Positions 1 to 64,000 of a DNA stretch of 64,000 nucleotides are shown here, piece by piece; within the stretch, counting starts at the first letter, position 1; every line of letters begins with the position of its first letter. Origin of the DNA: an uncultured bacterium (lineage in GTDB: Bacteria > Babelota > Babeliae > Babelales > Babelaceae); assembly GCA_963762095.1 (NCBI GenBank), contig CAVXJI010000004.1, positions 153 through 64,152 of the forward strand, written 5' to 3'. Under the pieces are notes generated by a model. It had not been told where the DNA came from. It did not search any database and worked only from the letters and a program-made list of their open reading frames with translations. Both the position numbers and the translations under genes were made by a program.

Positions 1-452
1 AATAATTCAGCATTCTCTAAAATAATCATGCATTTTCGCTCAGTTGACCTGGCCCTTTCAATGAGGGCATCTGCTTGAGCCACTGCCTGAGATTCGCTTA
101 AATGATTTGGCCATTGGGTGTCAATGGGTACGAGAATAGCATCAAGCCTGCATTTCTGAGCAATTATGAAAGCCATTGCTTTCTTCCTATCTCCATCTCC
201 ATAGAGAACCATATTTGTCATAGCGATGCATTTGCCCGCACGCAAAAATGACTCATTCTTTTCAAAAACGCACTCGGCTATTGCACTAATTTTGGCCAAG
301 GCAGCGGCGGAAAATTCTCTTTTTGCCAAGTTAGCCAAGCGATCCACCTCGGGCAATGCTATCTGTTGCATAGCACAGAGTGACTGCGAAATGCCTAATA
401 AAAGAAACACAAGATATCGTTTTTGTCTTCCCCGCAGCATACTTTCTTCCAT
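1..452 (-). CDS. Secreted degenerate AAA+-like protein, paralog 0 (3' end runs off the window)
   Basis: My own minus-strand translation from the ATG at 452 gives MEESMLRGRQKRYLVFLLLGISQSLCAMQQ...MTNMVLYGDGDRKKAMAFIIAQKCRLDAILVPID...KCMIILENAELL. It has the same leader and the same LLYG / IIxN core as the two downstream paralogs. It is absent from the ORF track because it is open at the window edge. Confidence 0.55.
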   Translation of the reverse strand, partial: MEESMLRGRQKRYLVFLLLGISQSLCAMQQIALPEVDRLANLAKREFSAAALAKISAIAECVFEKNESFLRAGKCIAMTNMVLYGDGDRKKAMAFIIAQKCRLDAILVPIDTQWPNHLSESQAVAQADALIERARSTERKCMIILENAEL

Positions 453-465
453 TATAAGCTAATTC

Positions 466-1032
466 TTAAATTTCATATATCGTGAAACGTTTATTGAACA
501 ATTCATCAAGGTCATTGGCGCTTTTAATAAGAGCAACTACCAGTAGTTTCGAACTCGGCCGCTCGCTTCTCATCTGGATTTGTAAAGATAGTGCGTGCCA
601 AAGGGGTTCGGAGTTAATCGTTCTGTTAAGCCTTTCAAAGTTATCAAAAATAAGCATAGTTTTTTTCTCGACGGAATTTGCTTGGGCAAATAAGGCATTT
701 ACCCTTTCCACTGCTTCCTTCTGGGTTAGACTTTGAAAATCACCAAGTGCTACATATGTAACATCAAGGCCAGACTCACGTGCAATTTCATAAGCCGCCC
801 TCCTATTAACATGACTCAAACCACCATGAAGCAGTATATTGGTTAAAGGCGCATCAGTCTCAATTTCTTTTTTAAGATTCGCCATAATGAGCTTAATCGC
901 GGGAGATTCCAGATTTCGATAAAAAGGCAGCGACGCTCTATCAACCGTTGACGCTTGATCCATGGCACTCAATGCAGAGCAAGCCCCCACTACAATAACC
1001 AGAGAAATTTGTTTAATAGTATGCAGTATCAT
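466..1032 (-). CDS. Secreted degenerate AAA+-like protein, paralog 1
   Basis: Track ORF 466..1074. The ATG at 1032 (MILHTIKQISLVIVVGACSALSAM) follows AAGGAAAAAC and is conserved in paralog 2. The core LTNILLHGGLSHVNRRAAYEIARESGL...MLIFDNFERL resembles an AAA+ P-loop and Walker B, but GPPGTGKT and DE are lost. Confidence 0.65.
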   Translation of the reverse strand: MILHTIKQISLVIVVGACSALSAMDQASTVDRASLPFYRNLESPAIKLIMANLKKEIETDAPLTNILLHGGLSHVNRRAAYEIARESGLDVTYVALGDFQSLTQKEAVERVNALFAQANSVEKKTMLIFDNFERLNRTINSEPLWHALSLQIQMRSERPSSKLLVVALIKSANDLDELFNKRFTIYEI

Positions 1033-1142
1033 GTTTTTCCTTATATAGCATATCTTGTTTAGGGCTAGACCCATCTTAATATTTTATAATAGAATATATC
1101 AGAATGGGGTTTCTGTCAAACCCTGCCATTTATTGACTTGAT

Positions 1143-1232
1143 TCAAAAGAGGTTGCGGCCTTACCAAACCTCGCATAATGCTTTTCTGAACAATTCATTG
1201 AGCACTGACGCATCTTGCTGTATCCTGGGTTA
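1143..1232 (-). pseudogene. Duplicated 3'-terminal fragment of the nucleotidyltransferase gene (duplication scar)
   Basis: 1066..1232 aligns by eye with 1877..2042. The shared block gcttttctgaacaattcattgagcac and its flanks include the last ~30 codons of the 1953..2738 gene. Confidence 0.6.
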
Positions 1233-1248
1233 CAGAGCAATAACGCGC

Positions 1249-1839
1249 TCAAACGAGCTTTTGTTTACCAACTTCACAACAAACAAAGCGTGACACAAAG
1301 CGCTCATCAAAGAATTTAACAGCGCCATTTGCAAGCGCAACAATAATGTATTTTTTGTCCTTGTGCCCTGTACTTACAAGGAAGTTGTTCAGTAAGCGCT
1401 TCTGAACATTGAAGACTTCACATTGCTCTCTTTGCGCAAAAAGTTCAACATTCTCAATAATAATCATACTCCTCGATGGAGCTTGAAATACATCATTAAT
1501 CAACCCCAAGGATTGCTGTTCTATTTGACCGGGCGCTCTCTGTAGACAATTTGGAGTAATTTTTACATGAAAAACATGAAGATGCAGCGCCTGCGCAAAT
1601 CGCTTAAATTTCCATATAATGTTTTGTAGGTCTTCAGACTCAAAACCATAGAGCAACATATTGGTTAATGGCAAATTCTGCTCAATCTCTTTTTTAAGAT
1701 TGGCTACCACGTCACGCAGGGAAGTTTCGTTTTTATTGCTTTGTACCCCTAATGAGGCTTCTTGTTGCATGGCGCTCAATGCAGAACAAGCCCCCACCGT
1801 AATGATCAGAGAAATTTGTTTAATCATATGCAATATCAT
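1249..1839 (-). CDS. Secreted degenerate AAA+-like protein, paralog 2
   Basis: Track ORF 1249..1854. The conserved start MILHMIKQISLIITVGACSALSAMQQ is at 1839. The core reads LTNMLLYGFESEDLQ...SMIIIENVELF, with Walker A and B degenerate. Confidence 0.65.
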   Translation of the reverse strand: MILHMIKQISLIITVGACSALSAMQQEASLGVQSNKNETSLRDVVANLKKEIEQNLPLTNMLLYGFESEDLQNIIWKFKRFAQALHLHVFHVKITPNCLQRAPGQIEQQSLGLINDVFQAPSRSMIIIENVELFAQREQCEVFNVQKRLLNNFLVSTGHKDKKYIIVALANGAVKFFDERFVSRFVCCEVGKQKLV

Positions 1840-1952
1840 GTTTTTCCTTAGCAATAATCACGCTTTCCTTATGCACCGCCCATCTTTTATATTTTGTAAT
1901 AGAATATATTAGAGCGAGCTTTTTGTCAAGTTCTGCCATTTTTTGATTGGAC

Positions 1953-2738
1953 TCAAAAGGGGCTTTGGTCCGACCAGACTTCACTTAATGCTTTTCTGAA
2001 CAATTCATTGAGCACCAAAGTATCGGGCTGTATCTGGGGATTAAACGTCTTAAGATATTCCTTATAATAGAGTAACTTTTCCTCTATAAAGGCATCGATG
2101 ATCTTATTCTTTGGCTCCAGGTTCAATTCTTCTCCAGCTATTTTTCTGGCAAGCAGGAGCTCAATTTCCTTTTTCAATATTTCATTCACCACCTGGCTCT
2201 CTACCAATTTTGGAAATTCTATTGGGGCCATTGTCTGATTTTGTCTTATCCATTCACATGCAAGAAGGGGACGCAGCACATAAAAATATTTCTTTACCCT
2301 GACAAAGTCTCCCTGCAGATACTCCCGGTAATTTCCTTCAGCCATATGAAAATAATGATACAAACATGCTTTGGGATTAAAATAATTCGTGGTTAAATCT
2401 CGAAGTGCCGCAGCAATAGAAAACTGCTCTAAATATACAATGGAACTACTTAACCATTCAAGCAGGGCAGGGTTTGATTTTCTGAAAAGTCTTAACGCTT
2501 TTTTTAAGTCCCATCCTGCAAGGTCAATGTCATTTGCCAAAATCTCTTCTTGAGTATCACGCTGTTCATCTATTTGCAAGTACCATTCAGTGCGATGTAA
2601 ATAAATATACCGCACATCCCAGTCACTATCAGTAGATGCAAAGCCCCAAGCCCTACTGCCAGATTCCACGGCTAATAGAATTTTAATAGCATGCTGGCTT
2701 TCCAATCTTAATAACTCTTTTCTGATTTCGTCAGTCAT
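1953..2738 (-). CDS. Pol-beta superfamily nucleotidyltransferase (COG3541 / RlaP-like, PF10127-type)
   Basis: 261 aa. The motif GSRAWGFASTDSDWDVRYIY matches the GS...DxD minimal nucleotidyltransferase signature of this family. Confidence 0.7.
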   Translation of the reverse strand: MTDEIRKELLRLESQHAIKILLAVESGSRAWGFASTDSDWDVRYIYLHRTEWYLQIDEQRDTQEEILANDIDLAGWDLKKALRLFRKSNPALLEWLSSSIVYLEQFSIAAALRDLTTNYFNPKACLYHYFHMAEGNYREYLQGDFVRVKKYFYVLRPLLACEWIRQNQTMAPIEFPKLVESQVVNEILKKEIELLLARKIAGEELNLEPKNKIIDAFIEEKLLYYKEYLKTFNPQIQPDTLVLNELFRKALSEVWSDQSPF

Positions 2739-2829
2739 GGTGGTATCCCTTATTAGGCATCAAATTGTAGTCCCATCTTAATTATAGAGAAGATCTATAT
2801 ATTCTAATTTTAGAACATTTTGTAGGAAT

Positions 2830-3304
2830 AGCCATTGAGCGGTTCTATGCGATATTTAAAGCCAAGCAAACTCTGGCAATGCTCATTTGAATCGTAACGG
2901 GCACTCTAATGGGAAAATCTTGATTTTCGACCTCATATTTAATGCGATACCATGCCAATTAGGTACAAAATTTAAATATAGCGATGTAGAGGGCGGATTT
3001 CGAAAGCGCGAGCTGTCACCCGCGCTCGACTTATTGCAAACCGCCGGTCTTGCTCACAAGGTATATCGCTCGCATGCCAGGGTTTTCCTTTTGGCCCCAA
3101 ATCGACTCATTCGATTACAAAGTGCTTTTTCTTGATATTGGCCTCTCCCAGACCATCCTCAGCCCCCTTATGGAATTCGATTTTCAACACATAATTATTC
3201 TGAGCATGATAGAATTCGTTCCTATCCTCATCTATGCCATCATCAAAGCCACTACCTCACGAGATGATGCTGTAAGGAGCGCACTTGAATCACTAATAGC
3301 TTGA
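2830..3304 (+). pseudogene. Decayed AAA_14/DUF4143-family ATPase gene (C-terminal part only, frameshifted)
   Basis: Two overlapping frames (2887..3135 and 3050..3304) together read ...RELSPALDLLQTAGLAHKVYRSHA / ...QIDSFDYKVLFLDIGLSQTIL. This is typical of the DUF4143 C-terminal region. The N-terminal P-loop part is absent. Confidence 0.55.
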
Positions 3305-3432
3305 CACTTAATTGCATCTGTCGGTTCTAGGTTCAAACAAAATATCTCCAAAAAGTATTGCGTTTTGACCAGATCGCATTATATAATTACAAATAGAAAC
3401 AATTCAATAAATCTATATAAAAAGGAGTCATT

Positions 3433-3921
3433 ATGAATATTAAAAAAACTTTTCTAGTAAGTGCGATAAGCTTTTTGGGTGTATTTAGTAATATATCTGC
3501 GGCTCATAGGCTCATTGTTGATGTAAAAAATAACACTGGCAGTGATTATACGATTATCCCAACCAAGGGTGAAGCTGTCATACACGAAAAATCTTCTATC
3601 GTAAAAGCTGGTCAATCAAAAAGATTCGACCTCAATGAGTTAAGATGGTCCCCTGTAACAGGTGGTGAAAACGTGTCTTTATCTGTCAAAGATGATAAAA
3701 ACGAGAAGGTATTAAATGTCGAGATCCACAGAGTGTGGATTCCCACAACAAACTATGAAACTCTCTACGTTAGACTAAACAAAGGTGAAGGTCACTGGGA
3801 TTTTGATTCCTCAGCTGTTCGTGCTGATCGTCGAAAAGAAACAGATTTTTTAGTAAATCTCTATCTTAAAGGTGATACTCTTCAAGAAAGTGAAGCTGAC
3901 ATTACCGCTATTGAACGATAA
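3433..3921 (+). CDS. Secreted hypothetical protein
   Basis: 162 aa. AAAGGAG RBS upstream, and an N-terminal signal peptide (MNIKKTFLVSAISFLGVFSNISAA). No recognisable domain. Confidence 0.6.
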   Translation: MNIKKTFLVSAISFLGVFSNISAAHRLIVDVKNNTGSDYTIIPTKGEAVIHEKSSIVKAGQSKRFDLNELRWSPVTGGENVSLSVKDDKNEKVLNVEIHRVWIPTTNYETLYVRLNKGEGHWDFDSSAVRADRRKETDFLVNLYLKGDTLQESEADITAIER

Positions 3922-4153
3922 CTAGCGATTGAAAAAGAACTGATGCCCGATATAACATTAGTTCGATAAGTCGGTAATTTAAATCACAATGGGTCAAGCG
4001 CTCTGTTCAAATAGTGCTTGGCCCGTTTTAGCGACCCATTTGACCGTGGCAAAGAAACATCTCTCTACAAAAAATGAGTCATTTCTGATCTTGTTCCTAC
4101 CATAAATACTGCTATACTGTTGGGATAATTTCAAAATTTCGAAAGGCATTTCT

Positions 4154-4723
4154 ATGATGAAACAAATTACTCTTTTTAGTTCACTTATCATTGCAGCATG
4201 CCTTGTCTTTGCAACAGCACAAACCACGCAACAAAAAAAGAACACTAACCGAGAAACTTCCATGAATTATTCAATCGTCTCAAAACCCGCATTTGATGTT
4301 GTTGGCATTCAAATTAAAACTGATAATAGCAGAGGCGCTGCCGGATTCGCGCCCTTATGGCAAAGATTCTATGCAGAAAATATCCAGCAGCAAATTCCTC
4401 ACAAAATCGACGATGATGTAATTGCTGTCTACAGCGAGTACGAAGGTGATCACACTAAACCTTTTAGCTATTTCATTGGGTGCCGCGTCAGCAAAGTAGA
4501 CACATTGCCCGCATCTTTAATTGCCAAGCACATCCCAGCTGCACGGTACGCGTTATTTACCGCAAAAGGCGAAATGCCTCAGGCTGTTGGCACAACCTGG
4601 ATAGAAGGCATTTGGAAAAGCGATCTAAAAAGAGCTTGGAAGGCTGATTTCGAGGTCTATGGAGCTCGCTTCTTTGCTCGCGAAGGAAAAGACAAGGAAG
4701 TGGATATTTTTATTGGGATTTAA
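4154..4723 (+). CDS. GyrI-like / AraC effector-binding-domain small-molecule-binding protein with N-terminal leader
   Basis: 189 aa. FDVVGIQIKTDN...APLWQRFYAE...VIAVYSEYEGDHTKPFSYFIGCRV...FEVYG matches the GyrI-like fold pattern. Confidence 0.65.
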   Translation: MMKQITLFSSLIIAACLVFATAQTTQQKKNTNRETSMNYSIVSKPAFDVVGIQIKTDNSRGAAGFAPLWQRFYAENIQQQIPHKIDDDVIAVYSEYEGDHTKPFSYFIGCRVSKVDTLPASLIAKHIPAARYALFTAKGEMPQAVGTTWIEGIWKSDLKRAWKADFEVYGARFFAREGKDKEVDIFIGI

Positions 4724-4815
4724 GATCCCCTCGACGACGATATTTCAAGAGATAGGTTTTCATTGACTTATAGATTGTGATAACTTACGGAATTGCGTCG
4801 ATTGTGATGGTATAT

Positions 4816-5391
4816 TCAGCCAAGTCGGCCTCTCATGATCGATGCAAGTTCTTCGATTGCCACCGCTAAATCTTCGTTAACTATAACATGGTGATAGAAG
4901 CCATTTTGCTCTTCACTTTCCATCTCTTTCTCTGCCAACGCAAGACGGTAGGCAATTGTTTCTTCACTATCCTGCGCTCGAGTAGCCAGCCGAACCTGAA
5001 GGCTCTCTCTGGTTGGTGGTTTTATCCAGATAAGTACCACATCAGGCTTATGGGCCTTGAGCGCTTCCGCCCCTGCTCTATCTAAAACAGCGATATAATG
5101 CATCCCCTTCTCTACCTCAGCAACTACAGAATGCGGAAATCCGTAATAGGCGCCGTATGCCGTGCTATACTCAATAAAAAAGCCTTGTCCAATCTTCTCT
5201 TTAAACTCAGATTCCGTAATGAAATGATAATCTATTCCCTGAGTCTCACTCGATCGGGGCTTTTTAGTGGTATACGTTATAGCACGATTCACTTGATAAG
5301 TATCTCGCAGATGCTCGATAACCCGGTGAACAAGCGTAGTCTTGCCCGCTCCAGAAGGAGCTGAAATGACAAATAATTTTCCTTTATTCAT
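4816..5391 (-). CDS. gmk: Guanylate kinase
   Basis: 191 aa. P-loop VISAPSGAGKTTLV, then TTKKPRSSETQGIDYHF and the family's typical length. Confidence 0.9.
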   Translation of the reverse strand: MNKGKLFVISAPSGAGKTTLVHRVIEHLRDTYQVNRAITYTTKKPRSSETQGIDYHFITESEFKEKIGQGFFIEYSTAYGAYYGFPHSVVAEVEKGMHYIAVLDRAGAEALKAHKPDVVLIWIKPPTRESLQVRLATRAQDSEETIAYRLALAEKEMESEEQNGFYHHVIVNEDLAVAIEELASIMRGRLG

Positions 5392-5995
5392 ACACGACTT
5401 CCTATTCTTATTATGATATTATTTAGTATATCACATTTTTCAGATATGAATCTTAAACTGCGCCGGTTCATGCTGGTTCATGGCATGGTTGCACCTGTCT
5501 TTTCCTCAATTTTGTCTCAAAGAGACAGGGCCATCGGAAACTTAGGCCAGCTCTTCCCCAAAAAAAGTCGGCCGACTCAGGGGTATATTATTGCATTCAT
5601 TGATTTTTATAAGAATTTATACAACAATGACCCAAAGGTAATATTTTTTCTGACCTTTTAGGTCATCATAAAATGAGCACAATAGAATATGCTTTTTTTG
5701 TGTGGTGTTGCAAAGCAACACAATTTACCGAGCATGGGCTTATTTAAATAGGTACCGTCCAAAAGCGGATATTTTCGCAGAATTTATATATGCCCAGCCA
5801 AAACTATTGCAATTTGAGTAGAGGTTTAGTTACAATTAATCTATAATGACCTCGAAAAACTATTACATTTGACTTTCAGGGTTTTGCAAAACTCGACAAA
5901 GAGCAATTTTTCTTAATCTATATAAAGATTAGCCTGATACCTAAAGGTGGATAAGTAAATAAACTATTAACAAAGATAAAGAAAGGAAAAAACAA

Positions 5996-6550
5996 ATGAA
6001 AACTAAATTATGTGCAACCCTTGTCCTTTTAACAGGAATAAATGTTTTGCAGGCTATGGAGTCATCAAAAGTAGCATCCGCTCAAAAAGAAAAATCAACT
6101 GAACTGCAGGCACAGCGGTTATTGCAAGAATTCGCAGGTGAGTATAGGAAACTACTTGATGAATATCCAACAGGCGAACGTAATATTGTCGGCCCACTTG
6201 GCGATTGGTCAAAGAAGGTCGATAATCTATCTAAAACTTATTTGGAAAAATTGAAAGATATTGATCCAAAAGCAGCAGAGAACATTACAAAACTTGCTTC
6301 CCCATGGTCATGGCGTGCTAAGGCTACTCCAGAGGAGCGAAGTAAGGGTCTCCTTGAGTATTTGAAGTTGTATCAAGTTCAGTGGAAGGATTTTCATAAA
6401 CAGGAATTTGTAAATGAGAATTCTAAAGAGTATTTCAGAAATAACTTAATTCGCAGGCTTGCTGACCTGACCGGTCTTAAAATAGCTGAAGATCTCTCAA
6501 AGATGACTGACGAACAGCTTAAACAGCTTGCTGACTCATTTCTGGCTTAA
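5996..6550 (+). CDS. Secreted hypothetical protein
   Basis: 184 aa. RBS GAAAGGAAAA, and a leader ending LQAMESS. Confidence 0.6.
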   Translation: MKTKLCATLVLLTGINVLQAMESSKVASAQKEKSTELQAQRLLQEFAGEYRKLLDEYPTGERNIVGPLGDWSKKVDNLSKTYLEKLKDIDPKAAENITKLASPWSWRAKATPEERSKGLLEYLKLYQVQWKDFHKQEFVNENSKEYFRNNLIRRLADLTGLKIAEDLSKMTDEQLKQLADSFLA

Positions 6551-6557
6551 AATAGTT

Positions 6558-6586
6558 GCCAGCAGCCCGACTAACAGGCTGCTGGC
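6558..6586 (+). terminator. Stem-loop after the 5996..6550 gene
   Basis: Perfect 10-bp stem gccagcagcc / ggctgctggc with a 9-nt loop. There is no clear T-tract. Confidence 0.4.
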
Positions 6587-6788
6587 ATCATAAGCTCTCT
6601 TTAATCAAGCCAATCTTTATTGTTCGGTATCTTTCCGTAAGCCAAATCAAGCTATCCTATCCATATTTCAAAACGTTTCTATCGAGGCAGCCATTTTCAT
6701 AGCCCCTCATAATGAATTTCAAACCCTTTATTTGTCATTTTCAGATAGAATATAATAATAGAGGGGCAGGTAGATTCTAGGGGGAATT

Positions 6789-7127
6789 ATGGTAATATTA
6801 AGAATAGCTCGCACACTCAGCTTAGTACTTTTGCTTACTCATGGAGCCATGAGCATGCCTGTCTGTGCCGATTATAAAATATACGAAGCAATCTTGCTCG
6901 ATTGTGCGCATAAAGTACAAGACATAAAAAACAAGCTTGCTCAATTGGATCATCTTATTTCAAAAGCCAGTTTTCATCCCTTTGCAAGCAGAGAGCCTCT
7001 CCAAGACCGTATACATCTTGAGAAAGAATTGCGAACGGCATTAGAAGCCTTGGCAAAAGCCAAAGCACGTGTAGAACAATGCGGCACTCAAAAAAGCACC
7101 GCCAAGAAGGAGTCTCATGCCTCCTAA
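6789..7127 (+). CDS. Secreted coiled-coil hypothetical protein
   Basis: 112 aa. GGGGGAA RBS, a hydrophobic leader and a helical, charged body. Confidence 0.5.
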   Translation: MVILRIARTLSLVLLLTHGAMSMPVCADYKIYEAILLDCAHKVQDIKNKLAQLDHLISKASFHPFASREPLQDRIHLEKELRTALEALAKAKARVEQCGTQKSTAKKESHAS

Positions 7128-7905
7128 AGATCCCGTCATACACAATATTATCTGGGACCTCAGTGGCACTCTGTTTCGACCAACAAGCTGGGGGCTTTCC
7201 GAGCAGCAGATAGCTGATTTATCTCTTGTTTTTTACATGTGGTCGGGAAAAAACAAGCTTTCCAAGCTCGATGCATACGCTTTACAGCTCCTCAATCTTG
7301 CTGAAGAACCTCTTCCCGACTATCAAGTAATTAGACTCCATACCGGAGATCCTGTTCCTGCCGTTGTTTGTTCACTTCTTGCGGGCTTAATAGACTCACA
7401 GGAGGCTTATCGTAAAGTTATGATAGCCGCCGAAAAAGCAGGTCATGATTCTCTGTCACCCGAAGAGCTCATACAAGTGTATCGGATGCTTAAAGCATTC
7501 TTTGATCCTTCCTCTTTAACTCTGTGTATGCAACCCATAGAAGAACATGAAAAGCTTGTTGCGCGGTGCTCTAAAAACCCGGATAACACTCTTTTTGTCC
7601 TTTCCAATTGGGACCGAGAATCATTTGATCAATTCTTTAAAACGCGCAGCGCCTACAATGGCCTTAACCATTTCAAGCGAGAAAATATTATGATCTCAGC
7701 CGATGTTGGTTACATTAAACCCCAGCCCGAGATTTTTGAATCTTTTCTTTCAAAATACAGCCTCGATCCAAGAAGCTGTTTTTTTATTGATGACCAAGAG
7801 GAAAATATTGCCGGTGCGCAGACGTTTGGCATCAGAGGAATGCAGTGTAAAGTAAATAATGGCAACAAACTTTTGCATACCCTTGAAGATTTGCATATCA
7901 TCTAA
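7117..7905 (+). CDS. HAD-superfamily hydrolase-like protein
   Basis: 262 aa. Motif I variant IIWDLSGTLF (DxS instead of DxD), motif II VLSNWD, motif III IKPQPEIF, motif IV FFIDDQEENI. The start overlaps the upstream gene by 11 nt and has an AGGAG RBS. Confidence 0.7.
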   Translation: MPPKDPVIHNIIWDLSGTLFRPTSWGLSEQQIADLSLVFYMWSGKNKLSKLDAYALQLLNLAEEPLPDYQVIRLHTGDPVPAVVCSLLAGLIDSQEAYRKVMIAAEKAGHDSLSPEELIQVYRMLKAFFDPSSLTLCMQPIEEHEKLVARCSKNPDNTLFVLSNWDRESFDQFFKTRSAYNGLNHFKRENIMISADVGYIKPQPEIFESFLSKYSLDPRSCFFIDDQEENIAGAQTFGIRGMQCKVNNGNKLLHTLEDLHII

Positions 7906-7988
7906 CACAGATATTCTTGACTTATAAATTTACTATTTGCAATAATTATAATTGTAGATAGAATTCATGTTCAACTAAAAGGAATCCT

Positions 7989-8549
7989 ATGAAAAGAATC
8001 GTATCATTAACCTTGCTCCTCTGTGCCGGTCAATCACTTTTAGCTACAATTGTTGATGCGGGATTAGATGTATTTAAAGAAACCCAAGTGTATGGCAAAA
8101 ATTCTCCTATCGGTCTTGAAATCATCAATAAAAATAAAGCGCCCTTCTGGTTTGCTCTGAAGAATGGCCCCGATATCTATTCAAGGCTCGGCAAAACTGC
8201 ATTCAAACTCGAGGGAGAAAAATTTCTGCAGAGAAGTGAAGCTCGATATAATTTAGATATCGACGAGCCAACTTTTATAGCAGTATGGAATAACGACCCG
8301 GGAAAGGTTGAATTTAAAAAAACAGCAGTCTTCGGTTTAATGGGTGCGAAGGCATTTTTTCCTCAACCAGATGAATTGTATACGTTTACAGAAGGGAAAA
8401 CTATCTATCTAACTAGAACGCCTAAAGGTGACTTCAAACCCGAAACAGGGCCTCTTAAAGGATTACTGGGCACAACTGATTCCAAGCTTAGTTTGAAAAA
8501 TAATGTCCAAGAAAAAGACATAAAAAAGCTACCAGTAAGCCCTAAATAA
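7989..8549 (+). CDS. Secreted hypothetical protein
   Basis: 186 aa. AAAGGAA RBS and signal peptide MKRIVSLTLLLCAGQSLLA. Confidence 0.6.
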   Translation: MKRIVSLTLLLCAGQSLLATIVDAGLDVFKETQVYGKNSPIGLEIINKNKAPFWFALKNGPDIYSRLGKTAFKLEGEKFLQRSEARYNLDIDEPTFIAVWNNDPGKVEFKKTAVFGLMGAKAFFPQPDELYTFTEGKTIYLTRTPKGDFKPETGPLKGLLGTTDSKLSLKNNVQEKDIKKLPVSPK

Positions 8550-8619
8550 AAAATATATCCTCGTGCGGAGATCGTTATAGAGAAAATCTTAGTTAACAAT
8601 AATAAAAAGGAGAACTAGT

Positions 8620-8853
8620 ATGAAGAAATTGTCTCTACTTTTAACAAGTATAACAATCCTATCTGTAGCCGGCCTGTCAGCCATGCAAACAAGTGAAGCT
8701 GAATGGCACAGACAAATGATGGAAAGCAAAGAAGCTGCAAAAAGAAAAGCCGAACGAGAAGAAGCTGAAAGAAAAGAATCAGCGGCTCGCCAGAAAGCCT
8801 TTTATGAAAAGGCGCAAAAGGATTATGAAAAAACAGGCGCCGTACAATGGTAA
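8620..8853 (+). CDS. Small secreted charged (E/K/A-rich) protein
   Basis: 77 aa. AAAGGAGAA RBS and a leader ending GLSAMQTSE. Confidence 0.5.
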   Translation: MKKLSLLLTSITILSVAGLSAMQTSEAEWHRQMMESKEAAKRKAEREEAERKESAARQKAFYEKAQKDYEKTGAVQW

Positions 8854-8866
8854 AATAGTAATAGAA

Positions 8867-8897
8867 AGAGCTTGCAGGTAGTTCATTTGCAAGCTCT
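8867..8897. terminator. Bidirectional stem-loop between convergent genes
   Basis: agagcttgca / tgcaagctct forms a 10-bp stem between the 8853 (+) and 8930 (-) gene ends. Confidence 0.5.
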
Positions 8898-8929
8898 CTC
8901 ATATCCTGTCAAAATTACTCATCGGCTCT

Positions 8930-10663
8930 TCAAGATGCCGAAAAAATTGATCGGTATTTTTCTGCACATGCAAGATGAAGATAAATTTGATCATCAAGTT
9001 TATCTATTTCTCTATTAACAGCATCCGTTACGCTAACCCGACCCCAGTTTTCATCATTCTTAATTCTTTCGAGTACTTCTTGAGTCAAAGAGGGAAGCTG
9101 CCCCAACCGACCGCTAAACGGTTGCCACCCAAAGGCTACTAATAGCTTGCCAAGCTTTTCTGCCAGATCGTGCCCATAGGCTGGCGAGCTTTTCAGCAAA
9201 TCTATTACTGGTTTATATTTTTCTAGATGAATCATATATTTTTGCTTGCATTCCTCCAGCAATTTTTTGGCAACAGTACATGCACTTTCACTTTTAAGAA
9301 CCAAATAGTTAATGCCATCTCCCGATTGAATTAATCTCAACGCCTCTCTGACTTGGTTCTTTGAAGCAGCAGTCATAAGAGGTGTCCAATCATTCTGTCT
9401 CTCACAATCAGCATGCTCACGCATCAATAAACCCAACAAAAGTACTTGGTCTACAGCATCATCATAAGCTTGCCGAGCAATATCCATCGCTGTCCCCGCT
9501 CCGGACTCCTCTCTGACATCGCCGCCTGCCTTCATTAGGCACGCAACCATCTCAAAATCGCCCCTTTGTGCAGCTTGCATGAGCGGTGTCCATCCAGCAG
9601 AAGTACGAGCGTTCGGATCGGCTTGTGCGCGCAAGAGTTTTGTCAATATGATGGGTCGATTCCAACACGCCGCCACCAGAAGAGGCGGAAGTATATCCAA
9701 ATATGCCCCGCGGCTATCTTGAGGACTCACAAAAATCGGTTTAACAATTCCCTGAATACGCTGCAAATGAGGATCGGTTGAAATATAATAATTAGGTTCA
9801 GCCCCGCAATTTAGTAAGGTATCCACTTCTTCTTGAGAATCTTCATATACGGCTGTTACCAAGCGGCTATTAATATATTTTTTAAATAGAAGTCCTTTAA
9901 GTGCTAGCAAGTCATCGCTAAGCAGGGTGGAGCAAACAAGCGCCTCCAAGTAACTACGCTGGCGGATCGCCTTGGTATAACGCTCGGATATATATTCATG
10001 TACAGCCGTCTTGCTCTTATTCTCCAAGATTTTTGGGGTATTGAGATCAGGCCGCGTTAATGAGGGAAGCCTTTGTGGAAGTAGAGTATTTAATAGTCCC
10101 GTCACAATCATCAATTCTTTTTGATCACCTTTGTCCTGAGTATCAAACAGTCGGGAAGCTAAGTGAAGCAAACATAACCTTTCTTTTTTTAGCACCTCTA
10201 TTGCCAAGTCAGTATCTCTTGTTACTACCGTCGCCTTTTGCCGGGCATCTTTAATAGCTATAAGCATATATCGGGCACTTTCTTGCTCCAATATATCGTG
10301 GCCCCTTTTAGCAATCTGCCACCTTTTTTGAAAATATTCTTCGACGGTCATTTGTGTATCAGCATCGAAAAGTATCGGTTTATGCAGCTGCAAATCATGC
10401 ATTACCACATCAGCTTGGGGAGCTGAATGACGCGCAAGCATCAACTTTAACTGATCTGCTCGTCTAGCCTGTTTGTCCTGATCCAAATAAAAGTCGGACA
10501 TCGCTTGCACAGATAATTTAGAATCAATATCCTGTTGCTCGCGCGTCCATGTATGACGATCCGTAACGGCTGTTGCACGTTTTATCCGCGGTGGTGCTTC
10601 CATAGCGAAACATTGAAGGCCTTGAAAAAGTAAAAAAATCCCCGGAACTAAAGCTTGTATCAT
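8930..10663 (-). CDS. Secreted ankyrin-repeat protein
   Basis: 577 aa. Leader ends QCFAMEAP. ANK units include GWTPLMQAAQRGDFEMVACLMKAGGDV and NDWTPLMTAASKNQVREALRLIQSGDGIN. Confidence 0.8.
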   Translation of the reverse strand: MIQALVPGIFLLFQGLQCFAMEAPPRIKRATAVTDRHTWTREQQDIDSKLSVQAMSDFYLDQDKQARRADQLKLMLARHSAPQADVVMHDLQLHKPILFDADTQMTVEEYFQKRWQIAKRGHDILEQESARYMLIAIKDARQKATVVTRDTDLAIEVLKKERLCLLHLASRLFDTQDKGDQKELMIVTGLLNTLLPQRLPSLTRPDLNTPKILENKSKTAVHEYISERYTKAIRQRSYLEALVCSTLLSDDLLALKGLLFKKYINSRLVTAVYEDSQEEVDTLLNCGAEPNYYISTDPHLQRIQGIVKPIFVSPQDSRGAYLDILPPLLVAACWNRPIILTKLLRAQADPNARTSAGWTPLMQAAQRGDFEMVACLMKAGGDVREESGAGTAMDIARQAYDDAVDQVLLLGLLMREHADCERQNDWTPLMTAASKNQVREALRLIQSGDGINYLVLKSESACTVAKKLLEECKQKYMIHLEKYKPVIDLLKSSPAYGHDLAEKLGKLLVAFGWQPFSGRLGQLPSLTQEVLERIKNDENWGRVSVTDAVNREIDKLDDQIYLHLACAEKYRSIFSAS

Positions 10664-11107
10664 GATTTTGAGTCCTTTATTAGATTAAAACTATATGTTC
10701 GATTATAACAGCATAAGGAAAAACGGCAAGCATCTATTGCCAAGCAGAACTAACTATAGGCAGTAAAATTACAGATGTGAATAAGATCACGCTGTATTAT
10801 ATAATAATGTAATCTAGATCTAATAGTTTTGCATCAGCATCCGGCCAAAGCAGCGTAAGTTCATTAAAAGAAAAAACCGTCAATCCCTGGCCATTCGTTA
10901 CCACCCACTCGCGCATCTCGTGCGCTCCATCGAGCGAGCATTTATAGCAATTTAGTTTTTGGCCATGCTCAATTGTAGGGCTAAGTTGCTACCATTTTAC
11001 TTATATTTTTTTTATAAGACAGGCTTGACTGCTTGGGGCAAAAATAATGGTAGATTGGCAAATATATGATATACTAATAAATTATCATACGCCTTAAGGA
11101 TTGAACC

Positions 11108-12193
11108 ATGTTAGTAGATGAATTACGCGAGAAAATGAAAAGTGCTGAGCCTGATATTAAGGTAATAAAGACCTATTGGGAGAACTCCCATTTAGAAGAT
11201 GAGTACCAGCGCCTACATGCCGTAAGTGTACAAGAAAATTTTTGGCAAAATCCTCAGCAAACTGAAATATTGAAACAGTTGCAGAAGGTTCGATTAAGCC
11301 GTGATCAGTATAATGAGGTCATGACTGCTCACAGTGAACTGAGTGAACTTATAGATCTTTTTGAAACGGATGAGGCAGAACTTTCTAAGCTGCGTGAAGA
11401 TATTTTTAGATGGGCAAAAAACGTTTCACGCTTTAAAATCAATTTGCTTCTAAATGAAGAAAGTGATCATTCTAATTGCTTCTTTAGTATAAATTCAGGA
11501 GCTGGCGGAACAGAATCCCAAGACTGGGCGGAAATCCTTCTTCGTATGTATGTCCGTTTTGCCGAACGGGAAAATATGTCTGCTAGCATTCTCGACTACC
11601 AACCCGGAGAAGCAGCCGGTATAAAGTCGGCAACCTTATTTATTAAAGGAAAGAATGCCTATGGTCTTCTAAAAGGCGAACAAGGTATTCATCGTTTAGT
11701 AAGAATCTCGCCTTATGATGCAAATAAAAGAAGACACACGTCCTTTGCAGCGGCGTCGATCATACCCGAAATCGCAACCACCGAAATCACTATCGATCCC
11801 AAAGATTTACGAATTGATACGTATCGAGCTGGCGGAGCAGGTGGCCAGCATGTTAATAAAACTGACTCAGCAGTACGAATTACCCACATACCTACCAATA
11901 TAGTCGTTCAGTGCCAAAATGAGCGCTCCCAAACTCAGAATAAAGAAACAGCCATGAAAATGCTTATGGCAAAACTCAAACAAAAAGAGAAAGAAGAGCA
12001 AAAGGCAAAAGAAGCGGCCGTCGAAAAAAAGAAAATTGAATGGGGATCCCAAATACGATCTTATATTCTCCATCCCTATAAACTTGTTAAAGACCACCGC
12101 ACAGAGCTTGAATCTCAGCAACCAGATCTAGTACTTGACGGAGATATAATGGATTTCATAGAAGCCGAATTAATCCACATGCAAACATCCTGA
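11108..12193 (+). CDS. prfB: Peptide chain release factor 2 (single frame, no programmed frameshift)
   Basis: 361 aa. GGQ motif RAGGAGGQHVNKTDSAVRITH. The RF2-type block HRLVRISPYDANKRRHTSF reads SPY where SPF is expected. Confidence 0.9.
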   Translation: MLVDELREKMKSAEPDIKVIKTYWENSHLEDEYQRLHAVSVQENFWQNPQQTEILKQLQKVRLSRDQYNEVMTAHSELSELIDLFETDEAELSKLREDIFRWAKNVSRFKINLLLNEESDHSNCFFSINSGAGGTESQDWAEILLRMYVRFAERENMSASILDYQPGEAAGIKSATLFIKGKNAYGLLKGEQGIHRLVRISPYDANKRRHTSFAAASIIPEIATTEITIDPKDLRIDTYRAGGAGGQHVNKTDSAVRITHIPTNIVVQCQNERSQTQNKETAMKMLMAKLKQKEKEEQKAKEAAVEKKKIEWGSQIRSYILHPYKLVKDHRTELESQQPDLVLDGDIMDFIEAELIHMQTS

Positions 12194-12228
12194 CAATCTG
12201 TTGAAGTTCCTTGCATAGCCGATCTGAA

Positions 12229-12324
12229 TTACACAAAAGCGGAAGTAATCACTTTGCGTTGATGGTCGCTTTTGCACTTTATTGCACCATCCACGCGCTA
12301 AGGCACGATGCCTTTCCGGTATAG
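12229..12324. repeat. Degenerate copy of the hairpin repeat also found at 18276..18366
   Basis: Shares cgcttttgcactttattgca...atccacg.gc.aa.gcacgatg.ctttc with the element next to the TnpB relic. Confidence 0.55.
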
Positions 12325-12478
12325 TTATAAAGGCTCATTAACCGACTAAACATATCTAGCAAGTAGTATGTGCTGACAAACAAATAAGAGTGTTTCCTCA
12401 ATTACTTTTATAGGATTTATATTGAATGCCACCTAAGATACTCTATCTGAACTCAAAATTTAGCCTACGAAGATACTC

Positions 12479-14131
12479 CTAAAAGAAAGCCTTTATAAGC
12501 ATCCATAATGAATTGGCTGCAAAAACCCCTGACCAGAATGGATAGTATTCTTCCTTGTCTTTAACCAGATAGGTGGATAGTCCACCAATAATAAGCATTA
12601 ATGAAGCCTCGGCCGGCATTAAAATCCCACCCAACATAAGAGCGGAATTTACTTTAACAAACTTTAAAAGATAACCAAAAACGAGCCCCAAAAGTAGAGC
12701 AAGAGTATCAAATCGTTGTACATTCACAAGCAATGCACGATAGGCCGCACGACTTGCGGGCAGAGCGCCAGGTTCATTTCCGATACCAAAATGCGAGATA
12801 AGTAGCCAAAAAATCACACCAATGAGGAGTGAACTAACGACCAAGCCAAACCATTGGTATTGCTGTATTCTTTTACCATCTATGTCAGCCAACTGCGCCA
12901 TCTTACGCCCAAATAGACAATCGCAGGCTACTCCTCCGGCAATTTCAACATAGGTTGAAACGACCGTTATCTGCAAAGGAGTATAGCCAAACAAAAACAT
13001 CCCCGGCACCATAACAAAAGTAGCAAAACGGCCAAGGGGAGCCAAACCAATTTTTCCTGCAATCAGCATCATTTGATAGATGCATATAAGAGTAAAGGTA
13101 ACAAGATACAGGGTGGCACTCCATGAAAATTGAACTGCTGTAAGGAAAAGTCCATTAAAAAAAAGAGTGCCTCCAATTAAGAGCCACGGTAATTTTGGCG
13201 CGGTTCTTTCCTTATGTATGTGAAAAAATTTACGAAAAACGGAGCGCACAAGCTTTGGCAATTCCAGAAAACCGGTCATTGCCCCATAAATGACCATACC
13301 GCTGCAAAAAGCCACTGTAAAATCCCTTAAAGAAAGAGAACTTCCCGCGGGGGCACTTATTATTTTTGATAAACCGTGTTCATATAAAAAAGTTGAAATC
13401 CAAGGATATATATAATGAAGGGGTTCAATAATAAGTATATTTGCAAGAAATCCCAGCAACAAAGGAATGGCTATCACATGACCCGTGACAAAGCCGATCG
13501 CCCAGTACATGGGCAAGAGGTCCGTTTGGACTGCAATCTGGGGAATTGTGGTGAACCCTAAAGAATATTTTGGGAAAAGAAGAATCTGCTTGGGAGCAAA
13601 ACTGCTGAGAGTTCTTATAAGGAGAAAAGCCTGGGTGCCTAAAAACCCTACCCCCAATGAAACAGCTTTTCGCATGCTGTCTCCAACACTAATCATTTTG
13701 TAGACCAACTCCCCTATAGGAAAAGGAAGTGCTTCACGTACTATAAGAGAATGCTCAAAAATAGTTGCAAGCATAAGTCCCAGTGACCCGGCAGCAAGCG
13801 CGAGGCAACTTAAGAGCAAAGCAAAAGAAAAAGGGCTCTTCATTAAGCAACAAAACGCTGCGTTATCTATAAAGAATAATGTTGGAAATGAAAACCCACA
13901 TGCCGTTGCTAAAATGCCCCCTATGCCCCCGGCGGCGGTTGCAAGGCCGAGCGATTGTGTTCGTGCGCTTGGAGTAACAAACCCATTAAACAGATAAAAA
14001 ATAAGCATCCCGCCTAGCACTAAGGTTGCTTCTATCCAAGGGCCCAAAGAAGTCGATAGTGCTATATAACTATTTATAGCCGTAGCAAAAAATGAAAGTA
14101 AAAAAGCAACACCAACCGTTAAAAAAAACAT
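12479..14131 (-). CDS. OPT-family oligopeptide transporter-like polytopic membrane protein
   Basis: 550 aa with at least 14 hydrophobic segments. REALPFPIGELVYKMI resembles the OPT LPFPSG motif. The family call is by pattern only. Confidence 0.55.
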   Translation of the reverse strand: MFFLTVGVAFLLSFFATAINSYIALSTSLGPWIEATLVLGGMLIFYLFNGFVTPSARTQSLGLATAAGGIGGILATACGFSFPTLFFIDNAAFCCLMKSPFSFALLLSCLALAAGSLGLMLATIFEHSLIVREALPFPIGELVYKMISVGDSMRKAVSLGVGFLGTQAFLLIRTLSSFAPKQILLFPKYSLGFTTIPQIAVQTDLLPMYWAIGFVTGHVIAIPLLLGFLANILIIEPLHYIYPWISTFLYEHGLSKIISAPAGSSLSLRDFTVAFCSGMVIYGAMTGFLELPKLVRSVFRKFFHIHKERTAPKLPWLLIGGTLFFNGLFLTAVQFSWSATLYLVTFTLICIYQMMLIAGKIGLAPLGRFATFVMVPGMFLFGYTPLQITVVSTYVEIAGGVACDCLFGRKMAQLADIDGKRIQQYQWFGLVVSSLLIGVIFWLLISHFGIGNEPGALPASRAAYRALLVNVQRFDTLALLLGLVFGYLLKFVKVNSALMLGGILMPAEASLMLIIGGLSTYLVKDKEEYYPFWSGVFAANSLWMLIKAFF

Positions 14132-14363
14132 GAGTTCCTCACAAAAAGCATTCTCTTACTAAATGTAAACAACGCCCACAAAAAGTAAAGTTTTGCTTAT
14201 AGGAACGATCTTTTTAAGCATAAGAGTTTTTTGAGTTTTTGATAATTGAAAATATTTTTAAAAAATTATTGCTTTTTAAATTCCTACTATGACATAATAA
14301 AAAGTGTATAAGCGCTTATGAGAGAAAACATTATTAACACAAATCTTTTCAAAAGGAGAAATT

Positions 14364-14768
14364 ATGAAAAGAATGATATTTGCTACGATAGCATTATTAA
14401 TGACAGCTGGCGTTGTCCAAGCTGGATGGTTCGGTAGAGGATGTAATGGTTGCCCACGTCGCTCAGTATGTGAGCCAGTATGTGCGCAAACATGTGAGCC
14501 AGCAATACCTAAATGCTGCAAAACCATTAAAGTTCCTGTAACAGTAATGGAAGACAGAGTAATTGAAGTTCCTGCTCGTAAGATTGTGACACCAGTACCT
14601 GATGTTATCGAGTACATACCACAAGCTCCAACCGAAATAAGAACTCCACAACCTCCAATACCGCAACCTGATATCATTACGTATCGTTGCAACCCAGACA
14701 AGATTGTACGTCATCCGCAACCACCATGCGTGCGTTATGAATGTACACCTGATTGCCAACAATCGTAA
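14364..14768 (+). CDS. Secreted Cys/Pro-rich small protein
   Basis: 134 aa. AAAGGAGAA RBS and signal peptide MKRMIFATIALLMTAGVVQA. The mature part has 12 Cys (clustered at both ends) and a Pro/Val/Ile-rich centre. Confidence 0.6.
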   Translation: MKRMIFATIALLMTAGVVQAGWFGRGCNGCPRRSVCEPVCAQTCEPAIPKCCKTIKVPVTVMEDRVIEVPARKIVTPVPDVIEYIPQAPTEIRTPQPPIPQPDIITYRCNPDKIVRHPQPPCVRYECTPDCQQS

Positions 14769-14872
14769 GGCGTAATCAGATTCTTCAAAAAGCGATTTAC
14801 TAGTTAAAAAAATTCCCTAACTTTAGTACCATAAAGTTAGGGAATTTCTCTTTCTTTAAAACTAGGTACCCT

Positions 14873-15310
14873 ATGAACTCATTCCATCTTGGCATTTATG
14901 GCGTTATCCTTAAAAATGGATCCATCCTCCTTGTCGGCAAATCACGGGGACCCTATACCGGTCTTTTGGATCTTCCCGGCGGCAAGCCTGAACATGCCGA
15001 ATCAATCTTTCATACGTTATCCCGAGAGATTCAAGAGGAAACGGGGATCGCTGTAGTAACGAGTAGCTTATTTGATAATAGGTCTACCACAGTTAATTAC
15101 AATGAAAACGGATACGCCACATCACTCCATCACATAGGCCTTATCTATCTAATTGATGAATATGATGACTCAGCAATAAGATTCAATACAACCAATGAAG
15201 ACGTGATCGGCGCAGGCTGGCATAAGATCGAGGATGTGCAGGAAACGGAGGTAACTCCTTTTGCAGACTACGTAATTAAAGCTCTCAAAAACAATCCTAT
15301 TTTGTGGTAA
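14873..15310 (+). CDS. NUDIX hydrolase
   Basis: The Nudix box GKPEHAESIFHTLSREIQEETGI fits GX5EX7REUXEEXGU exactly. Confidence 0.85.
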   Translation: MNSFHLGIYGVILKNGSILLVGKSRGPYTGLLDLPGGKPEHAESIFHTLSREIQEETGIAVVTSSLFDNRSTTVNYNENGYATSLHHIGLIYLIDEYDDSAIRFNTTNEDVIGAGWHKIEDVQETEVTPFADYVIKALKNNPILW

Positions 15311-15333
15311 TAGACTAGCATCTAGGCTAAGAG

Positions 15334-15672
15334 TTATACCATTTCGCGAAGGTGATCAGAACCTGCAAGAAAATGCATATGGAGATGAAACACTCGCTGC
15401 CCTGCATTATAGCCATTATTGATTACTAGCTTATATTCTTTAGCTTCGGGATTTTCTTGAGCAATTTGTTGCGCCATGGCAATCATGCTTGACGCCAAAC
15501 AGCAGTTATCGAGTTCAGTCAGGTCTTTATAGTGCTTTTTTGGCATAATAACATAGTGAATGGACGCTTTTGGCGCAATATCCTTGATTGCTATAACTTT
15601 ATCATTTTCAGCAATTATAGTGGCTGGGATTTGATGGGCAATAATTTTGCAAAATACACAATCAGTCAACAT
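15334..15672 (-). CDS. HIT-family (histidine triad) nucleotide-binding protein
   Basis: 112 aa. N-terminal CVFCKI and the histidine triad HLHMHFL. Confidence 0.85.
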
Positions 15673-15685
15673 GACAACTCATTTT

Positions 15686-15772
15686 TGGTGCCGGGGGTCG
15701 GACTCGAACCGACACGGTATTGCTACCGCGGGATTTTGAGTCCCGTGCGTCTGCCAATTTCGCCACCCCGGC
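15686..15772 (-). tRNA. tRNA-Leu (anticodon CAA), CCA encoded
   Basis: The reverse complement gccggggtggcgaaattggcagacgcacgggactCAAaatcccg...ggttcgagtccgacccccggcacca folds as a class II tRNA with a long variable arm. Confidence 0.9.
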
Positions 15773-15918
15773 TTAGGTTTGCTAGATCATTATTATGAAA
15801 GTTTAATCAAAATCGTGAAATAATCAATCATGGAAAGAAAGCATCAATTGAAATAAGCTCACGGAAAGTAATGATGGAAATCATTGGATATGACAAAGAA
15901 TGTCCATACTCGTCTCAA

Positions 15919-16230
15919 TTATACTGGGCTGGGGATAAGAAAACCCGAGTAAGTATAGATATATAAGGCCCGTCCCAATAATATTGGTGGTAGCTCATAA
16001 TGGCAGCCGTTTATCCATAATTCATCATCTAGTTCCTGTGCAAATCTCAACTTCCCGTAATCACCATAATCTATTATCGTTTTGGAGCTATTACCTGTAC
16101 CTGCAGTGTCTACAACAGCAACTTCGATAGCAGCCCCACTCACATTCTTAATAACGATTGACTGAGCAGTACACCCTTGAATAAGGGCAACCAACGCACA
16201 AAATACTATTTTTTTCAACGAAAACCTCAT
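15919..16230 (-). CDS. Small lipoprotein-like secreted protein
   Basis: 103 aa. Leader with a lipobox-like ALIQGC. Confidence 0.5.
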   Translation of the reverse strand: MRFSLKKIVFCALVALIQGCTAQSIVIKNVSGAAIEVAVVDTAGTGNSSKTIIDYGDYGKLRFAQELDDELWINGCHYELPPILLGRALYIYTYSGFLIPSPV

Positions 16231-16318
16231 TTTAAAGAGCTATTTATAGAGTATTATTACCATTACAAAAAGTGTAATCGAAAACACCAAATAATCAAAT
16301 TAAAAAAAGTGGAAATAA

Positions 16319-17494
16319 TTAGCTTAGAATCGAGGATAACGATAGTATTGGTATATAGATGGCAAAAATAAGACAAGCAATTAATGCACCCAAAATAAGA
16401 AGTAGGACCGGCTGAATGAGAGTTGAGTAGCGAGCAATGGCAACATATACTTTCTGACGGCAGGTTTCTGAAATGTGGCTTAACATCGCTTCTAGCGATC
16501 CAGATGATTCGCCTATGACAATGCATGCATCTATTTCCGGGCAGGCAAAAAGACTTTGACTCACCCCAGCAGAAAGAGGTTGTCCAGACTCGATAAGCTT
16601 TGTAATAGACCTTATTTCTTTTTTAATAGTGCTTTGGGATAGTGTGCTTTCAGTTATTTGTAAGGCTTGTGCAAGCGGGATGCCATTTTTCATCAACATG
16701 CTGAGTGTGGTAAAAAAGCGCGCTTGGTGCATGGTGCGATAAAATGAACTTAAGACTGGCATTCTTAAGACAAATGCTTCCCATATCCGAGCCTGGGTTT
16801 CTTTGAGAAGCAGTCGTATAAGCGCTCCTCCTAAAATACAAGCTGATACCGCGCAGATCATATACCAGGAACGCATAAAAGAACTGATTGCCAAAATGCT
16901 TTTTGTAAGAAACGGAAGCGACGCATTATAAGAAGCAAAATAGACCTCAAACCGGGGTATAACCCCAATAAAAATCGCCATCATTACCAGAAAAAAAACG
17001 GACAAAGTAATCAAAGGACCCGTTAACGAGGAGCGAATTTTCTGTTTAAACTCATTCATTATCGTCATATGCTCAGCCAGTTCACCCAACATTCTGCCCA
17101 TATCACCGGTCTTTTCACCCACGGTAATCATCGCATAGGATAGATCGTCGGAAAGACCATGTATTTTTAACGCGTCACTCAGCGGCATACCTTCGGCAAT
17201 AAGAGCTGCACAATCGGTCACCAAAATTCTTAAGGGTTTTTTAGCCATTGAGGCAATAATAGTAAGTGCTTTATGGAGTGGAATATGAGCATTAAGCAAT
17301 GAGCTTAAATGAGAAAAAAATGCATATCTTTCCTGAGGAGTAATGCGTCGCGTCAATAGCGAAGGCCACGCCTGTATCAAACCAATATTTTTTTTAAGAA
17401 GAAGCCCTTTAAGATCATCAACCGAACGAGCAAAAAGTGTACCTTTCGCCACATTTCCGCTAAGATCAAGACCCTTCCAGGCATAGACAGGCAT
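16319..17494 (-). CDS. Type II secretion / type IV pilus platform protein (GspF/PilC family)
   Basis: 391 aa. Two GspF-type repeats and three TM segments in the usual layout (e.g. LSDALKIHGL..., TVGEKTGDMGRMLGELA, GESSGSLEAML). Confidence 0.8.
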   Translation of the reverse strand: MPVYAWKGLDLSGNVAKGTLFARSVDDLKGLLLKKNIGLIQAWPSLLTRRITPQERYAFFSHLSSLLNAHIPLHKALTIIASMAKKPLRILVTDCAALIAEGMPLSDALKIHGLSDDLSYAMITVGEKTGDMGRMLGELAEHMTIMNEFKQKIRSSLTGPLITLSVFFLVMMAIFIGVIPRFEVYFASYNASLPFLTKSILAISSFMRSWYMICAVSACILGGALIRLLLKETQARIWEAFVLRMPVLSSFYRTMHQARFFTTLSMLMKNGIPLAQALQITESTLSQSTIKKEIRSITKLIESGQPLSAGVSQSLFACPEIDACIVIGESSGSLEAMLSHISETCRQKVYVAIARYSTLIQPVLLLILGALIACLIFAIYIPILSLSSILS

Positions 17495-17498
17495 AGAT

Positions 17499-17792
17499 TT
17501 ACCTATTCATAAAACTTTTTTGAACTGCCAGGCCAAGTCTAGAGATAACCTCGTCATACGTCAATGTAAGCTCTATCCTAATTTTTTTCTTGCGACTTGT
17601 AGCTCCAGCTATAATTGAAACCGCAGCTTGTGTGGTATTCAAAGCTTGTGCAAGATATTTAATCAGCTCACGATTGGCTTTTCCATCTTCTGGCGGGCTT
17701 TTTAAATAAATTTTGAGTTTGTTGGAAGCGTCAAGGCACGCGCCTAACTTACCCGAACTGGGAACTACCTTCACCTCAATAATAATAGGCAT
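17499..17792 (-). CDS. DUF167 (YggU) family protein
   Basis: 97 aa. VKVVPSSGK...PPEDGKANRELIKYLAQAL is typical of UPF0235/YggU. Confidence 0.75.
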   Translation of the reverse strand: MPIIIEVKVVPSSGKLGACLDASNKLKIYLKSPPEDGKANRELIKYLAQALNTTQAAVSIIAGATSRKKKIRIELTLTYDEVISRLGLAVQKSFMNR

Positions 17793-17849
17793 TATGTAAT
17801 CCTCATCACATTACGGCAAAATTGATAATCAACCACCACCACGCCCATT

Positions 17850-18240
17850 TTACACAACTCTCTTCTGAATTACGCCCGGCATTAATGCCGGAGGTTCTAA
17901 GGTCGCTGGCATCCACGGCGTTGCCTCTTCAGGGGTATCAGTTCTCCCATTGAGCGCAACCCTGTCTACGCTCAATCGACCTATGCCTTCTTGATGCTTT
18001 GCTATATGAAATGCAGCATTTACATCGGCATGATCAACGTGCCCGCACTCATGGCACTTAAATGATTTACCATTTCTATTGCCTAGCTTATAACAACGCT
18101 ACAATTTTGCTGGTGTAAGCTGGGCTAACATAGATTTTTGGTATTCCAAGCAGCTTGGCCTTATAGCTAAACAATTGCGTAGCTGATAATATGACCAACT
18201 GTGCAAAGAATGTTTAAATGAATGCGTTACTTTTTGCTTG
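17850..18240 (-). pseudogene. Relic of an IS200/IS605-family tnpB (OrfB, RuvC-III plus zinc ribbon), truncated and frameshifted
   Basis: My minus-strand translation reads HSWSYYQLR..YKAKLLGIPKIYVSPAYTSKI / (stop and frame change) / GNRNGKSFKCHECGHVDHADVNAAFHIAKHQEG...TLEPPALMPG*. This is the TnpB C-terminal signature. The N-terminal two thirds are missing. Confidence 0.7.
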
Positions 18241-18275
18241 CCTCTTATTTCCTTTATGAATATAAGCAGCATTTT

Positions 18276-18366
18276 AACACAAATAAGCTACAAAAGCCAT
18301 CGCGCTTTTGCACTTTATTGCATTATTCATCCACGTGCAAAAGCACGATGGCTTTCTGCTATGCAG
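18276..18366. repeat. Imperfect 21-bp inverted repeat (hairpin) next to the tnpB relic; possible IS605-type subterminal hairpin
   Basis: Arms are aaagccatcgcgcttttgcac (18293..18313) and gtgcaaaagcacgatggcttt (18335..18355). They match at 20 of 21 positions with a 21-nt loop. Confidence 0.6.
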
Positions 18367-18452
18367 TAGTAAACCTTTTTCTTGGATTGAGCGCAGGTGA
18401 TGCGGAATTTGTCATAAATTTCACATTGCTATATACTTGTTAATAAGTATTT

Positions 18453-18543
18453 GGAGAGGTGGCTGAGTGGTCTAAAGCGCTTGCCTGCTAAGCAAGAGTC
18501 TGGGTAACTGGGCGCGAGGGTTCGAATCCCTCCTTCTCCACCA
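18453..18543 (+). tRNA. tRNA-Ser (anticodon GCU), CCA encoded
   Basis: ggagaggtggctgagtggtc...cttgcctGCTaagcaag, a long variable arm, T-arm gagggttcgaatccctc and 3' end cttctccacca. Confidence 0.9.
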
Positions 18544-18554
18544 AAATAATATAT

Positions 18555-27069: not shown

Positions 27070-28196
27070 GCTACTTTCGTTTTGAACTAATTCATCAATC
27101 ACAAAAATCACGTGCCCGAGTGGGCAGGATTCACACGCCTCATGGAATCATTGATACCCCCAACTTCGTTGCAGTGGGAACTAATGGAACCTTAAAAGCC
27201 ATCGATAACGTAGCCGTTAACGCCCTTGGGTTGCAACTCATGTTTTGCAACACATACCACTTACTCGTGCATCCGGGGGCAGAGGTTGTAAAAGCGGCGG
27301 GCGGCTTGCATCAGTACATTAATAGGCCTTATCCCATAATCACCGATTCAGGAGGATTTCAGGTATTTAGTCTTGCCTACGGCAGGGTAAAAGAAGAGCT
27401 TAAAAGTAAGGGAATGAAGCGGCATACCGAAGCGGTTATTAAGATCAATGAGGACGGCGTTCTTTTTAGATCCTACCGGGATGGCAGCCCTATTCTACTT
27501 ACTCCAGAAACCTCAATTCTAGCCCAAAAGGATTTAGGGGCTGATATAATCATACCTTTTGACGAACTCCCACCCTACCATATTGATCGTCAAAAATTAG
27601 AAGAATCATTCCACCGTACCCATCGCTGGGAGGAACGTTCACTTATTGAGCATATGAAAAATCCTCAATCACAGGCAATCTATGCGGTAATTCATGGGGG
27701 CATCGATCCGGATTTACGCAAACAAAGCTGCGAAGTCCTCACAAAGTTGCCCTTTGATGGATTTGCAATCGGAGGAAGTTTAGGAAAAAATCGGACCGAA
27801 ATGATTGATATGCTTACTTATACCGTTCCGCGCCTACCACATACCGCACCAAATCATTTACTGGGGATCGGGGATTTAGAATCGGTTGATGCATGCATTA
27901 GATTGGGTATTGATACCTTTGACAGTTCACATCCTACAAGGTGTGCTCGTCATGGGCTTTTATTTACCAAAGAAGGCAATATAAAAATTATGCAGACTCG
28001 CTATAAGTCTGTTTTTGAGCCTGTTGATAGAACCTGTGAATGTCCGACATGTATTAACTATACGGCAGCTTACATTCATCATCTTTTTAAAGCAAAAGAA
28101 ATGACTGGGCTGGTACTTGCATCCATTCATAACCTTCACTTTATGGTCCGCCTTATGAAGAACTATCAAATTGCTATTTTAAACGGAGAGGTATAA
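27066..28196 (+). CDS. tgt: Queuine tRNA-ribosyltransferase (tRNA-guanine transglycosylase)
   Basis: 376 aa. TPNFVAVGT, ITDSGGFQVFSL, DGFAIGG and the zinc site CECPTCINY...H. Confidence 0.92.
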   Translation: MSYFRFELIHQSQKSRARVGRIHTPHGIIDTPNFVAVGTNGTLKAIDNVAVNALGLQLMFCNTYHLLVHPGAEVVKAAGGLHQYINRPYPIITDSGGFQVFSLAYGRVKEELKSKGMKRHTEAVIKINEDGVLFRSYRDGSPILLTPETSILAQKDLGADIIIPFDELPPYHIDRQKLEESFHRTHRWEERSLIEHMKNPQSQAIYAVIHGGIDPDLRKQSCEVLTKLPFDGFAIGGSLGKNRTEMIDMLTYTVPRLPHTAPNHLLGIGDLESVDACIRLGIDTFDSSHPTRCARHGLLFTKEGNIKIMQTRYKSVFEPVDRTCECPTCINYTAAYIHHLFKAKEMTGLVLASIHNLHFMVRLMKNYQIAILNGEV

Positions 28197-28198
28197 TA

Positions 28199-28957
28199 AT
28201 GTCATTTGCAGCCCTTACATCGCCAACAAATGAAGCAGTAAAAAATGTAGTTCGTTTGCATAGTGCACGTGAACGCAAAGACCAACAGCTCTTTATTATC
28301 GAAGGACTCCGCGCAATTTCAACTGCTCTTTCCGCAGGGCTCATGCTTGATAAACTCTATTGCACTCAAGATGAGCTCGAGCAGATTCAGTCTCTCGTGC
28401 CAAACTCAAAGCTAGCGCTCGTCAGCCCCTTAGTGATGAAAAAAATGAGTACCGCTGCAACGCCAAGTGGACTTCTGGGGGTCTTTAAAATTCCCGCTCC
28501 TCCACGCTTAGAGAACCTCACGTCAGGATTAGTTCTAGCACAAATACATGATCCAGGTAATATGGGGACGCTTATCAGAACAGCTGCTGCCTGCAGCATT
28601 AAATCTATTGTTGTAGTTGAAGGAGTTGATCCCTGGTCACCCAAAGTAGTTCAGGCAAGCGCAGGAACCATAGCGCTTGTACGCATTTTCCAATGGGATT
28701 GGCACACGTTAGTAAGAAACAAAAAGTCATTAAAGTTGTACGGCTTAGCGGTATCGGGTGGTGCTACTCTCAGCTCTCTTGATTTCAAGCAAGCACTTAT
28801 AGTTGTTGGTAACGAAGCACGTGGTATTCCAGCGGAATGGCTCCAGGAGTGCGATGAATCTGTTACTTTACCAATGCCAGGAGGCACAGAAAGCTTAAAT
28901 GCTGCTATTGCGGGTTCTATAGCTCTTTATCTGGCATTTTGCAGTCGCTCATTCTGA
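28199..28957 (+). CDS. TrmH/SpoU-family RNA 2'-O-methyltransferase
   Basis: 252 aa. DPGNMGTLIRTAAA, LIVVGNEARGIP and ESLNAAIAGSIALY are SpoU motifs 1 to 3. Confidence 0.85.
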   Translation: MSFAALTSPTNEAVKNVVRLHSARERKDQQLFIIEGLRAISTALSAGLMLDKLYCTQDELEQIQSLVPNSKLALVSPLVMKKMSTAATPSGLLGVFKIPAPPRLENLTSGLVLAQIHDPGNMGTLIRTAAACSIKSIVVVEGVDPWSPKVVQASAGTIALVRIFQWDWHTLVRNKKSLKLYGLAVSGGATLSSLDFKQALIVVGNEARGIPAEWLQECDESVTLPMPGGTESLNAAIAGSIALYLAFCSRSF

Positions 28958-29122
28958 AAAAGTTTTGAATCAACTCCCTTTACTAATCCGGGCGACGTAT
29001 TAAACTGGAACAGTATGTGAAATTTATCTGAAACATTCCCCGGCAATGACAATACGGGACTATGGCTCTAGGTTTTGCTCACTATTTTGAAAAAAAGTTA
29101 ATTCTCATAATGATTACACCAC

Positions 29123-29147
29123 GGGGTTCTAGGGGCAATGCCCCTAG
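29123..29147. repeat. GGGGTT-hairpin element, short copy, just upstream of the permease RBS
   Basis: ggggtt ctaggggc aat gcccctag, an 8-bp GC-rich stem. Confidence 0.5.
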
Positions 29148-29162
29148 CTAGTAGGAAACTTT

Positions 29163-30485
29163 ATGTCTTCACACAAGCTTTCGTTACTTTCGGCTATTTT
29201 AATTAATATTAATATTATGCTTGGTTCAGGCATTTTTATTAATACGGTTCTTCTTACTCGGCAAGCAGGAAGCCTGGGAGCACTCGCTTACATTGTTGTT
29301 GCGCTCTTATTGCTTCCCCTTATTCTTGCTATAGGTCAATTATTGCATTACCATCATGAATCCGGTACTTTTTATGATTTTGGTCGTGCAGTAAGCCCCT
29401 TTTTTGGCTTTTTAAGTAGCTGGAGTTATTTTACGGCAAAATTATGTACATGCGCCCTGGGTATTCATGTATGTCTTTCTTTTTTGCAACAAGTCATTCC
29501 CTTACTGCAAAGCATACCAATTCTGCTCTTTGATACGTTTGTTATAATAATTTTTACTCTACTTAACCTTCTTAATTTAAAAATTGGCAAAAGCATCCAA
29601 TACTCATTCATAGCAATTAAGCTTATTCCTATCTTCTTTGTCATTTTTGTAGGCCTCTATCTTTTTAATGGCTCATATTTTACACCAGATACTTTTATTT
29701 GGTCGGGCGTGCCGCTCTCTGTACCTTTTGTTTTGTATGCATTTAGCGGATTTGAAGCCAGCTGCTCATTAAGTAGCCGATTGAAAGATCCCAAGAAAAA
29801 TGGCCCTCTTGCTATTTTCATTTCTTTTGGCGCAGTGGTTACCACTATATTCCTCTATCAGCTCCTTTTTTACGGTAGCCTCGGCATGGCGCTCGGTACC
29901 ATTGCAAATGGGTATCTTGGCACCTATCCCGCCTTGCTTGATAAATTAGCTTTACCAGCCGGCGCATTTAAAAATAATCTGCAAACAATTCTAAGTATTG
30001 CTATCGCCTCTTCAACTTTGGGCGCAAGCTACGGCGTTATGTACAGCAACGGTTGGAACTTATATACCCTCGCGCATAATAACCACACCTTCTTTAGAAA
30101 GCTCTTTACGACACTCAATGCTCATGGAATGCCTTATGCTTGTATACTTGCAGAAGGAACCATTGCACTTGCCTATCTTCTTATTACTCGTGGCAATCAA
30201 GTACCGCTACAACAAGTGAGTGCCTTGGGCGGAACGATTGCTTATACTTTAAGCTCAATTGCGTTACTGATTCTTACCTATAAAAGTAGAAAAGTAATCG
30301 GCATCATTCCTGTGCTTAGTCTGATAAGCTGTGCACTCTTGATTGGCTCGTTTATTTGGACCGTGACCATTAATGGCCCTACTAGCATGCTTATGGTATT
30401 TTTCGCCCTACTTATCTTTGGAAGCTTTATGTTTTATAAAAAGCATGAGCCTCGTGGAAATCTTGAAATTTTTGAAGAAATTTGA
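29163..30485 (+). CDS. APC-family amino acid permease
   Basis: 440 aa with about 12 TM segments. The N-terminal LSLLSAILININIMLGSGIF is typical of APC transporters. Confidence 0.75.
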   Translation: MSSHKLSLLSAILININIMLGSGIFINTVLLTRQAGSLGALAYIVVALLLLPLILAIGQLLHYHHESGTFYDFGRAVSPFFGFLSSWSYFTAKLCTCALGIHVCLSFLQQVIPLLQSIPILLFDTFVIIIFTLLNLLNLKIGKSIQYSFIAIKLIPIFFVIFVGLYLFNGSYFTPDTFIWSGVPLSVPFVLYAFSGFEASCSLSSRLKDPKKNGPLAIFISFGAVVTTIFLYQLLFYGSLGMALGTIANGYLGTYPALLDKLALPAGAFKNNLQTILSIAIASSTLGASYGVMYSNGWNLYTLAHNNHTFFRKLFTTLNAHGMPYACILAEGTIALAYLLITRGNQVPLQQVSALGGTIAYTLSSIALLILTYKSRKVIGIIPVLSLISCALLIGSFIWTVTINGPTSMLMVFFALLIFGSFMFYKKHEPRGNLEIFEEI

Positions 30486-30654
30486 TGGCCTGTGCCCAAT
30501 GATCTCTTTCCCATGTACCAAGATAATGGTTTACATTGAGCATAAAAGCAGTGCATCTCGAATTCTGGAGAGTTGGAAATCCCTTATGGGCTACATCGAG
30601 CATCACTGATAGCGCATTTCGCATCCTGCGAATACTGGAATGATCCAAGGGAAC

Positions 30655-30771
30655 GGGGTTTCCAAAGGGGCATCACCCTTTGGGCCGTCCAGGGGCGCAG
30701 CCCTTGGCGCTCGGCGCGCAGCCGCCAGCTAGCTGCTGATATAAAAAATGAAGTCGCCGTAGGCGGTTGTG
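30655..30771. repeat. GC-rich structured intergenic element (GGGGTT-hairpin family, long copy)
   Basis: ggggttt ccaaaggg gcatca ccctttgg, then a GC-rich palindromic segment, then cgccgtaggcgg. The order parallels 56884..56960. Confidence 0.55.
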
Positions 30772-30948
30772 AGTAGGAATTAATAGAAAAAACGACAAAA
30801 AGCATGAATTTACACATAAAAAAACAATACTGCTAGCGTTAGCACTCCTATCTTACATCACACCTCAAAACAATATTTCGAACAATAAAAAGTATGGTAT
30901 AGTGATTTCCAGGAACTTATTTTCATCACAAGCAAAAACAGCAAAAAA

Positions 30949-32433
30949 ATGAAATTAAATACTACGAAACTTGTAATACTAACCTTTGGACTTCTATTTC
31001 TCTCAACAAGCAAAGCTTCTTTAGATAACCTTGAAGCAGCGCTCAAAGAAGATTTAGAACGTATTAATTACCCGCCACGTTCATGGCGACCATCGCCATC
31101 GGATGATACCATTCTCGATGTAGCTATCATCGGCGGTGGAATGGCGGGGCTTGCAGCGGCATTTGCGCTATTAAGACAAGGCGTAACTAATATAGGCATT
31201 TTTGATGAAAACTACCGACATCAAGAAGGCCCTTGGCTTACCACTGCGCGCATGAAAACGCTACGCTCAGGAAAGCAATTAATGGGTCCTGCTTTATTCT
31301 TGCCTAATCTAACATTCCATGCCTGGTATGAATCCAAATACGGCGCAGAAGCTTGGGCAACATTAGGAAATCCCCCAAATGGCCTCTGGATGGACTACTT
31401 AATCTGGTACCAAAGAGTGCTCGAACTCCCACTAAAAAGCAACCATAAGCTCCACAAAATCACACCAGATAATCACTGTTTAGAATTAACTTTTGCTACC
31501 GGCAAAGAATTTCAGAAAATTCGCACTCGTAAAGTTGTTTTAGCAACAGGTCGTGCGGGCTTTGGAGGTCTTCAAGTGCCTTTTTGGGTGAAAACGCTCA
31601 ATCCTTCACGCTATGCTCATACAGGCCAAATAATAACTAAGCAGCAAGTACAGAATAAACGTATTGTGATTGTAGGGTGCGGAGCTTCTGCTTTTGATGC
31701 AGGAGGTTACGCTCTTGAAAATGGAGCCCTTGCCGTTACAATGCTTTCAAAACGCACTTCATTGCCGGCAGTTAATAAGTTTGCCACCTTTAATTATCCA
31801 GGATTAAATAGCGGTTTTTATTCCTTGTCGGATCATTCCAAATGGCTCTTTTTTGAACACGCATTTTCAAGTGGAATCCCCGCGCCTAAGGATTCACTAG
31901 ATCGAGTAAAAACTTACCGAAATTTTTCTTTGTTATTTAATAGAGAAATCACATCGGCCGTAGAAAAGAATAACTCCTTAGAATGTGTAACTAATTATGA
32001 GTCAATTGAATGTGATTTTATAATCCTTGCAACTGGTTTTGCAATCGATGGGACCCGGCAAAAAGAACTCGAGCCGTTTATTAATGAGGTCTTACTTTGG
32101 AAAGATAAAATTATTTCGCAAGAGAATGAACTTAAAAAGAAAATGGGAAGATTCCCTTACTTAGGAGCTCATTTTGAATTTTTAGAAAAAACTCCGGGTG
32201 CTGCTCCCTATCTTAAAAACATTCACTGTTTTAACTATGCAGCGTCATTGAGCCATGGGCTCATAAGTAGCGACATTCCAGCAATTAGTGTCGGTGCTTT
32301 AAGGTTAGCTGAAGGCATAGCTGCAGATTTATTTGTGCTAGACTCGCAAGCGTACTTAGAAAACTTATACGAACATACTAAAAAAGATTTTGAAGAAAAA
32401 GAGTATTCCTTTACACAACGAATTTCTGCTTAG
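30949..32433 (+). CDS. Secreted FAD/NAD(P)-binding oxidoreductase (two dinucleotide-binding motifs; flavin monooxygenase-like)
   Basis: 494 aa with a leader. DVAIIGGGMAGLAAAFAL (GxGxxG number 1) and RIVIVGCGASAFDAG (number 2). Confidence 0.65.
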   Translation: MKLNTTKLVILTFGLLFLSTSKASLDNLEAALKEDLERINYPPRSWRPSPSDDTILDVAIIGGGMAGLAAAFALLRQGVTNIGIFDENYRHQEGPWLTTARMKTLRSGKQLMGPALFLPNLTFHAWYESKYGAEAWATLGNPPNGLWMDYLIWYQRVLELPLKSNHKLHKITPDNHCLELTFATGKEFQKIRTRKVVLATGRAGFGGLQVPFWVKTLNPSRYAHTGQIITKQQVQNKRIVIVGCGASAFDAGGYALENGALAVTMLSKRTSLPAVNKFATFNYPGLNSGFYSLSDHSKWLFFEHAFSSGIPAPKDSLDRVKTYRNFSLLFNREITSAVEKNNSLECVTNYESIECDFIILATGFAIDGTRQKELEPFINEVLLWKDKIISQENELKKKMGRFPYLGAHFEFLEKTPGAAPYLKNIHCFNYAASLSHGLISSDIPAISVGALRLAEGIAADLFVLDSQAYLENLYEHTKKDFEEKEYSFTQRISA

Positions 32434-32456
32434 CAGCTAATCTTACAAAAAAGCTT

Positions 32457-33008
32457 TTATAAAATACATGAACCGCGCGTCTTGAAGTACTTGTAATAGC
32501 TTTGAAAAAAGTGCTTGCCACTTACGGTCAATTTCTCTCGAATTACAATACTCTGTAGCCGTTTTTCGATCCACTCCTGCAGATAGCCTTTTTTTTCATA
32601 GAGCTCCCGTGCCCTTTGGATTCCAAGCTCAGGATTTTCAATTTCATCAAGACGCTCTTTGCCCAACTTAGCCAACCAGCGTTTGAAAGGTTCGGCTTTA
32701 GGCCAGGGAATTGACTGTATAATACGAAATATGCCTTCTATATTGGCACAGTCTGTTTCATATTTTTTACCATCAGCAGCTTCTAATTTCAGTCCGTGAC
32801 AAAATGTCACGACCTCACTTCCTTCTTCACCCAACCTTTGTTTAAGCTTTCTCCAGTATGCACCTGCATCGCTACTTTCGGTAAGCGCCGCGCATACGTC
32901 AGTAACAGAAAACCACCATTCATTTTCGAAAAAAATTCTTCGTATCTCTTTGCCCTGAAAAATCGATATTTGCGCTAACTCTTTGTTGAAGTGTGTTGTT
33001 TTTATCAT
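32457..33008 (-). CDS. BRO-N / KilA-N-like DNA-binding protein (phage antirepressor-like), probably C-terminally truncated
   Basis: 183 aa. IFQGKEIRRIFFENEWWFSVTDVCAALT...YWRKLKQRL...IFRIIQSIPWPKAEPFKRWLAKLG is the BRO-N pattern. The tail after IREKLT loses similarity to it. Confidence 0.6.
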   Translation of the reverse strand: MIKTTHFNKELAQISIFQGKEIRRIFFENEWWFSVTDVCAALTESSDAGAYWRKLKQRLGEEGSEVVTFCHGLKLEAADGKKYETDCANIEGIFRIIQSIPWPKAEPFKRWLAKLGKERLDEIENPELGIQRARELYEKKGYLQEWIEKRLQSIVIREKLTVSGKHFFQSYYKYFKTRGSCIL

Positions 33009-33539
33009 AGGTTACCTCGTACGTATTAATAACTGACCTTACAAGCGATCAAAAGCCAAAGCAAACTTATTGTGCACACACTATAACAAATTTTTGAAAT
33101 AAATGTAAAATTTTTTATTCTGATTGTGGCTTTGTTAGCAATTTCAATTTTAGGCTTACTTATTCTTATTATCAAATCGCCAGCTTTTGATCACTTCTTT
33201 TCAATCCCTCATAAAATGTCATGGGTTTTTAGCCAGTCACTGCTGGGACATTTACAGGATTTGAGCTATGTCCAAATTGGACACAACTGAAATCCTGTTT
33301 CATCATTAATCGGTCTGATCGGACTATTAACTTTCGTAAAATTGTCGAAAGTTGATCACTTGCAAAACTGCAGCCATTTCTATTATCTCGACATTTTTGA
33401 TGCTCATCACTTATCTCCAAAATTGGAGATAACTCGAGCATTTATGCCTCATTCAACTATCTACAATTTGTCGCCAGATGAAAACATATTAATCTTTGTA
33501 AGATCTGCGAGCGCACTTCGCTTCCCCATTCTTACCACT

Positions 33540-34499
33540 CTACTTTTTTACAACTCCCGGTAGCTTCCCTTTATAGCCAGTAAGTCTTAACAACGCCCTC
33601 AATCCTTGGGCATATCTCTCTAACGCCTCAAGGTCTTCTGGGCTGCGTTTTTCATGAAGAGCTTGATCTATTTCACTTAAAAGTCGAAGTGCATAGTATT
33701 GCGTCTTATTTAGATCTTTTTCAACACCCGGGCCACCATTAAAAAAGAGAAACACCAATTCATGCGTGGCAAGTTGGTGCGCTAGTGGTTCATAGTTTTG
33801 ATCCGCTGCTTTTTGATAATACATAACAGCCTTGGGAAGATCGCCTTGATCTTTGTATAAATTACCCAAAGCATGTGCAGCGTCAGCACTTATAGCAGGC
33901 AAAACTTTTTGCTGCTCAGCAATATGGTAAAATTTCAGAGCTTCTGCTTGATTCTTTTTCTGAGATGCTAAGGTCGCTAACTCATATACCACTGAAACTT
34001 TGACCAGATCATTTGGGGCCTCTGCTAAAGCTTGCATATAATAGTGCTCTGCTTTTTCAAGATCTTTTATTACCCCATAGCCCCCATCCCTATAGATCAT
34101 TCCAATATCTAATAAAATTTTTGAACGATCCTTTTGATCAGCAACTTTATATCCACTTAAGAAAGCTTCGAGCGCCTTTTTATAATCTTTTTTTTGGCCC
34201 ACTGCACCCAATCGATAGATAACACCACGCAATTCATACGCCTGGGCTCGTGTTTTATTTTCAATGTCAGGCTTATTAAGCCTATTGAGTATTGATAATG
34301 CCTCAGGAGAGCCGCTTTCAAAATACTGCCTTGCAAGATCAAGTAATCTTTCAGCCCTCTTCCCATCCCCTAGCTTGAGACCCTGAAGTAACTGCTCTGC
34401 AGATTCAATCTCGCCCTCATGCTTTTCCGAAGCATAAAGCAGCGAACACGACACACAAGCAACTATAATGAATATTTTTTTTATCAATCTCTTTTTCAT
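33540..34499 (-). CDS. Secreted Sel1-like (SLR/TPR) repeat protein
   Basis: 319 aa with a signal peptide. Repeats such as IGMIYRDGGYGVIKDLEKAEHYYMQALA and LGNLYKDQGDLPKAVMYYQKAADQ. Confidence 0.75.
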   Translation of the reverse strand: MKKRLIKKIFIIVACVSCSLLYASEKHEGEIESAEQLLQGLKLGDGKRAERLLDLARQYFESGSPEALSILNRLNKPDIENKTRAQAYELRGVIYRLGAVGQKKDYKKALEAFLSGYKVADQKDRSKILLDIGMIYRDGGYGVIKDLEKAEHYYMQALAEAPNDLVKVSVVYELATLASQKKNQAEALKFYHIAEQQKVLPAISADAAHALGNLYKDQGDLPKAVMYYQKAADQNYEPLAHQLATHELVFLFFNGGPGVEKDLNKTQYYALRLLSEIDQALHEKRSPEDLEALERYAQGLRALLRLTGYKGKLPGVVKK

Positions 34500-34630
34500 G
34501 ATGAGGATCCCTTAAGATGTATTGTTTCTATTTTGTAAAATAACTTTATATTTGAAATTATACATAAAGTTTTACTAGAAAATCAATAAATCTTAAAAAA
34601 TACTAAGACGATCAGGGAAATATTTTTTGC

Positions 34631-35698
34631 CTACCTCAATTTCAGCGTCATGAGTGCCAGCAGACAAAGCACGAAAGAAATGATGCCAAAACGCGTAGTA
34701 ATTTTAGCTTCCTGCCACCCAAGCAACTCGAAATGATGATGAATAGGTGCCATTTTAAATATTCTTTTACCAAGATATCGAAAGGATACTACCTGAGCAA
34801 TCACGGAAAGTGTCTCAACCACAAAAAGGCCCCCAGCGATTACCAAAAGCAATTCTTGGCGTGCCATGAGAGCCATGAGTGCAAGACCAGCGCCTAGGGC
34901 TAATGAGCCGACATCTCCCATAAAAATTTGGGCAGGGTACGTATTGTACCATAAAAACCCTAATGATGCCCCAACCAACGTAGCTCCCAGAATTGCTATT
35001 TCAGCTGTTTCGGTAAAGGGAATATGTAAATAGATTGCAAAAGCATAATTGCCTGCCAAGTAACAAATAATGGTAAATGTCCCAAAGTTTAAAATTAAAG
35101 AACCAATCGCAAGGCCATCAAGCCCATCAGTAAGATTTACTGCGTTACTCGTACCAACTAAAATAAATGCAGCCCAGGGGATAAGTAAAATTCCAAGCTC
35201 AGGCGAAAAATTCTTAAAAAAAGGTACGCACACTTCAGTTGGCGGTATAACGAGCCAGTACCATGCGCACGCCACCAGTGTACCAACGGCTAGTTGGGCT
35301 CTAAATTTATGGGACTCTTTTATTCCTTTTCTAAAACGAATCTTGCTCCAGTCATCCCAAAATCCTATCACAGCAAAACCAAGCATACACAAGAGAAAAA
35401 TCCATACTTCGGGGGCTGTTAAATCACACCATAAGAGGGCCGTCACAAAAGTCGTTAGCAAAACAAAAATACCCCCCATGGTAGGGGTATCATTTTTTGC
35501 TTGATGCGTCTCAGGGGTATATTCACGCGCAGCAGCTTTGAACCTTGCTGACTGCTCAATAAACCTTGAACCAAAAATAAATGAAAGGACCAAGGCGGTA
35601 AGCAATGAAGCCATGATACGGAAGCTCACATAATGAATCACATTAAAAAAACTTACATGATTCTGTAAATATAAGGCGAGGTGATAGAGCATAAACAA
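34631..35698 (-). CDS. mraY: Phospho-N-acetylmuramoyl-pentapeptide transferase
   Basis: 355 aa. NAVNLTDGLDGLA, KNDTPTMGG and MAPIHHHFEL are signature blocks. Confidence 0.92.
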   Translation of the reverse strand: MFMLYHLALYLQNHVSFFNVIHYVSFRIMASLLTALVLSFIFGSRFIEQSARFKAAAREYTPETHQAKNDTPTMGGIFVLLTTFVTALLWCDLTAPEVWIFLLCMLGFAVIGFWDDWSKIRFRKGIKESHKFRAQLAVGTLVACAWYWLVIPPTEVCVPFFKNFSPELGILLIPWAAFILVGTSNAVNLTDGLDGLAIGSLILNFGTFTIICYLAGNYAFAIYLHIPFTETAEIAILGATLVGASLGFLWYNTYPAQIFMGDVGSLALGAGLALMALMARQELLLVIAGGLFVVETLSVIAQVVSFRYLGKRIFKMAPIHHHFELLGWQEAKITTRFGIISFVLCLLALMTLKLR

Positions 35699-35900
35699 TC
35701 CTTAAAAACCGCTGAAATTAACTAGTTATACCGTCGACTTTAAGCATACCATGATATTTAATGAGCGGCACCTTTTGACATAGAAAATAACTGTTCTAAA
35801 CTAAGAGATATACTATGATGTGTACAAAACACACATCTTATTATGTTACATCGCTCATATTTTATTACTGAGTAACGATTATAAATAAAAGGAATATGCC

Positions 35901-36371
35901 ATGAAACTAAGATGTATGTATTTTTTTAGTTTTACGTTTTTACTCGCCCCTTGCGTAATTCGTGCCACAAGTACTAACACTGATCTGGAACCTGAATCCC
36001 TCCCAACCCAGTTGCCCACAGGAACCAAACAAGGACCCAAGCTCATTCAAGATTACGAAACCCCTATTCAATTTATGAGCGATTTTTTAGATGTAACAAG
36101 AAAGCCAGATATGCCCCTCAAATATTGGGCGTTGCAACTCGTATTGCTCTTAAGAAGTAACGCACGACTGAAGCCTTTCTGCAATAAATTAAAAAACGTA
36201 GCGCTAGATAAACAGTTAGACCTTGATCAACGCGTAAGAAATATCAACAATGCTTTTGTAGAAGCTTTTTTAGCACAACTTTTCCCAGAAGATCTTTCGA
36301 AATTTATTTTTGACAGAGGCCTTCCAACAGTAAAAGCATCAATCAAAAAACGCGCTGAAAAAATCGGCTAA
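35901..36371 (+). CDS. Secreted hypothetical protein
   Basis: 156 aa. AAAGGAA RBS and a signal peptide. Confidence 0.55.
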   Translation: MKLRCMYFFSFTFLLAPCVIRATSTNTDLEPESLPTQLPTGTKQGPKLIQDYETPIQFMSDFLDVTRKPDMPLKYWALQLVLLLRSNARLKPFCNKLKNVALDKQLDLDQRVRNINNAFVEAFLAQLFPEDLSKFIFDRGLPTVKASIKKRAEKIG

Positions 36372-36387
36372 TCATAGATATACATCC

Positions 36388-36413
36388 GGAGGGCCTTCGG
36401 GCCCTCTTTTTTT
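36388..36413 (+). terminator. Rho-independent terminator
   Basis: ggagggcc ttcg ggccctc followed by a T7 run. Confidence 0.8.
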
Positions 36414-36617
36414 AATACATAACCAATGCGATCCTAATTAGCAGCCGCCCAAGCATTACTCTATAATTTCTGATGCCTTGCAATCCCTGCCGTGCCATAA
36501 TTTTTTCTCCATAAGCGAATTTTTTTGCTTAGAAAAATTCATATGATATACTTTAATGGTACAGGTTAAAGAATTAGAAAATAAAATTTAATTGCTATCT
36601 AGATTACCAAGCCTTCT

Positions 36618-38454
36618 ATGAATACCTATGCTTATGATTTTGACGTTATAGTGGTCGGTGGAGGCCATGCGGGCATTGAAGCTGCCTATGCAGCAGCCCG
36701 TATGGGATCTCGCACGCTCATGATCACTCTTCATCTTGATCGCATTGGCCTTATGCCTTGCAATCCGGCAGTGGGTGGCATTGGCAAAGGTCATATTGTA
36801 TTTGAGATCAGCGCCCTTGGTGGCTTAATGCCAAAACTTATGTACCCAAACCTATCTGCAAGCTCGTATGCTCAATACACGCAAGGGGCCTGCCGTACAA
36901 GGACTGCGTCTCCAAATTGATAAACATGCCTATAATAAACTGAGCAAACAAGTACTCGAACATACCGAAAATCTTACGCTCATTATGGGAATGGTGGACG
37001 AGATTATTCTTGATGAGAATCGAGAAGTCCGCGGTGTCCGAACCAGAGAAGGGGATATCTATTATTGCCCCACCGTTATTCTTACCACAGGTACATTCCT
37101 TAATGGCCTCATTCACGTAGGAACTACAAATTATGCTGCTGGACGCCAAGGAGAGGAATCGGTTGCTAATCTCTCTGCTTTTTTATCACGGCTGGGTCTC
37201 AAGATGCGCCGTCTAAAAACGGGGACTCCTCCACGCCTTTTGCGCACCAGCCTTGATTTTTCTCGCATGGAATTTCAAGGATCGGATGATCTTGATCAGC
37301 TGTTTGAATTTGCGCCCCATAAAGTTGAGCATAAAATGGCCTGCTATATTACGCATACCAATCAAAACACGCATGATATTATTAAAAAAAATTTTCATTT
37401 ATCACCCATTTTTACTGGGCATATTAAAGGAACGCCTCCGCGCTATTGCCCTTCAATTGAAGATAAAATTTCGCGTTTTGCTGATAAAACCTCACACCAC
37501 GTATTTGTAGAACCTGAAAGCGCATCAAGTGAAGAAATATATCCCAATGGCCTTTCAACATCGTTGCCCTTTAACATACAAAAAGAATTCATTCGCTCTA
37601 TTGTGGGCTTTGAGCAAGCGATATTAACCCGACCCGGCTATGCTGTTGAGTATGATTGCGTATTACCAGATCAATTACATCATACTTTGGAAGTCAAATC
37701 GGTACCCGGCCTCTTTCTTGCAGGACAGATTAATGGAACAACAGGATACGAAGAAGCGGCAGGCCAAGGAATAATAGCGGGTATTAACGCAAGCTTAAAA
37801 ACGCAAGGGAAAGAGCCATTTATCATGAGTCGCACTGAGGGCTATATTGGTATCATGATTGATGATCTGGTTACACTCGGTGTTGATGAACCCTACCGCA
37901 TGTTTACCTCACGAGCCGAACGGCGCCTCCTTTTAAGGCAAGATAACGTGTTTGATAGGCTGGGAGAAACAGCACACAATTTAGGGCTTATATCGGACAG
38001 TTTTTACGAAGACATAAAAAAAGAGAAAGATATTGTTGAAAGTACCGTTGCTACGTTAACTGCCGGGAAAAAGAATGTTGAACTCATGCGGCTATTGGGA
38101 AGTGGCGAACTGGATGAAGTTCATAAACGCATCAAGGAAGCCGTTACCGAAAACACGCCTAATAGGATACTGCAGACAATCCATGCTGAGATACTTTATG
38201 CCCCTTATATAAAACGAGAAGAAAAAGAAGTTGAGAAAACCCTTTATTATCAGAAGCTAATCATCCCTGATGACTTCGATTACAACATCATAGAAGGTCT
38301 TTCTATCGAATTAAAACAAAAGCTTACGCAGCACAAACCAGGCACTATTGCACAGGCCGGCCTCATTCAGGGAATGACCCCGGCTGCTATCTCATTATTA
38401 ATTTACAAGGTACGCGATTATATGCGTGCTATTGAACGAAAAAATAAAATTTAA
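36618..38454 (+). CDS. mnmG: tRNA uridine 5-carboxymethylaminomethyl modification enzyme MnmG (GidA), interrupted by a +1 frameshift near 36836..36841
   Basis: Track ORFs 36618..36920 and 36868..38454. Frame 1 reads [15 protein letters not shown]...[27 protein letters not shown]. The conserved continuation [19 protein letters not shown]... lies in the +1 frame. Confidence 0.85.
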
Positions 38455-38461
38455 CTATCTC

Positions 38462-38902
38462 ATGAAATCATTTGATCGCATAAAACGACAGTCCTGTCTT
38501 GAAGACATTGTCCGCTCGTATACCATTCTTACTAAAAAGGATTCCCGCATTATGGGCTTTTGCCCGTTTAAAAAAGTGGATTGGCTCTCTTTGGAACTTC
38601 ACCTGGATCGGCAACTTTTCATCTGCCATGATTGCCTTAGGTCAGGAGACGTTCTCACATTTATCGCCTATCTTCATAAGTGCTCACGATCCGAGGCAGC
38701 GGATTTTTTAGAGAGGCGTGCTGAGAGAGGTCAGATTCATCAAAAAACCGGGGACGCAATTCTTCTTACGCTTGCTGCATTGATATTCCTGTGTTTTCTT
38801 TATTTTCTTCCTAGAACGGGACGCTATTCCCGCCCATTCAGACCTTGGCACGCTCATGCAAGGCGAAAGACATCTCGGGGTCGCTTTGGCGGATTGCACT
38901 AA
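38462..38902 (+). CDS. Orphan primase-type CHC2 zinc-finger-like protein with a TM segment and Arg-rich tail
   Basis: The ATG at 38462 is 7 nt after the mnmG stop. GFCPFKKVDWLSLELHLDRQLFICHDCLRSGDVLTFIAYLHKCSRSEAADFLERR aligns with the DnaG block [56 protein letters not shown]. Confidence 0.6.
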   Translation: MKSFDRIKRQSCLEDIVRSYTILTKKDSRIMGFCPFKKVDWLSLELHLDRQLFICHDCLRSGDVLTFIAYLHKCSRSEAADFLERRAERGQIHQKTGDAILLTLAALIFLCFLYFLPRTGRYSRPFRPWHAHARRKTSRGRFGGLH

Positions 38903-38995
38903 TAACCATGGATAAGTCTATGCGCTTGAGAAAAAGCTCAAAAACGGTAGAGTGGGAATAACAATTTACAAAAATAGAACTGCGGGGACTTTACG

Positions 38996-39439
38996 ATGAA
39001 ATGCAAAAATTTGTTACTTTTACTTACTCTTTTCGGAACTATTTTTTCGGCATATGCAACTAATCCTGGAAAAGATGATGAGTACAATTTCACGAAAAAG
39101 ATCAATGATGAATACAGTTTCGCGAATTATTGGACAGGATATGTAGGATGGTTTGCGCTAAGTTATGTGGCAGGACTTGTGTATCCGATTCAGCCATTCT
39201 CACTTCCTCGGTGTTATGCTGCATATAGGCAGCATAAAGAAAAATCTAAGCTGCCCCTCGAGGATCAGCCACTATTTTTTACCTACTATAAAAACAACAA
39301 TATCGCCGAGATGTCAGGATTGACGCTTGGCCTAGCTACGCTCGTTACAGGCGCTGGCATAGGTCTATTTAAAATGGCAAAACTTCTAAAAAATAATAAA
39401 ATTGTCTTCTCATCGCCTATTCAAATAGTTCCACGATGA
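38996..39439 (+). CDS. Hypothetical membrane/secreted protein
   Basis: 147 aa with a signal peptide plus two hydrophobic segments. Confidence 0.5.
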   Translation: MKCKNLLLLLTLFGTIFSAYATNPGKDDEYNFTKKINDEYSFANYWTGYVGWFALSYVAGLVYPIQPFSLPRCYAAYRQHKEKSKLPLEDQPLFFTYYKNNNIAEMSGLTLGLATLVTGAGIGLFKMAKLLKNNKIVFSSPIQIVPR

Positions 39440-39481
39440 GGCGATGAATGAGGCGCAAGCAATTTGGAAAGAAAGAGCATC

Positions 39482-39853
39482 ATGTTAAAAAAAATTCTTA
39501 TAGTCTGCTTCCTATCCTCTTGCCTCATTTCTACGCACGCTCACGCCGCCCAGCAGGAGGAAAAAACCTTTTTTAATTCCTATACGGAAGCCGCCAAAAC
39601 ATATGCGGTGGCCTTTTCTTTAGGGTATGGCACCGGTATTTTTCCACCGATAGCCCCCTTGACCGCCATGGTTGTAGTAATGGGTGCCTTTGGCAACCCC
39701 AATATGTCTCGCAAGAAAGAAGGCCAATGGTTATGCAGCGGAGAGAAGATTTGGTATACTTATCTTTCAGGTACTGCACTTGGCTTCATTACCTTGACCT
39801 ATGGAACGGTCAAGGGTACCTTATGGGCTGTGCGGAAATTAAGAGGACACTAG
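39482..39853 (+). CDS. Hypothetical membrane/secreted protein with topology similar to the upstream gene
   Basis: The track ORF starts at a TTG (39464). The ATG at 39482 gives MLKKILIVCFLSSCLISTHAHA. Confidence 0.5.
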   Translation: MLKKILIVCFLSSCLISTHAHAAQQEEKTFFNSYTEAAKTYAVAFSLGYGTGIFPPIAPLTAMVVVMGAFGNPNMSRKKEGQWLCSGEKIWYTYLSGTALGFITLTYGTVKGTLWAVRKLRGH

Positions 39854-40648
39854 ATGTACCCAAAATTACTCCATCTTTATGGGCCACTAGAAATAAACAG
39901 CTTTAATGCAAGCATTATAGTAGGCATCGCCATTTTTTTCTACGCCGCATTGCGCCACCCTGGCCTTGAAAAATGGATTAGCAAATCAGACTTTTTTAAT
40001 ATAAGCGTCGAGTCTGCCATTGCAGGCATAGTAGGCGGTAGAGTACTCCATATACTAAGCGAATGGAAAGACTACACCTCATTTTACCAGATGATCAGCA
40101 TTTGGAATGGTGGTCTCTCACTTTTTGGAGCATTCGCGGGGGTTTTCTTCTATAGCCTCTGGGCTTTAAAGCGCAAGCAACTACCCGTTCTTGTATTGTA
40201 TGATGTTGCCGCACTCTATGCACCGCTCATTCAAGGAATGGGGCGTATTGGCTGCTTCTTGGCAGGATGCTGCTATGGATGTCCGACGTCGCTTTCCTGG
40301 GGAATTACCTACACACACCCGCTCGTCGTCGCCCCCCTTAATACACAGATTCATCCCACTCAGCTCTATAGCTCTCTCATTTTTTTTGGTATCTTTATAG
40401 TCATGCGCTTTTTTGTATTCAAGCACGTTTCCCGTGCGGGAGAACTGAGCATGATGTACGTAATGGCTATGAGTTTTGAACGATGGTTTGTCGATTTTTT
40501 TAGAGGAGATCGCATTATGCTTCCAAATCAGCACCCATTTTCATTCTTTTCCTTTCATCAATGGAACGCTCTCTTTATTTTTATCAGCGCATGCATCGTA
40601 TTAGTATACCTCAGATCGGCTCACCGGCGCGTCCATGAATCTGTTTAG
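39854..40648 (+). CDS. lgt: Prolipoprotein diacylglyceryl transferase
   Basis: 264 aa. GRIGCFLAGCCYG and HPTQLYSSL blocks, in a polytopic protein. Confidence 0.88.
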   Translation: MYPKLLHLYGPLEINSFNASIIVGIAIFFYAALRHPGLEKWISKSDFFNISVESAIAGIVGGRVLHILSEWKDYTSFYQMISIWNGGLSLFGAFAGVFFYSLWALKRKQLPVLVLYDVAALYAPLIQGMGRIGCFLAGCCYGCPTSLSWGITYTHPLVVAPLNTQIHPTQLYSSLIFFGIFIVMRFFVFKHVSRAGELSMMYVMAMSFERWFVDFFRGDRIMLPNQHPFSFFSFHQWNALFIFISACIVLVYLRSAHRRVHESV

Positions 40649-42386
40649 TTATATAAAGCAACGACTTCCCATTTTGGATGTGGTAAGTGAGTATGCCACC
40701 CTTAAAAAAGCCGGCTTATACTGGAAAGGCTGCTGCCCTTTTCATCATGAAAGAACGCCTTCATTTAGCGTTAGTCCCCATAAAGAAATTTTCTATTGTT
40801 TTGGCTGCCACCTGGGGGGAGATGTTATTTCATTTATTGCCAAAGCCGAGCACTGCACACCAATAGAGGCAGCCCAGCATCTGATTGAGCGCTATAGAAT
40901 TCAGGTTCCCCAGGAAATCACCTGGGAAAAGAGCTCTCAAACCCAGGAATCTAAAGATTTGTACTTCAAAACCTGTTCAACTTTCGCCCAGTGGTGCGAA
41001 ACTCAATTGGCAAAAAGCACGGCAGCTTTGCGCTATATTACAGAGCGCAAAATAACTGAGCAAAGCATAAAGGACTTTTCAATTGGCTACTGCCCTGGTC
41101 AGATAAAGAGCCTTCTTGCTTACGCTCAAAAACAGGGCATAATGGCGACCAATCTTATTGATGCCCACATACTCCAGGAAGGCAAGCAAGCACTTTATAG
41201 CCCCTTTGAAGAACGTATAATTTTCCCTATTCGGGATCATATTGGCCGGTTTGTAGGGTTTGGTGGACGGGTATTCCAACCAGGGGATGAGCGAGCAAAA
41301 TACTACAACTCCCATGATCACACCTTTTTTAACAAAGGAACGATGCTTTTTGGCCTTGATCGAGCAAAAAAAGCGATAGCGGAATCTGAAACGGCTTTTT
41401 TAGTTGAAGGATATACTGATCTTATTATTATGAATCAGTATGGATTTACCAACACAGTCGCCACGTTAGGCACGGCCTGCACGCAGGACCATTTAAAGCA
41501 GCTCGCTCGGTATGCGCAAAAGCTATACATTTTATACGACGGGGATGCTGCCGGTCAGAATGCTATTATAAGGCTTGCTGAGCTCTGCTGGACTGCCGCC
41601 CTCGATCCTTATGTTATTTCCCTGAGCTCGAAAGATGATCCTGCAACATTTCTGCTTGCCGGTGGCGATCTTACAAGCAAAGTGAATGAAGCTCGTGATA
41701 TATTTTCGTTCATCTTAGTCCATATGGGAAGTGATTTTGCTCATAAGAGTCTGCAAGAACGGCTTACGATTACCAAAAAAATTATTAGTATTATTTTAGC
41801 ATTACCTGACCCTCTAAAACGGGATCTACTGCTCGCACAGGCTAGCACCGCCTTTGCCCTTCCAGTCGAGACTTTAAAGCAAGAATTTAAGGCCATCCGA
41901 AAAAAAGCGGTTGAGGCTGGGCAGAAAAGAGAGCAACCACGAGAAACTGAAGTACCCGAAGACGAAATATCACAGTTAGAAAAAAAACTTTTTTCTGCTA
42001 TACTTAACCATAAAGGTGATATAGCAGAGGAAGATCGTGAACTATTACGCCTATGGCTGCCTGAAAAACTTACTTATCTTTTCGAATCTGTCATTCAAGC
42101 AAAAACTGCTGAAGGACTTAACTTGAGTAGGTTATTTGAGCTGGTAACAGATGAGCAAAAGGAGTTTTTAAGTGGCATTATGATGGAATCACTGCATGAG
42201 CAACCAGCCTCTTTTGAAGACCTGTTGTTGCAATTTTATAAGAAACAGTGGAAAATAGCCGTTCATAATGTCAAACTTAAAGTATATGATGCACAACAGA
42301 CGGGGGACAGCGAGCGTATTAAAAAAGTACTCACGCAGATAAACGAGCTGAAAACAAAGATGCTCAGAAGGGGAATTCATGATTAA
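40635..42386 (+). CDS. dnaG: DNA primase
   Basis: 583 aa. CHC2 zinc finger [12 protein letters not shown]...[15 protein letters not shown] blocks LVEGYTDLI and [11 protein letters not shown]. Confidence 0.93.
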
Positions 42387-44283
42387 GAAAGTAAAAAAAG
42401 TCGAACCAAAAACAAAAAACAAAGAAGCTCAGGCGAAAAAGCCCGAGGAAAACGAACTTGCTCTCGAAGTCATTGAGTCGCTCGTAGAACGAGGCAAACG
42501 TGCCGGCGCATTAAGTTATGAAGAGATAATGGAGTTTTGCGACCGCAATCACCTCTCGGAAACTGAGACCAATGATCTCTTAAAAACTCTTGAAAAAGAA
42601 AATGTAGAGTTGCTCATGCAAGAAGAGCTGGAGCCAGATGCCGCTCTAGAAGATTATGAAAAAGACGAATCTAAGATCCATATCAAATCCCAAATAGAGA
42701 CTTCCCTTGATTATGTGGCTGAGGAAGAAGAAGCCGAAGAGGGTGAGGAGCCTGAGGATGGCCGAGACGTTGTTAAAGAAGTCGGAGAAGCCGCCCATAT
42801 AGCCGATGGTGTAAAATGCTATCTGCGCGACATTGGGAAAATCCCCCTTCTAAATAAGAAGACTGAAACGGTTATTGCAGAACAAATAGCCCTCGGTAAA
42901 AAAGAATCGATCGAATCCATTTCAAAGTTTCCTTTTATTCATAAGGAAATTATTGCCATTGGTGAACGCCTTGCTAAAAACACGATCGCCCTAAAAGATA
43001 TCATACAGTTTTCCGAGTTTGATGAAGAAAATCTTCCTAAGTTTGAAGAAGAAAAAAATGGCCTTTTAAAAACTATAGGGCATATTAAAGAGCTCGTTGA
43101 AAATGAATCTAAAATATATAGAAGCTATCGTGGCCAGCTCGATTCTGAGGCAAAAAAACAAGAGATGCTTAATGCCGTGAAAGCTAACAAAGAAGAAATT
43201 GCCAAAACGATTCAAACCATAAAGCTTTCAAACAAGTTTATTCGTAAGCTTGCAAAAAGAATTGAAAAAACGATCCAAAAAATTAGAGAACGAACCGAAA
43301 TTATACGGCAAAACGAAATGCTTTTTAAGCAGTATGCGGCAAAAAAATCATTAAACGATACTGAAAAAGCAGAAATGGTTGAATTTGATAAGACTATTCG
43401 TGCTGGGAACAAAAGTATCAAAAAAGCAGAACAAGAGCTTGGATTACCTCTACCCGAGACACTGCGCTACTATAGGCAACTCACCGATGGTCAAAGAAAA
43501 GATAAGCGGGCCAAGGATGACCTTGCACGAGCAAACTTGCGCCTTGTGGTCAATATAGCTAAAAAGTATGTTAATCGTGGATTGCATTTTCTTGATCTGA
43601 TTCAAGAAGGTAACATCGGTCTTATGAAAGCAGTAGAAAAGTTTGAATTTGAACGAGGCTACAAATTTTCAACTTATGCAACCTGGTGGATCCGGCAGGC
43701 AATTACACGTGCTATTGCAGATCAATCTCGTACTATCCGCGTACCTGTGCATATGGTTGAAACTCTCAATAAGATTAATAAGATTAAACGGACATTTATT
43801 CAGGAGCATGGGCGAGAGCCTACACATTTAGAGCTTTCAAAAGAGCTAAATATTGATGAAAAAAAGATAAAAAATATAATAAAAATCTCGAAGGAACCGA
43901 TTTCTCTAGAAACACCGGTCGGCGACAGCGAAGATGCCTTCATTAAAGATTTCATTGAAAGTGAAAATGATTTTTCGCCTGCTGATACCGTTGCAAATAG
44001 TGACTTAAAGGAGCGTGTTCGAGAAGTGTTAAAAACACTAACGCCTCGTGAAGAGAAAGTGCTCAAAATGCGTTTTGGCATCGATGTTGCCTCTGAACAT
44101 ACGCTTGAAGAAGTAGGTAAGGACTTCTCTGTGACTCGAGAACGTATTCGCCAAATCGAAGTAAAAGCGCTACGCAAATTGCGCCATCCTTCGAGGAGCA
44201 AGAAGCTGCAAACATTCTTTGAAAAAGAATTCCATTTTGCTCATGATGAAGCAGTAGAAGATGATATGGATGATGATGAATAA
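42379..44283 (+). CDS. rpoD: RNA polymerase primary sigma factor (sigma-70)
   Basis: 634 aa. Region 2 is [53 protein letters not shown]. Region 4 is [30 protein letters not shown]. Confidence 0.95.
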
Positions 44284-44316
44284 GAACAAACAAAATAAAT
44301 AAGGAAAAAGAAGTAC

Positions 44317-45627
44317 ATGGAACCTCCGGTTGAAAGCTTACTTACACACAATCTCCTTTTCCTTATAATATCTCTCGTATTTTGTGCCCTTTTTTCATTT
44401 ATTGAAACAAGCGTAACGGCACTACGGCTCTTTAAGTTAAAAGAGCTTGCATCGGGAACAAGCAAATACCGTCCCCTTTTTCATGTTTTTGAACATCACC
44501 CTAATCGAATTCTCATCAGCATCCTGATAGCCTATAATTTGGCTAACGTTCTTGCTGCTGTCTTTAGTAGTGAAGTGATGGCAAGCGTGACAAAAGCGCT
44601 CAACATCTCAGAAACCCTAGGTTTTGCGATTGGTATTTTCGTAACATCAACAACGATTTTACTCACCGATCTCATTCCTAAAAACATTGCAACGATTCAT
44701 GGCGATCGGCTTTTTAAATCAACACTCTGGATAACCAATATTATTTATTACACGTTCTATCCTCTTGTTTCGCTTCTTTCCAAGTTTACGGATACAATAA
44801 CACATTGGATAGGCGGCAGCTCGGTAAAAGAAGTTACTGATGCAGTCGCTTCAGAAAAGGAGATTCAGTTTCTTATTAATTACATTAATGAGAAAGGCCT
44901 TATGGAGCGGCATAAAACAGCCATGCTTAAAAGTATATTTGAGCTAGGAACAACGCCTATTAAAGAAATTATGGTGCCAGAAACATCAATCATTTCTATT
45001 AATGTAAATAGCACACAAAAAGAAACGCTTGATCTGTTTTCTAAGTATCAGTTTACCCGCTTGCCAGTCTATGAAGATAAGCCAGATAATATCATTGGCA
45101 TGCTGCATCAGAAAGATTTCTTTCAGCTGCTTTCAAAAAACGAAGACCGCCCATTGCGCGATATTGTGCGCCCTATTATGTTTGTTCCTGAAAGCGCTAA
45201 GGTACTGCGTGTTCTTAAAGAATTTAAAGAGCAGCGGATGCATATAGCAATGGTATTAAATGAGTACGGCGGAATCACCGGACTTGTTACGCTTGAAGAT
45301 GTCATTGAGGAAATCGTAGGTGAAATTAGCGATGAATACGAATCAGTTGCCGAAAAAGTCATTCCTCTAAAAGCAGGCGGTTACCTTGTAGATGCCAGCA
45401 TCGAACTTGAAGATCTTGAGCCGACACTTGGTATTGAATTTGAAACCGAAGATGCACTCACCCTTGGTGGATTCCTTATTGAGCAGCTCGAACGAGTTCC
45501 AAAATCGGGTGAGCGGCTTGAATATAAAGGGTTTCATTTTAAAATTCAACAAGCAAGCCCAAAACGAGTTTATCAGGTGCTTATCTTTGGCAACGAAGTT
45601 CCCGAGGATATTGAACTTGAGGCGTAA
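44317..45627 (+). CDS. CNNM/HlyC-CorC family transporter (DUF21 + CBS pair + CorC_HlyC)
   Basis: 436 aa. Four N-terminal TM segments, a CBS region (IMVPETSII...) and a C-terminal CorC-like block GFHFKIQQASPKRVYQVLI. Confidence 0.85.
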   Translation: MEPPVESLLTHNLLFLIISLVFCALFSFIETSVTALRLFKLKELASGTSKYRPLFHVFEHHPNRILISILIAYNLANVLAAVFSSEVMASVTKALNISETLGFAIGIFVTSTTILLTDLIPKNIATIHGDRLFKSTLWITNIIYYTFYPLVSLLSKFTDTITHWIGGSSVKEVTDAVASEKEIQFLINYINEKGLMERHKTAMLKSIFELGTTPIKEIMVPETSIISINVNSTQKETLDLFSKYQFTRLPVYEDKPDNIIGMLHQKDFFQLLSKNEDRPLRDIVRPIMFVPESAKVLRVLKEFKEQRMHIAMVLNEYGGITGLVTLEDVIEEIVGEISDEYESVAEKVIPLKAGGYLVDASIELEDLEPTLGIEFETEDALTLGGFLIEQLERVPKSGERLEYKGFHFKIQQASPKRVYQVLIFGNEVPEDIELEA

Positions 45628-45651
45628 GGCCTTTTTTAGTTTACCTAAATA

Positions 45652-46776
45652 ATGCTAGACTGGAGTAAAGTAGGTAAAAATAGTATAGCTATGTGGGGGA
45701 CAATGAAATATATACTACATTCACGCCGAAACAAGCTTTTTGCTCTCGCTCTTTTCTTTGTATCGCCTTGCTACTCTGCGGTAGATCCTGAAGTACAAGC
45801 ACAATTTACGATTTTAAATGCTGCTGTGGCTAATTTGCAAAACAATCAGCCAGGCTTCATTTCAAGGACAGCCTCGGGGATGATTTCAACCATTATAACG
45901 GGAATCGTTGTCTTTGTTGGTTCCCGGTGGCTAATCGATTCCTATCTTACTGCTAAAAACCCTAAAAAACCCGCGCCAGAGCATTTCGCACCTCAAGCCA
46001 AACAACCCTTTACTTTCAAAAATCTTGCGGGCAAAATTCCAGCAGATGTTCTTGAAGTAACAGAATTTATTAAGGATTCAAAAAAGTTCATTGCCATGGG
46101 AGCAAAAATGCCCCGAGGCGTGCTCTTAGTGGGCCCTCCTGGGACGGGAAAGACCTCAATCGCGCGGGCTATTGCGGGAGAATCTCAAGCCTATTTTGTT
46201 GCAATTGCTGCAAGTGAATTTATCGAAATGTTTGTGGGCAACGGTCCTCGTCGCGTACGCGAACTTTTTGCCGGTGCACGCGCAGCGGTAGCTTCAGGTG
46301 CTTATAAAAAAGCGATCATTTTTATTGATGAACTTGACTCAATCGGCGGCGCACGTAATGCAGTATTTGATTCCGGCGGCGCTGAATACCGCAATACACT
46401 TAATGAACTTCTTCATCAGATGGATGGTTTTCATCAGGATGATTCTATTTTTATCCTAGGCGCAACAAATCGCGAGCAAGATATTGACCCAGCCTTAAAG
46501 CGGCCCGGCAGATTTGATAGAATAGTTGAGATTCCTCTGCCTGACATCGAAAGCCGCGAGGCCATTCTCAAACTTTATGCACAGTCTATAAAATACAGCA
46601 AAGATATAGATTTTAGCGCTTTGGCTCGTCAATCTAAAGGAATGAGCGGCGCTGAGCTTAAAAATATCGTAAATGAGGCGGCGATTTATGCCGTGCGTGC
46701 TCAGTCGCAGGAGACGCGACAAGAACATTTTGAAAATGCTCTGAGATCTAAATCTCTCAGAGCATTCAATTTTTAG
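45652..46776 (+). CDS. Membrane-anchored FtsH-like AAA+ ATPase lacking the M41 protease domain
   Basis: 374 aa. The start may be the ATG at 45705, after GGGGGA. Walker A GVLLVGPPGTGKTS, Walker B IIFIDELDS, and SRH ILGATNREQDIDPALKRPGRFDR. The ORF ends right after the AAA lid with no HEXXH region. Confidence 0.8.
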   Translation: MLDWSKVGKNSIAMWGTMKYILHSRRNKLFALALFFVSPCYSAVDPEVQAQFTILNAAVANLQNNQPGFISRTASGMISTIITGIVVFVGSRWLIDSYLTAKNPKKPAPEHFAPQAKQPFTFKNLAGKIPADVLEVTEFIKDSKKFIAMGAKMPRGVLLVGPPGTGKTSIARAIAGESQAYFVAIAASEFIEMFVGNGPRRVRELFAGARAAVASGAYKKAIIFIDELDSIGGARNAVFDSGGAEYRNTLNELLHQMDGFHQDDSIFILGATNREQDIDPALKRPGRFDRIVEIPLPDIESREAILKLYAQSIKYSKDIDFSALARQSKGMSGAELKNIVNEAAIYAVRAQSQETRQEHFENALRSKSLRAFNF

Positions 46777-46865
46777 TTATTTTAATTTCTTAATTCTGAC
46801 AACAGTGTTGTTTTATGATAACTCGATCAAATGCTATTTGACAACAATCTCAATCTATTTCAGGC

Positions 46866-48308
46866 TTAGATTACTTTAACAGCCCGCAATTCGAGAGCTT
46901 TTTTCAATTTTTTCATACTCGACTCGCTCAATGCACTATACTTAAATCCAATCTCCTCAATGTAAGGCATCGCGAGAAACACCTCCGGGTCTATATCAGT
47001 ATGAGGATACCCGGATATCATCATGCGTTTTACAGAAAGGCCCGCAAATGCTCCGGCATTTAAAGGTGCCGCATCATAACCAAAGTAAAGGTGTAATTTT
47101 CTTAGTGGATTATAAGGGGTATTTCCTACCAACCCATTAAAGGCACCCGGCTCTATGGATTCTATATATTCACCTATATAAATGTCCTTTACTCTTAATC
47201 CAATAAAGGCTGCCGAAGAAATATGTCTTAAGTTATTTGAGGTTAGCTCTAATTCGTCGATGCTCAAGCCACTAAAGGCCCTATCCTCAATTTCAAGTAC
47301 GGCTCTAGGACCAGAATAATAAGAAGGATAATCACCAGGCTTTGGATTCTGCGTTAATATGAACTTTGTTAATTGTCTGCCTTCAAAATCGATAAATGTG
47401 TTAGCTTTTATTCGTTTTACATAATTACGAGAAAAATCTATTTCCTTTAAATCTTTAAAAATAAGTAAAGGACGTAATATTTCAGCAGAAATGGTATCAA
47501 AGGCATTGTTATTAATACACACTGAATAAACCGAACCAAAATACGAGCTTTTATTTGTTAAAACTGATTTAATCGTCTCTAAACCTTCCAAATTATTAAG
47601 CTGAAGGCCTCTGAGATTCAATATCACTCTCTCTCTGCCCCGCTCTATTCTTTCTTCAAAAATCTCAGGAGTACAATCAAGACAATCTTTTATTGAAAGT
47701 CCCCATAAGGAAGCCATATCCAGTGGGCACATGGCTGACCTTGCCTCTGGAGACGCAATCAGAATAAAATAGCGAGAAACTTGCTTTAGAAAACGGTCAA
47801 CATTGAATTTTGAGAATTCTCTTGATAACTGTTCTTTTAGCTCATTATATTTTTTTTGCTGTTGATTCCTACCCTCAAGCAAATTTTTTATAACACATAA
47901 ATATGCAAAGTCCAAAATGGGATCAGAGCCTAAATAGTTTGCAAATCTTAGGAACTGATAAGGGTCCGATATCTTTACTTCTTGTAAAAGTGCATCTGAA
48001 AGAGCCTTGCCTTTACTGTCCTTATGATAAAATAAGGACCATGAAAGAGTAGCCAATTCACTAATAAGCTTTGAAGACCAATCAAGAGGAATTGGTGCTT
48101 CCCACCCCAGGTCTTCTATCAAATTCTTAATTGTTTCAGATGTTATAGCAATTTCTCGAGACACTTCGTACTTATCCCCTTCATCATTGCCGATAAGAGT
48201 AATTACATTACCGCTAAATGGTTCTGTTGCTTTTTCAGCAGCTTTCTCACACGCTTGCAGGCTGCAGGTCATAAAGATGGTGGCAAGCAAGATAAGGCGG
48301 ATGGTCAT
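46866..48308 (-). CDS. Secreted/lipoprotein-like Skp1-like (POZ) domain fused to BspA-type leucine-rich repeats
   Basis: 480 aa. Leader is MTIRLILLATIFMTCSLQAC. ITLIGNDEGDKYEVSREIAITSETIKNLIEDLGWEAPIPLDW...YHKD...FANYLGSDPILD parallels SKP1. The C-terminal half has LRR_5-like units (IEDRAFSGLSIDELELTSNNLRHISSAAFIGL...). Confidence 0.65.
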   Translation of the reverse strand: MTIRLILLATIFMTCSLQACEKAAEKATEPFSGNVITLIGNDEGDKYEVSREIAITSETIKNLIEDLGWEAPIPLDWSSKLISELATLSWSLFYHKDSKGKALSDALLQEVKISDPYQFLRFANYLGSDPILDFAYLCVIKNLLEGRNQQQKKYNELKEQLSREFSKFNVDRFLKQVSRYFILIASPEARSAMCPLDMASLWGLSIKDCLDCTPEIFEERIERGRERVILNLRGLQLNNLEGLETIKSVLTNKSSYFGSVYSVCINNNAFDTISAEILRPLLIFKDLKEIDFSRNYVKRIKANTFIDFEGRQLTKFILTQNPKPGDYPSYYSGPRAVLEIEDRAFSGLSIDELELTSNNLRHISSAAFIGLRVKDIYIGEYIESIEPGAFNGLVGNTPYNPLRKLHLYFGYDAAPLNAGAFAGLSVKRMMISGYPHTDIDPEVFLAMPYIEEIGFKYSALSESSMKKLKKALELRAVKVI

Positions 48309-48495
48309 TGTATATCTCCCTTAATCATTATTTATTTTATATTTGAAATATAACAAATAAATCTTTAAAGGTCAATCACGATCGTTTTAAAGACATTTAT
48401 AAGCCTATAGTCCCGGAAAACTCAAGAAATGTATGTTTCTATCAGTTTCAGTTAAATCGCCGATGCACAGGGACTTTTTTCAAATCTTCTCATAA

Positions 48496-48545
48496 AAAGA
48501 GCCGGCTCTTTCTGAGATCTGCTCATAGAAAGAACCGGCTCTTTT
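48496..48545 (-). terminator. Tandem pair of palindromic hairpins after the SPFH gene
   Basis: aaaagagccggctctttt and agaaagaaccggctctttt are two copies of a ~27-nt unit. On the minus strand the downstream hairpin (the 48496..48511 copy) is followed by a T-run. Confidence 0.6.
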
Positions 48546-48575
48546 ATAGACTTAATACATTTTAAGCGGACCTAA

Positions 48576-49568
48576 TTATTGTATTTCGCCGAGCAATTTT
48601 TTAACTGCGGCTATTGAGCCACTCAGGCCGGCAGCCTCGTAAGGCACAACAATCAGTTTATTATCTTTACCTTCCATCATCTGAGGAAGAGTTTTGATAT
48701 ATTGGACCGCGGCTAAGTAAGAAAGAGCATCCTGCCCTGGAGCAGCCTTTTTAATAACCTCAATCGCTTTTGCTTCTGCATCAGCTATTTTCATGCGAGA
48801 TTCCGCTTCACCCTGAGCATTAATTACGCGAGACTCAGCGGCACCACGAGCTTTTAATATACTCGATTCTCGTTCACCCTCTGCTTGCAAAATAGCTGCT
48901 TGCTTGAGACCTTCAGATTCGATAATAATAGCACGTCGGTCCCGTTCTGCTCGCATCTGTTTTTCCATGGCTATACGAATGTCAGCTGGTGGATTTACTT
49001 CCTGGACCTCAACACGGTTAACCTTAACACCCCATTTATCGGCAGCTTCCTCTAAAATAACACGCAATTTTTCATTAATGGCGTCACGAGAGGTAAGCGT
49101 TTCATCAAGGTCTAATGAACCAATCACGTTACGCAACGTTGTTTGCGTAAATTTTTCAATTGCCTCAGGCAAATTATAGACTTCGTAAATAGCCGCTTTT
49201 GGATCGGTAATTTGATAATAGACAAGCGCATTAATTTCTAAGCTCACGTTATCTTTTGAAATAACATTTTGCTTAGGGAAATCATGCACACTTTCCCGCA
49301 AGTCGATGCGATAAAGCGTTCTTGTATACCGATAAAAGCGCTTGTCAGGCCCCAAACTAAAATGGCTCCATACCACTTCACGAGGCCGCTCTATAATAGG
49401 CATTACGATATGCAGTCCGGGCCCTAAAACACGATCATAGCGGCCCAGGCGCTCAATTATTATTGCTTCCGCCTGTTGCACCAAGCAGACTGACTTATAG
49501 ACCACAATAAGACAGATCACGGCAACGATAACAAGAAAAATGGGTAACCCCAAAAAATAACCAAACAT
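48576..49568 (-). CDS. SPFH/band-7 (stomatin-like) protein
   Basis: 330 aa. N-terminal TM, then CLVQQAEAIIIERLGRYDRVLGPGLHIVMP and a coiled Ala/Glu-rich C-terminal half. Confidence 0.88.
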   Translation of the reverse strand: MFGYFLGLPIFLVIVAVICLIVVYKSVCLVQQAEAIIIERLGRYDRVLGPGLHIVMPIIERPREVVWSHFSLGPDKRFYRYTRTLYRIDLRESVHDFPKQNVISKDNVSLEINALVYYQITDPKAAIYEVYNLPEAIEKFTQTTLRNVIGSLDLDETLTSRDAINEKLRVILEEAADKWGVKVNRVEVQEVNPPADIRIAMEKQMRAERDRRAIIIESEGLKQAAILQAEGERESSILKARGAAESRVINAQGEAESRMKIADAEAKAIEVIKKAAPGQDALSYLAAVQYIKTLPQMMEGKDNKLIVVPYEAAGLSGSIAAVKKLLGEIQ

Positions 49569-49583
49569 AATAAATCCTTTATG

Positions 49584-50027
49584 TTAACAATGCCCTTTAA
49601 TTTTTTTTACTTTCAGATGCGAACCGGCACTCCCTAGTATTTCTACCATTTCCCCCTTTTCAATCATGCCTTCATCCACACTGGCTGCTGACCATATCTC
49701 ACCCTCTATTTTAACCCATCCCTTTTTGCATGATGAAATAGTTTCAGTAACAACACCCTTCTTTCCTTGTAATGCATAGACGTTACTTTTATGGAGGGTA
49801 TCTTTTGAAACACGCTTAACGAGGCGGGTAAGAAGGAGAAAGGATACAACCGAAATACCAAAAAAGAGCATAAATTCAGTGGTTATACCCAGCCCAAAAT
49901 AGGCTCCCAAAGCGGCACCAAAAAGACCGATTGAAAATGAAAGGAAGTAGAATAACCCTGGGGAAAGTACTATCTCAATAAGCGCGCTTACAGCGGCGAT
50001 CAAAAGCCATACAAAAGTGTTATCCAT
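49584..50027 (-). CDS. NfeD-family membrane protein
   Basis: 147 aa. Three TM segments plus a C-terminal OB-like GWVKIEGEIWSA. It sits directly upstream of the SPFH gene, the canonical pairing. Confidence 0.8.
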   Translation of the reverse strand: MDNTFVWLLIAAVSALIEIVLSPGLFYFLSFSIGLFGAALGAYFGLGITTEFMLFFGISVVSFLLLTRLVKRVSKDTLHKSNVYALQGKKGVVTETISSCKKGWVKIEGEIWSAASVDEGMIEKGEMVEILGSAGSHLKVKKIKGHC

Positions 50028-50174
50028 AGAAACCTCGTTATAGTTATCACATAGAACAATGTCAAAATCTTTCCGAACTCTAACCAGCTTCTTGATACTA
50101 CTATACCATATTGTTGCCTAATCGTAAATAAGGGCCAGCCGAATGGCCAGCCCCTTTACTCAATTAGGTGATTT

Positions 50175-51866
50175 CTAACCTCGTTGTTCTCGTATAAATT
50201 TAGACTCTTCACCCGTCCTGCCGAGTCCAGTGAGGTATATTTCCTCTGCAATGGGCTGTTCCCCTAACTTCATTGCGAGTGCATAAGGCGTTTCACCTGC
50301 TTTATTTCTTGAGCGAACCGAGGCTCCATGTGCAAGCAAATATTTTACCGTATCGGGTTGTCTCCCTTTAATTGCCTCAAGTAATGCTGAATTACCCTCA
50401 GCATCCTGGGAGTTAACCGGTGTCTTTTTAAGCAATCCTTCAAGAACAGGTATCTTGCCAGCAAATGCTGCTTTGCCCAGTTCCTTTGCCGCATCTTGTT
50501 GCTTTTTTGTCATCGGTTCTAAAAGAGCAACAATCTCGCCAAAATTTTTATTTCGAGCACTCTCAAGCGCTGTTTCGCCATCTTCATCTAAACGAGTGGT
50601 ATCTGCACCATAAGCAAGTAGAAGCCTTACAAAAGGCACAATACGTCTATTTGCTGCGGCCAGAAGAGGAGTCGTTGCGCCAAATCCGTAATTAGGATCC
50701 GCTCCATGCTTGAGAAGAAGCTCACCTATCTCCGGATCTTGAAATTCGCTCATAAAAAGCTCTGTGAAAGGCGTAACACCTTCTAGGCTATAATTAGGAT
50801 TCGCTCCCGCATCAAGAAGCAGTTGTATGCTCTTCTTATCCTTAGCGTATCTCAGTTCTCTACCAGTCTTTGCATCTGCATGATGATCAAGAAGAAGCTT
50901 TATAAATTCAGGGCCTTTTCTTGTTGCCGCACCGAGCGGGAAAATTGTTCCCTCATCTCCAAACTGACTCACCGCATTGGGATCAGCTTTATGCTTTAAG
51001 AGGGCTTCAACAATAGCTAGATTCCCTCCATCTATCGCATCCACCAGCGGTGTCGTTACCATATAGCGAGGCTCGATAGACAGTTGCATCCTATTCGGGT
51101 CAGCACCAAAGTATAAAAGCTCTTCTACTGCAATGGTATTGTTTCTACTAATTGCTTCATCAAGGAGGGAATTCTTGCCCGCTCTGCCGTTTGGGTTGGC
51201 ACCACAGGCTAAAAGCGTTGTTATAAAATCGGTACGATCCTCTGTAACTGCAGAACTGAGTGCATCATCAAAGCTGCCCGAGCTGGCAATAAAAGAGCGC
51301 AAAGAGGCTAGCTCTTCAGGAAGGTTCATGGTGGGCTTTTCTGATGTAAGGCTAGCTTTCAACGCCTGACATTTAAGGGATTTTGGATTACGAGGAGGTC
51401 TTCTATCCCAAGAAGGAGCATGTAGTCCGACTAAATAGGCAACGGTTGCTGCGCGATCTTTTTCGGGAGTAACATGTTTTGCAAGATCCAAAGGACTCCT
51501 ATCCCTATAATCTGCTGCTTGGACGTTAAGATCTGCTCCCGCCTTGACAGCAAGCTTTACAAGCTGAAGATCACCATTTACCACACCCCATATGAGTGCA
51601 TTATCGCGTACTTTTTGAGCAAATAATTCGGCCGTGCGAATCATACGCTCGTAAGCCGGCCTTTCTGCTTCACTTGCTCCCGAAGGTATCGGTGGCACGA
51701 GGCCACGGAAATAATCTTCCGCAGCAGCATAATCTTTTTTTGCAATCGCGGATTTAAGAATATAAGGATCAAAAGGGTTTTGAAGCGGTTGAGGCGCCAT
51801 TGAATAGAGTGACCCAACAAGTACAGCTCCTGACAAACATAGGATAGAAAAGATACGAGTTTTCAT
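50175..51866 (-). CDS. Secreted ankyrin-repeat protein
   Basis: The ATG at 51866 (MKTRIFSILCLSGAVLVGSLYSMAPQ) follows GGGAG. There are at least 8 ANK units, e.g. TTPLLAAANRRIVPFVRLLLAYGADT and NSALLEAIKGRQPDTVKYLLAHGASV. Confidence 0.85.
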   Translation of the reverse strand: MKTRIFSILCLSGAVLVGSLYSMAPQPLQNPFDPYILKSAIAKKDYAAAEDYFRGLVPPIPSGASEAERPAYERMIRTAELFAQKVRDNALIWGVVNGDLQLVKLAVKAGADLNVQAADYRDRSPLDLAKHVTPEKDRAATVAYLVGLHAPSWDRRPPRNPKSLKCQALKASLTSEKPTMNLPEELASLRSFIASSGSFDDALSSAVTEDRTDFITTLLACGANPNGRAGKNSLLDEAISRNNTIAVEELLYFGADPNRMQLSIEPRYMVTTPLVDAIDGGNLAIVEALLKHKADPNAVSQFGDEGTIFPLGAATRKGPEFIKLLLDHHADAKTGRELRYAKDKKSIQLLLDAGANPNYSLEGVTPFTELFMSEFQDPEIGELLLKHGADPNYGFGATTPLLAAANRRIVPFVRLLLAYGADTTRLDEDGETALESARNKNFGEIVALLEPMTKKQQDAAKELGKAAFAGKIPVLEGLLKKTPVNSQDAEGNSALLEAIKGRQPDTVKYLLAHGASVRSRNKAGETPYALAMKLGEQPIAEEIYLTGLGRTGEESKFIREQRG

Positions 51867-52097
51867 TATTACTCCCATAATTAGAATTTATAGAGGCTTA
51901 TTTTCTAATTATACCAAGAAACATTTTCATACTGCAATAATCTCTCTGTATAATATTTGCTCGGCAACACCCTTTCTACTATGATTCTCTTTAATGAGTA
52001 GATCCCAATAATTGACATTATTCACAACTCCCATTGCGGTCTTAATAAAGTCATGCTAAAATAAATAATACTTTTTGATAATTAAAAAAAGGAAACA

Positions 52098-52721
52098 ATG
52101 CATAGACTCTTTTTAGCCCTCTTTCTTATCCTACCTGGTACAATGGTATGCATGCAGCCTGATGTTGCCATAAAAACGTTAAACTTCGCATTTAAGCCTC
52201 TTGTCCAGGCTGATTTCGCACTACTCTTTAAATGGTTCCAGCAACCATACATCGCAAAGCTATGGAAAGAGCCGCAGGAATGGGATTTCTTTAAAGATAA
52301 ATTTACTGCGCGGCTCGGCTCGATTGATACTTTTTCTTTCATCGCGTACCTCAATGATCGCCCTATCGGGTATATTCAATACCATCTCGTGAACGATGAC
52401 GATCGCACGCTATTTCCTGACATTTCGCTACCACTAAATAGTGTTGGCATTGATCTTTTTATAGGAGAACCCGATTGTCTTAATAGGGGTTATGGCACAA
52501 AATTATTGGCCGATTTTATTGAGCATATCAAAAAATTAGAACCAAACTGTATGAAAATAATCATTGATCCAGCTCCAGATAACCACCGCGCAATTGCCTG
52601 CTACCAAAAAGTTGGATTTAAAACCAAAGGCACGTACATGACTCCCTACGGTCCAACAGGATCAGGGCCGGGAGAAATACTTCTGATGGTATATCAGATG
52701 CCTAAAATTCTTTACAAATAA
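52098..52721 (+). CDS. GNAT N-acetyltransferase of the AAC(6')-Ib-like / Acetyltransf_8 type, with an N-terminal hydrophobic leader
   Basis: 207 aa. FKPLVQADFALLFKWFQQPYIAKLW...IGYIQYH...GIDLFIGEPDCLNRGYGTKLL...IIIDPAPDNHRAIACYQKVGF parallels AAC(6')-Ib block for block (from my memory of that sequence). Confidence 0.7.
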   Translation: MHRLFLALFLILPGTMVCMQPDVAIKTLNFAFKPLVQADFALLFKWFQQPYIAKLWKEPQEWDFFKDKFTARLGSIDTFSFIAYLNDRPIGYIQYHLVNDDDRTLFPDISLPLNSVGIDLFIGEPDCLNRGYGTKLLADFIEHIKKLEPNCMKIIIDPAPDNHRAIACYQKVGFKTKGTYMTPYGPTGSGPGEILLMVYQMPKILYK

Positions 52722-52794
52722 AGTTTTTTTGCTAAACTGAATATATAAAAATTAAGTAAACACATTACTCTTTTCCATCTTATATAAGGTAAAC

Positions 52795-54483
52795 ATGGTT
52801 AGCAAAAAAGCTCTTATTCTATCCCTCTTTCTATCGATGCCCATTTACGCAATGGAAAAATTGGATAGACGCGAAACAGTGGCGAGTTTAAAAGACCTTT
52901 GCATCAAAAAGGTGCTTAGTTTAACGCAAGATTTCCCACTTACTAGTTTAAATTCAGAATTTGTCGACCATCTTATTCCGCATATAAAGGCTGACTTTCG
53001 ATTCCGACTTGTTGGACTTCTCCCTGGCGCAAGCCTTAAAGTCTTCTCCGATTATTTTGCCTGGCATCCTGACGGAAATTCATTGCAAACAAGCGGAGAA
53101 TCGGACCTCAGGCTTACAAAATTTTCGGGCCACACTGCGAGTAGCGAAGATGTAACAATTCATCATGATGATTATGGGAATATCACCGCCGGAGCATGGA
53201 GCCCGGACGGCCAATGTGCTCTCACGTCTTCAGCGGAGAACCTCAGATTGTGGGATTGCAGTACCAAGAGCTCAATCGAAATTTTTCGTTACGATGGCGA
53301 TTTTTCTGATGGCGCCCTTGAGATTAAATGGAATGCTGCAGGTACACATGCCTTTATTATACCATTTATCGGCCCCTTCCTTCTCTTTGATCTAACAAAT
53401 AAACAAGCTCCTACCCATACAGAGCATGAAGATGGCGACGAACCGGGTGCGGAAGATGAAAACCAGGGCTCTCTTAAGGCAGCCTGGAATCCCATTGAGG
53501 ACTATATCCTCTCAGCCTATGAATATCAAAATGCACTCAAGCTTTGGGATATGCGAGATAAGAAACATTGCACCTTTATAAAACTCGAGGGCCATACTGA
53601 GGCTATCAATCAATTTGCTTGGTGCCCCGATGGCTCTTGTGCTCTTTCTGCATCCAAGGATAAGACTCTCAGATTGTGGGCTTTACCAGAGAAAGAAAAT
53701 TGCCATGCAATTAAGCACGCGAAAAAAGATTATCCTTCGCTTATACTTGAAGGACACACAGACGCAGTAACGTGTGTTTCATGGAGTAATGCGAACTACG
53801 CTCTTTCTGGTTCTGCGGATACAACGCTCAGGCTCTGGGATTTACATGATAGGGAAAATGGCCGGTCAATAAGACTGGATGGACATGCCAGGCCGATTAC
53901 CGCCGTTGACTGCAGCCCTGATGGCACCTGCGCTGTTTCTGGCGACACCGAGGGTTCTGTAAGATTCTGGGACCTAAGAAATAAGCAAAAAATTACTTCC
54001 GCCATCCTGCTCAACCATACAGGCACACCGATTAAAGCTATAAGTTGGAATGCAACAAGTTCCAGGGTCCTTATAAGCTATGGAGACTGTTTCAAAATAT
54101 TTCATATCGACGCGTGCCGGGAGGATTCGTCGCAGGACATACTTATGCTCAACACTACCATTTCCACCCTCTGCACAGAGTTTAAATCGGTACTTGCTTC
54201 ATTACCCAATCAAGATGAAAAATATATTTCTGAATTGAGAAAGCTCTTTTTCACTTTCTATGTTACCGGAAAAAAAGCGACCTCTGGTACTTACAACAAG
54301 ACAGACGAAAAAATGTTGGCTGCTGGTTTGAGAACTCTAGGTACCTTCGTGCATCGCGTTGAAGGGGCAGGCAAGGGACTCCCTCTACCATTCAGAGCTC
54401 TCACATTGAGCTTGTATCACATTGTATGGGAAAAGGTGACAGAAACTTCGATGGCTTGCAAACAAATCGCGAAGCAATCCTAA
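52795..54483 (+). CDS. Secreted WD40-repeat protein with an N-terminal SOCS/BC-box-like motif
   Basis: 562 aa. Leader ends IYAMEKL. WD units include LEGHTEAINQFAWCPDGSCALSASKDKTLRLWAL, LEGHTDAVTCVSWS...SGSADTTLRLWDL and LDGHARPITAVDCSPDGTCAVSGDTEGSVRFWDL. The N-terminal region reads SLKDLCIKKVLSLTQDFPLTSL. Confidence 0.85.
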   Translation: MVSKKALILSLFLSMPIYAMEKLDRRETVASLKDLCIKKVLSLTQDFPLTSLNSEFVDHLIPHIKADFRFRLVGLLPGASLKVFSDYFAWHPDGNSLQTSGESDLRLTKFSGHTASSEDVTIHHDDYGNITAGAWSPDGQCALTSSAENLRLWDCSTKSSIEIFRYDGDFSDGALEIKWNAAGTHAFIIPFIGPFLLFDLTNKQAPTHTEHEDGDEPGAEDENQGSLKAAWNPIEDYILSAYEYQNALKLWDMRDKKHCTFIKLEGHTEAINQFAWCPDGSCALSASKDKTLRLWALPEKENCHAIKHAKKDYPSLILEGHTDAVTCVSWSNANYALSGSADTTLRLWDLHDRENGRSIRLDGHARPITAVDCSPDGTCAVSGDTEGSVRFWDLRNKQKITSAILLNHTGTPIKAISWNATSSRVLISYGDCFKIFHIDACREDSSQDILMLNTTISTLCTEFKSVLASLPNQDEKYISELRKLFFTFYVTGKKATSGTYNKTDEKMLAAGLRTLGTFVHRVEGAGKGLPLPFRALTLSLYHIVWEKVTETSMACKQIAKQS

Positions 54484-54847
54484 AGTTTGCCGAACGATTT
54501 TTCTAACTCTATTTTAACTCGGACACATTTTGGCATCCGAGCACGACTGTGTTAAAGCCTGAGTAATGATTAGGACCATTAGGTGGGGGAATCGAATAAT
54601 ATAAAAGATTTTTTTCGCTTCTAGAACAATAAGCGGATAAGTTCATTGCTTACAAATCATATTCAAGAAGCTGGCTCTCCAACGCGAAAAAAATAAAAGA
54701 TCTCGTATTGCTCATAAGAATCTGACAAGTATTCGTTGTACTATACATTCACCAATCAAGCCTCTTTGACTAAAAAATTTTTAAATTGTATTATAAACGC
54801 AATAGTACGTCTCCCGATTCATTTTGTTTTATAAAAGGATTTTCGAT

Positions 54848-55669
54848 ATGATCACGCTAGCCAAAAAATTCATTCCCGTTTTATTCACGTTTTTTCTCGC
54901 AATCAATTATGCTGAGCACATTGCTTGCATGGATCTACCGGCTAGTGCGGAAAGACCGGCAACAGAGAATATAGCAACCAGCGCGGAACAACCGGCAACA
55001 TTAGACGAATGCTCTATCTGTCGTGAACAATTGCCCTCGAGCATAGCAGCTGCAAGCGCTATCTTAACGCTTAATTGCAAACACCAAACCCATAAAGTAT
55101 GCAGTGAAAAATATTACAGAGGTCAAATTTTGGAGAAGGAAAATGTCGCGCTTCTCTGCACGCTATGTAGACACCCGCTTGACTCGGAAGACCTTCAAAA
55201 GCTCGATCAAGCAATCTCATTAGAGGATACGCTCACTTTTTTAAAAGCGCGCGTTGCTCCCTTGCTCATGAATGAACAAAATATGTATGTGTTTGAAGAA
55301 GCTTTCAGCGCACTATCGCGCGTTCAGCAGCTTAATCCTACGCTTAAACATCAATTAGAGCTCTTAAGATTACATTTCATGCTTTTTGCTCGCCACGAAA
55401 TCAATCGCAACATGGCAGCTGCAGCACCAGGGGGCGGCCTTCAACTAGACAGCATCCTCAATCTCAGTCCCGAAAGATTGAATGCATTGCAAGAACCCAT
55501 GACCAGGCTACTACAAAACGTTGCCAGAGGAACAGTAAGGGAGATATCCTATCAAATAAGCGATAGAATATACAATCATCGCAGAATGATTCTAGCAATA
55601 TCATTAGCCTTCTATGTGCACTATTATTTGCTTCCTATTATAATAGGTAAGTTTTTTAGTTCACATTAG
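54848..55669 (+). CDS. RING-H2 finger protein with N-terminal leader and C-terminal TM anchor
   Basis: The track ORF starts at a TTG (54824). The ATG at 54848 follows AAGGA. CSICREQL-x-LNCKHQTHKVC-x-CTLCRHP fits C-x2-C...C-x-H-x2-H-x2-C...C-x2-C. The C-terminal TM is MILAISLAFYVHYYLLPIIIGKFF. Confidence 0.75.
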   Translation: MITLAKKFIPVLFTFFLAINYAEHIACMDLPASAERPATENIATSAEQPATLDECSICREQLPSSIAAASAILTLNCKHQTHKVCSEKYYRGQILEKENVALLCTLCRHPLDSEDLQKLDQAISLEDTLTFLKARVAPLLMNEQNMYVFEEAFSALSRVQQLNPTLKHQLELLRLHFMLFARHEINRNMAAAAPGGGLQLDSILNLSPERLNALQEPMTRLLQNVARGTVREISYQISDRIYNHRRMILAISLAFYVHYYLLPIIIGKFFSSH

Positions 55670-55822
55670 CTCATAATAAAAACAAGTCTCATAGGCAGCC
55701 CAATGAACGGGTAATCGGCCACTCATGCTCATCCGCTAGATAGGCATATCTTGGAAAATTATACCCAGCAATGCTATGCTAGTAATGTTAACAGCTAGCA
55801 ACAAAGGCCGAGCACGCTACCT

Positions 55823-64000: not shown

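Follow-up and report, generated by a model that had tools for sequence, protein, structure and literature searches.

The gene at positions 46866–48308 of the window (the whole 64,000-nt stretch of DNA that was analysed), on the minus strand, is complete, with 480 codons plus stop, and joins in one bacterial polypeptide an export leader, a Skp1-like POZ domain, a helical linker and a solenoid of leucine-rich repeats (LRR). The ORF list agrees with the initial annotation in site, strand, leader and sequence of the 480-aa product, and the fusion of a Skp1-like domain to an LRR module behind a leader, which it had proposed, stands. With a probability of about 0.5, the product is an effector-type protein that an intracellular bacterium exports to redirect host ubiquitination: after Sec export and release into the host cytosol, the Skp1-like domain would bind a host cullin (most likely Cul1, with Cul2 or Cul5 also possible) through the cullin's N-terminal domain, and the LRR domain would grip a protein of the host. 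As one chain, the product would work as a pre-assembled unit of Skp1 plus F-box protein, comparable to BTB adaptors on Cul3. More broadly, the host protein-degradation machinery is probably hijacked or blocked by this protein, which is most likely a secreted substrate receptor or decoy that docks on cullins as a single chain, analogous to the chlamydial BTB-LRR effectors.

The choice of start codon is credible, with a Shine-Dalgarno-like GGGAG (48316–48320, minus strand) read in the sequence 7 nt upstream of the start codon, an ATG at 48308, and a promoter-like TTGACC-17 nt-TATATT with a TG before the -10 element (48347–48375, minus strand; 10/12 matches in a consensus scan), the latter being a consensus match only. 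An identical 480-aa protein is encoded on 10 contigs (four samples among those listed), and the gene is not a pseudogene, because its dN/dS against paralogues is 0.27–0.37.

Residues 33–145 (47874–48212, minus strand) correspond to a Skp1-homologous BTB/POZ domain, found with Pfam, phmmer, hhalign, AF2 and Foldseek, whose elements follow the order β1-β2-α1-α2-β3-α3-α4-α5-α6. The Pfam model Skp1_POZ (PF03931) matched residues 35–75 with 30.3 bits, over a cutoff of 21.9 (E 4.9e-7), and the best single PDB match with phmmer was Dictyostelium Skp1a (8.9e-8; human SKP1, ~5e-7), with a bias of 0.0. The resemblance to Skp1 that had been noticed by eye is therefore genuine and not due to low complexity; indeed, the phmmer alignments recovered the same blocks (EIAxxSxTIKxxxEDLG, PxPL, HKD and ANYLxxxxxLD). 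A profile made from 31 bacterial domains only retrieved SKP1 (1.7e-17) and Elongin C (~1e-11) from the PDB, and no BTB chain at E<=1; likewise, Pfam BTB (PF00651) did not match the window protein at E<=10 and was absent from the 25 Pfam families most widely matched across 64 relatives. These sequence comparisons support a true Skp1-family POZ fold for the N-terminal domain, nearer to Skp1 than to Elongin C.

The homology has a clear end. Profile-profile alignment with canonical Skp1 using hhalign (probability 99.4, E 4.7e-22) stops at Skp1 residue ~125 of 154, which is the end of helix α6, and the Pfam model for α7/α8 (Skp1, PF01466) showed no match to the window protein at E<=10 and matched only 12 of the 64 sequences, all of them of canonical type. 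The initial annotation had seen likeness across both sub-domains of SKP1; this holds for the POZ core and for the α5-α6 part of the second sub-domain, but not for α7/α8, and among the profiles it had named, Skp1_POZ and LRR_5 are present in the protein whereas PF01466 and BTB are not. At the level of sequence, then, the conserved part is the cullin-facing BTB/POZ core plus α5-α6 only. Since the F-box-binding helices α7/α8 are undetectable, the window protein is not a full Skp1, and bridging to F-box proteins is probably absent. We consider it highly improbable that the protein is a complete Skp1 mimic whose C-terminal helices capture F-box proteins, either those of the host or F-box effectors made by the bacterium itself: although AF2 places helices 150–164 and 167–184 where Skp1 has α7/α8, and F-box proteins are encoded by Dependentiae (PMC4378268), PF01466 has no match in the protein, the hhalign alignment does not extend into this region, and a profile of the linker finds no Skp1 or F-box chain in the PDB.

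The motifs expected to face the cullin are kept to a variable degree. In 39 bacterial members, the β3 I-P-L hallmark (within PIPL, residues 72–75) occurs as I73 in 25, P74 in 19 and L75 in 25, and the α5 hallmark (around FANYL, residues 122–126) as N124 in 27, Y or F125 in 37, L126 in all 39 and D127 in 26; F replaces Y at position 125 in 10 of them. The β3 'PxPN' of Skp1 is a Cul1-contact motif (PMC1257465), and its Asn is changed to Trp in the window protein and to Arg in the closest homologues, so that the contact with the cullin may be altered. The candidate Cul1-contact motifs, as read from the sequence, are PIPLDW (N to W) and FANYL, and the predicted binding to the cullin N-terminal domain would have N124/Y125 at the interface.

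The POZ domain is followed by a family-specific helical linker of residues 146–235 ('RYFILI...LWGLSIKDCLDCTPEIF'; 47604–47873, minus strand), which stands in place of the F-box-binding helices of Skp1, runs into the first LRR and for which AF2 predicts helices at 150–164, 167–184, 187–193 and 206–220. The linker is conserved family-wide, with the consensus ARYYFLLtG...SYGFSIQDYLDYxP, and is also present, without a Skp1 domain, in proteins from Dependentiae MAGs. Its profile had no significant match in the PDB, either to F-box or to Skp1 α7/α8, and Pfam scans of the window protein and its relatives returned no F-box families. The idea that the linker might be a cryptic F-box or the missing α7/α8 came from the segment 'LSIKDCLDCTPE', which resembles 'FNIKNDFTPEE' of Skp1; it is, however, unsupported by the profile search of the PDB and by hhalign.

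With an MSA of 64 sequences, AF2 returned a model with pLDDT 91.7 and pTM 0.86, with the elements in Skp1 order and pLDDT 90–98 over residues 33–185; with a 2-sequence MSA, the N-terminal half fell below 50, and the LRR solenoid was still confident. The structural comparison proposed in the initial annotation gave a mixed outcome using the full-length model as query: Foldseek matched Pandoravirus SKP1 among viral structures (probability 1.0, E 3.7e-3, 154 columns), and against the PDB the best 50 matches listed were all LRR ectodomains, which swamped the N-terminal domain.

Residues 236–480 (46869–47603, minus strand) form an LRR solenoid with ~9 repeats and a C-terminal capping helix, matched by Pfam LRR_8 (4.5e-10) and LRR_5 (1.8e-7) and modelled by AF2 with pLDDT mostly 90–98. 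The best Foldseek matches to this part were the ectodomains of the Nogo receptor, LGR4 and TLRs (E ~5e-7); the repeats look of extracellular type (Nogo receptor, TLR), unlike the Cys-containing LRRs of FBXL proteins, and relatives carry ordinary LRR_8/LRR_4 types. These matches bear out the LRRs of the initial annotation, and their assignment specifically to the BspA type is weak, being one of two weak LRR calls. There is also a weak likeness to an NCBIfam LRR adhesin, at E 2e-4 and far under the cutoff of that model.

The LRR part also bears on whether the protein would redirect ubiquitination or simply block it. As a cullin decoy or SCF poison, it would occupy host Cul1 and block the assembly of endogenous SCF, with an LRR serving localisation or stability and no ubiquitination taking place. 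The evidence for cullin docking (bacterial profile, α5 and β3 motifs, and hhalign) would serve this reading equally and, with α7/α8 lost, no F-box protein would be recruited and a copy bound to Cul1 would be unproductive if the LRR did not supply a substrate. Nevertheless, we find the decoy unlikely, because the LRR part is under purifying selection (dN/dS 0.16–0.39) and is exchanged for WD40 in relatives, both of which are more readily accounted for by a C-terminal module with specific binding targets.

The reading as an exported effector also depends on the leader. Residues 1–19 (MTIR / LILLATIFMTCSL / QA; 48252–48308, minus strand) correspond to a Sec-type signal peptide with predicted cleavage after LQA. 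The initial annotation had described it as lipoprotein-like and the leader does fit the PROSITE lipobox pattern, but both closest homologues have Ser in place of the +1 Cys (LQA/C to LQA/S) and the pattern fits just 4 of the 54 family members, whereas 41 of the 54 have a hydrophobic leader. Purifying selection is stronger on the leader than on any other region (dN/dS 0.1–0.2). Judged by sequence, it is a signal peptide of the Sec/SPase-I type that is conserved as such, and not as a lipoprotein signal. Many eukaryote-like ORFs in the window carry a leader of this kind, and most ankyrin and other eukaryote-like proteins of Dependentiae bear signal peptides, for which secretion into the host has been proposed (PMC4378268, PMC6561590). 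In published accounts of cultured Dependentiae, Sec with type II is the only secretion reported, and we assume that the Sec-exported protein would get through the outer membrane, and through a host vacuole if there is one.

The protein might instead stay in the periplasm or on the surface, possibly lipid-anchored via Cys20, and never meet cullins, with the LRR acting as adhesin or receptor and the POZ domain as a scaffold or oligomerisation module. The signal peptide with its lipobox, the closeness of the LRRs to extracellular ectodomains and the weak adhesin likeness all point in this direction. We regard such a location as doubtful, because the lipobox Cys is lost even in the nearest homologues and because Skp1-specific surface motifs, beyond the core residues, are kept family-wide. 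Additionally, the same genomes give identical leaders to ankyrin, WD40 and RING proteins, which are sensible only in a eukaryotic cell (PMC4378268).

An exhaustive profile search exposed ~50 clusters of Skp1_POZ fusions, mostly with a leader, from MAGs and metagenomes of Dependentiae-like bacteria; they include fusions to LRR, WD40 and a peptidase, as well as tandem copies. Among 64 representatives, 49 matched Skp1_POZ and 41 LRR_8, with Skp1_POZ plus WD40 and further fusions occurring in relatives. Word-index searches were too sparse for these fusions: the full-length protein retrieved only itself and one 48% homologue, the N-terminal domain alone had no match, and the family profile found one more protein there. 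Profile scans of contigs returned no loci with the single protein and two loci with a 6-sequence alignment. LRR and WD40 are the two receptor types of eukaryotic F-box proteins, and relatives carrying WD40 instead of LRR thus fit a design of adaptor plus exchangeable receptor.

The source is probably an intracellular bacterium related to Dependentiae/TM6, as indicated by the identity of two proteins of the window, MraY (62%) and a permease (47%), to those of one labelled Dependentiae MAG; RpoD of the window showed no proteobacterial affinity. A chlamydial origin, as a member of the PEX1 family, was considered and rejected, given the FtsZ/FtsA encoded on a relative's contig, the Sec-type leaders and the MraY identity; Chlamydiae are not known to encode FtsZ. 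We found no paralogues of the gene within the 64-kb window, where it occupies a hypervariable island (46777–48575) between a conserved AAA-ATPase gene (ending at 46776) and a Band7/SPFH gene (ending at 48576). On either side, the DNA matches a sister genome (L001) at 91–93%, and this homology ends precisely at the stop codons of these two genes; the flanking genes are 92–99.8% identical between the two genomes and the Skp1-LRR gene 46–48%. In L001, the island has three genes, among them two paralogues in tandem, as well as pieces duplicated from the 3′ end of the AAA gene. Such a fast-turnover island is as expected for a host-interaction gene.

Taken as a whole, the family may tentatively represent a new class of effectors, in which Sec-exported chains of Skp1 plus receptor (LRR or WD40) would bind the Cul1 of a protist host directly, bypassing host Skp1 and the F-box and reprogramming SCF-type ubiquitination; Dependentiae-like bacteria could have captured eukaryotic Skp1 in ancient times, and the family could then have diversified by birth and death. 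Bacterial SCF mimicry has so far been described for F-box protein, RING/U-box and BTB domains. If our reading is true, a bacterial Skp1 homologue without the F-box-binding helices and welded to repeats would combine adaptor and receptor in one chain, and would offer a testable handle on the manipulation of protist hosts by the poorly studied Dependentiae. Likewise, ~50 clusters with exchangeable LRR/WD40 modules and a hypervariable locus would make a natural system for the evolution of effector specificity. Searches of the literature turned up nothing relevant on Skp1-like effectors in bacteria or on Skp1 in Dependentiae.

The window protein shares with eukaryotic Skp1 (PF03931 plus PF01466) the BTB/POZ core through α6, the Skp1-specific position of α4, the I/V-P-L motif of β3 and the AANYLD motif of α5. 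Conversely, it has no detectable α7/α8, the F-box-binding part and, whereas eukaryotic Skp1 is a stand-alone protein of ~160 aa, it is a fusion with signal peptide, linker and LRR from a bacterial genome. Elongin C, which terminates in a related AANFLDC helix, is the second-best match of the family profile, behind Skp1 by six orders of magnitude. Additionally, an α6 (A5) helix, missing from Elongin C (PMC1257465), is present as an extra element in the AF2 model of the bacterial domain.

The initial annotation knew of no described effector with this architecture; the Skp1-LRR fusion itself appears undescribed, but its logic has precedents (PMC4209131; PMC1257465) and it belongs to a family of ~50 clusters. 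Bacterial F-box effectors such as Legionella AnkB/LegU1 and Ralstonia GALA (F-box-LRR) share eukaryote-like modules with the window protein and equip host SCF ligases with a bacterial substrate receptor, in many cases of LRR or ankyrin type (PMC4209131, PMC2244805); nevertheless, what they imitate is the F-box protein, and they depend on host Skp1, whereas the window protein resembles Skp1 and has no detectable F-box. The Cul3 BTB adaptors (BTB-Kelch, MATH-BTB) carry a cullin-docking POZ fold and substrate-binding repeats in one chain, and their helical linker (BACK/3-box) replaces Skp1 α7/α8 and the F-box, merging the roles of Skp1 and F-box protein (PMC1257465). The window protein differs from them in its Skp1, not BTB, subfamily, its lack of BACK, its bacterial origin and its cullin, presumably Cul1-like. 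The PEX1 family of Protochlamydia, with an N-terminal BTB and C-terminal LRRs (Domman et al., 2014; PMC4209131), also comes from amoeba-associated intracellular bacteria, and shares an N-terminal ubiquitin-ligase adaptor domain of POZ fold, C-terminal LRRs, tandem duplication, birth-and-death evolution and a proposed effector action on host cullin-RING ligases. PEX1 was nonetheless delimited with Pfam's BTB model and bears a signal for type III secretion, and is set apart here by description from the fusions reported in this work, which have Skp1_POZ instead of BTB, Sec leaders, and genomes that encode FtsZ.

The open reading frame at 46866-48308 (-) is intact and encodes the 480-aa protein quoted in the initial annotation, with GGGAG read on the 5′ side at a 7-nt spacing to the ATG and a promoter-like site (TTGACC-17-TATATT) upstream of it. 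An identical protein is carried by 10 contigs, of which the four occurrences listed derive from three sequencing runs and a single assembly at NCBI, and the genes nearby include rpoD, dnaG, lgt, a CNNM/CorC gene, an AAA ATPase, Band7/NfeD, mraY and tRNAs; the ORF is a genuine gene that is maintained in bacterial surroundings. MraY and the amino-acid permease of the window showed 62% and 47% identity, respectively, to the same Dependentiae MAG, and sequence comparison revealed no special proteobacterial affinity for RpoD.

The initial annotation stands in its core: behind a leader, a Skp1-like fold is joined to LRRs. Pfam Skp1_POZ (PF03931) matched the protein with 30.3 bits (gathering cutoff 21.9; E 4.9e-7), and was already among the precomputed Pfam labels of the database. 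Using phmmer against the PDB, we retrieved Dictyostelium Skp1a at 8.9e-8 and around 25 further SKP1 chains from human, plant and yeast, with E down to 1e-2; the bias was zero and the alignment recovered the blocks previously seen by eye, with no collapse to low-complexity matches. An exhaustive profile search with residues 21-235 against 1.84 billion representatives (E<1e-3) found 64 proteins. A profile of 31 bacterial members, without eukaryotic Skp1, matched chains of SKP1 (E 1.7e-17 to 1e-15) and of Elongin C (about 1e-11), and did not match any BTB protein at E<=1, while local hhalign of the bacterial profile with ten canonical Skp1 sequences gave a probability of 99.4% (E 4.7e-22). These sequence comparisons indicate that the similarity to Skp1 exceeds chance. 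The AlphaFold2 model from the 64-sequence alignment was confident (pLDDT 91.7, pTM 0.86) and contained β(35-39), β(46-50), α(51-54), α(58-67), β(73-74), α(79-94), α(100-110), α(116-126) and α(129-144), that is, S1-S2-H1-H2-S3-H3-H4-H5-H6, the order in Skp1 (1FQV). Foldseek with the whole model matched a Pandoravirus SKP1 (probability 1.0, 154 columns) and several giant-virus proteins labelled 'SKP1/POZ' among viral structures, whereas the list from the PDB was dominated by matches to the LRR half.

The similarity had been thought to cover both Skp1 sub-domains, but it extends through helix α6 and ends there, so that only the cullin-facing half stands. Pfam Skp1 (PF01466), a 48-position model of α7/α8, did not match the protein, and among the 64 relatives it matched only the 12 canonical-type sequences; likewise, the hhalign alignment ended at Skp1 residue ~125 of 154, and a profile of the 100 residues following the domain retrieved neither Skp1 nor F-box proteins from the PDB. 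With α7/α8 missing, complete mimicry of Skp1, with F-box proteins as ligands, is a disfavoured rival reading. The cullin-side hallmarks are retained in the family, as an I/V-P-L β3 motif and the α5 motif A-A-N-Y-L-D (N in 27/39, Y/F in 37/39 and L in 39/39 bacterial members). In Skp1, the fold of which is described in PMC1257465, β3 'PxPN' contacts Cul1 (PMC1257465); the Asn is replaced by Trp in our protein (PIPLDW) and, therefore, its putative cullin contact may be modified.

A helical linker at residues 146-235 carries the family signature ARYYFLLtG...SYGFSIQDYLDYxP, here RYFILI...LWGLSIKDCLDCTPEIF, and this module also precedes the LRRs of three tandem Dependentiae proteins lacking a Skp1 domain. 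The remainder (residues 236-480) is an LRR solenoid (LRR_8, 4.5e-10; LRR_5, 1.8e-7) modelled with pLDDT >90, whose best Foldseek matches are the Nogo receptor, LGR4 and TLRs; a rival reading is that of an extracytoplasmic LRR adhesin reusing the POZ fold.

The fusion in a single polypeptide is as first proposed, although the protein belongs to a sizeable family, with Skp1_POZ matched in 49/64 representatives and LRR_8 in 41/64. Most consist of leader, Skp1-like domain, linker and LRR; others contain two tandem Skp1-like domains plus LRR (P0004, P0006, P0007, P0016), three without LRR (P0024), Skp1_POZ with a WD40 propeller (P0064, P0065) or an M48 peptidase followed by Skp1_POZ (P0034). In locus L009, a protein with three tandem Skp1-like domains adjoins a second Skp1_POZ protein (5001-7337 and 7700-9094); this pair and the WD40 and M48 fusions lie on bacteria-like contigs. 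The genomic contexts of the family are bacterial (SecA, FtsZ/FtsA, MurG, PBPs), with many ankyrin, WD40 and RING proteins as neighbours. The loci that bear a name belong to two MAGs, one of an uncultured bacterium (chromosome of 1.6 Mb) and one of Candidatus Dependentiae. Together with the identities of MraY and the permease, this makes an intracellular, Dependentiae-like bacterium the probable source, with moderate confidence.

The leader had been considered lipoprotein-like and fits the PROSITE lipobox pattern (MTIRLILLATIFMTCSLQA|C), but both closest homologues have Ser in place of the Cys and the pattern fits only 4/54 non-eukaryotic members, whereas 41/54 have a hydrophobic leader. It is thus best read as a predicted Sec/SPase I signal peptide, and its dN/dS (0.1-0.2) is the lowest among the regions of the protein. 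Many ORFs of the window, mostly with eukaryote-like domains, show a hydrophobic leader, a small residue, Met and then E/D/Q/A (e.g., ...FAMEAPP, ...YAMEKLD, ...SAMDQAS): 466-1074(-), 1249-1854(-), 8930-10663(-), 50175-51878(-), 52098-52721(+), 52795-54483(+) and 54824-55669(+). The pattern also occurs in locus L007 and in 34/54 Skp1-like family members, and may represent a signal-peptidase site specific to the lineage or an internal site of alternative initiation yielding secreted and cytoplasmic forms.

Type II is the only secretion system found in cultured Dependentiae, most of whose ankyrin proteins have signal peptides, secretion into the host having been proposed for them (PMC4378268, PMC6561590); the genomes also encode F-box, RING and deubiquitinase proteins, and a Skp1-like protein was not reported. 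The window has an isolated gene for a T2SS/type IV pilus platform protein F at 16319-17494(-) (T2SSF, E 8e-47), of interest here since no export route other than type II is reported for Dependentiae (PMC4378268). Ankyrin repeats occur in four proteins of the 64-kb window and a WD40 propeller in one (8930-10663(-), 24820-25803(+), 50175-51878(-), 57302-58198(+) and 52795-54483(+)), all five having a hydrophobic leader at the N-terminus, and such a set is typical of protist-associated intracellular bacteria. Leader-bearing proteins at 24820-25803(+) and 54824-55669(+) have weak, sub-threshold RING-finger matches, one with ankyrin repeats and a C-terminal zf-RING_2 (E 2e-4) and the other with zf-C3HC4 (E 4e-4); with L006 4010-4774, which adjoins two Skp1-LRR paralogues and shows by eye a leader and a Cys/His-rich RING-like C-terminus, they are candidates for further ubiquitin-ligase mimics. 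Of 22468-24381(-) and 20374-21744(-), one encodes PLA2_B (E 4e-20), a eukaryotic-type cytosolic phospholipase A2/lysophospholipase domain, behind a leader, and the other Schlafen AlbA_2 plus HATPase_c_4. Three small AAA-ATPase-like proteins have a leader, of which two lie in tandem where the window begins (466-1074(-), 1249-1854(-)) and one adjoins the Skp1-LRR gene (45652-46776(+)); they call to mind the AAA fusions with signal peptides that are expanded in Babela massiliensis (PMC4378268).

Comparison with the sister genome L001 revealed turnover at the locus. The flanking genes are 92-99.8% identical in protein sequence (RpoD 99.2%, WD40 99.8%), whereas our protein shares no more than 46-48% with each member of the tandem pair in L001, the two copies being 73% identical to each other. 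DNA homology (91-93%) ends precisely where the AAA and Band7 genes have their stop codons, and the L001 island contains duplicated fragments of the 3′ end of the AAA gene, one following each paralogue, which are the footprint of unequal recombination. The L001 stretches 7870-9537 and 10001-13039 together hold these two paralogues and a further ORF of 555 aa without Pfam match. Downstream of the Band7 gene, the intergenic palindrome AAAGAGCCGG(C/T)TCTTT occurs twice (window 48490-48545), resembling terminators, in a stretch 85% conserved in this island. Between the window gene and the L001 copies, dS is saturated (~1.5) and dN/dS is 0.27-0.37; they are functional paralogues of old divergence, which either were sorted in a birth-and-death process or replaced one another through recombination, and the same pattern was reported for chlamydial ubiquitin-related effector families (PMC4209131).

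Given the demonstrated domain composition and homology, leader, family and locus turnover, a function in cullin docking and substrate reception is a well-motivated proposal. The protein would be exported from the bacterium, its Skp1-like core would then dock on the N-terminal domain of a host cullin and the LRR would act as substrate receptor, so that a single chain would stand for both Skp1 and an F-box protein. Cul1 is favoured as partner because the scores for Skp1 surpass those for Elongin C by around six orders of magnitude, and the exchange of LRR and WD40 among relatives has its parallel in the FBXL and FBXW classes of receptor, supporting an adaptor plus receptor design. Alternatively, the protein could dock as a non-productive cullin decoy.

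The proposed one-chain adaptor and receptor is as in the BTB adaptors of Cul3 (PMC1257465). Our literature searches did not find a described bacterial Skp1 homologue or Skp1_POZ-LRR effectors, and, among described systems, the Protochlamydia PEX1 family, with BTB plus LRR and a type III signal (PMC4209131), comes closest. According to that work, the Parachlamydiaceae were the only prokaryotes known to have BTB domains. The architecture, which the initial annotation did not know from described effectors, has a conceptual precedent, as POZ-fold adaptors fused to repeats are already known in amoeba-associated bacteria. By the description of PEX1, our family is set apart as Skp1_POZ without BTB match, and it differs also in its Sec leaders and its lineage; the Skp1-derived, F-box-independent and Sec-exported version of this fusion appears to be new.

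Follow-up and report, generated by a model that had tools for sequence, protein, structure and literature searches.

A WD40 protein with a BC-box-like motif in a ubiquitin-themed variable island of an uncultured Dependentiae bacterium

Our analysis of the window, a stretch of 64,000 nucleotides from an uncultured bacterium, firmly identifies an orphan-flanked and presumably exported WD40 protein whose gene lies in the genome of a Dependentiae bacterium, within a variable island with a ubiquitin theme. We estimate at about one in two the probability that it is an exported seven-bladed WD40 host-interaction protein, lodged among other eukaryote-like genes. Upon cleavage of its leader after IYA, the protein would leave the bacterium and its propeller would serve as a binding platform for host proteins, flanked by a helix-loop-helix at the mature N-terminus (aa 25-71) and by a four-helix domain at the C-terminus. 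The N-terminal helix-loop-helix carries a ten-residue motif resembling the Elongin-BC box of eukaryotic ubiquitin ligase receptors.

Genomic context

The window comes from a bacterium of the Dependentiae (TM6), a phylum whose members live obligately inside protists as parasites or symbionts. The original prediction, made from the sequence alone, had placed the WD40 gene in a bacterium, which can now be named from the identity of its SPFH neighbour (66%) and of RpoD (68%) to a ‘Candidatus Dependentiae’ MAG and from the gene order dnaG-rpoD-corC...SPFH-NfeD-[island]-hydrolase-Tkt, also kept in that MAG. The island slot of this relative holds tandem ankyrin genes where the window has GNAT, WD40, and RING genes. 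Around the WD40 gene, the variable island holds eukaryote-like genes (ankyrin, RING-H2-like, Skp1-like plus LRR), and leader-like hydrophobic N-termini are also found on the window’s ankyrin, ANK plus RING-like, RING-like, Skp1-like plus LRR, and PLA2_B proteins. Two neighbours give the island its ubiquitin theme, which raises the prior for a ligase-related role:

46866..48308 (-), Skp1-like neighbour with a lipoprotein-like leader, a Skp1-like domain, and then LRRs (Pfam Skp1_POZ, E 4.9e-7, and LRR_8)
54824..55669 (+), RING-H2-like neighbour with hydrophobic ends (Cys/His pattern C-x2-C...C-x-H-x2-H-x2-C...C-x2-C; Pfam)

The Pfam matches of the RING-H2-like product (zf-C3HC4, E 4e-4; zf-RING_2, E 8e-4) both fall under the gathering score. 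The other neighbour had been described as a Skp1/Elongin-C-like protein about 4.5 kb from the WD40 gene; the distance holds, as does the likeness to Skp1 (phmmer against the PDB, E 2.8e-8 over Skp1 residues 8-131), but not the likeness to Elongin C (E 0.52). Since the neighbour is Skp1-like and not an Elongin C, its partner would be an F-box and not a BC box. A homologue search with its Skp1-like half at E<=0.001 gave no hits. Two candidate F-boxes, one in the linker of this same protein and one (LPIELHHYV) near the C-terminal end of the 57302..58198 ankyrin product, were not significant.

Architecture of the WD40 protein

The open reading frame 52795..54483 (+) encodes 562 aa, laid out as a leader, a helix-loop-helix, a seven-bladed WD40 propeller, and a C-terminal helical domain, with the following features:

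52795..52851 (+), Sec-type signal peptide, aa 1-19 (sequence, hydropathy, helix 4-23 in the AF2 model)
52879..52923 (+), predicted helix 1, aa 29-43 (VASLKDLCIKKVLSL), bearing the BC-box-like motif (AF2)
52885..52914 (+), BC-box-like SLKDLCIKKV, aa 31-40 (exact consensus fit, hhalign, matrix score)
52933..52944 (+), FPLT, aa 47-50, candidate Cul box in a loop (AF2, spacing; unaligned by hhalign)
52954..53007 (+), predicted helix 2, of low confidence, aa 54-71 (AF2)
53020..53169 (+), poorly modelled segment, aa 76-125, with the WD-like stretch FAWHPDGNSLQTSGESDLRLTKFSGH (AF2 pLDDT <50)
53170..54114 (+), WD40 beta-propeller, aa 126-440 (PF00400, AF2, Foldseek)
53392..53472 (+), acidic loop in blade 2, aa 200-226 (LTNKQAPTHTEHEDGDEPGAEDENQGS; AF2, sequence)
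53545..53556 (+), WDMR, aa 251-254, a WDxR motif (sequence)
53968..53979 (+), WDLR, aa 392-395, a second WDxR motif in a DWD-box-like context (AVSGDTEGSVRFWDLR; sequence)
54127..54477 (+), C-terminal domain of four long helices, aa 445-561 (~120 aa; AF2 pLDDT 60-77)
54379..54390 (+), LPLP, aa 529-532, Cul5-box-like, between the last two C-terminal helices (7 columns align, probability 1%)

In three public contigs the gene is called identically, start included, and the ATG has a Shine-Dalgarno-like AAGG 7-10 nt upstream, a site that the internal Met20 does not have; a promoter and terminator scan returned nothing informative. Residues 1-19 (MVSKKALILSLFLSMPIYA) look like a Sec signal peptide, with two Lys and a 13-residue hydrophobic core followed by I-Y-A, after which cleavage would take place. 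The leader of the original prediction is thus upheld by eye and hydropathy, which were used instead of SignalP, and residues 4-23 are helical in the AlphaFold2 model.

The WD40 assignment stands on a PF00400 match (E 1e-30, four stretches, over aa ~126-470) together with a propeller modelled by AF2 at a pLDDT of mostly 85-97. With the full model, Foldseek returned generic propellers only (E 2e-19), the best being the seven-bladed LIS1, COPB2, and G-beta, with a TM of 0.77-0.83 (normalised to target length) against seven-bladed propellers. The stretch FAWHPDGNSLQTSGESDLRLTKFSGH probably supplies the strands that close the propeller. WDxR motifs such as WDMR are of the kind seen in DDB1-binding WD40 proteins, which would link the protein to DCAF receptors, although such motifs are common among WD40 proteins and weakly diagnostic.

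Generic WD40 proteins dominated a full-length search of 5.8e9 proteins, in which the nearest relatives were from bacterial metagenomes (25-42% identity); we conclude that there is no orthologue, because the sole hit above 42% identity was the WD40 protein itself. The flanks are orphans. For the N-terminal 55 residues, 1.84 billion representative proteins contained no homologue, a word-index search with the N-terminal region gave no hits, and an exhaustive phmmer search of the 1.84e9 representatives with aa 21-125 recovered the protein itself plus five weak hits, all spurious (He_PIG/Ig-repeat or WD40 proteins, aligned over the FAWxPD strand). Neither flank matched anything in Pfam or the PDB, and phmmer and BLASTP searches of the window revealed no paralogue of either, the C-terminal domain included. 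In consequence of this lack of homologues, conservation is unusable for or against any reading of the protein.

The BC-box-like motif

The exact BC-box consensus had been claimed in SLKDLCIKKVLSLTQDFPLTSLNSEFVDHL, which corresponds to aa 31-60, and SLKDLCIKKV (aa 31-40) does fit [STPA]-L-x3-C-x3-[AILV] exactly, at the predicted N-terminal position just after the leader and ahead of the propeller. A docking module would be expected at just this place. A SOCS box folds into three helices; for the N-terminus, AF2 predicts at low confidence (pLDDT 50-67) a helix (29-43), a short turn (49-51), and a second helix (54-71/74). Helix 29-43 has a pLDDT of ~55-67 in the full-length model and reappears when aa 21-80 are modelled alone (mean pLDDT 57.8); this isolated model had no Foldseek match.

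If the motif were a working BC box, the exported helix 29-43 would plug into host Elongin C through L32, C36, and V40 and recruit an Elongin BC-Cullin2/5-Rbx ligase to the target of the propeller, in analogy to WSB1 and to viral BC-box hijackers but with the box at the N-terminus. We consider this unlikely. The original prediction had itself flagged chance occurrence, and rightly so: with the window’s own amino-acid composition as background, one would expect 0.07 matches to the bare consensus in a 562-aa protein and 2.2 in the window, and two were seen in its ORFs of 150 aa or longer, this one and another in a membrane protein, which places the ten-residue motif alone exactly at chance.

Profiles go further than the consensus. 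A BC-box matrix of 15 columns, derived from 14 SOCS boxes, for which exact per-position p values were computed, scores the site at 14.3-14.9 bits (p 3-4e-6), in agreement with the P of 2.7e-4 given by hhalign against a PDB-validated SOCS-box profile (probability 41%). The corresponding E values are 0.002 for the WD40 protein alone, 0.06-0.08 per window, and 1.3-1.9 per 450,000-aa genome, so that one or two such matches per genome are predicted by chance, and real SOCS boxes reach 28-40 bits on the same matrix. Empirically, the site ranks fourth among 1.13 million positions of unrelated bacterial ORFs. As a counterpoint to the chance reading, only three of these background positions score better. 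The helical state of the motif in both AF2 runs, its place at the mature N-terminus beside a domain of substrate-binding type, and the RING-H2-like and Skp1-like genes of the island also favour a BC box, and among the three docking modules tested (BC box, F-box, DDB2 H-box) it was the only one with a nominal profile match. Against it, a HMMER profile of 14 SOCS boxes, which when run against the PDB retrieves SOCS-box proteins and nothing else, gives the site -2.7 bits, well within background (rank 644 of 1011 hits), and Pfam found no SOCS_box or F-box in the protein even at E<=10. Moreover, the motif is carried by no second protein of the window or of two related Dependentiae loci, and a literature search found no bacterial BC-box effector.

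The wider claim of a SOCS box fares less well than the motif. The 16 columns aligned by hhalign end after the BC box and leave out the Pro-containing segment, which had been placed at the spacing of a Cul box. That placement fails: 16 residues separate the BC-box Leu from the Pro of FPLT, compared with 19-24 in the 14 reference boxes (read by inspecting their alignment, because an automatic count misplaced two of the 14), and FPLT lies three residues nearer to the BC box than in any of them. Of what defines a SOCS box (PF07525), the protein has the consensus, whereas the whole ~40-residue profile, a Cul5 box at 19-24 residues, and the C-terminal position are all missing. A C-terminal alternative (GLRTLG...LPLP, aa 508-532) was rejected, since hhalign aligns its LPLP only, with a probability of 1%, and AF2 puts that LPLP between two long helices of the four-helix domain. 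A full SOCS box is therefore a partly supported interpretation, in which the consensus and the 16-column match stand and the whole box, by Pfam, HMMER, Foldseek, and spacing, does not. As support does not extend beyond the minimal motif and chance yields one or two such matches per genome, we treat the BC box as an unproven lead and not as a mechanism; the present evidence fails to separate it from a chance match.

Alternative functions

The N-terminal helices might instead dock onto another cullin-RING adaptor, which we find quite unlikely. They would do so either as a degenerate F-box in the manner of FBXW receptors, with host Skp1 as partner or else the 46866..48308 product through its Skp1-like domain, or as a DDB2-type H-box addressing DDB1-CUL4 in the manner of DCAF receptors, where the helix-loop-helix would act together with the WDxR motifs. 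FBXW and DCAF receptors have a helical module N-terminal to a seven-bladed WD40 domain (~40-50 aa in FBXW proteins such as beta-TrCP and Fbw7/Cdc4, a helix-loop-helix in DDB2). The WD40 protein resembles them in its ~45-aa helix-loop-helix straight before the propeller and its two WDxR motifs, and a Skp1-like protein is encoded nearby. A further resemblance is to bacterial F-box effectors, such as Legionella AnkB, through which intracellular bacteria mimic ligase receptors. In the relative’s slot, the ankyrin genes start, after the leader, with an F-box-like LPxE(l/i)..I, which aligns plausibly with the F-box profile without reaching significance (P 0.043).

The profile comparison proposed in the original prediction gave the nominal BC-box match described above and an hhalign probability of 0.2% for the F-box, against a PDB-validated profile that recovers 53 F-box chains, including AnkB (5k35). 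Both the LP and the conserved Trp are missing, so that position ahead of WD40 (aa 25-71) is shared with F-box proteins (PF00646/PF12937) but the LPxE/Trp profile is not, and the N-terminus of the WD40 protein is unlike those of the ankyrin proteins in the related Dependentiae locus (L004). For DDB2, checked against PDB 9j8w, 78% of shuffles score as well as the helix-loop-helix, which is thus no more similar than by chance, and BLASTP aligns the AWHP strand only (E 0.088). This leaves WDxR motifs, common as they are, without H-box similarity, and the DDB2 idea, which arose from visual resemblance, stays as an architectural analogy only.

A propeller for the bacterium’s own use, periplasmic or envelope-associated like the exported beta-propellers BamB and TolB, with the N- and C-terminal helices packing as a structural cap, appears unlikely as well. 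A Sec-type leader by itself targets only the periplasm, and signal peptide plus propeller suits a periplasmic protein as well as one acting on the host. Both termini probably exit the propeller side by side, judging from the AF2 strand count, so that the N- and C-terminal helices could belong to a single domain, and the bacterial origin of the nearest relatives (25-42% identity) does not suggest a recent eukaryotic acquisition. However, the gene is missing from the syntenic slot of the relative and has no orthologue in 5.8e9 proteins, which one would not usually expect of a housekeeping envelope protein, the genes around it are eukaryote-like, and its canonical GH-WD repeats are, to our knowledge, atypical of periplasmic propellers.

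Discussion

A WD40 host-interaction protein would fit what has been described in related bacteria. WD40, F-box, LRR, and ankyrin proteins have been reported in TM6 genomes (PMC4776705), signal peptides occur on 44% of CDS in Chromulinavorax, with putative effectors among them (PMC6561590), and expanded F-box, BTB, and RING/U-box families have been reported in Parachlamydiaceae (PMC4209131). The protein studied here has the genome, the leader (by inspection), the repeat domain, and the variable slot of eukaryote-like exported Dependentiae proteins, from which we infer its export. It resembles the repeat proteins of Dependentiae/TM6 and amoeba-associated Chlamydiae in its eukaryote-like domain and signal peptide, but differs from other eukaryote-like repeat proteins in having neither orthologue nor paralogue and in its two orphan flanks.

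The BC-box match is a lead, not a discovery, and its possible counterparts are eukaryotic and viral. With the eukaryotic Cul5 receptors WSB1 and WSB2, which combine WD40 and a SOCS box, the protein shares a propeller and a BC-box-consensus sequence; yet their box is C-terminal and here it is N-terminal, the LPxP Cul5 box at the spacing of that family is missing, and the BC box alone aligns, at 14-15 bits instead of 28-40 and with no Pfam SOCS_box match. The minimal BC-box hijackers of viruses, HIV-1 Vif (SLQxLA) and adenovirus E4orf6, are likewise non-eukaryotic proteins with a short BC-box helix and no canonical SOCS box, and, should the motif be real, the Dependentiae protein would come functionally closest to them. 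The viral boxes have been proven by binding and structure, and their proteins have no WD40 propeller, whereas the Dependentiae protein has a propeller and a BC-box-like sequence motif.

Intracellular bacteria hijack the ubiquitination of their hosts with copies of F-box, U-box, RING, and BTB modules, while we know of BC-box copying only from viruses. If the BC-box reading were true, this would be the first bacterial protein linking a WD40 substrate-binding propeller to a host Elongin BC-Cullin2/5 ligase, and its BC box would have evolved in a protist-parasitizing member of the Dependentiae, separately from the SOCS box of metazoans. Binding of the helix to Elongin C would add a new ligase family to those hijacked by bacteria and would imply that a helix of 10-15 residues can evolve from scratch for ligase docking.

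A probably exported WD40 protein with orphan flanks

The open reading frame at 52795..54483 (+) is genuine and encodes a WD40 protein of 562 aa; gene calls for the identical protein, with the identical start, exist in three public assemblies, among them the 549,634-bp metagenome contig contig_3835 (ENA ERZ25039544). Inspection of the upstream sequence places AAGG 7-10 nt 5' of the ATG, with no comparable site at the internal Met20, and residues 1-19 (MVSKKALILSLFLSMPIYA) look, on inspection, like a Sec signal peptide. The WD40 assignment of the original prediction was borne out by Pfam, which locates the repeats at aa ~126-470 (PF00400, E 1e-30) and has no match at E<=10 in the first ~120 or last ~120 residues. 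Apart from the protein's own entry, a full-length search brought up nothing but generic WD40 proteins, which share 25-42% identity with it. The N-terminal region gave no matches in a word-index search, and exhaustive phmmer against 1.84 billion representatives yielded only five weak matches, Ig-repeat or WD proteins aligning to the FAWHPDG strand. No paralogues of either flank were found within the window. As no relatives were found, conservation is unusable as a test of the BC-box-like motif in the N-terminal flank. We consider that the protein is most likely, with a probability of about one half, an exported, orphan-flanked host-interaction protein of a Dependentiae bacterium.

The full-length AlphaFold2 model, made with a 24-sequence WD40 alignment (mean pLDDT 72.7), comprises the following segments.

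Segments of the WD40 protein as predicted by AlphaFold2
aa 4-23: helix, leader
aa 29-43: helix carrying the BC-box-like motif (pLDDT ~55-67)
aa 44-53: loop containing FPLT
aa 54-71: second helix (pLDDT ~50)
aa 62-126: stretch modelled poorly
aa 130-437: confident propeller (pLDDT mostly 85-97)
aa 445-561: four long helices (pLDDT 60-77)

Folded alone, aa 21-80 gave the same helix-loop-helix (AlphaFold2, mean pLDDT 57.8). Foldseek matched the full model to generic seven-bladed propellers only (LIS1, COPB2, G-beta) and found no match for the isolated N-terminal module. The helical structure originally expected in aa 20-90 is thus predicted, but a SOCS-like or F-box-like fold was not demonstrated.

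The BC-box-like motif and other candidate docking modules

The fit to the Elongin-BC-box consensus, [STPA]-L-x3-C-x3-[AILV], is exact, as first claimed: SLKDLCIKKV occupies aa 31-40 (nt 52885-52914), within an originally quoted string that spans aa 31-60. The bare 10-residue consensus alone is uninformative, since 2.2 occurrences are expected and 2 observed in the real ORFs of the window. Alignments of 14 SOCS boxes and 11 F-boxes were assembled and validated against the PDB, where the former recovered SOCS-box proteins only (SOCS1-4, ASB7/8/9, SPSB3, PCMTD1) and the latter F-box proteins only (53 chains, Legionella AnkB among them). By hhalign, aa 20-84 aligned to the SOCS-box set with a probability of 41% (P 2.7e-4) over 16 columns that represent the BC box only, and to the F-box set with 0.2%. 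A 15-column ungapped BC-box matrix gave the site 14.3-14.9 bits, rank 4 among 1.13 million positions in ORFs of 80 unrelated bacterial loci together with those of the window (exact per-position p 3-4e-6); genuine SOCS boxes reach 28-40 bits on the same matrix, and a HMMER profile of the SOCS-box alignment scored -2.7 bits at the site, within background. The matrix E is 0.002 for the WD40 protein, 0.06-0.08 for the window and 1.3-1.9 for a genome of 450,000 aa; over a whole genome the match is no longer significant, and its selection was made after the fact.

By these scores, the site matches a minimal BC box well, but not a SOCS box. The Cul box proposed at SOCS-like spacing did not hold up: it does not align, and its Pro follows the BC-box Leu at 16 residues, where the reference boxes, by inspection of their alignment, have 19-24. 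The SOCS-box reading is supported in part: a BC-box-like helix remains, but SOCS-box membership failed in every profile and spacing test run. This helix is the best among three docking-module readings; that it would form a genuine BC box is considered unlikely.

Docking of the helix to another ligase adaptor is considered slightly less likely again. DDB1-CUL4 receptors such as DDB2 combine an N-terminal helix-loop-helix with a seven-bladed WD40 propeller, a layout that the WD40 protein shares, and its propeller has two WDxR motifs. The likeness to the DDB2 helix-loop-helix was no better than that of shuffled sequence (the fragment used is 100% identical to 9j8w_L residues 68-142 in a PDB check). 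At the C-terminus, LPLP (aa 529-532, window 54379..54390), preceded by GLRTLGTFV and lying between two long helices predicted by AlphaFold2, superficially resembles a WSB-type SOCS box; as a WSB-like Cul5 box it was rejected, with 7 columns aligning at a probability of 1%.

Genomic neighbourhood

The SPFH gene 3 kb upstream of the WD40 gene shares 66% identity with its counterpart in L004, the locus of 'Candidatus Dependentiae' MAG OFTM184 used for synteny, and 56% with a Babeliales MAG gene. L004 keeps the order dnaG, rpoD (68% identity) and corC, then SPFH and NfeD, then alpha/beta-hydrolase-like genes and Tkt. The slot flanked by NfeD and the hydrolase genes differs, with tandem ankyrin genes in L004 versus ANK-GNAT-WD40-RING in the window, so the WD40 gene is located in a variable island. 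The L004 slot (3540..9461) holds four to five ankyrin paralogues, each with a leader, then F(A)ELPxE(l/i)..I and later a VNK.F motif; this F-box-like motif gave a sensible-looking alignment to the F-box profile that was not significant (P 0.043), with no Pfam call.

Hydrophobic leaders also occur on the other repeat-domain, RING-like and PLA2-like proteins of the window, including ankyrin, ANK+RING-like, RING-H2-like, PLA2_B-type phospholipase and Skp1-like+LRR proteins. This set is in keeping with published accounts of TM6/Dependentiae, which describe bacteria that depend on a host and have WD40, F-box, LRR and ankyrin proteins (PMC4776705), and with that of Chromulinavorax, with signal peptides on 44% of CDS, putative effectors included (PMC6561590); amoeba-associated Chlamydiae have comparable expansions of ubiquitin-related families (PMC4209131). 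Since a Sec leader only carries a protein across the inner membrane, the WD40 protein might have a periplasmic role, the least probable of the alternatives.

Other genes of the window
466..1074 (-) and 1249..1854 (-): adjoining paralogues of ~200 aa each with nearly identical leaders (NMILH.IKQISL...GACSALSAM), the former matching AAA ATPase in part (E 6e-6); apparently a small family of duplicated exported proteins
18775..19518 (+): exported 247-aa protein with an internally duplicated, alanine-rich coiled-coil-like segment (AKIAELKAAIAQNEAAIAQN... present twice)
20374..21744 (-): Schlafen AlbA_2 + HATPase_c_4 + HTH protein
22468..24381 (-): 637 aa, hydrophobic N-terminal segment, catalytic domain of the PLA2_B lysophospholipase type (Pfam PF01735, E 4e-20)
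24820..25803 (+): ankyrin-repeat protein with leader and C-terminal RING-H2-like finger (zf-RING_2, E 2e-4, under gathering score), second E3-like candidate of the window
32457..33008 (-): Bro-N domain protein
54824..55669 (+): RING-H2-like pattern C-x2-C-x18-C-x-H-x2-H-x2-C-x18-C-x2-C, hydrophobic N- and C-termini, Pfam RING matches slightly under gathering score; 281-aa ORF here, but only 199 aa in the contig's public annotation
57302..58198 (+): ankyrin protein with leader, alanine/glutamine-rich repeat and C-terminal ERLPIELHHYV at the poxvirus-type PRANC/F-box position, not significant against the F-box profile (hhalign probability 0.3%)

The Skp1-like neighbour and implications

The product of 46866..48308 (-), of 480 aa, has a lipoprotein-like leader (...CSLQAC) and a Skp1-matching N-terminal half fused to leucine-rich repeats. 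It had been called Skp1/Elongin-C-like; the first half of that name stands, the second does not. Its N-terminal half matches Dictyostelium Skp1a (E 2.8e-8) and human SKP1 (E 1.4e-7) over Skp1 residues 8-131, Elongin C gives E 0.52 only, and the product is therefore Skp1-like. If it bound the WD40 protein, the expected partner would be an F-box, and the WD40 protein has no F-box profile match; a search for an F-box in the linker of the Skp1-like product found none.

Literature searches found no report of a bacterial BC-box or SOCS-box effector, and a bacterial BC-box effector would be new, if true. The Skp1-like+LRR product might bind host Cul1 or an F-box protein, and a bacterial Skp1-like domain fused directly to a substrate-binding-type repeat may merit separate study.
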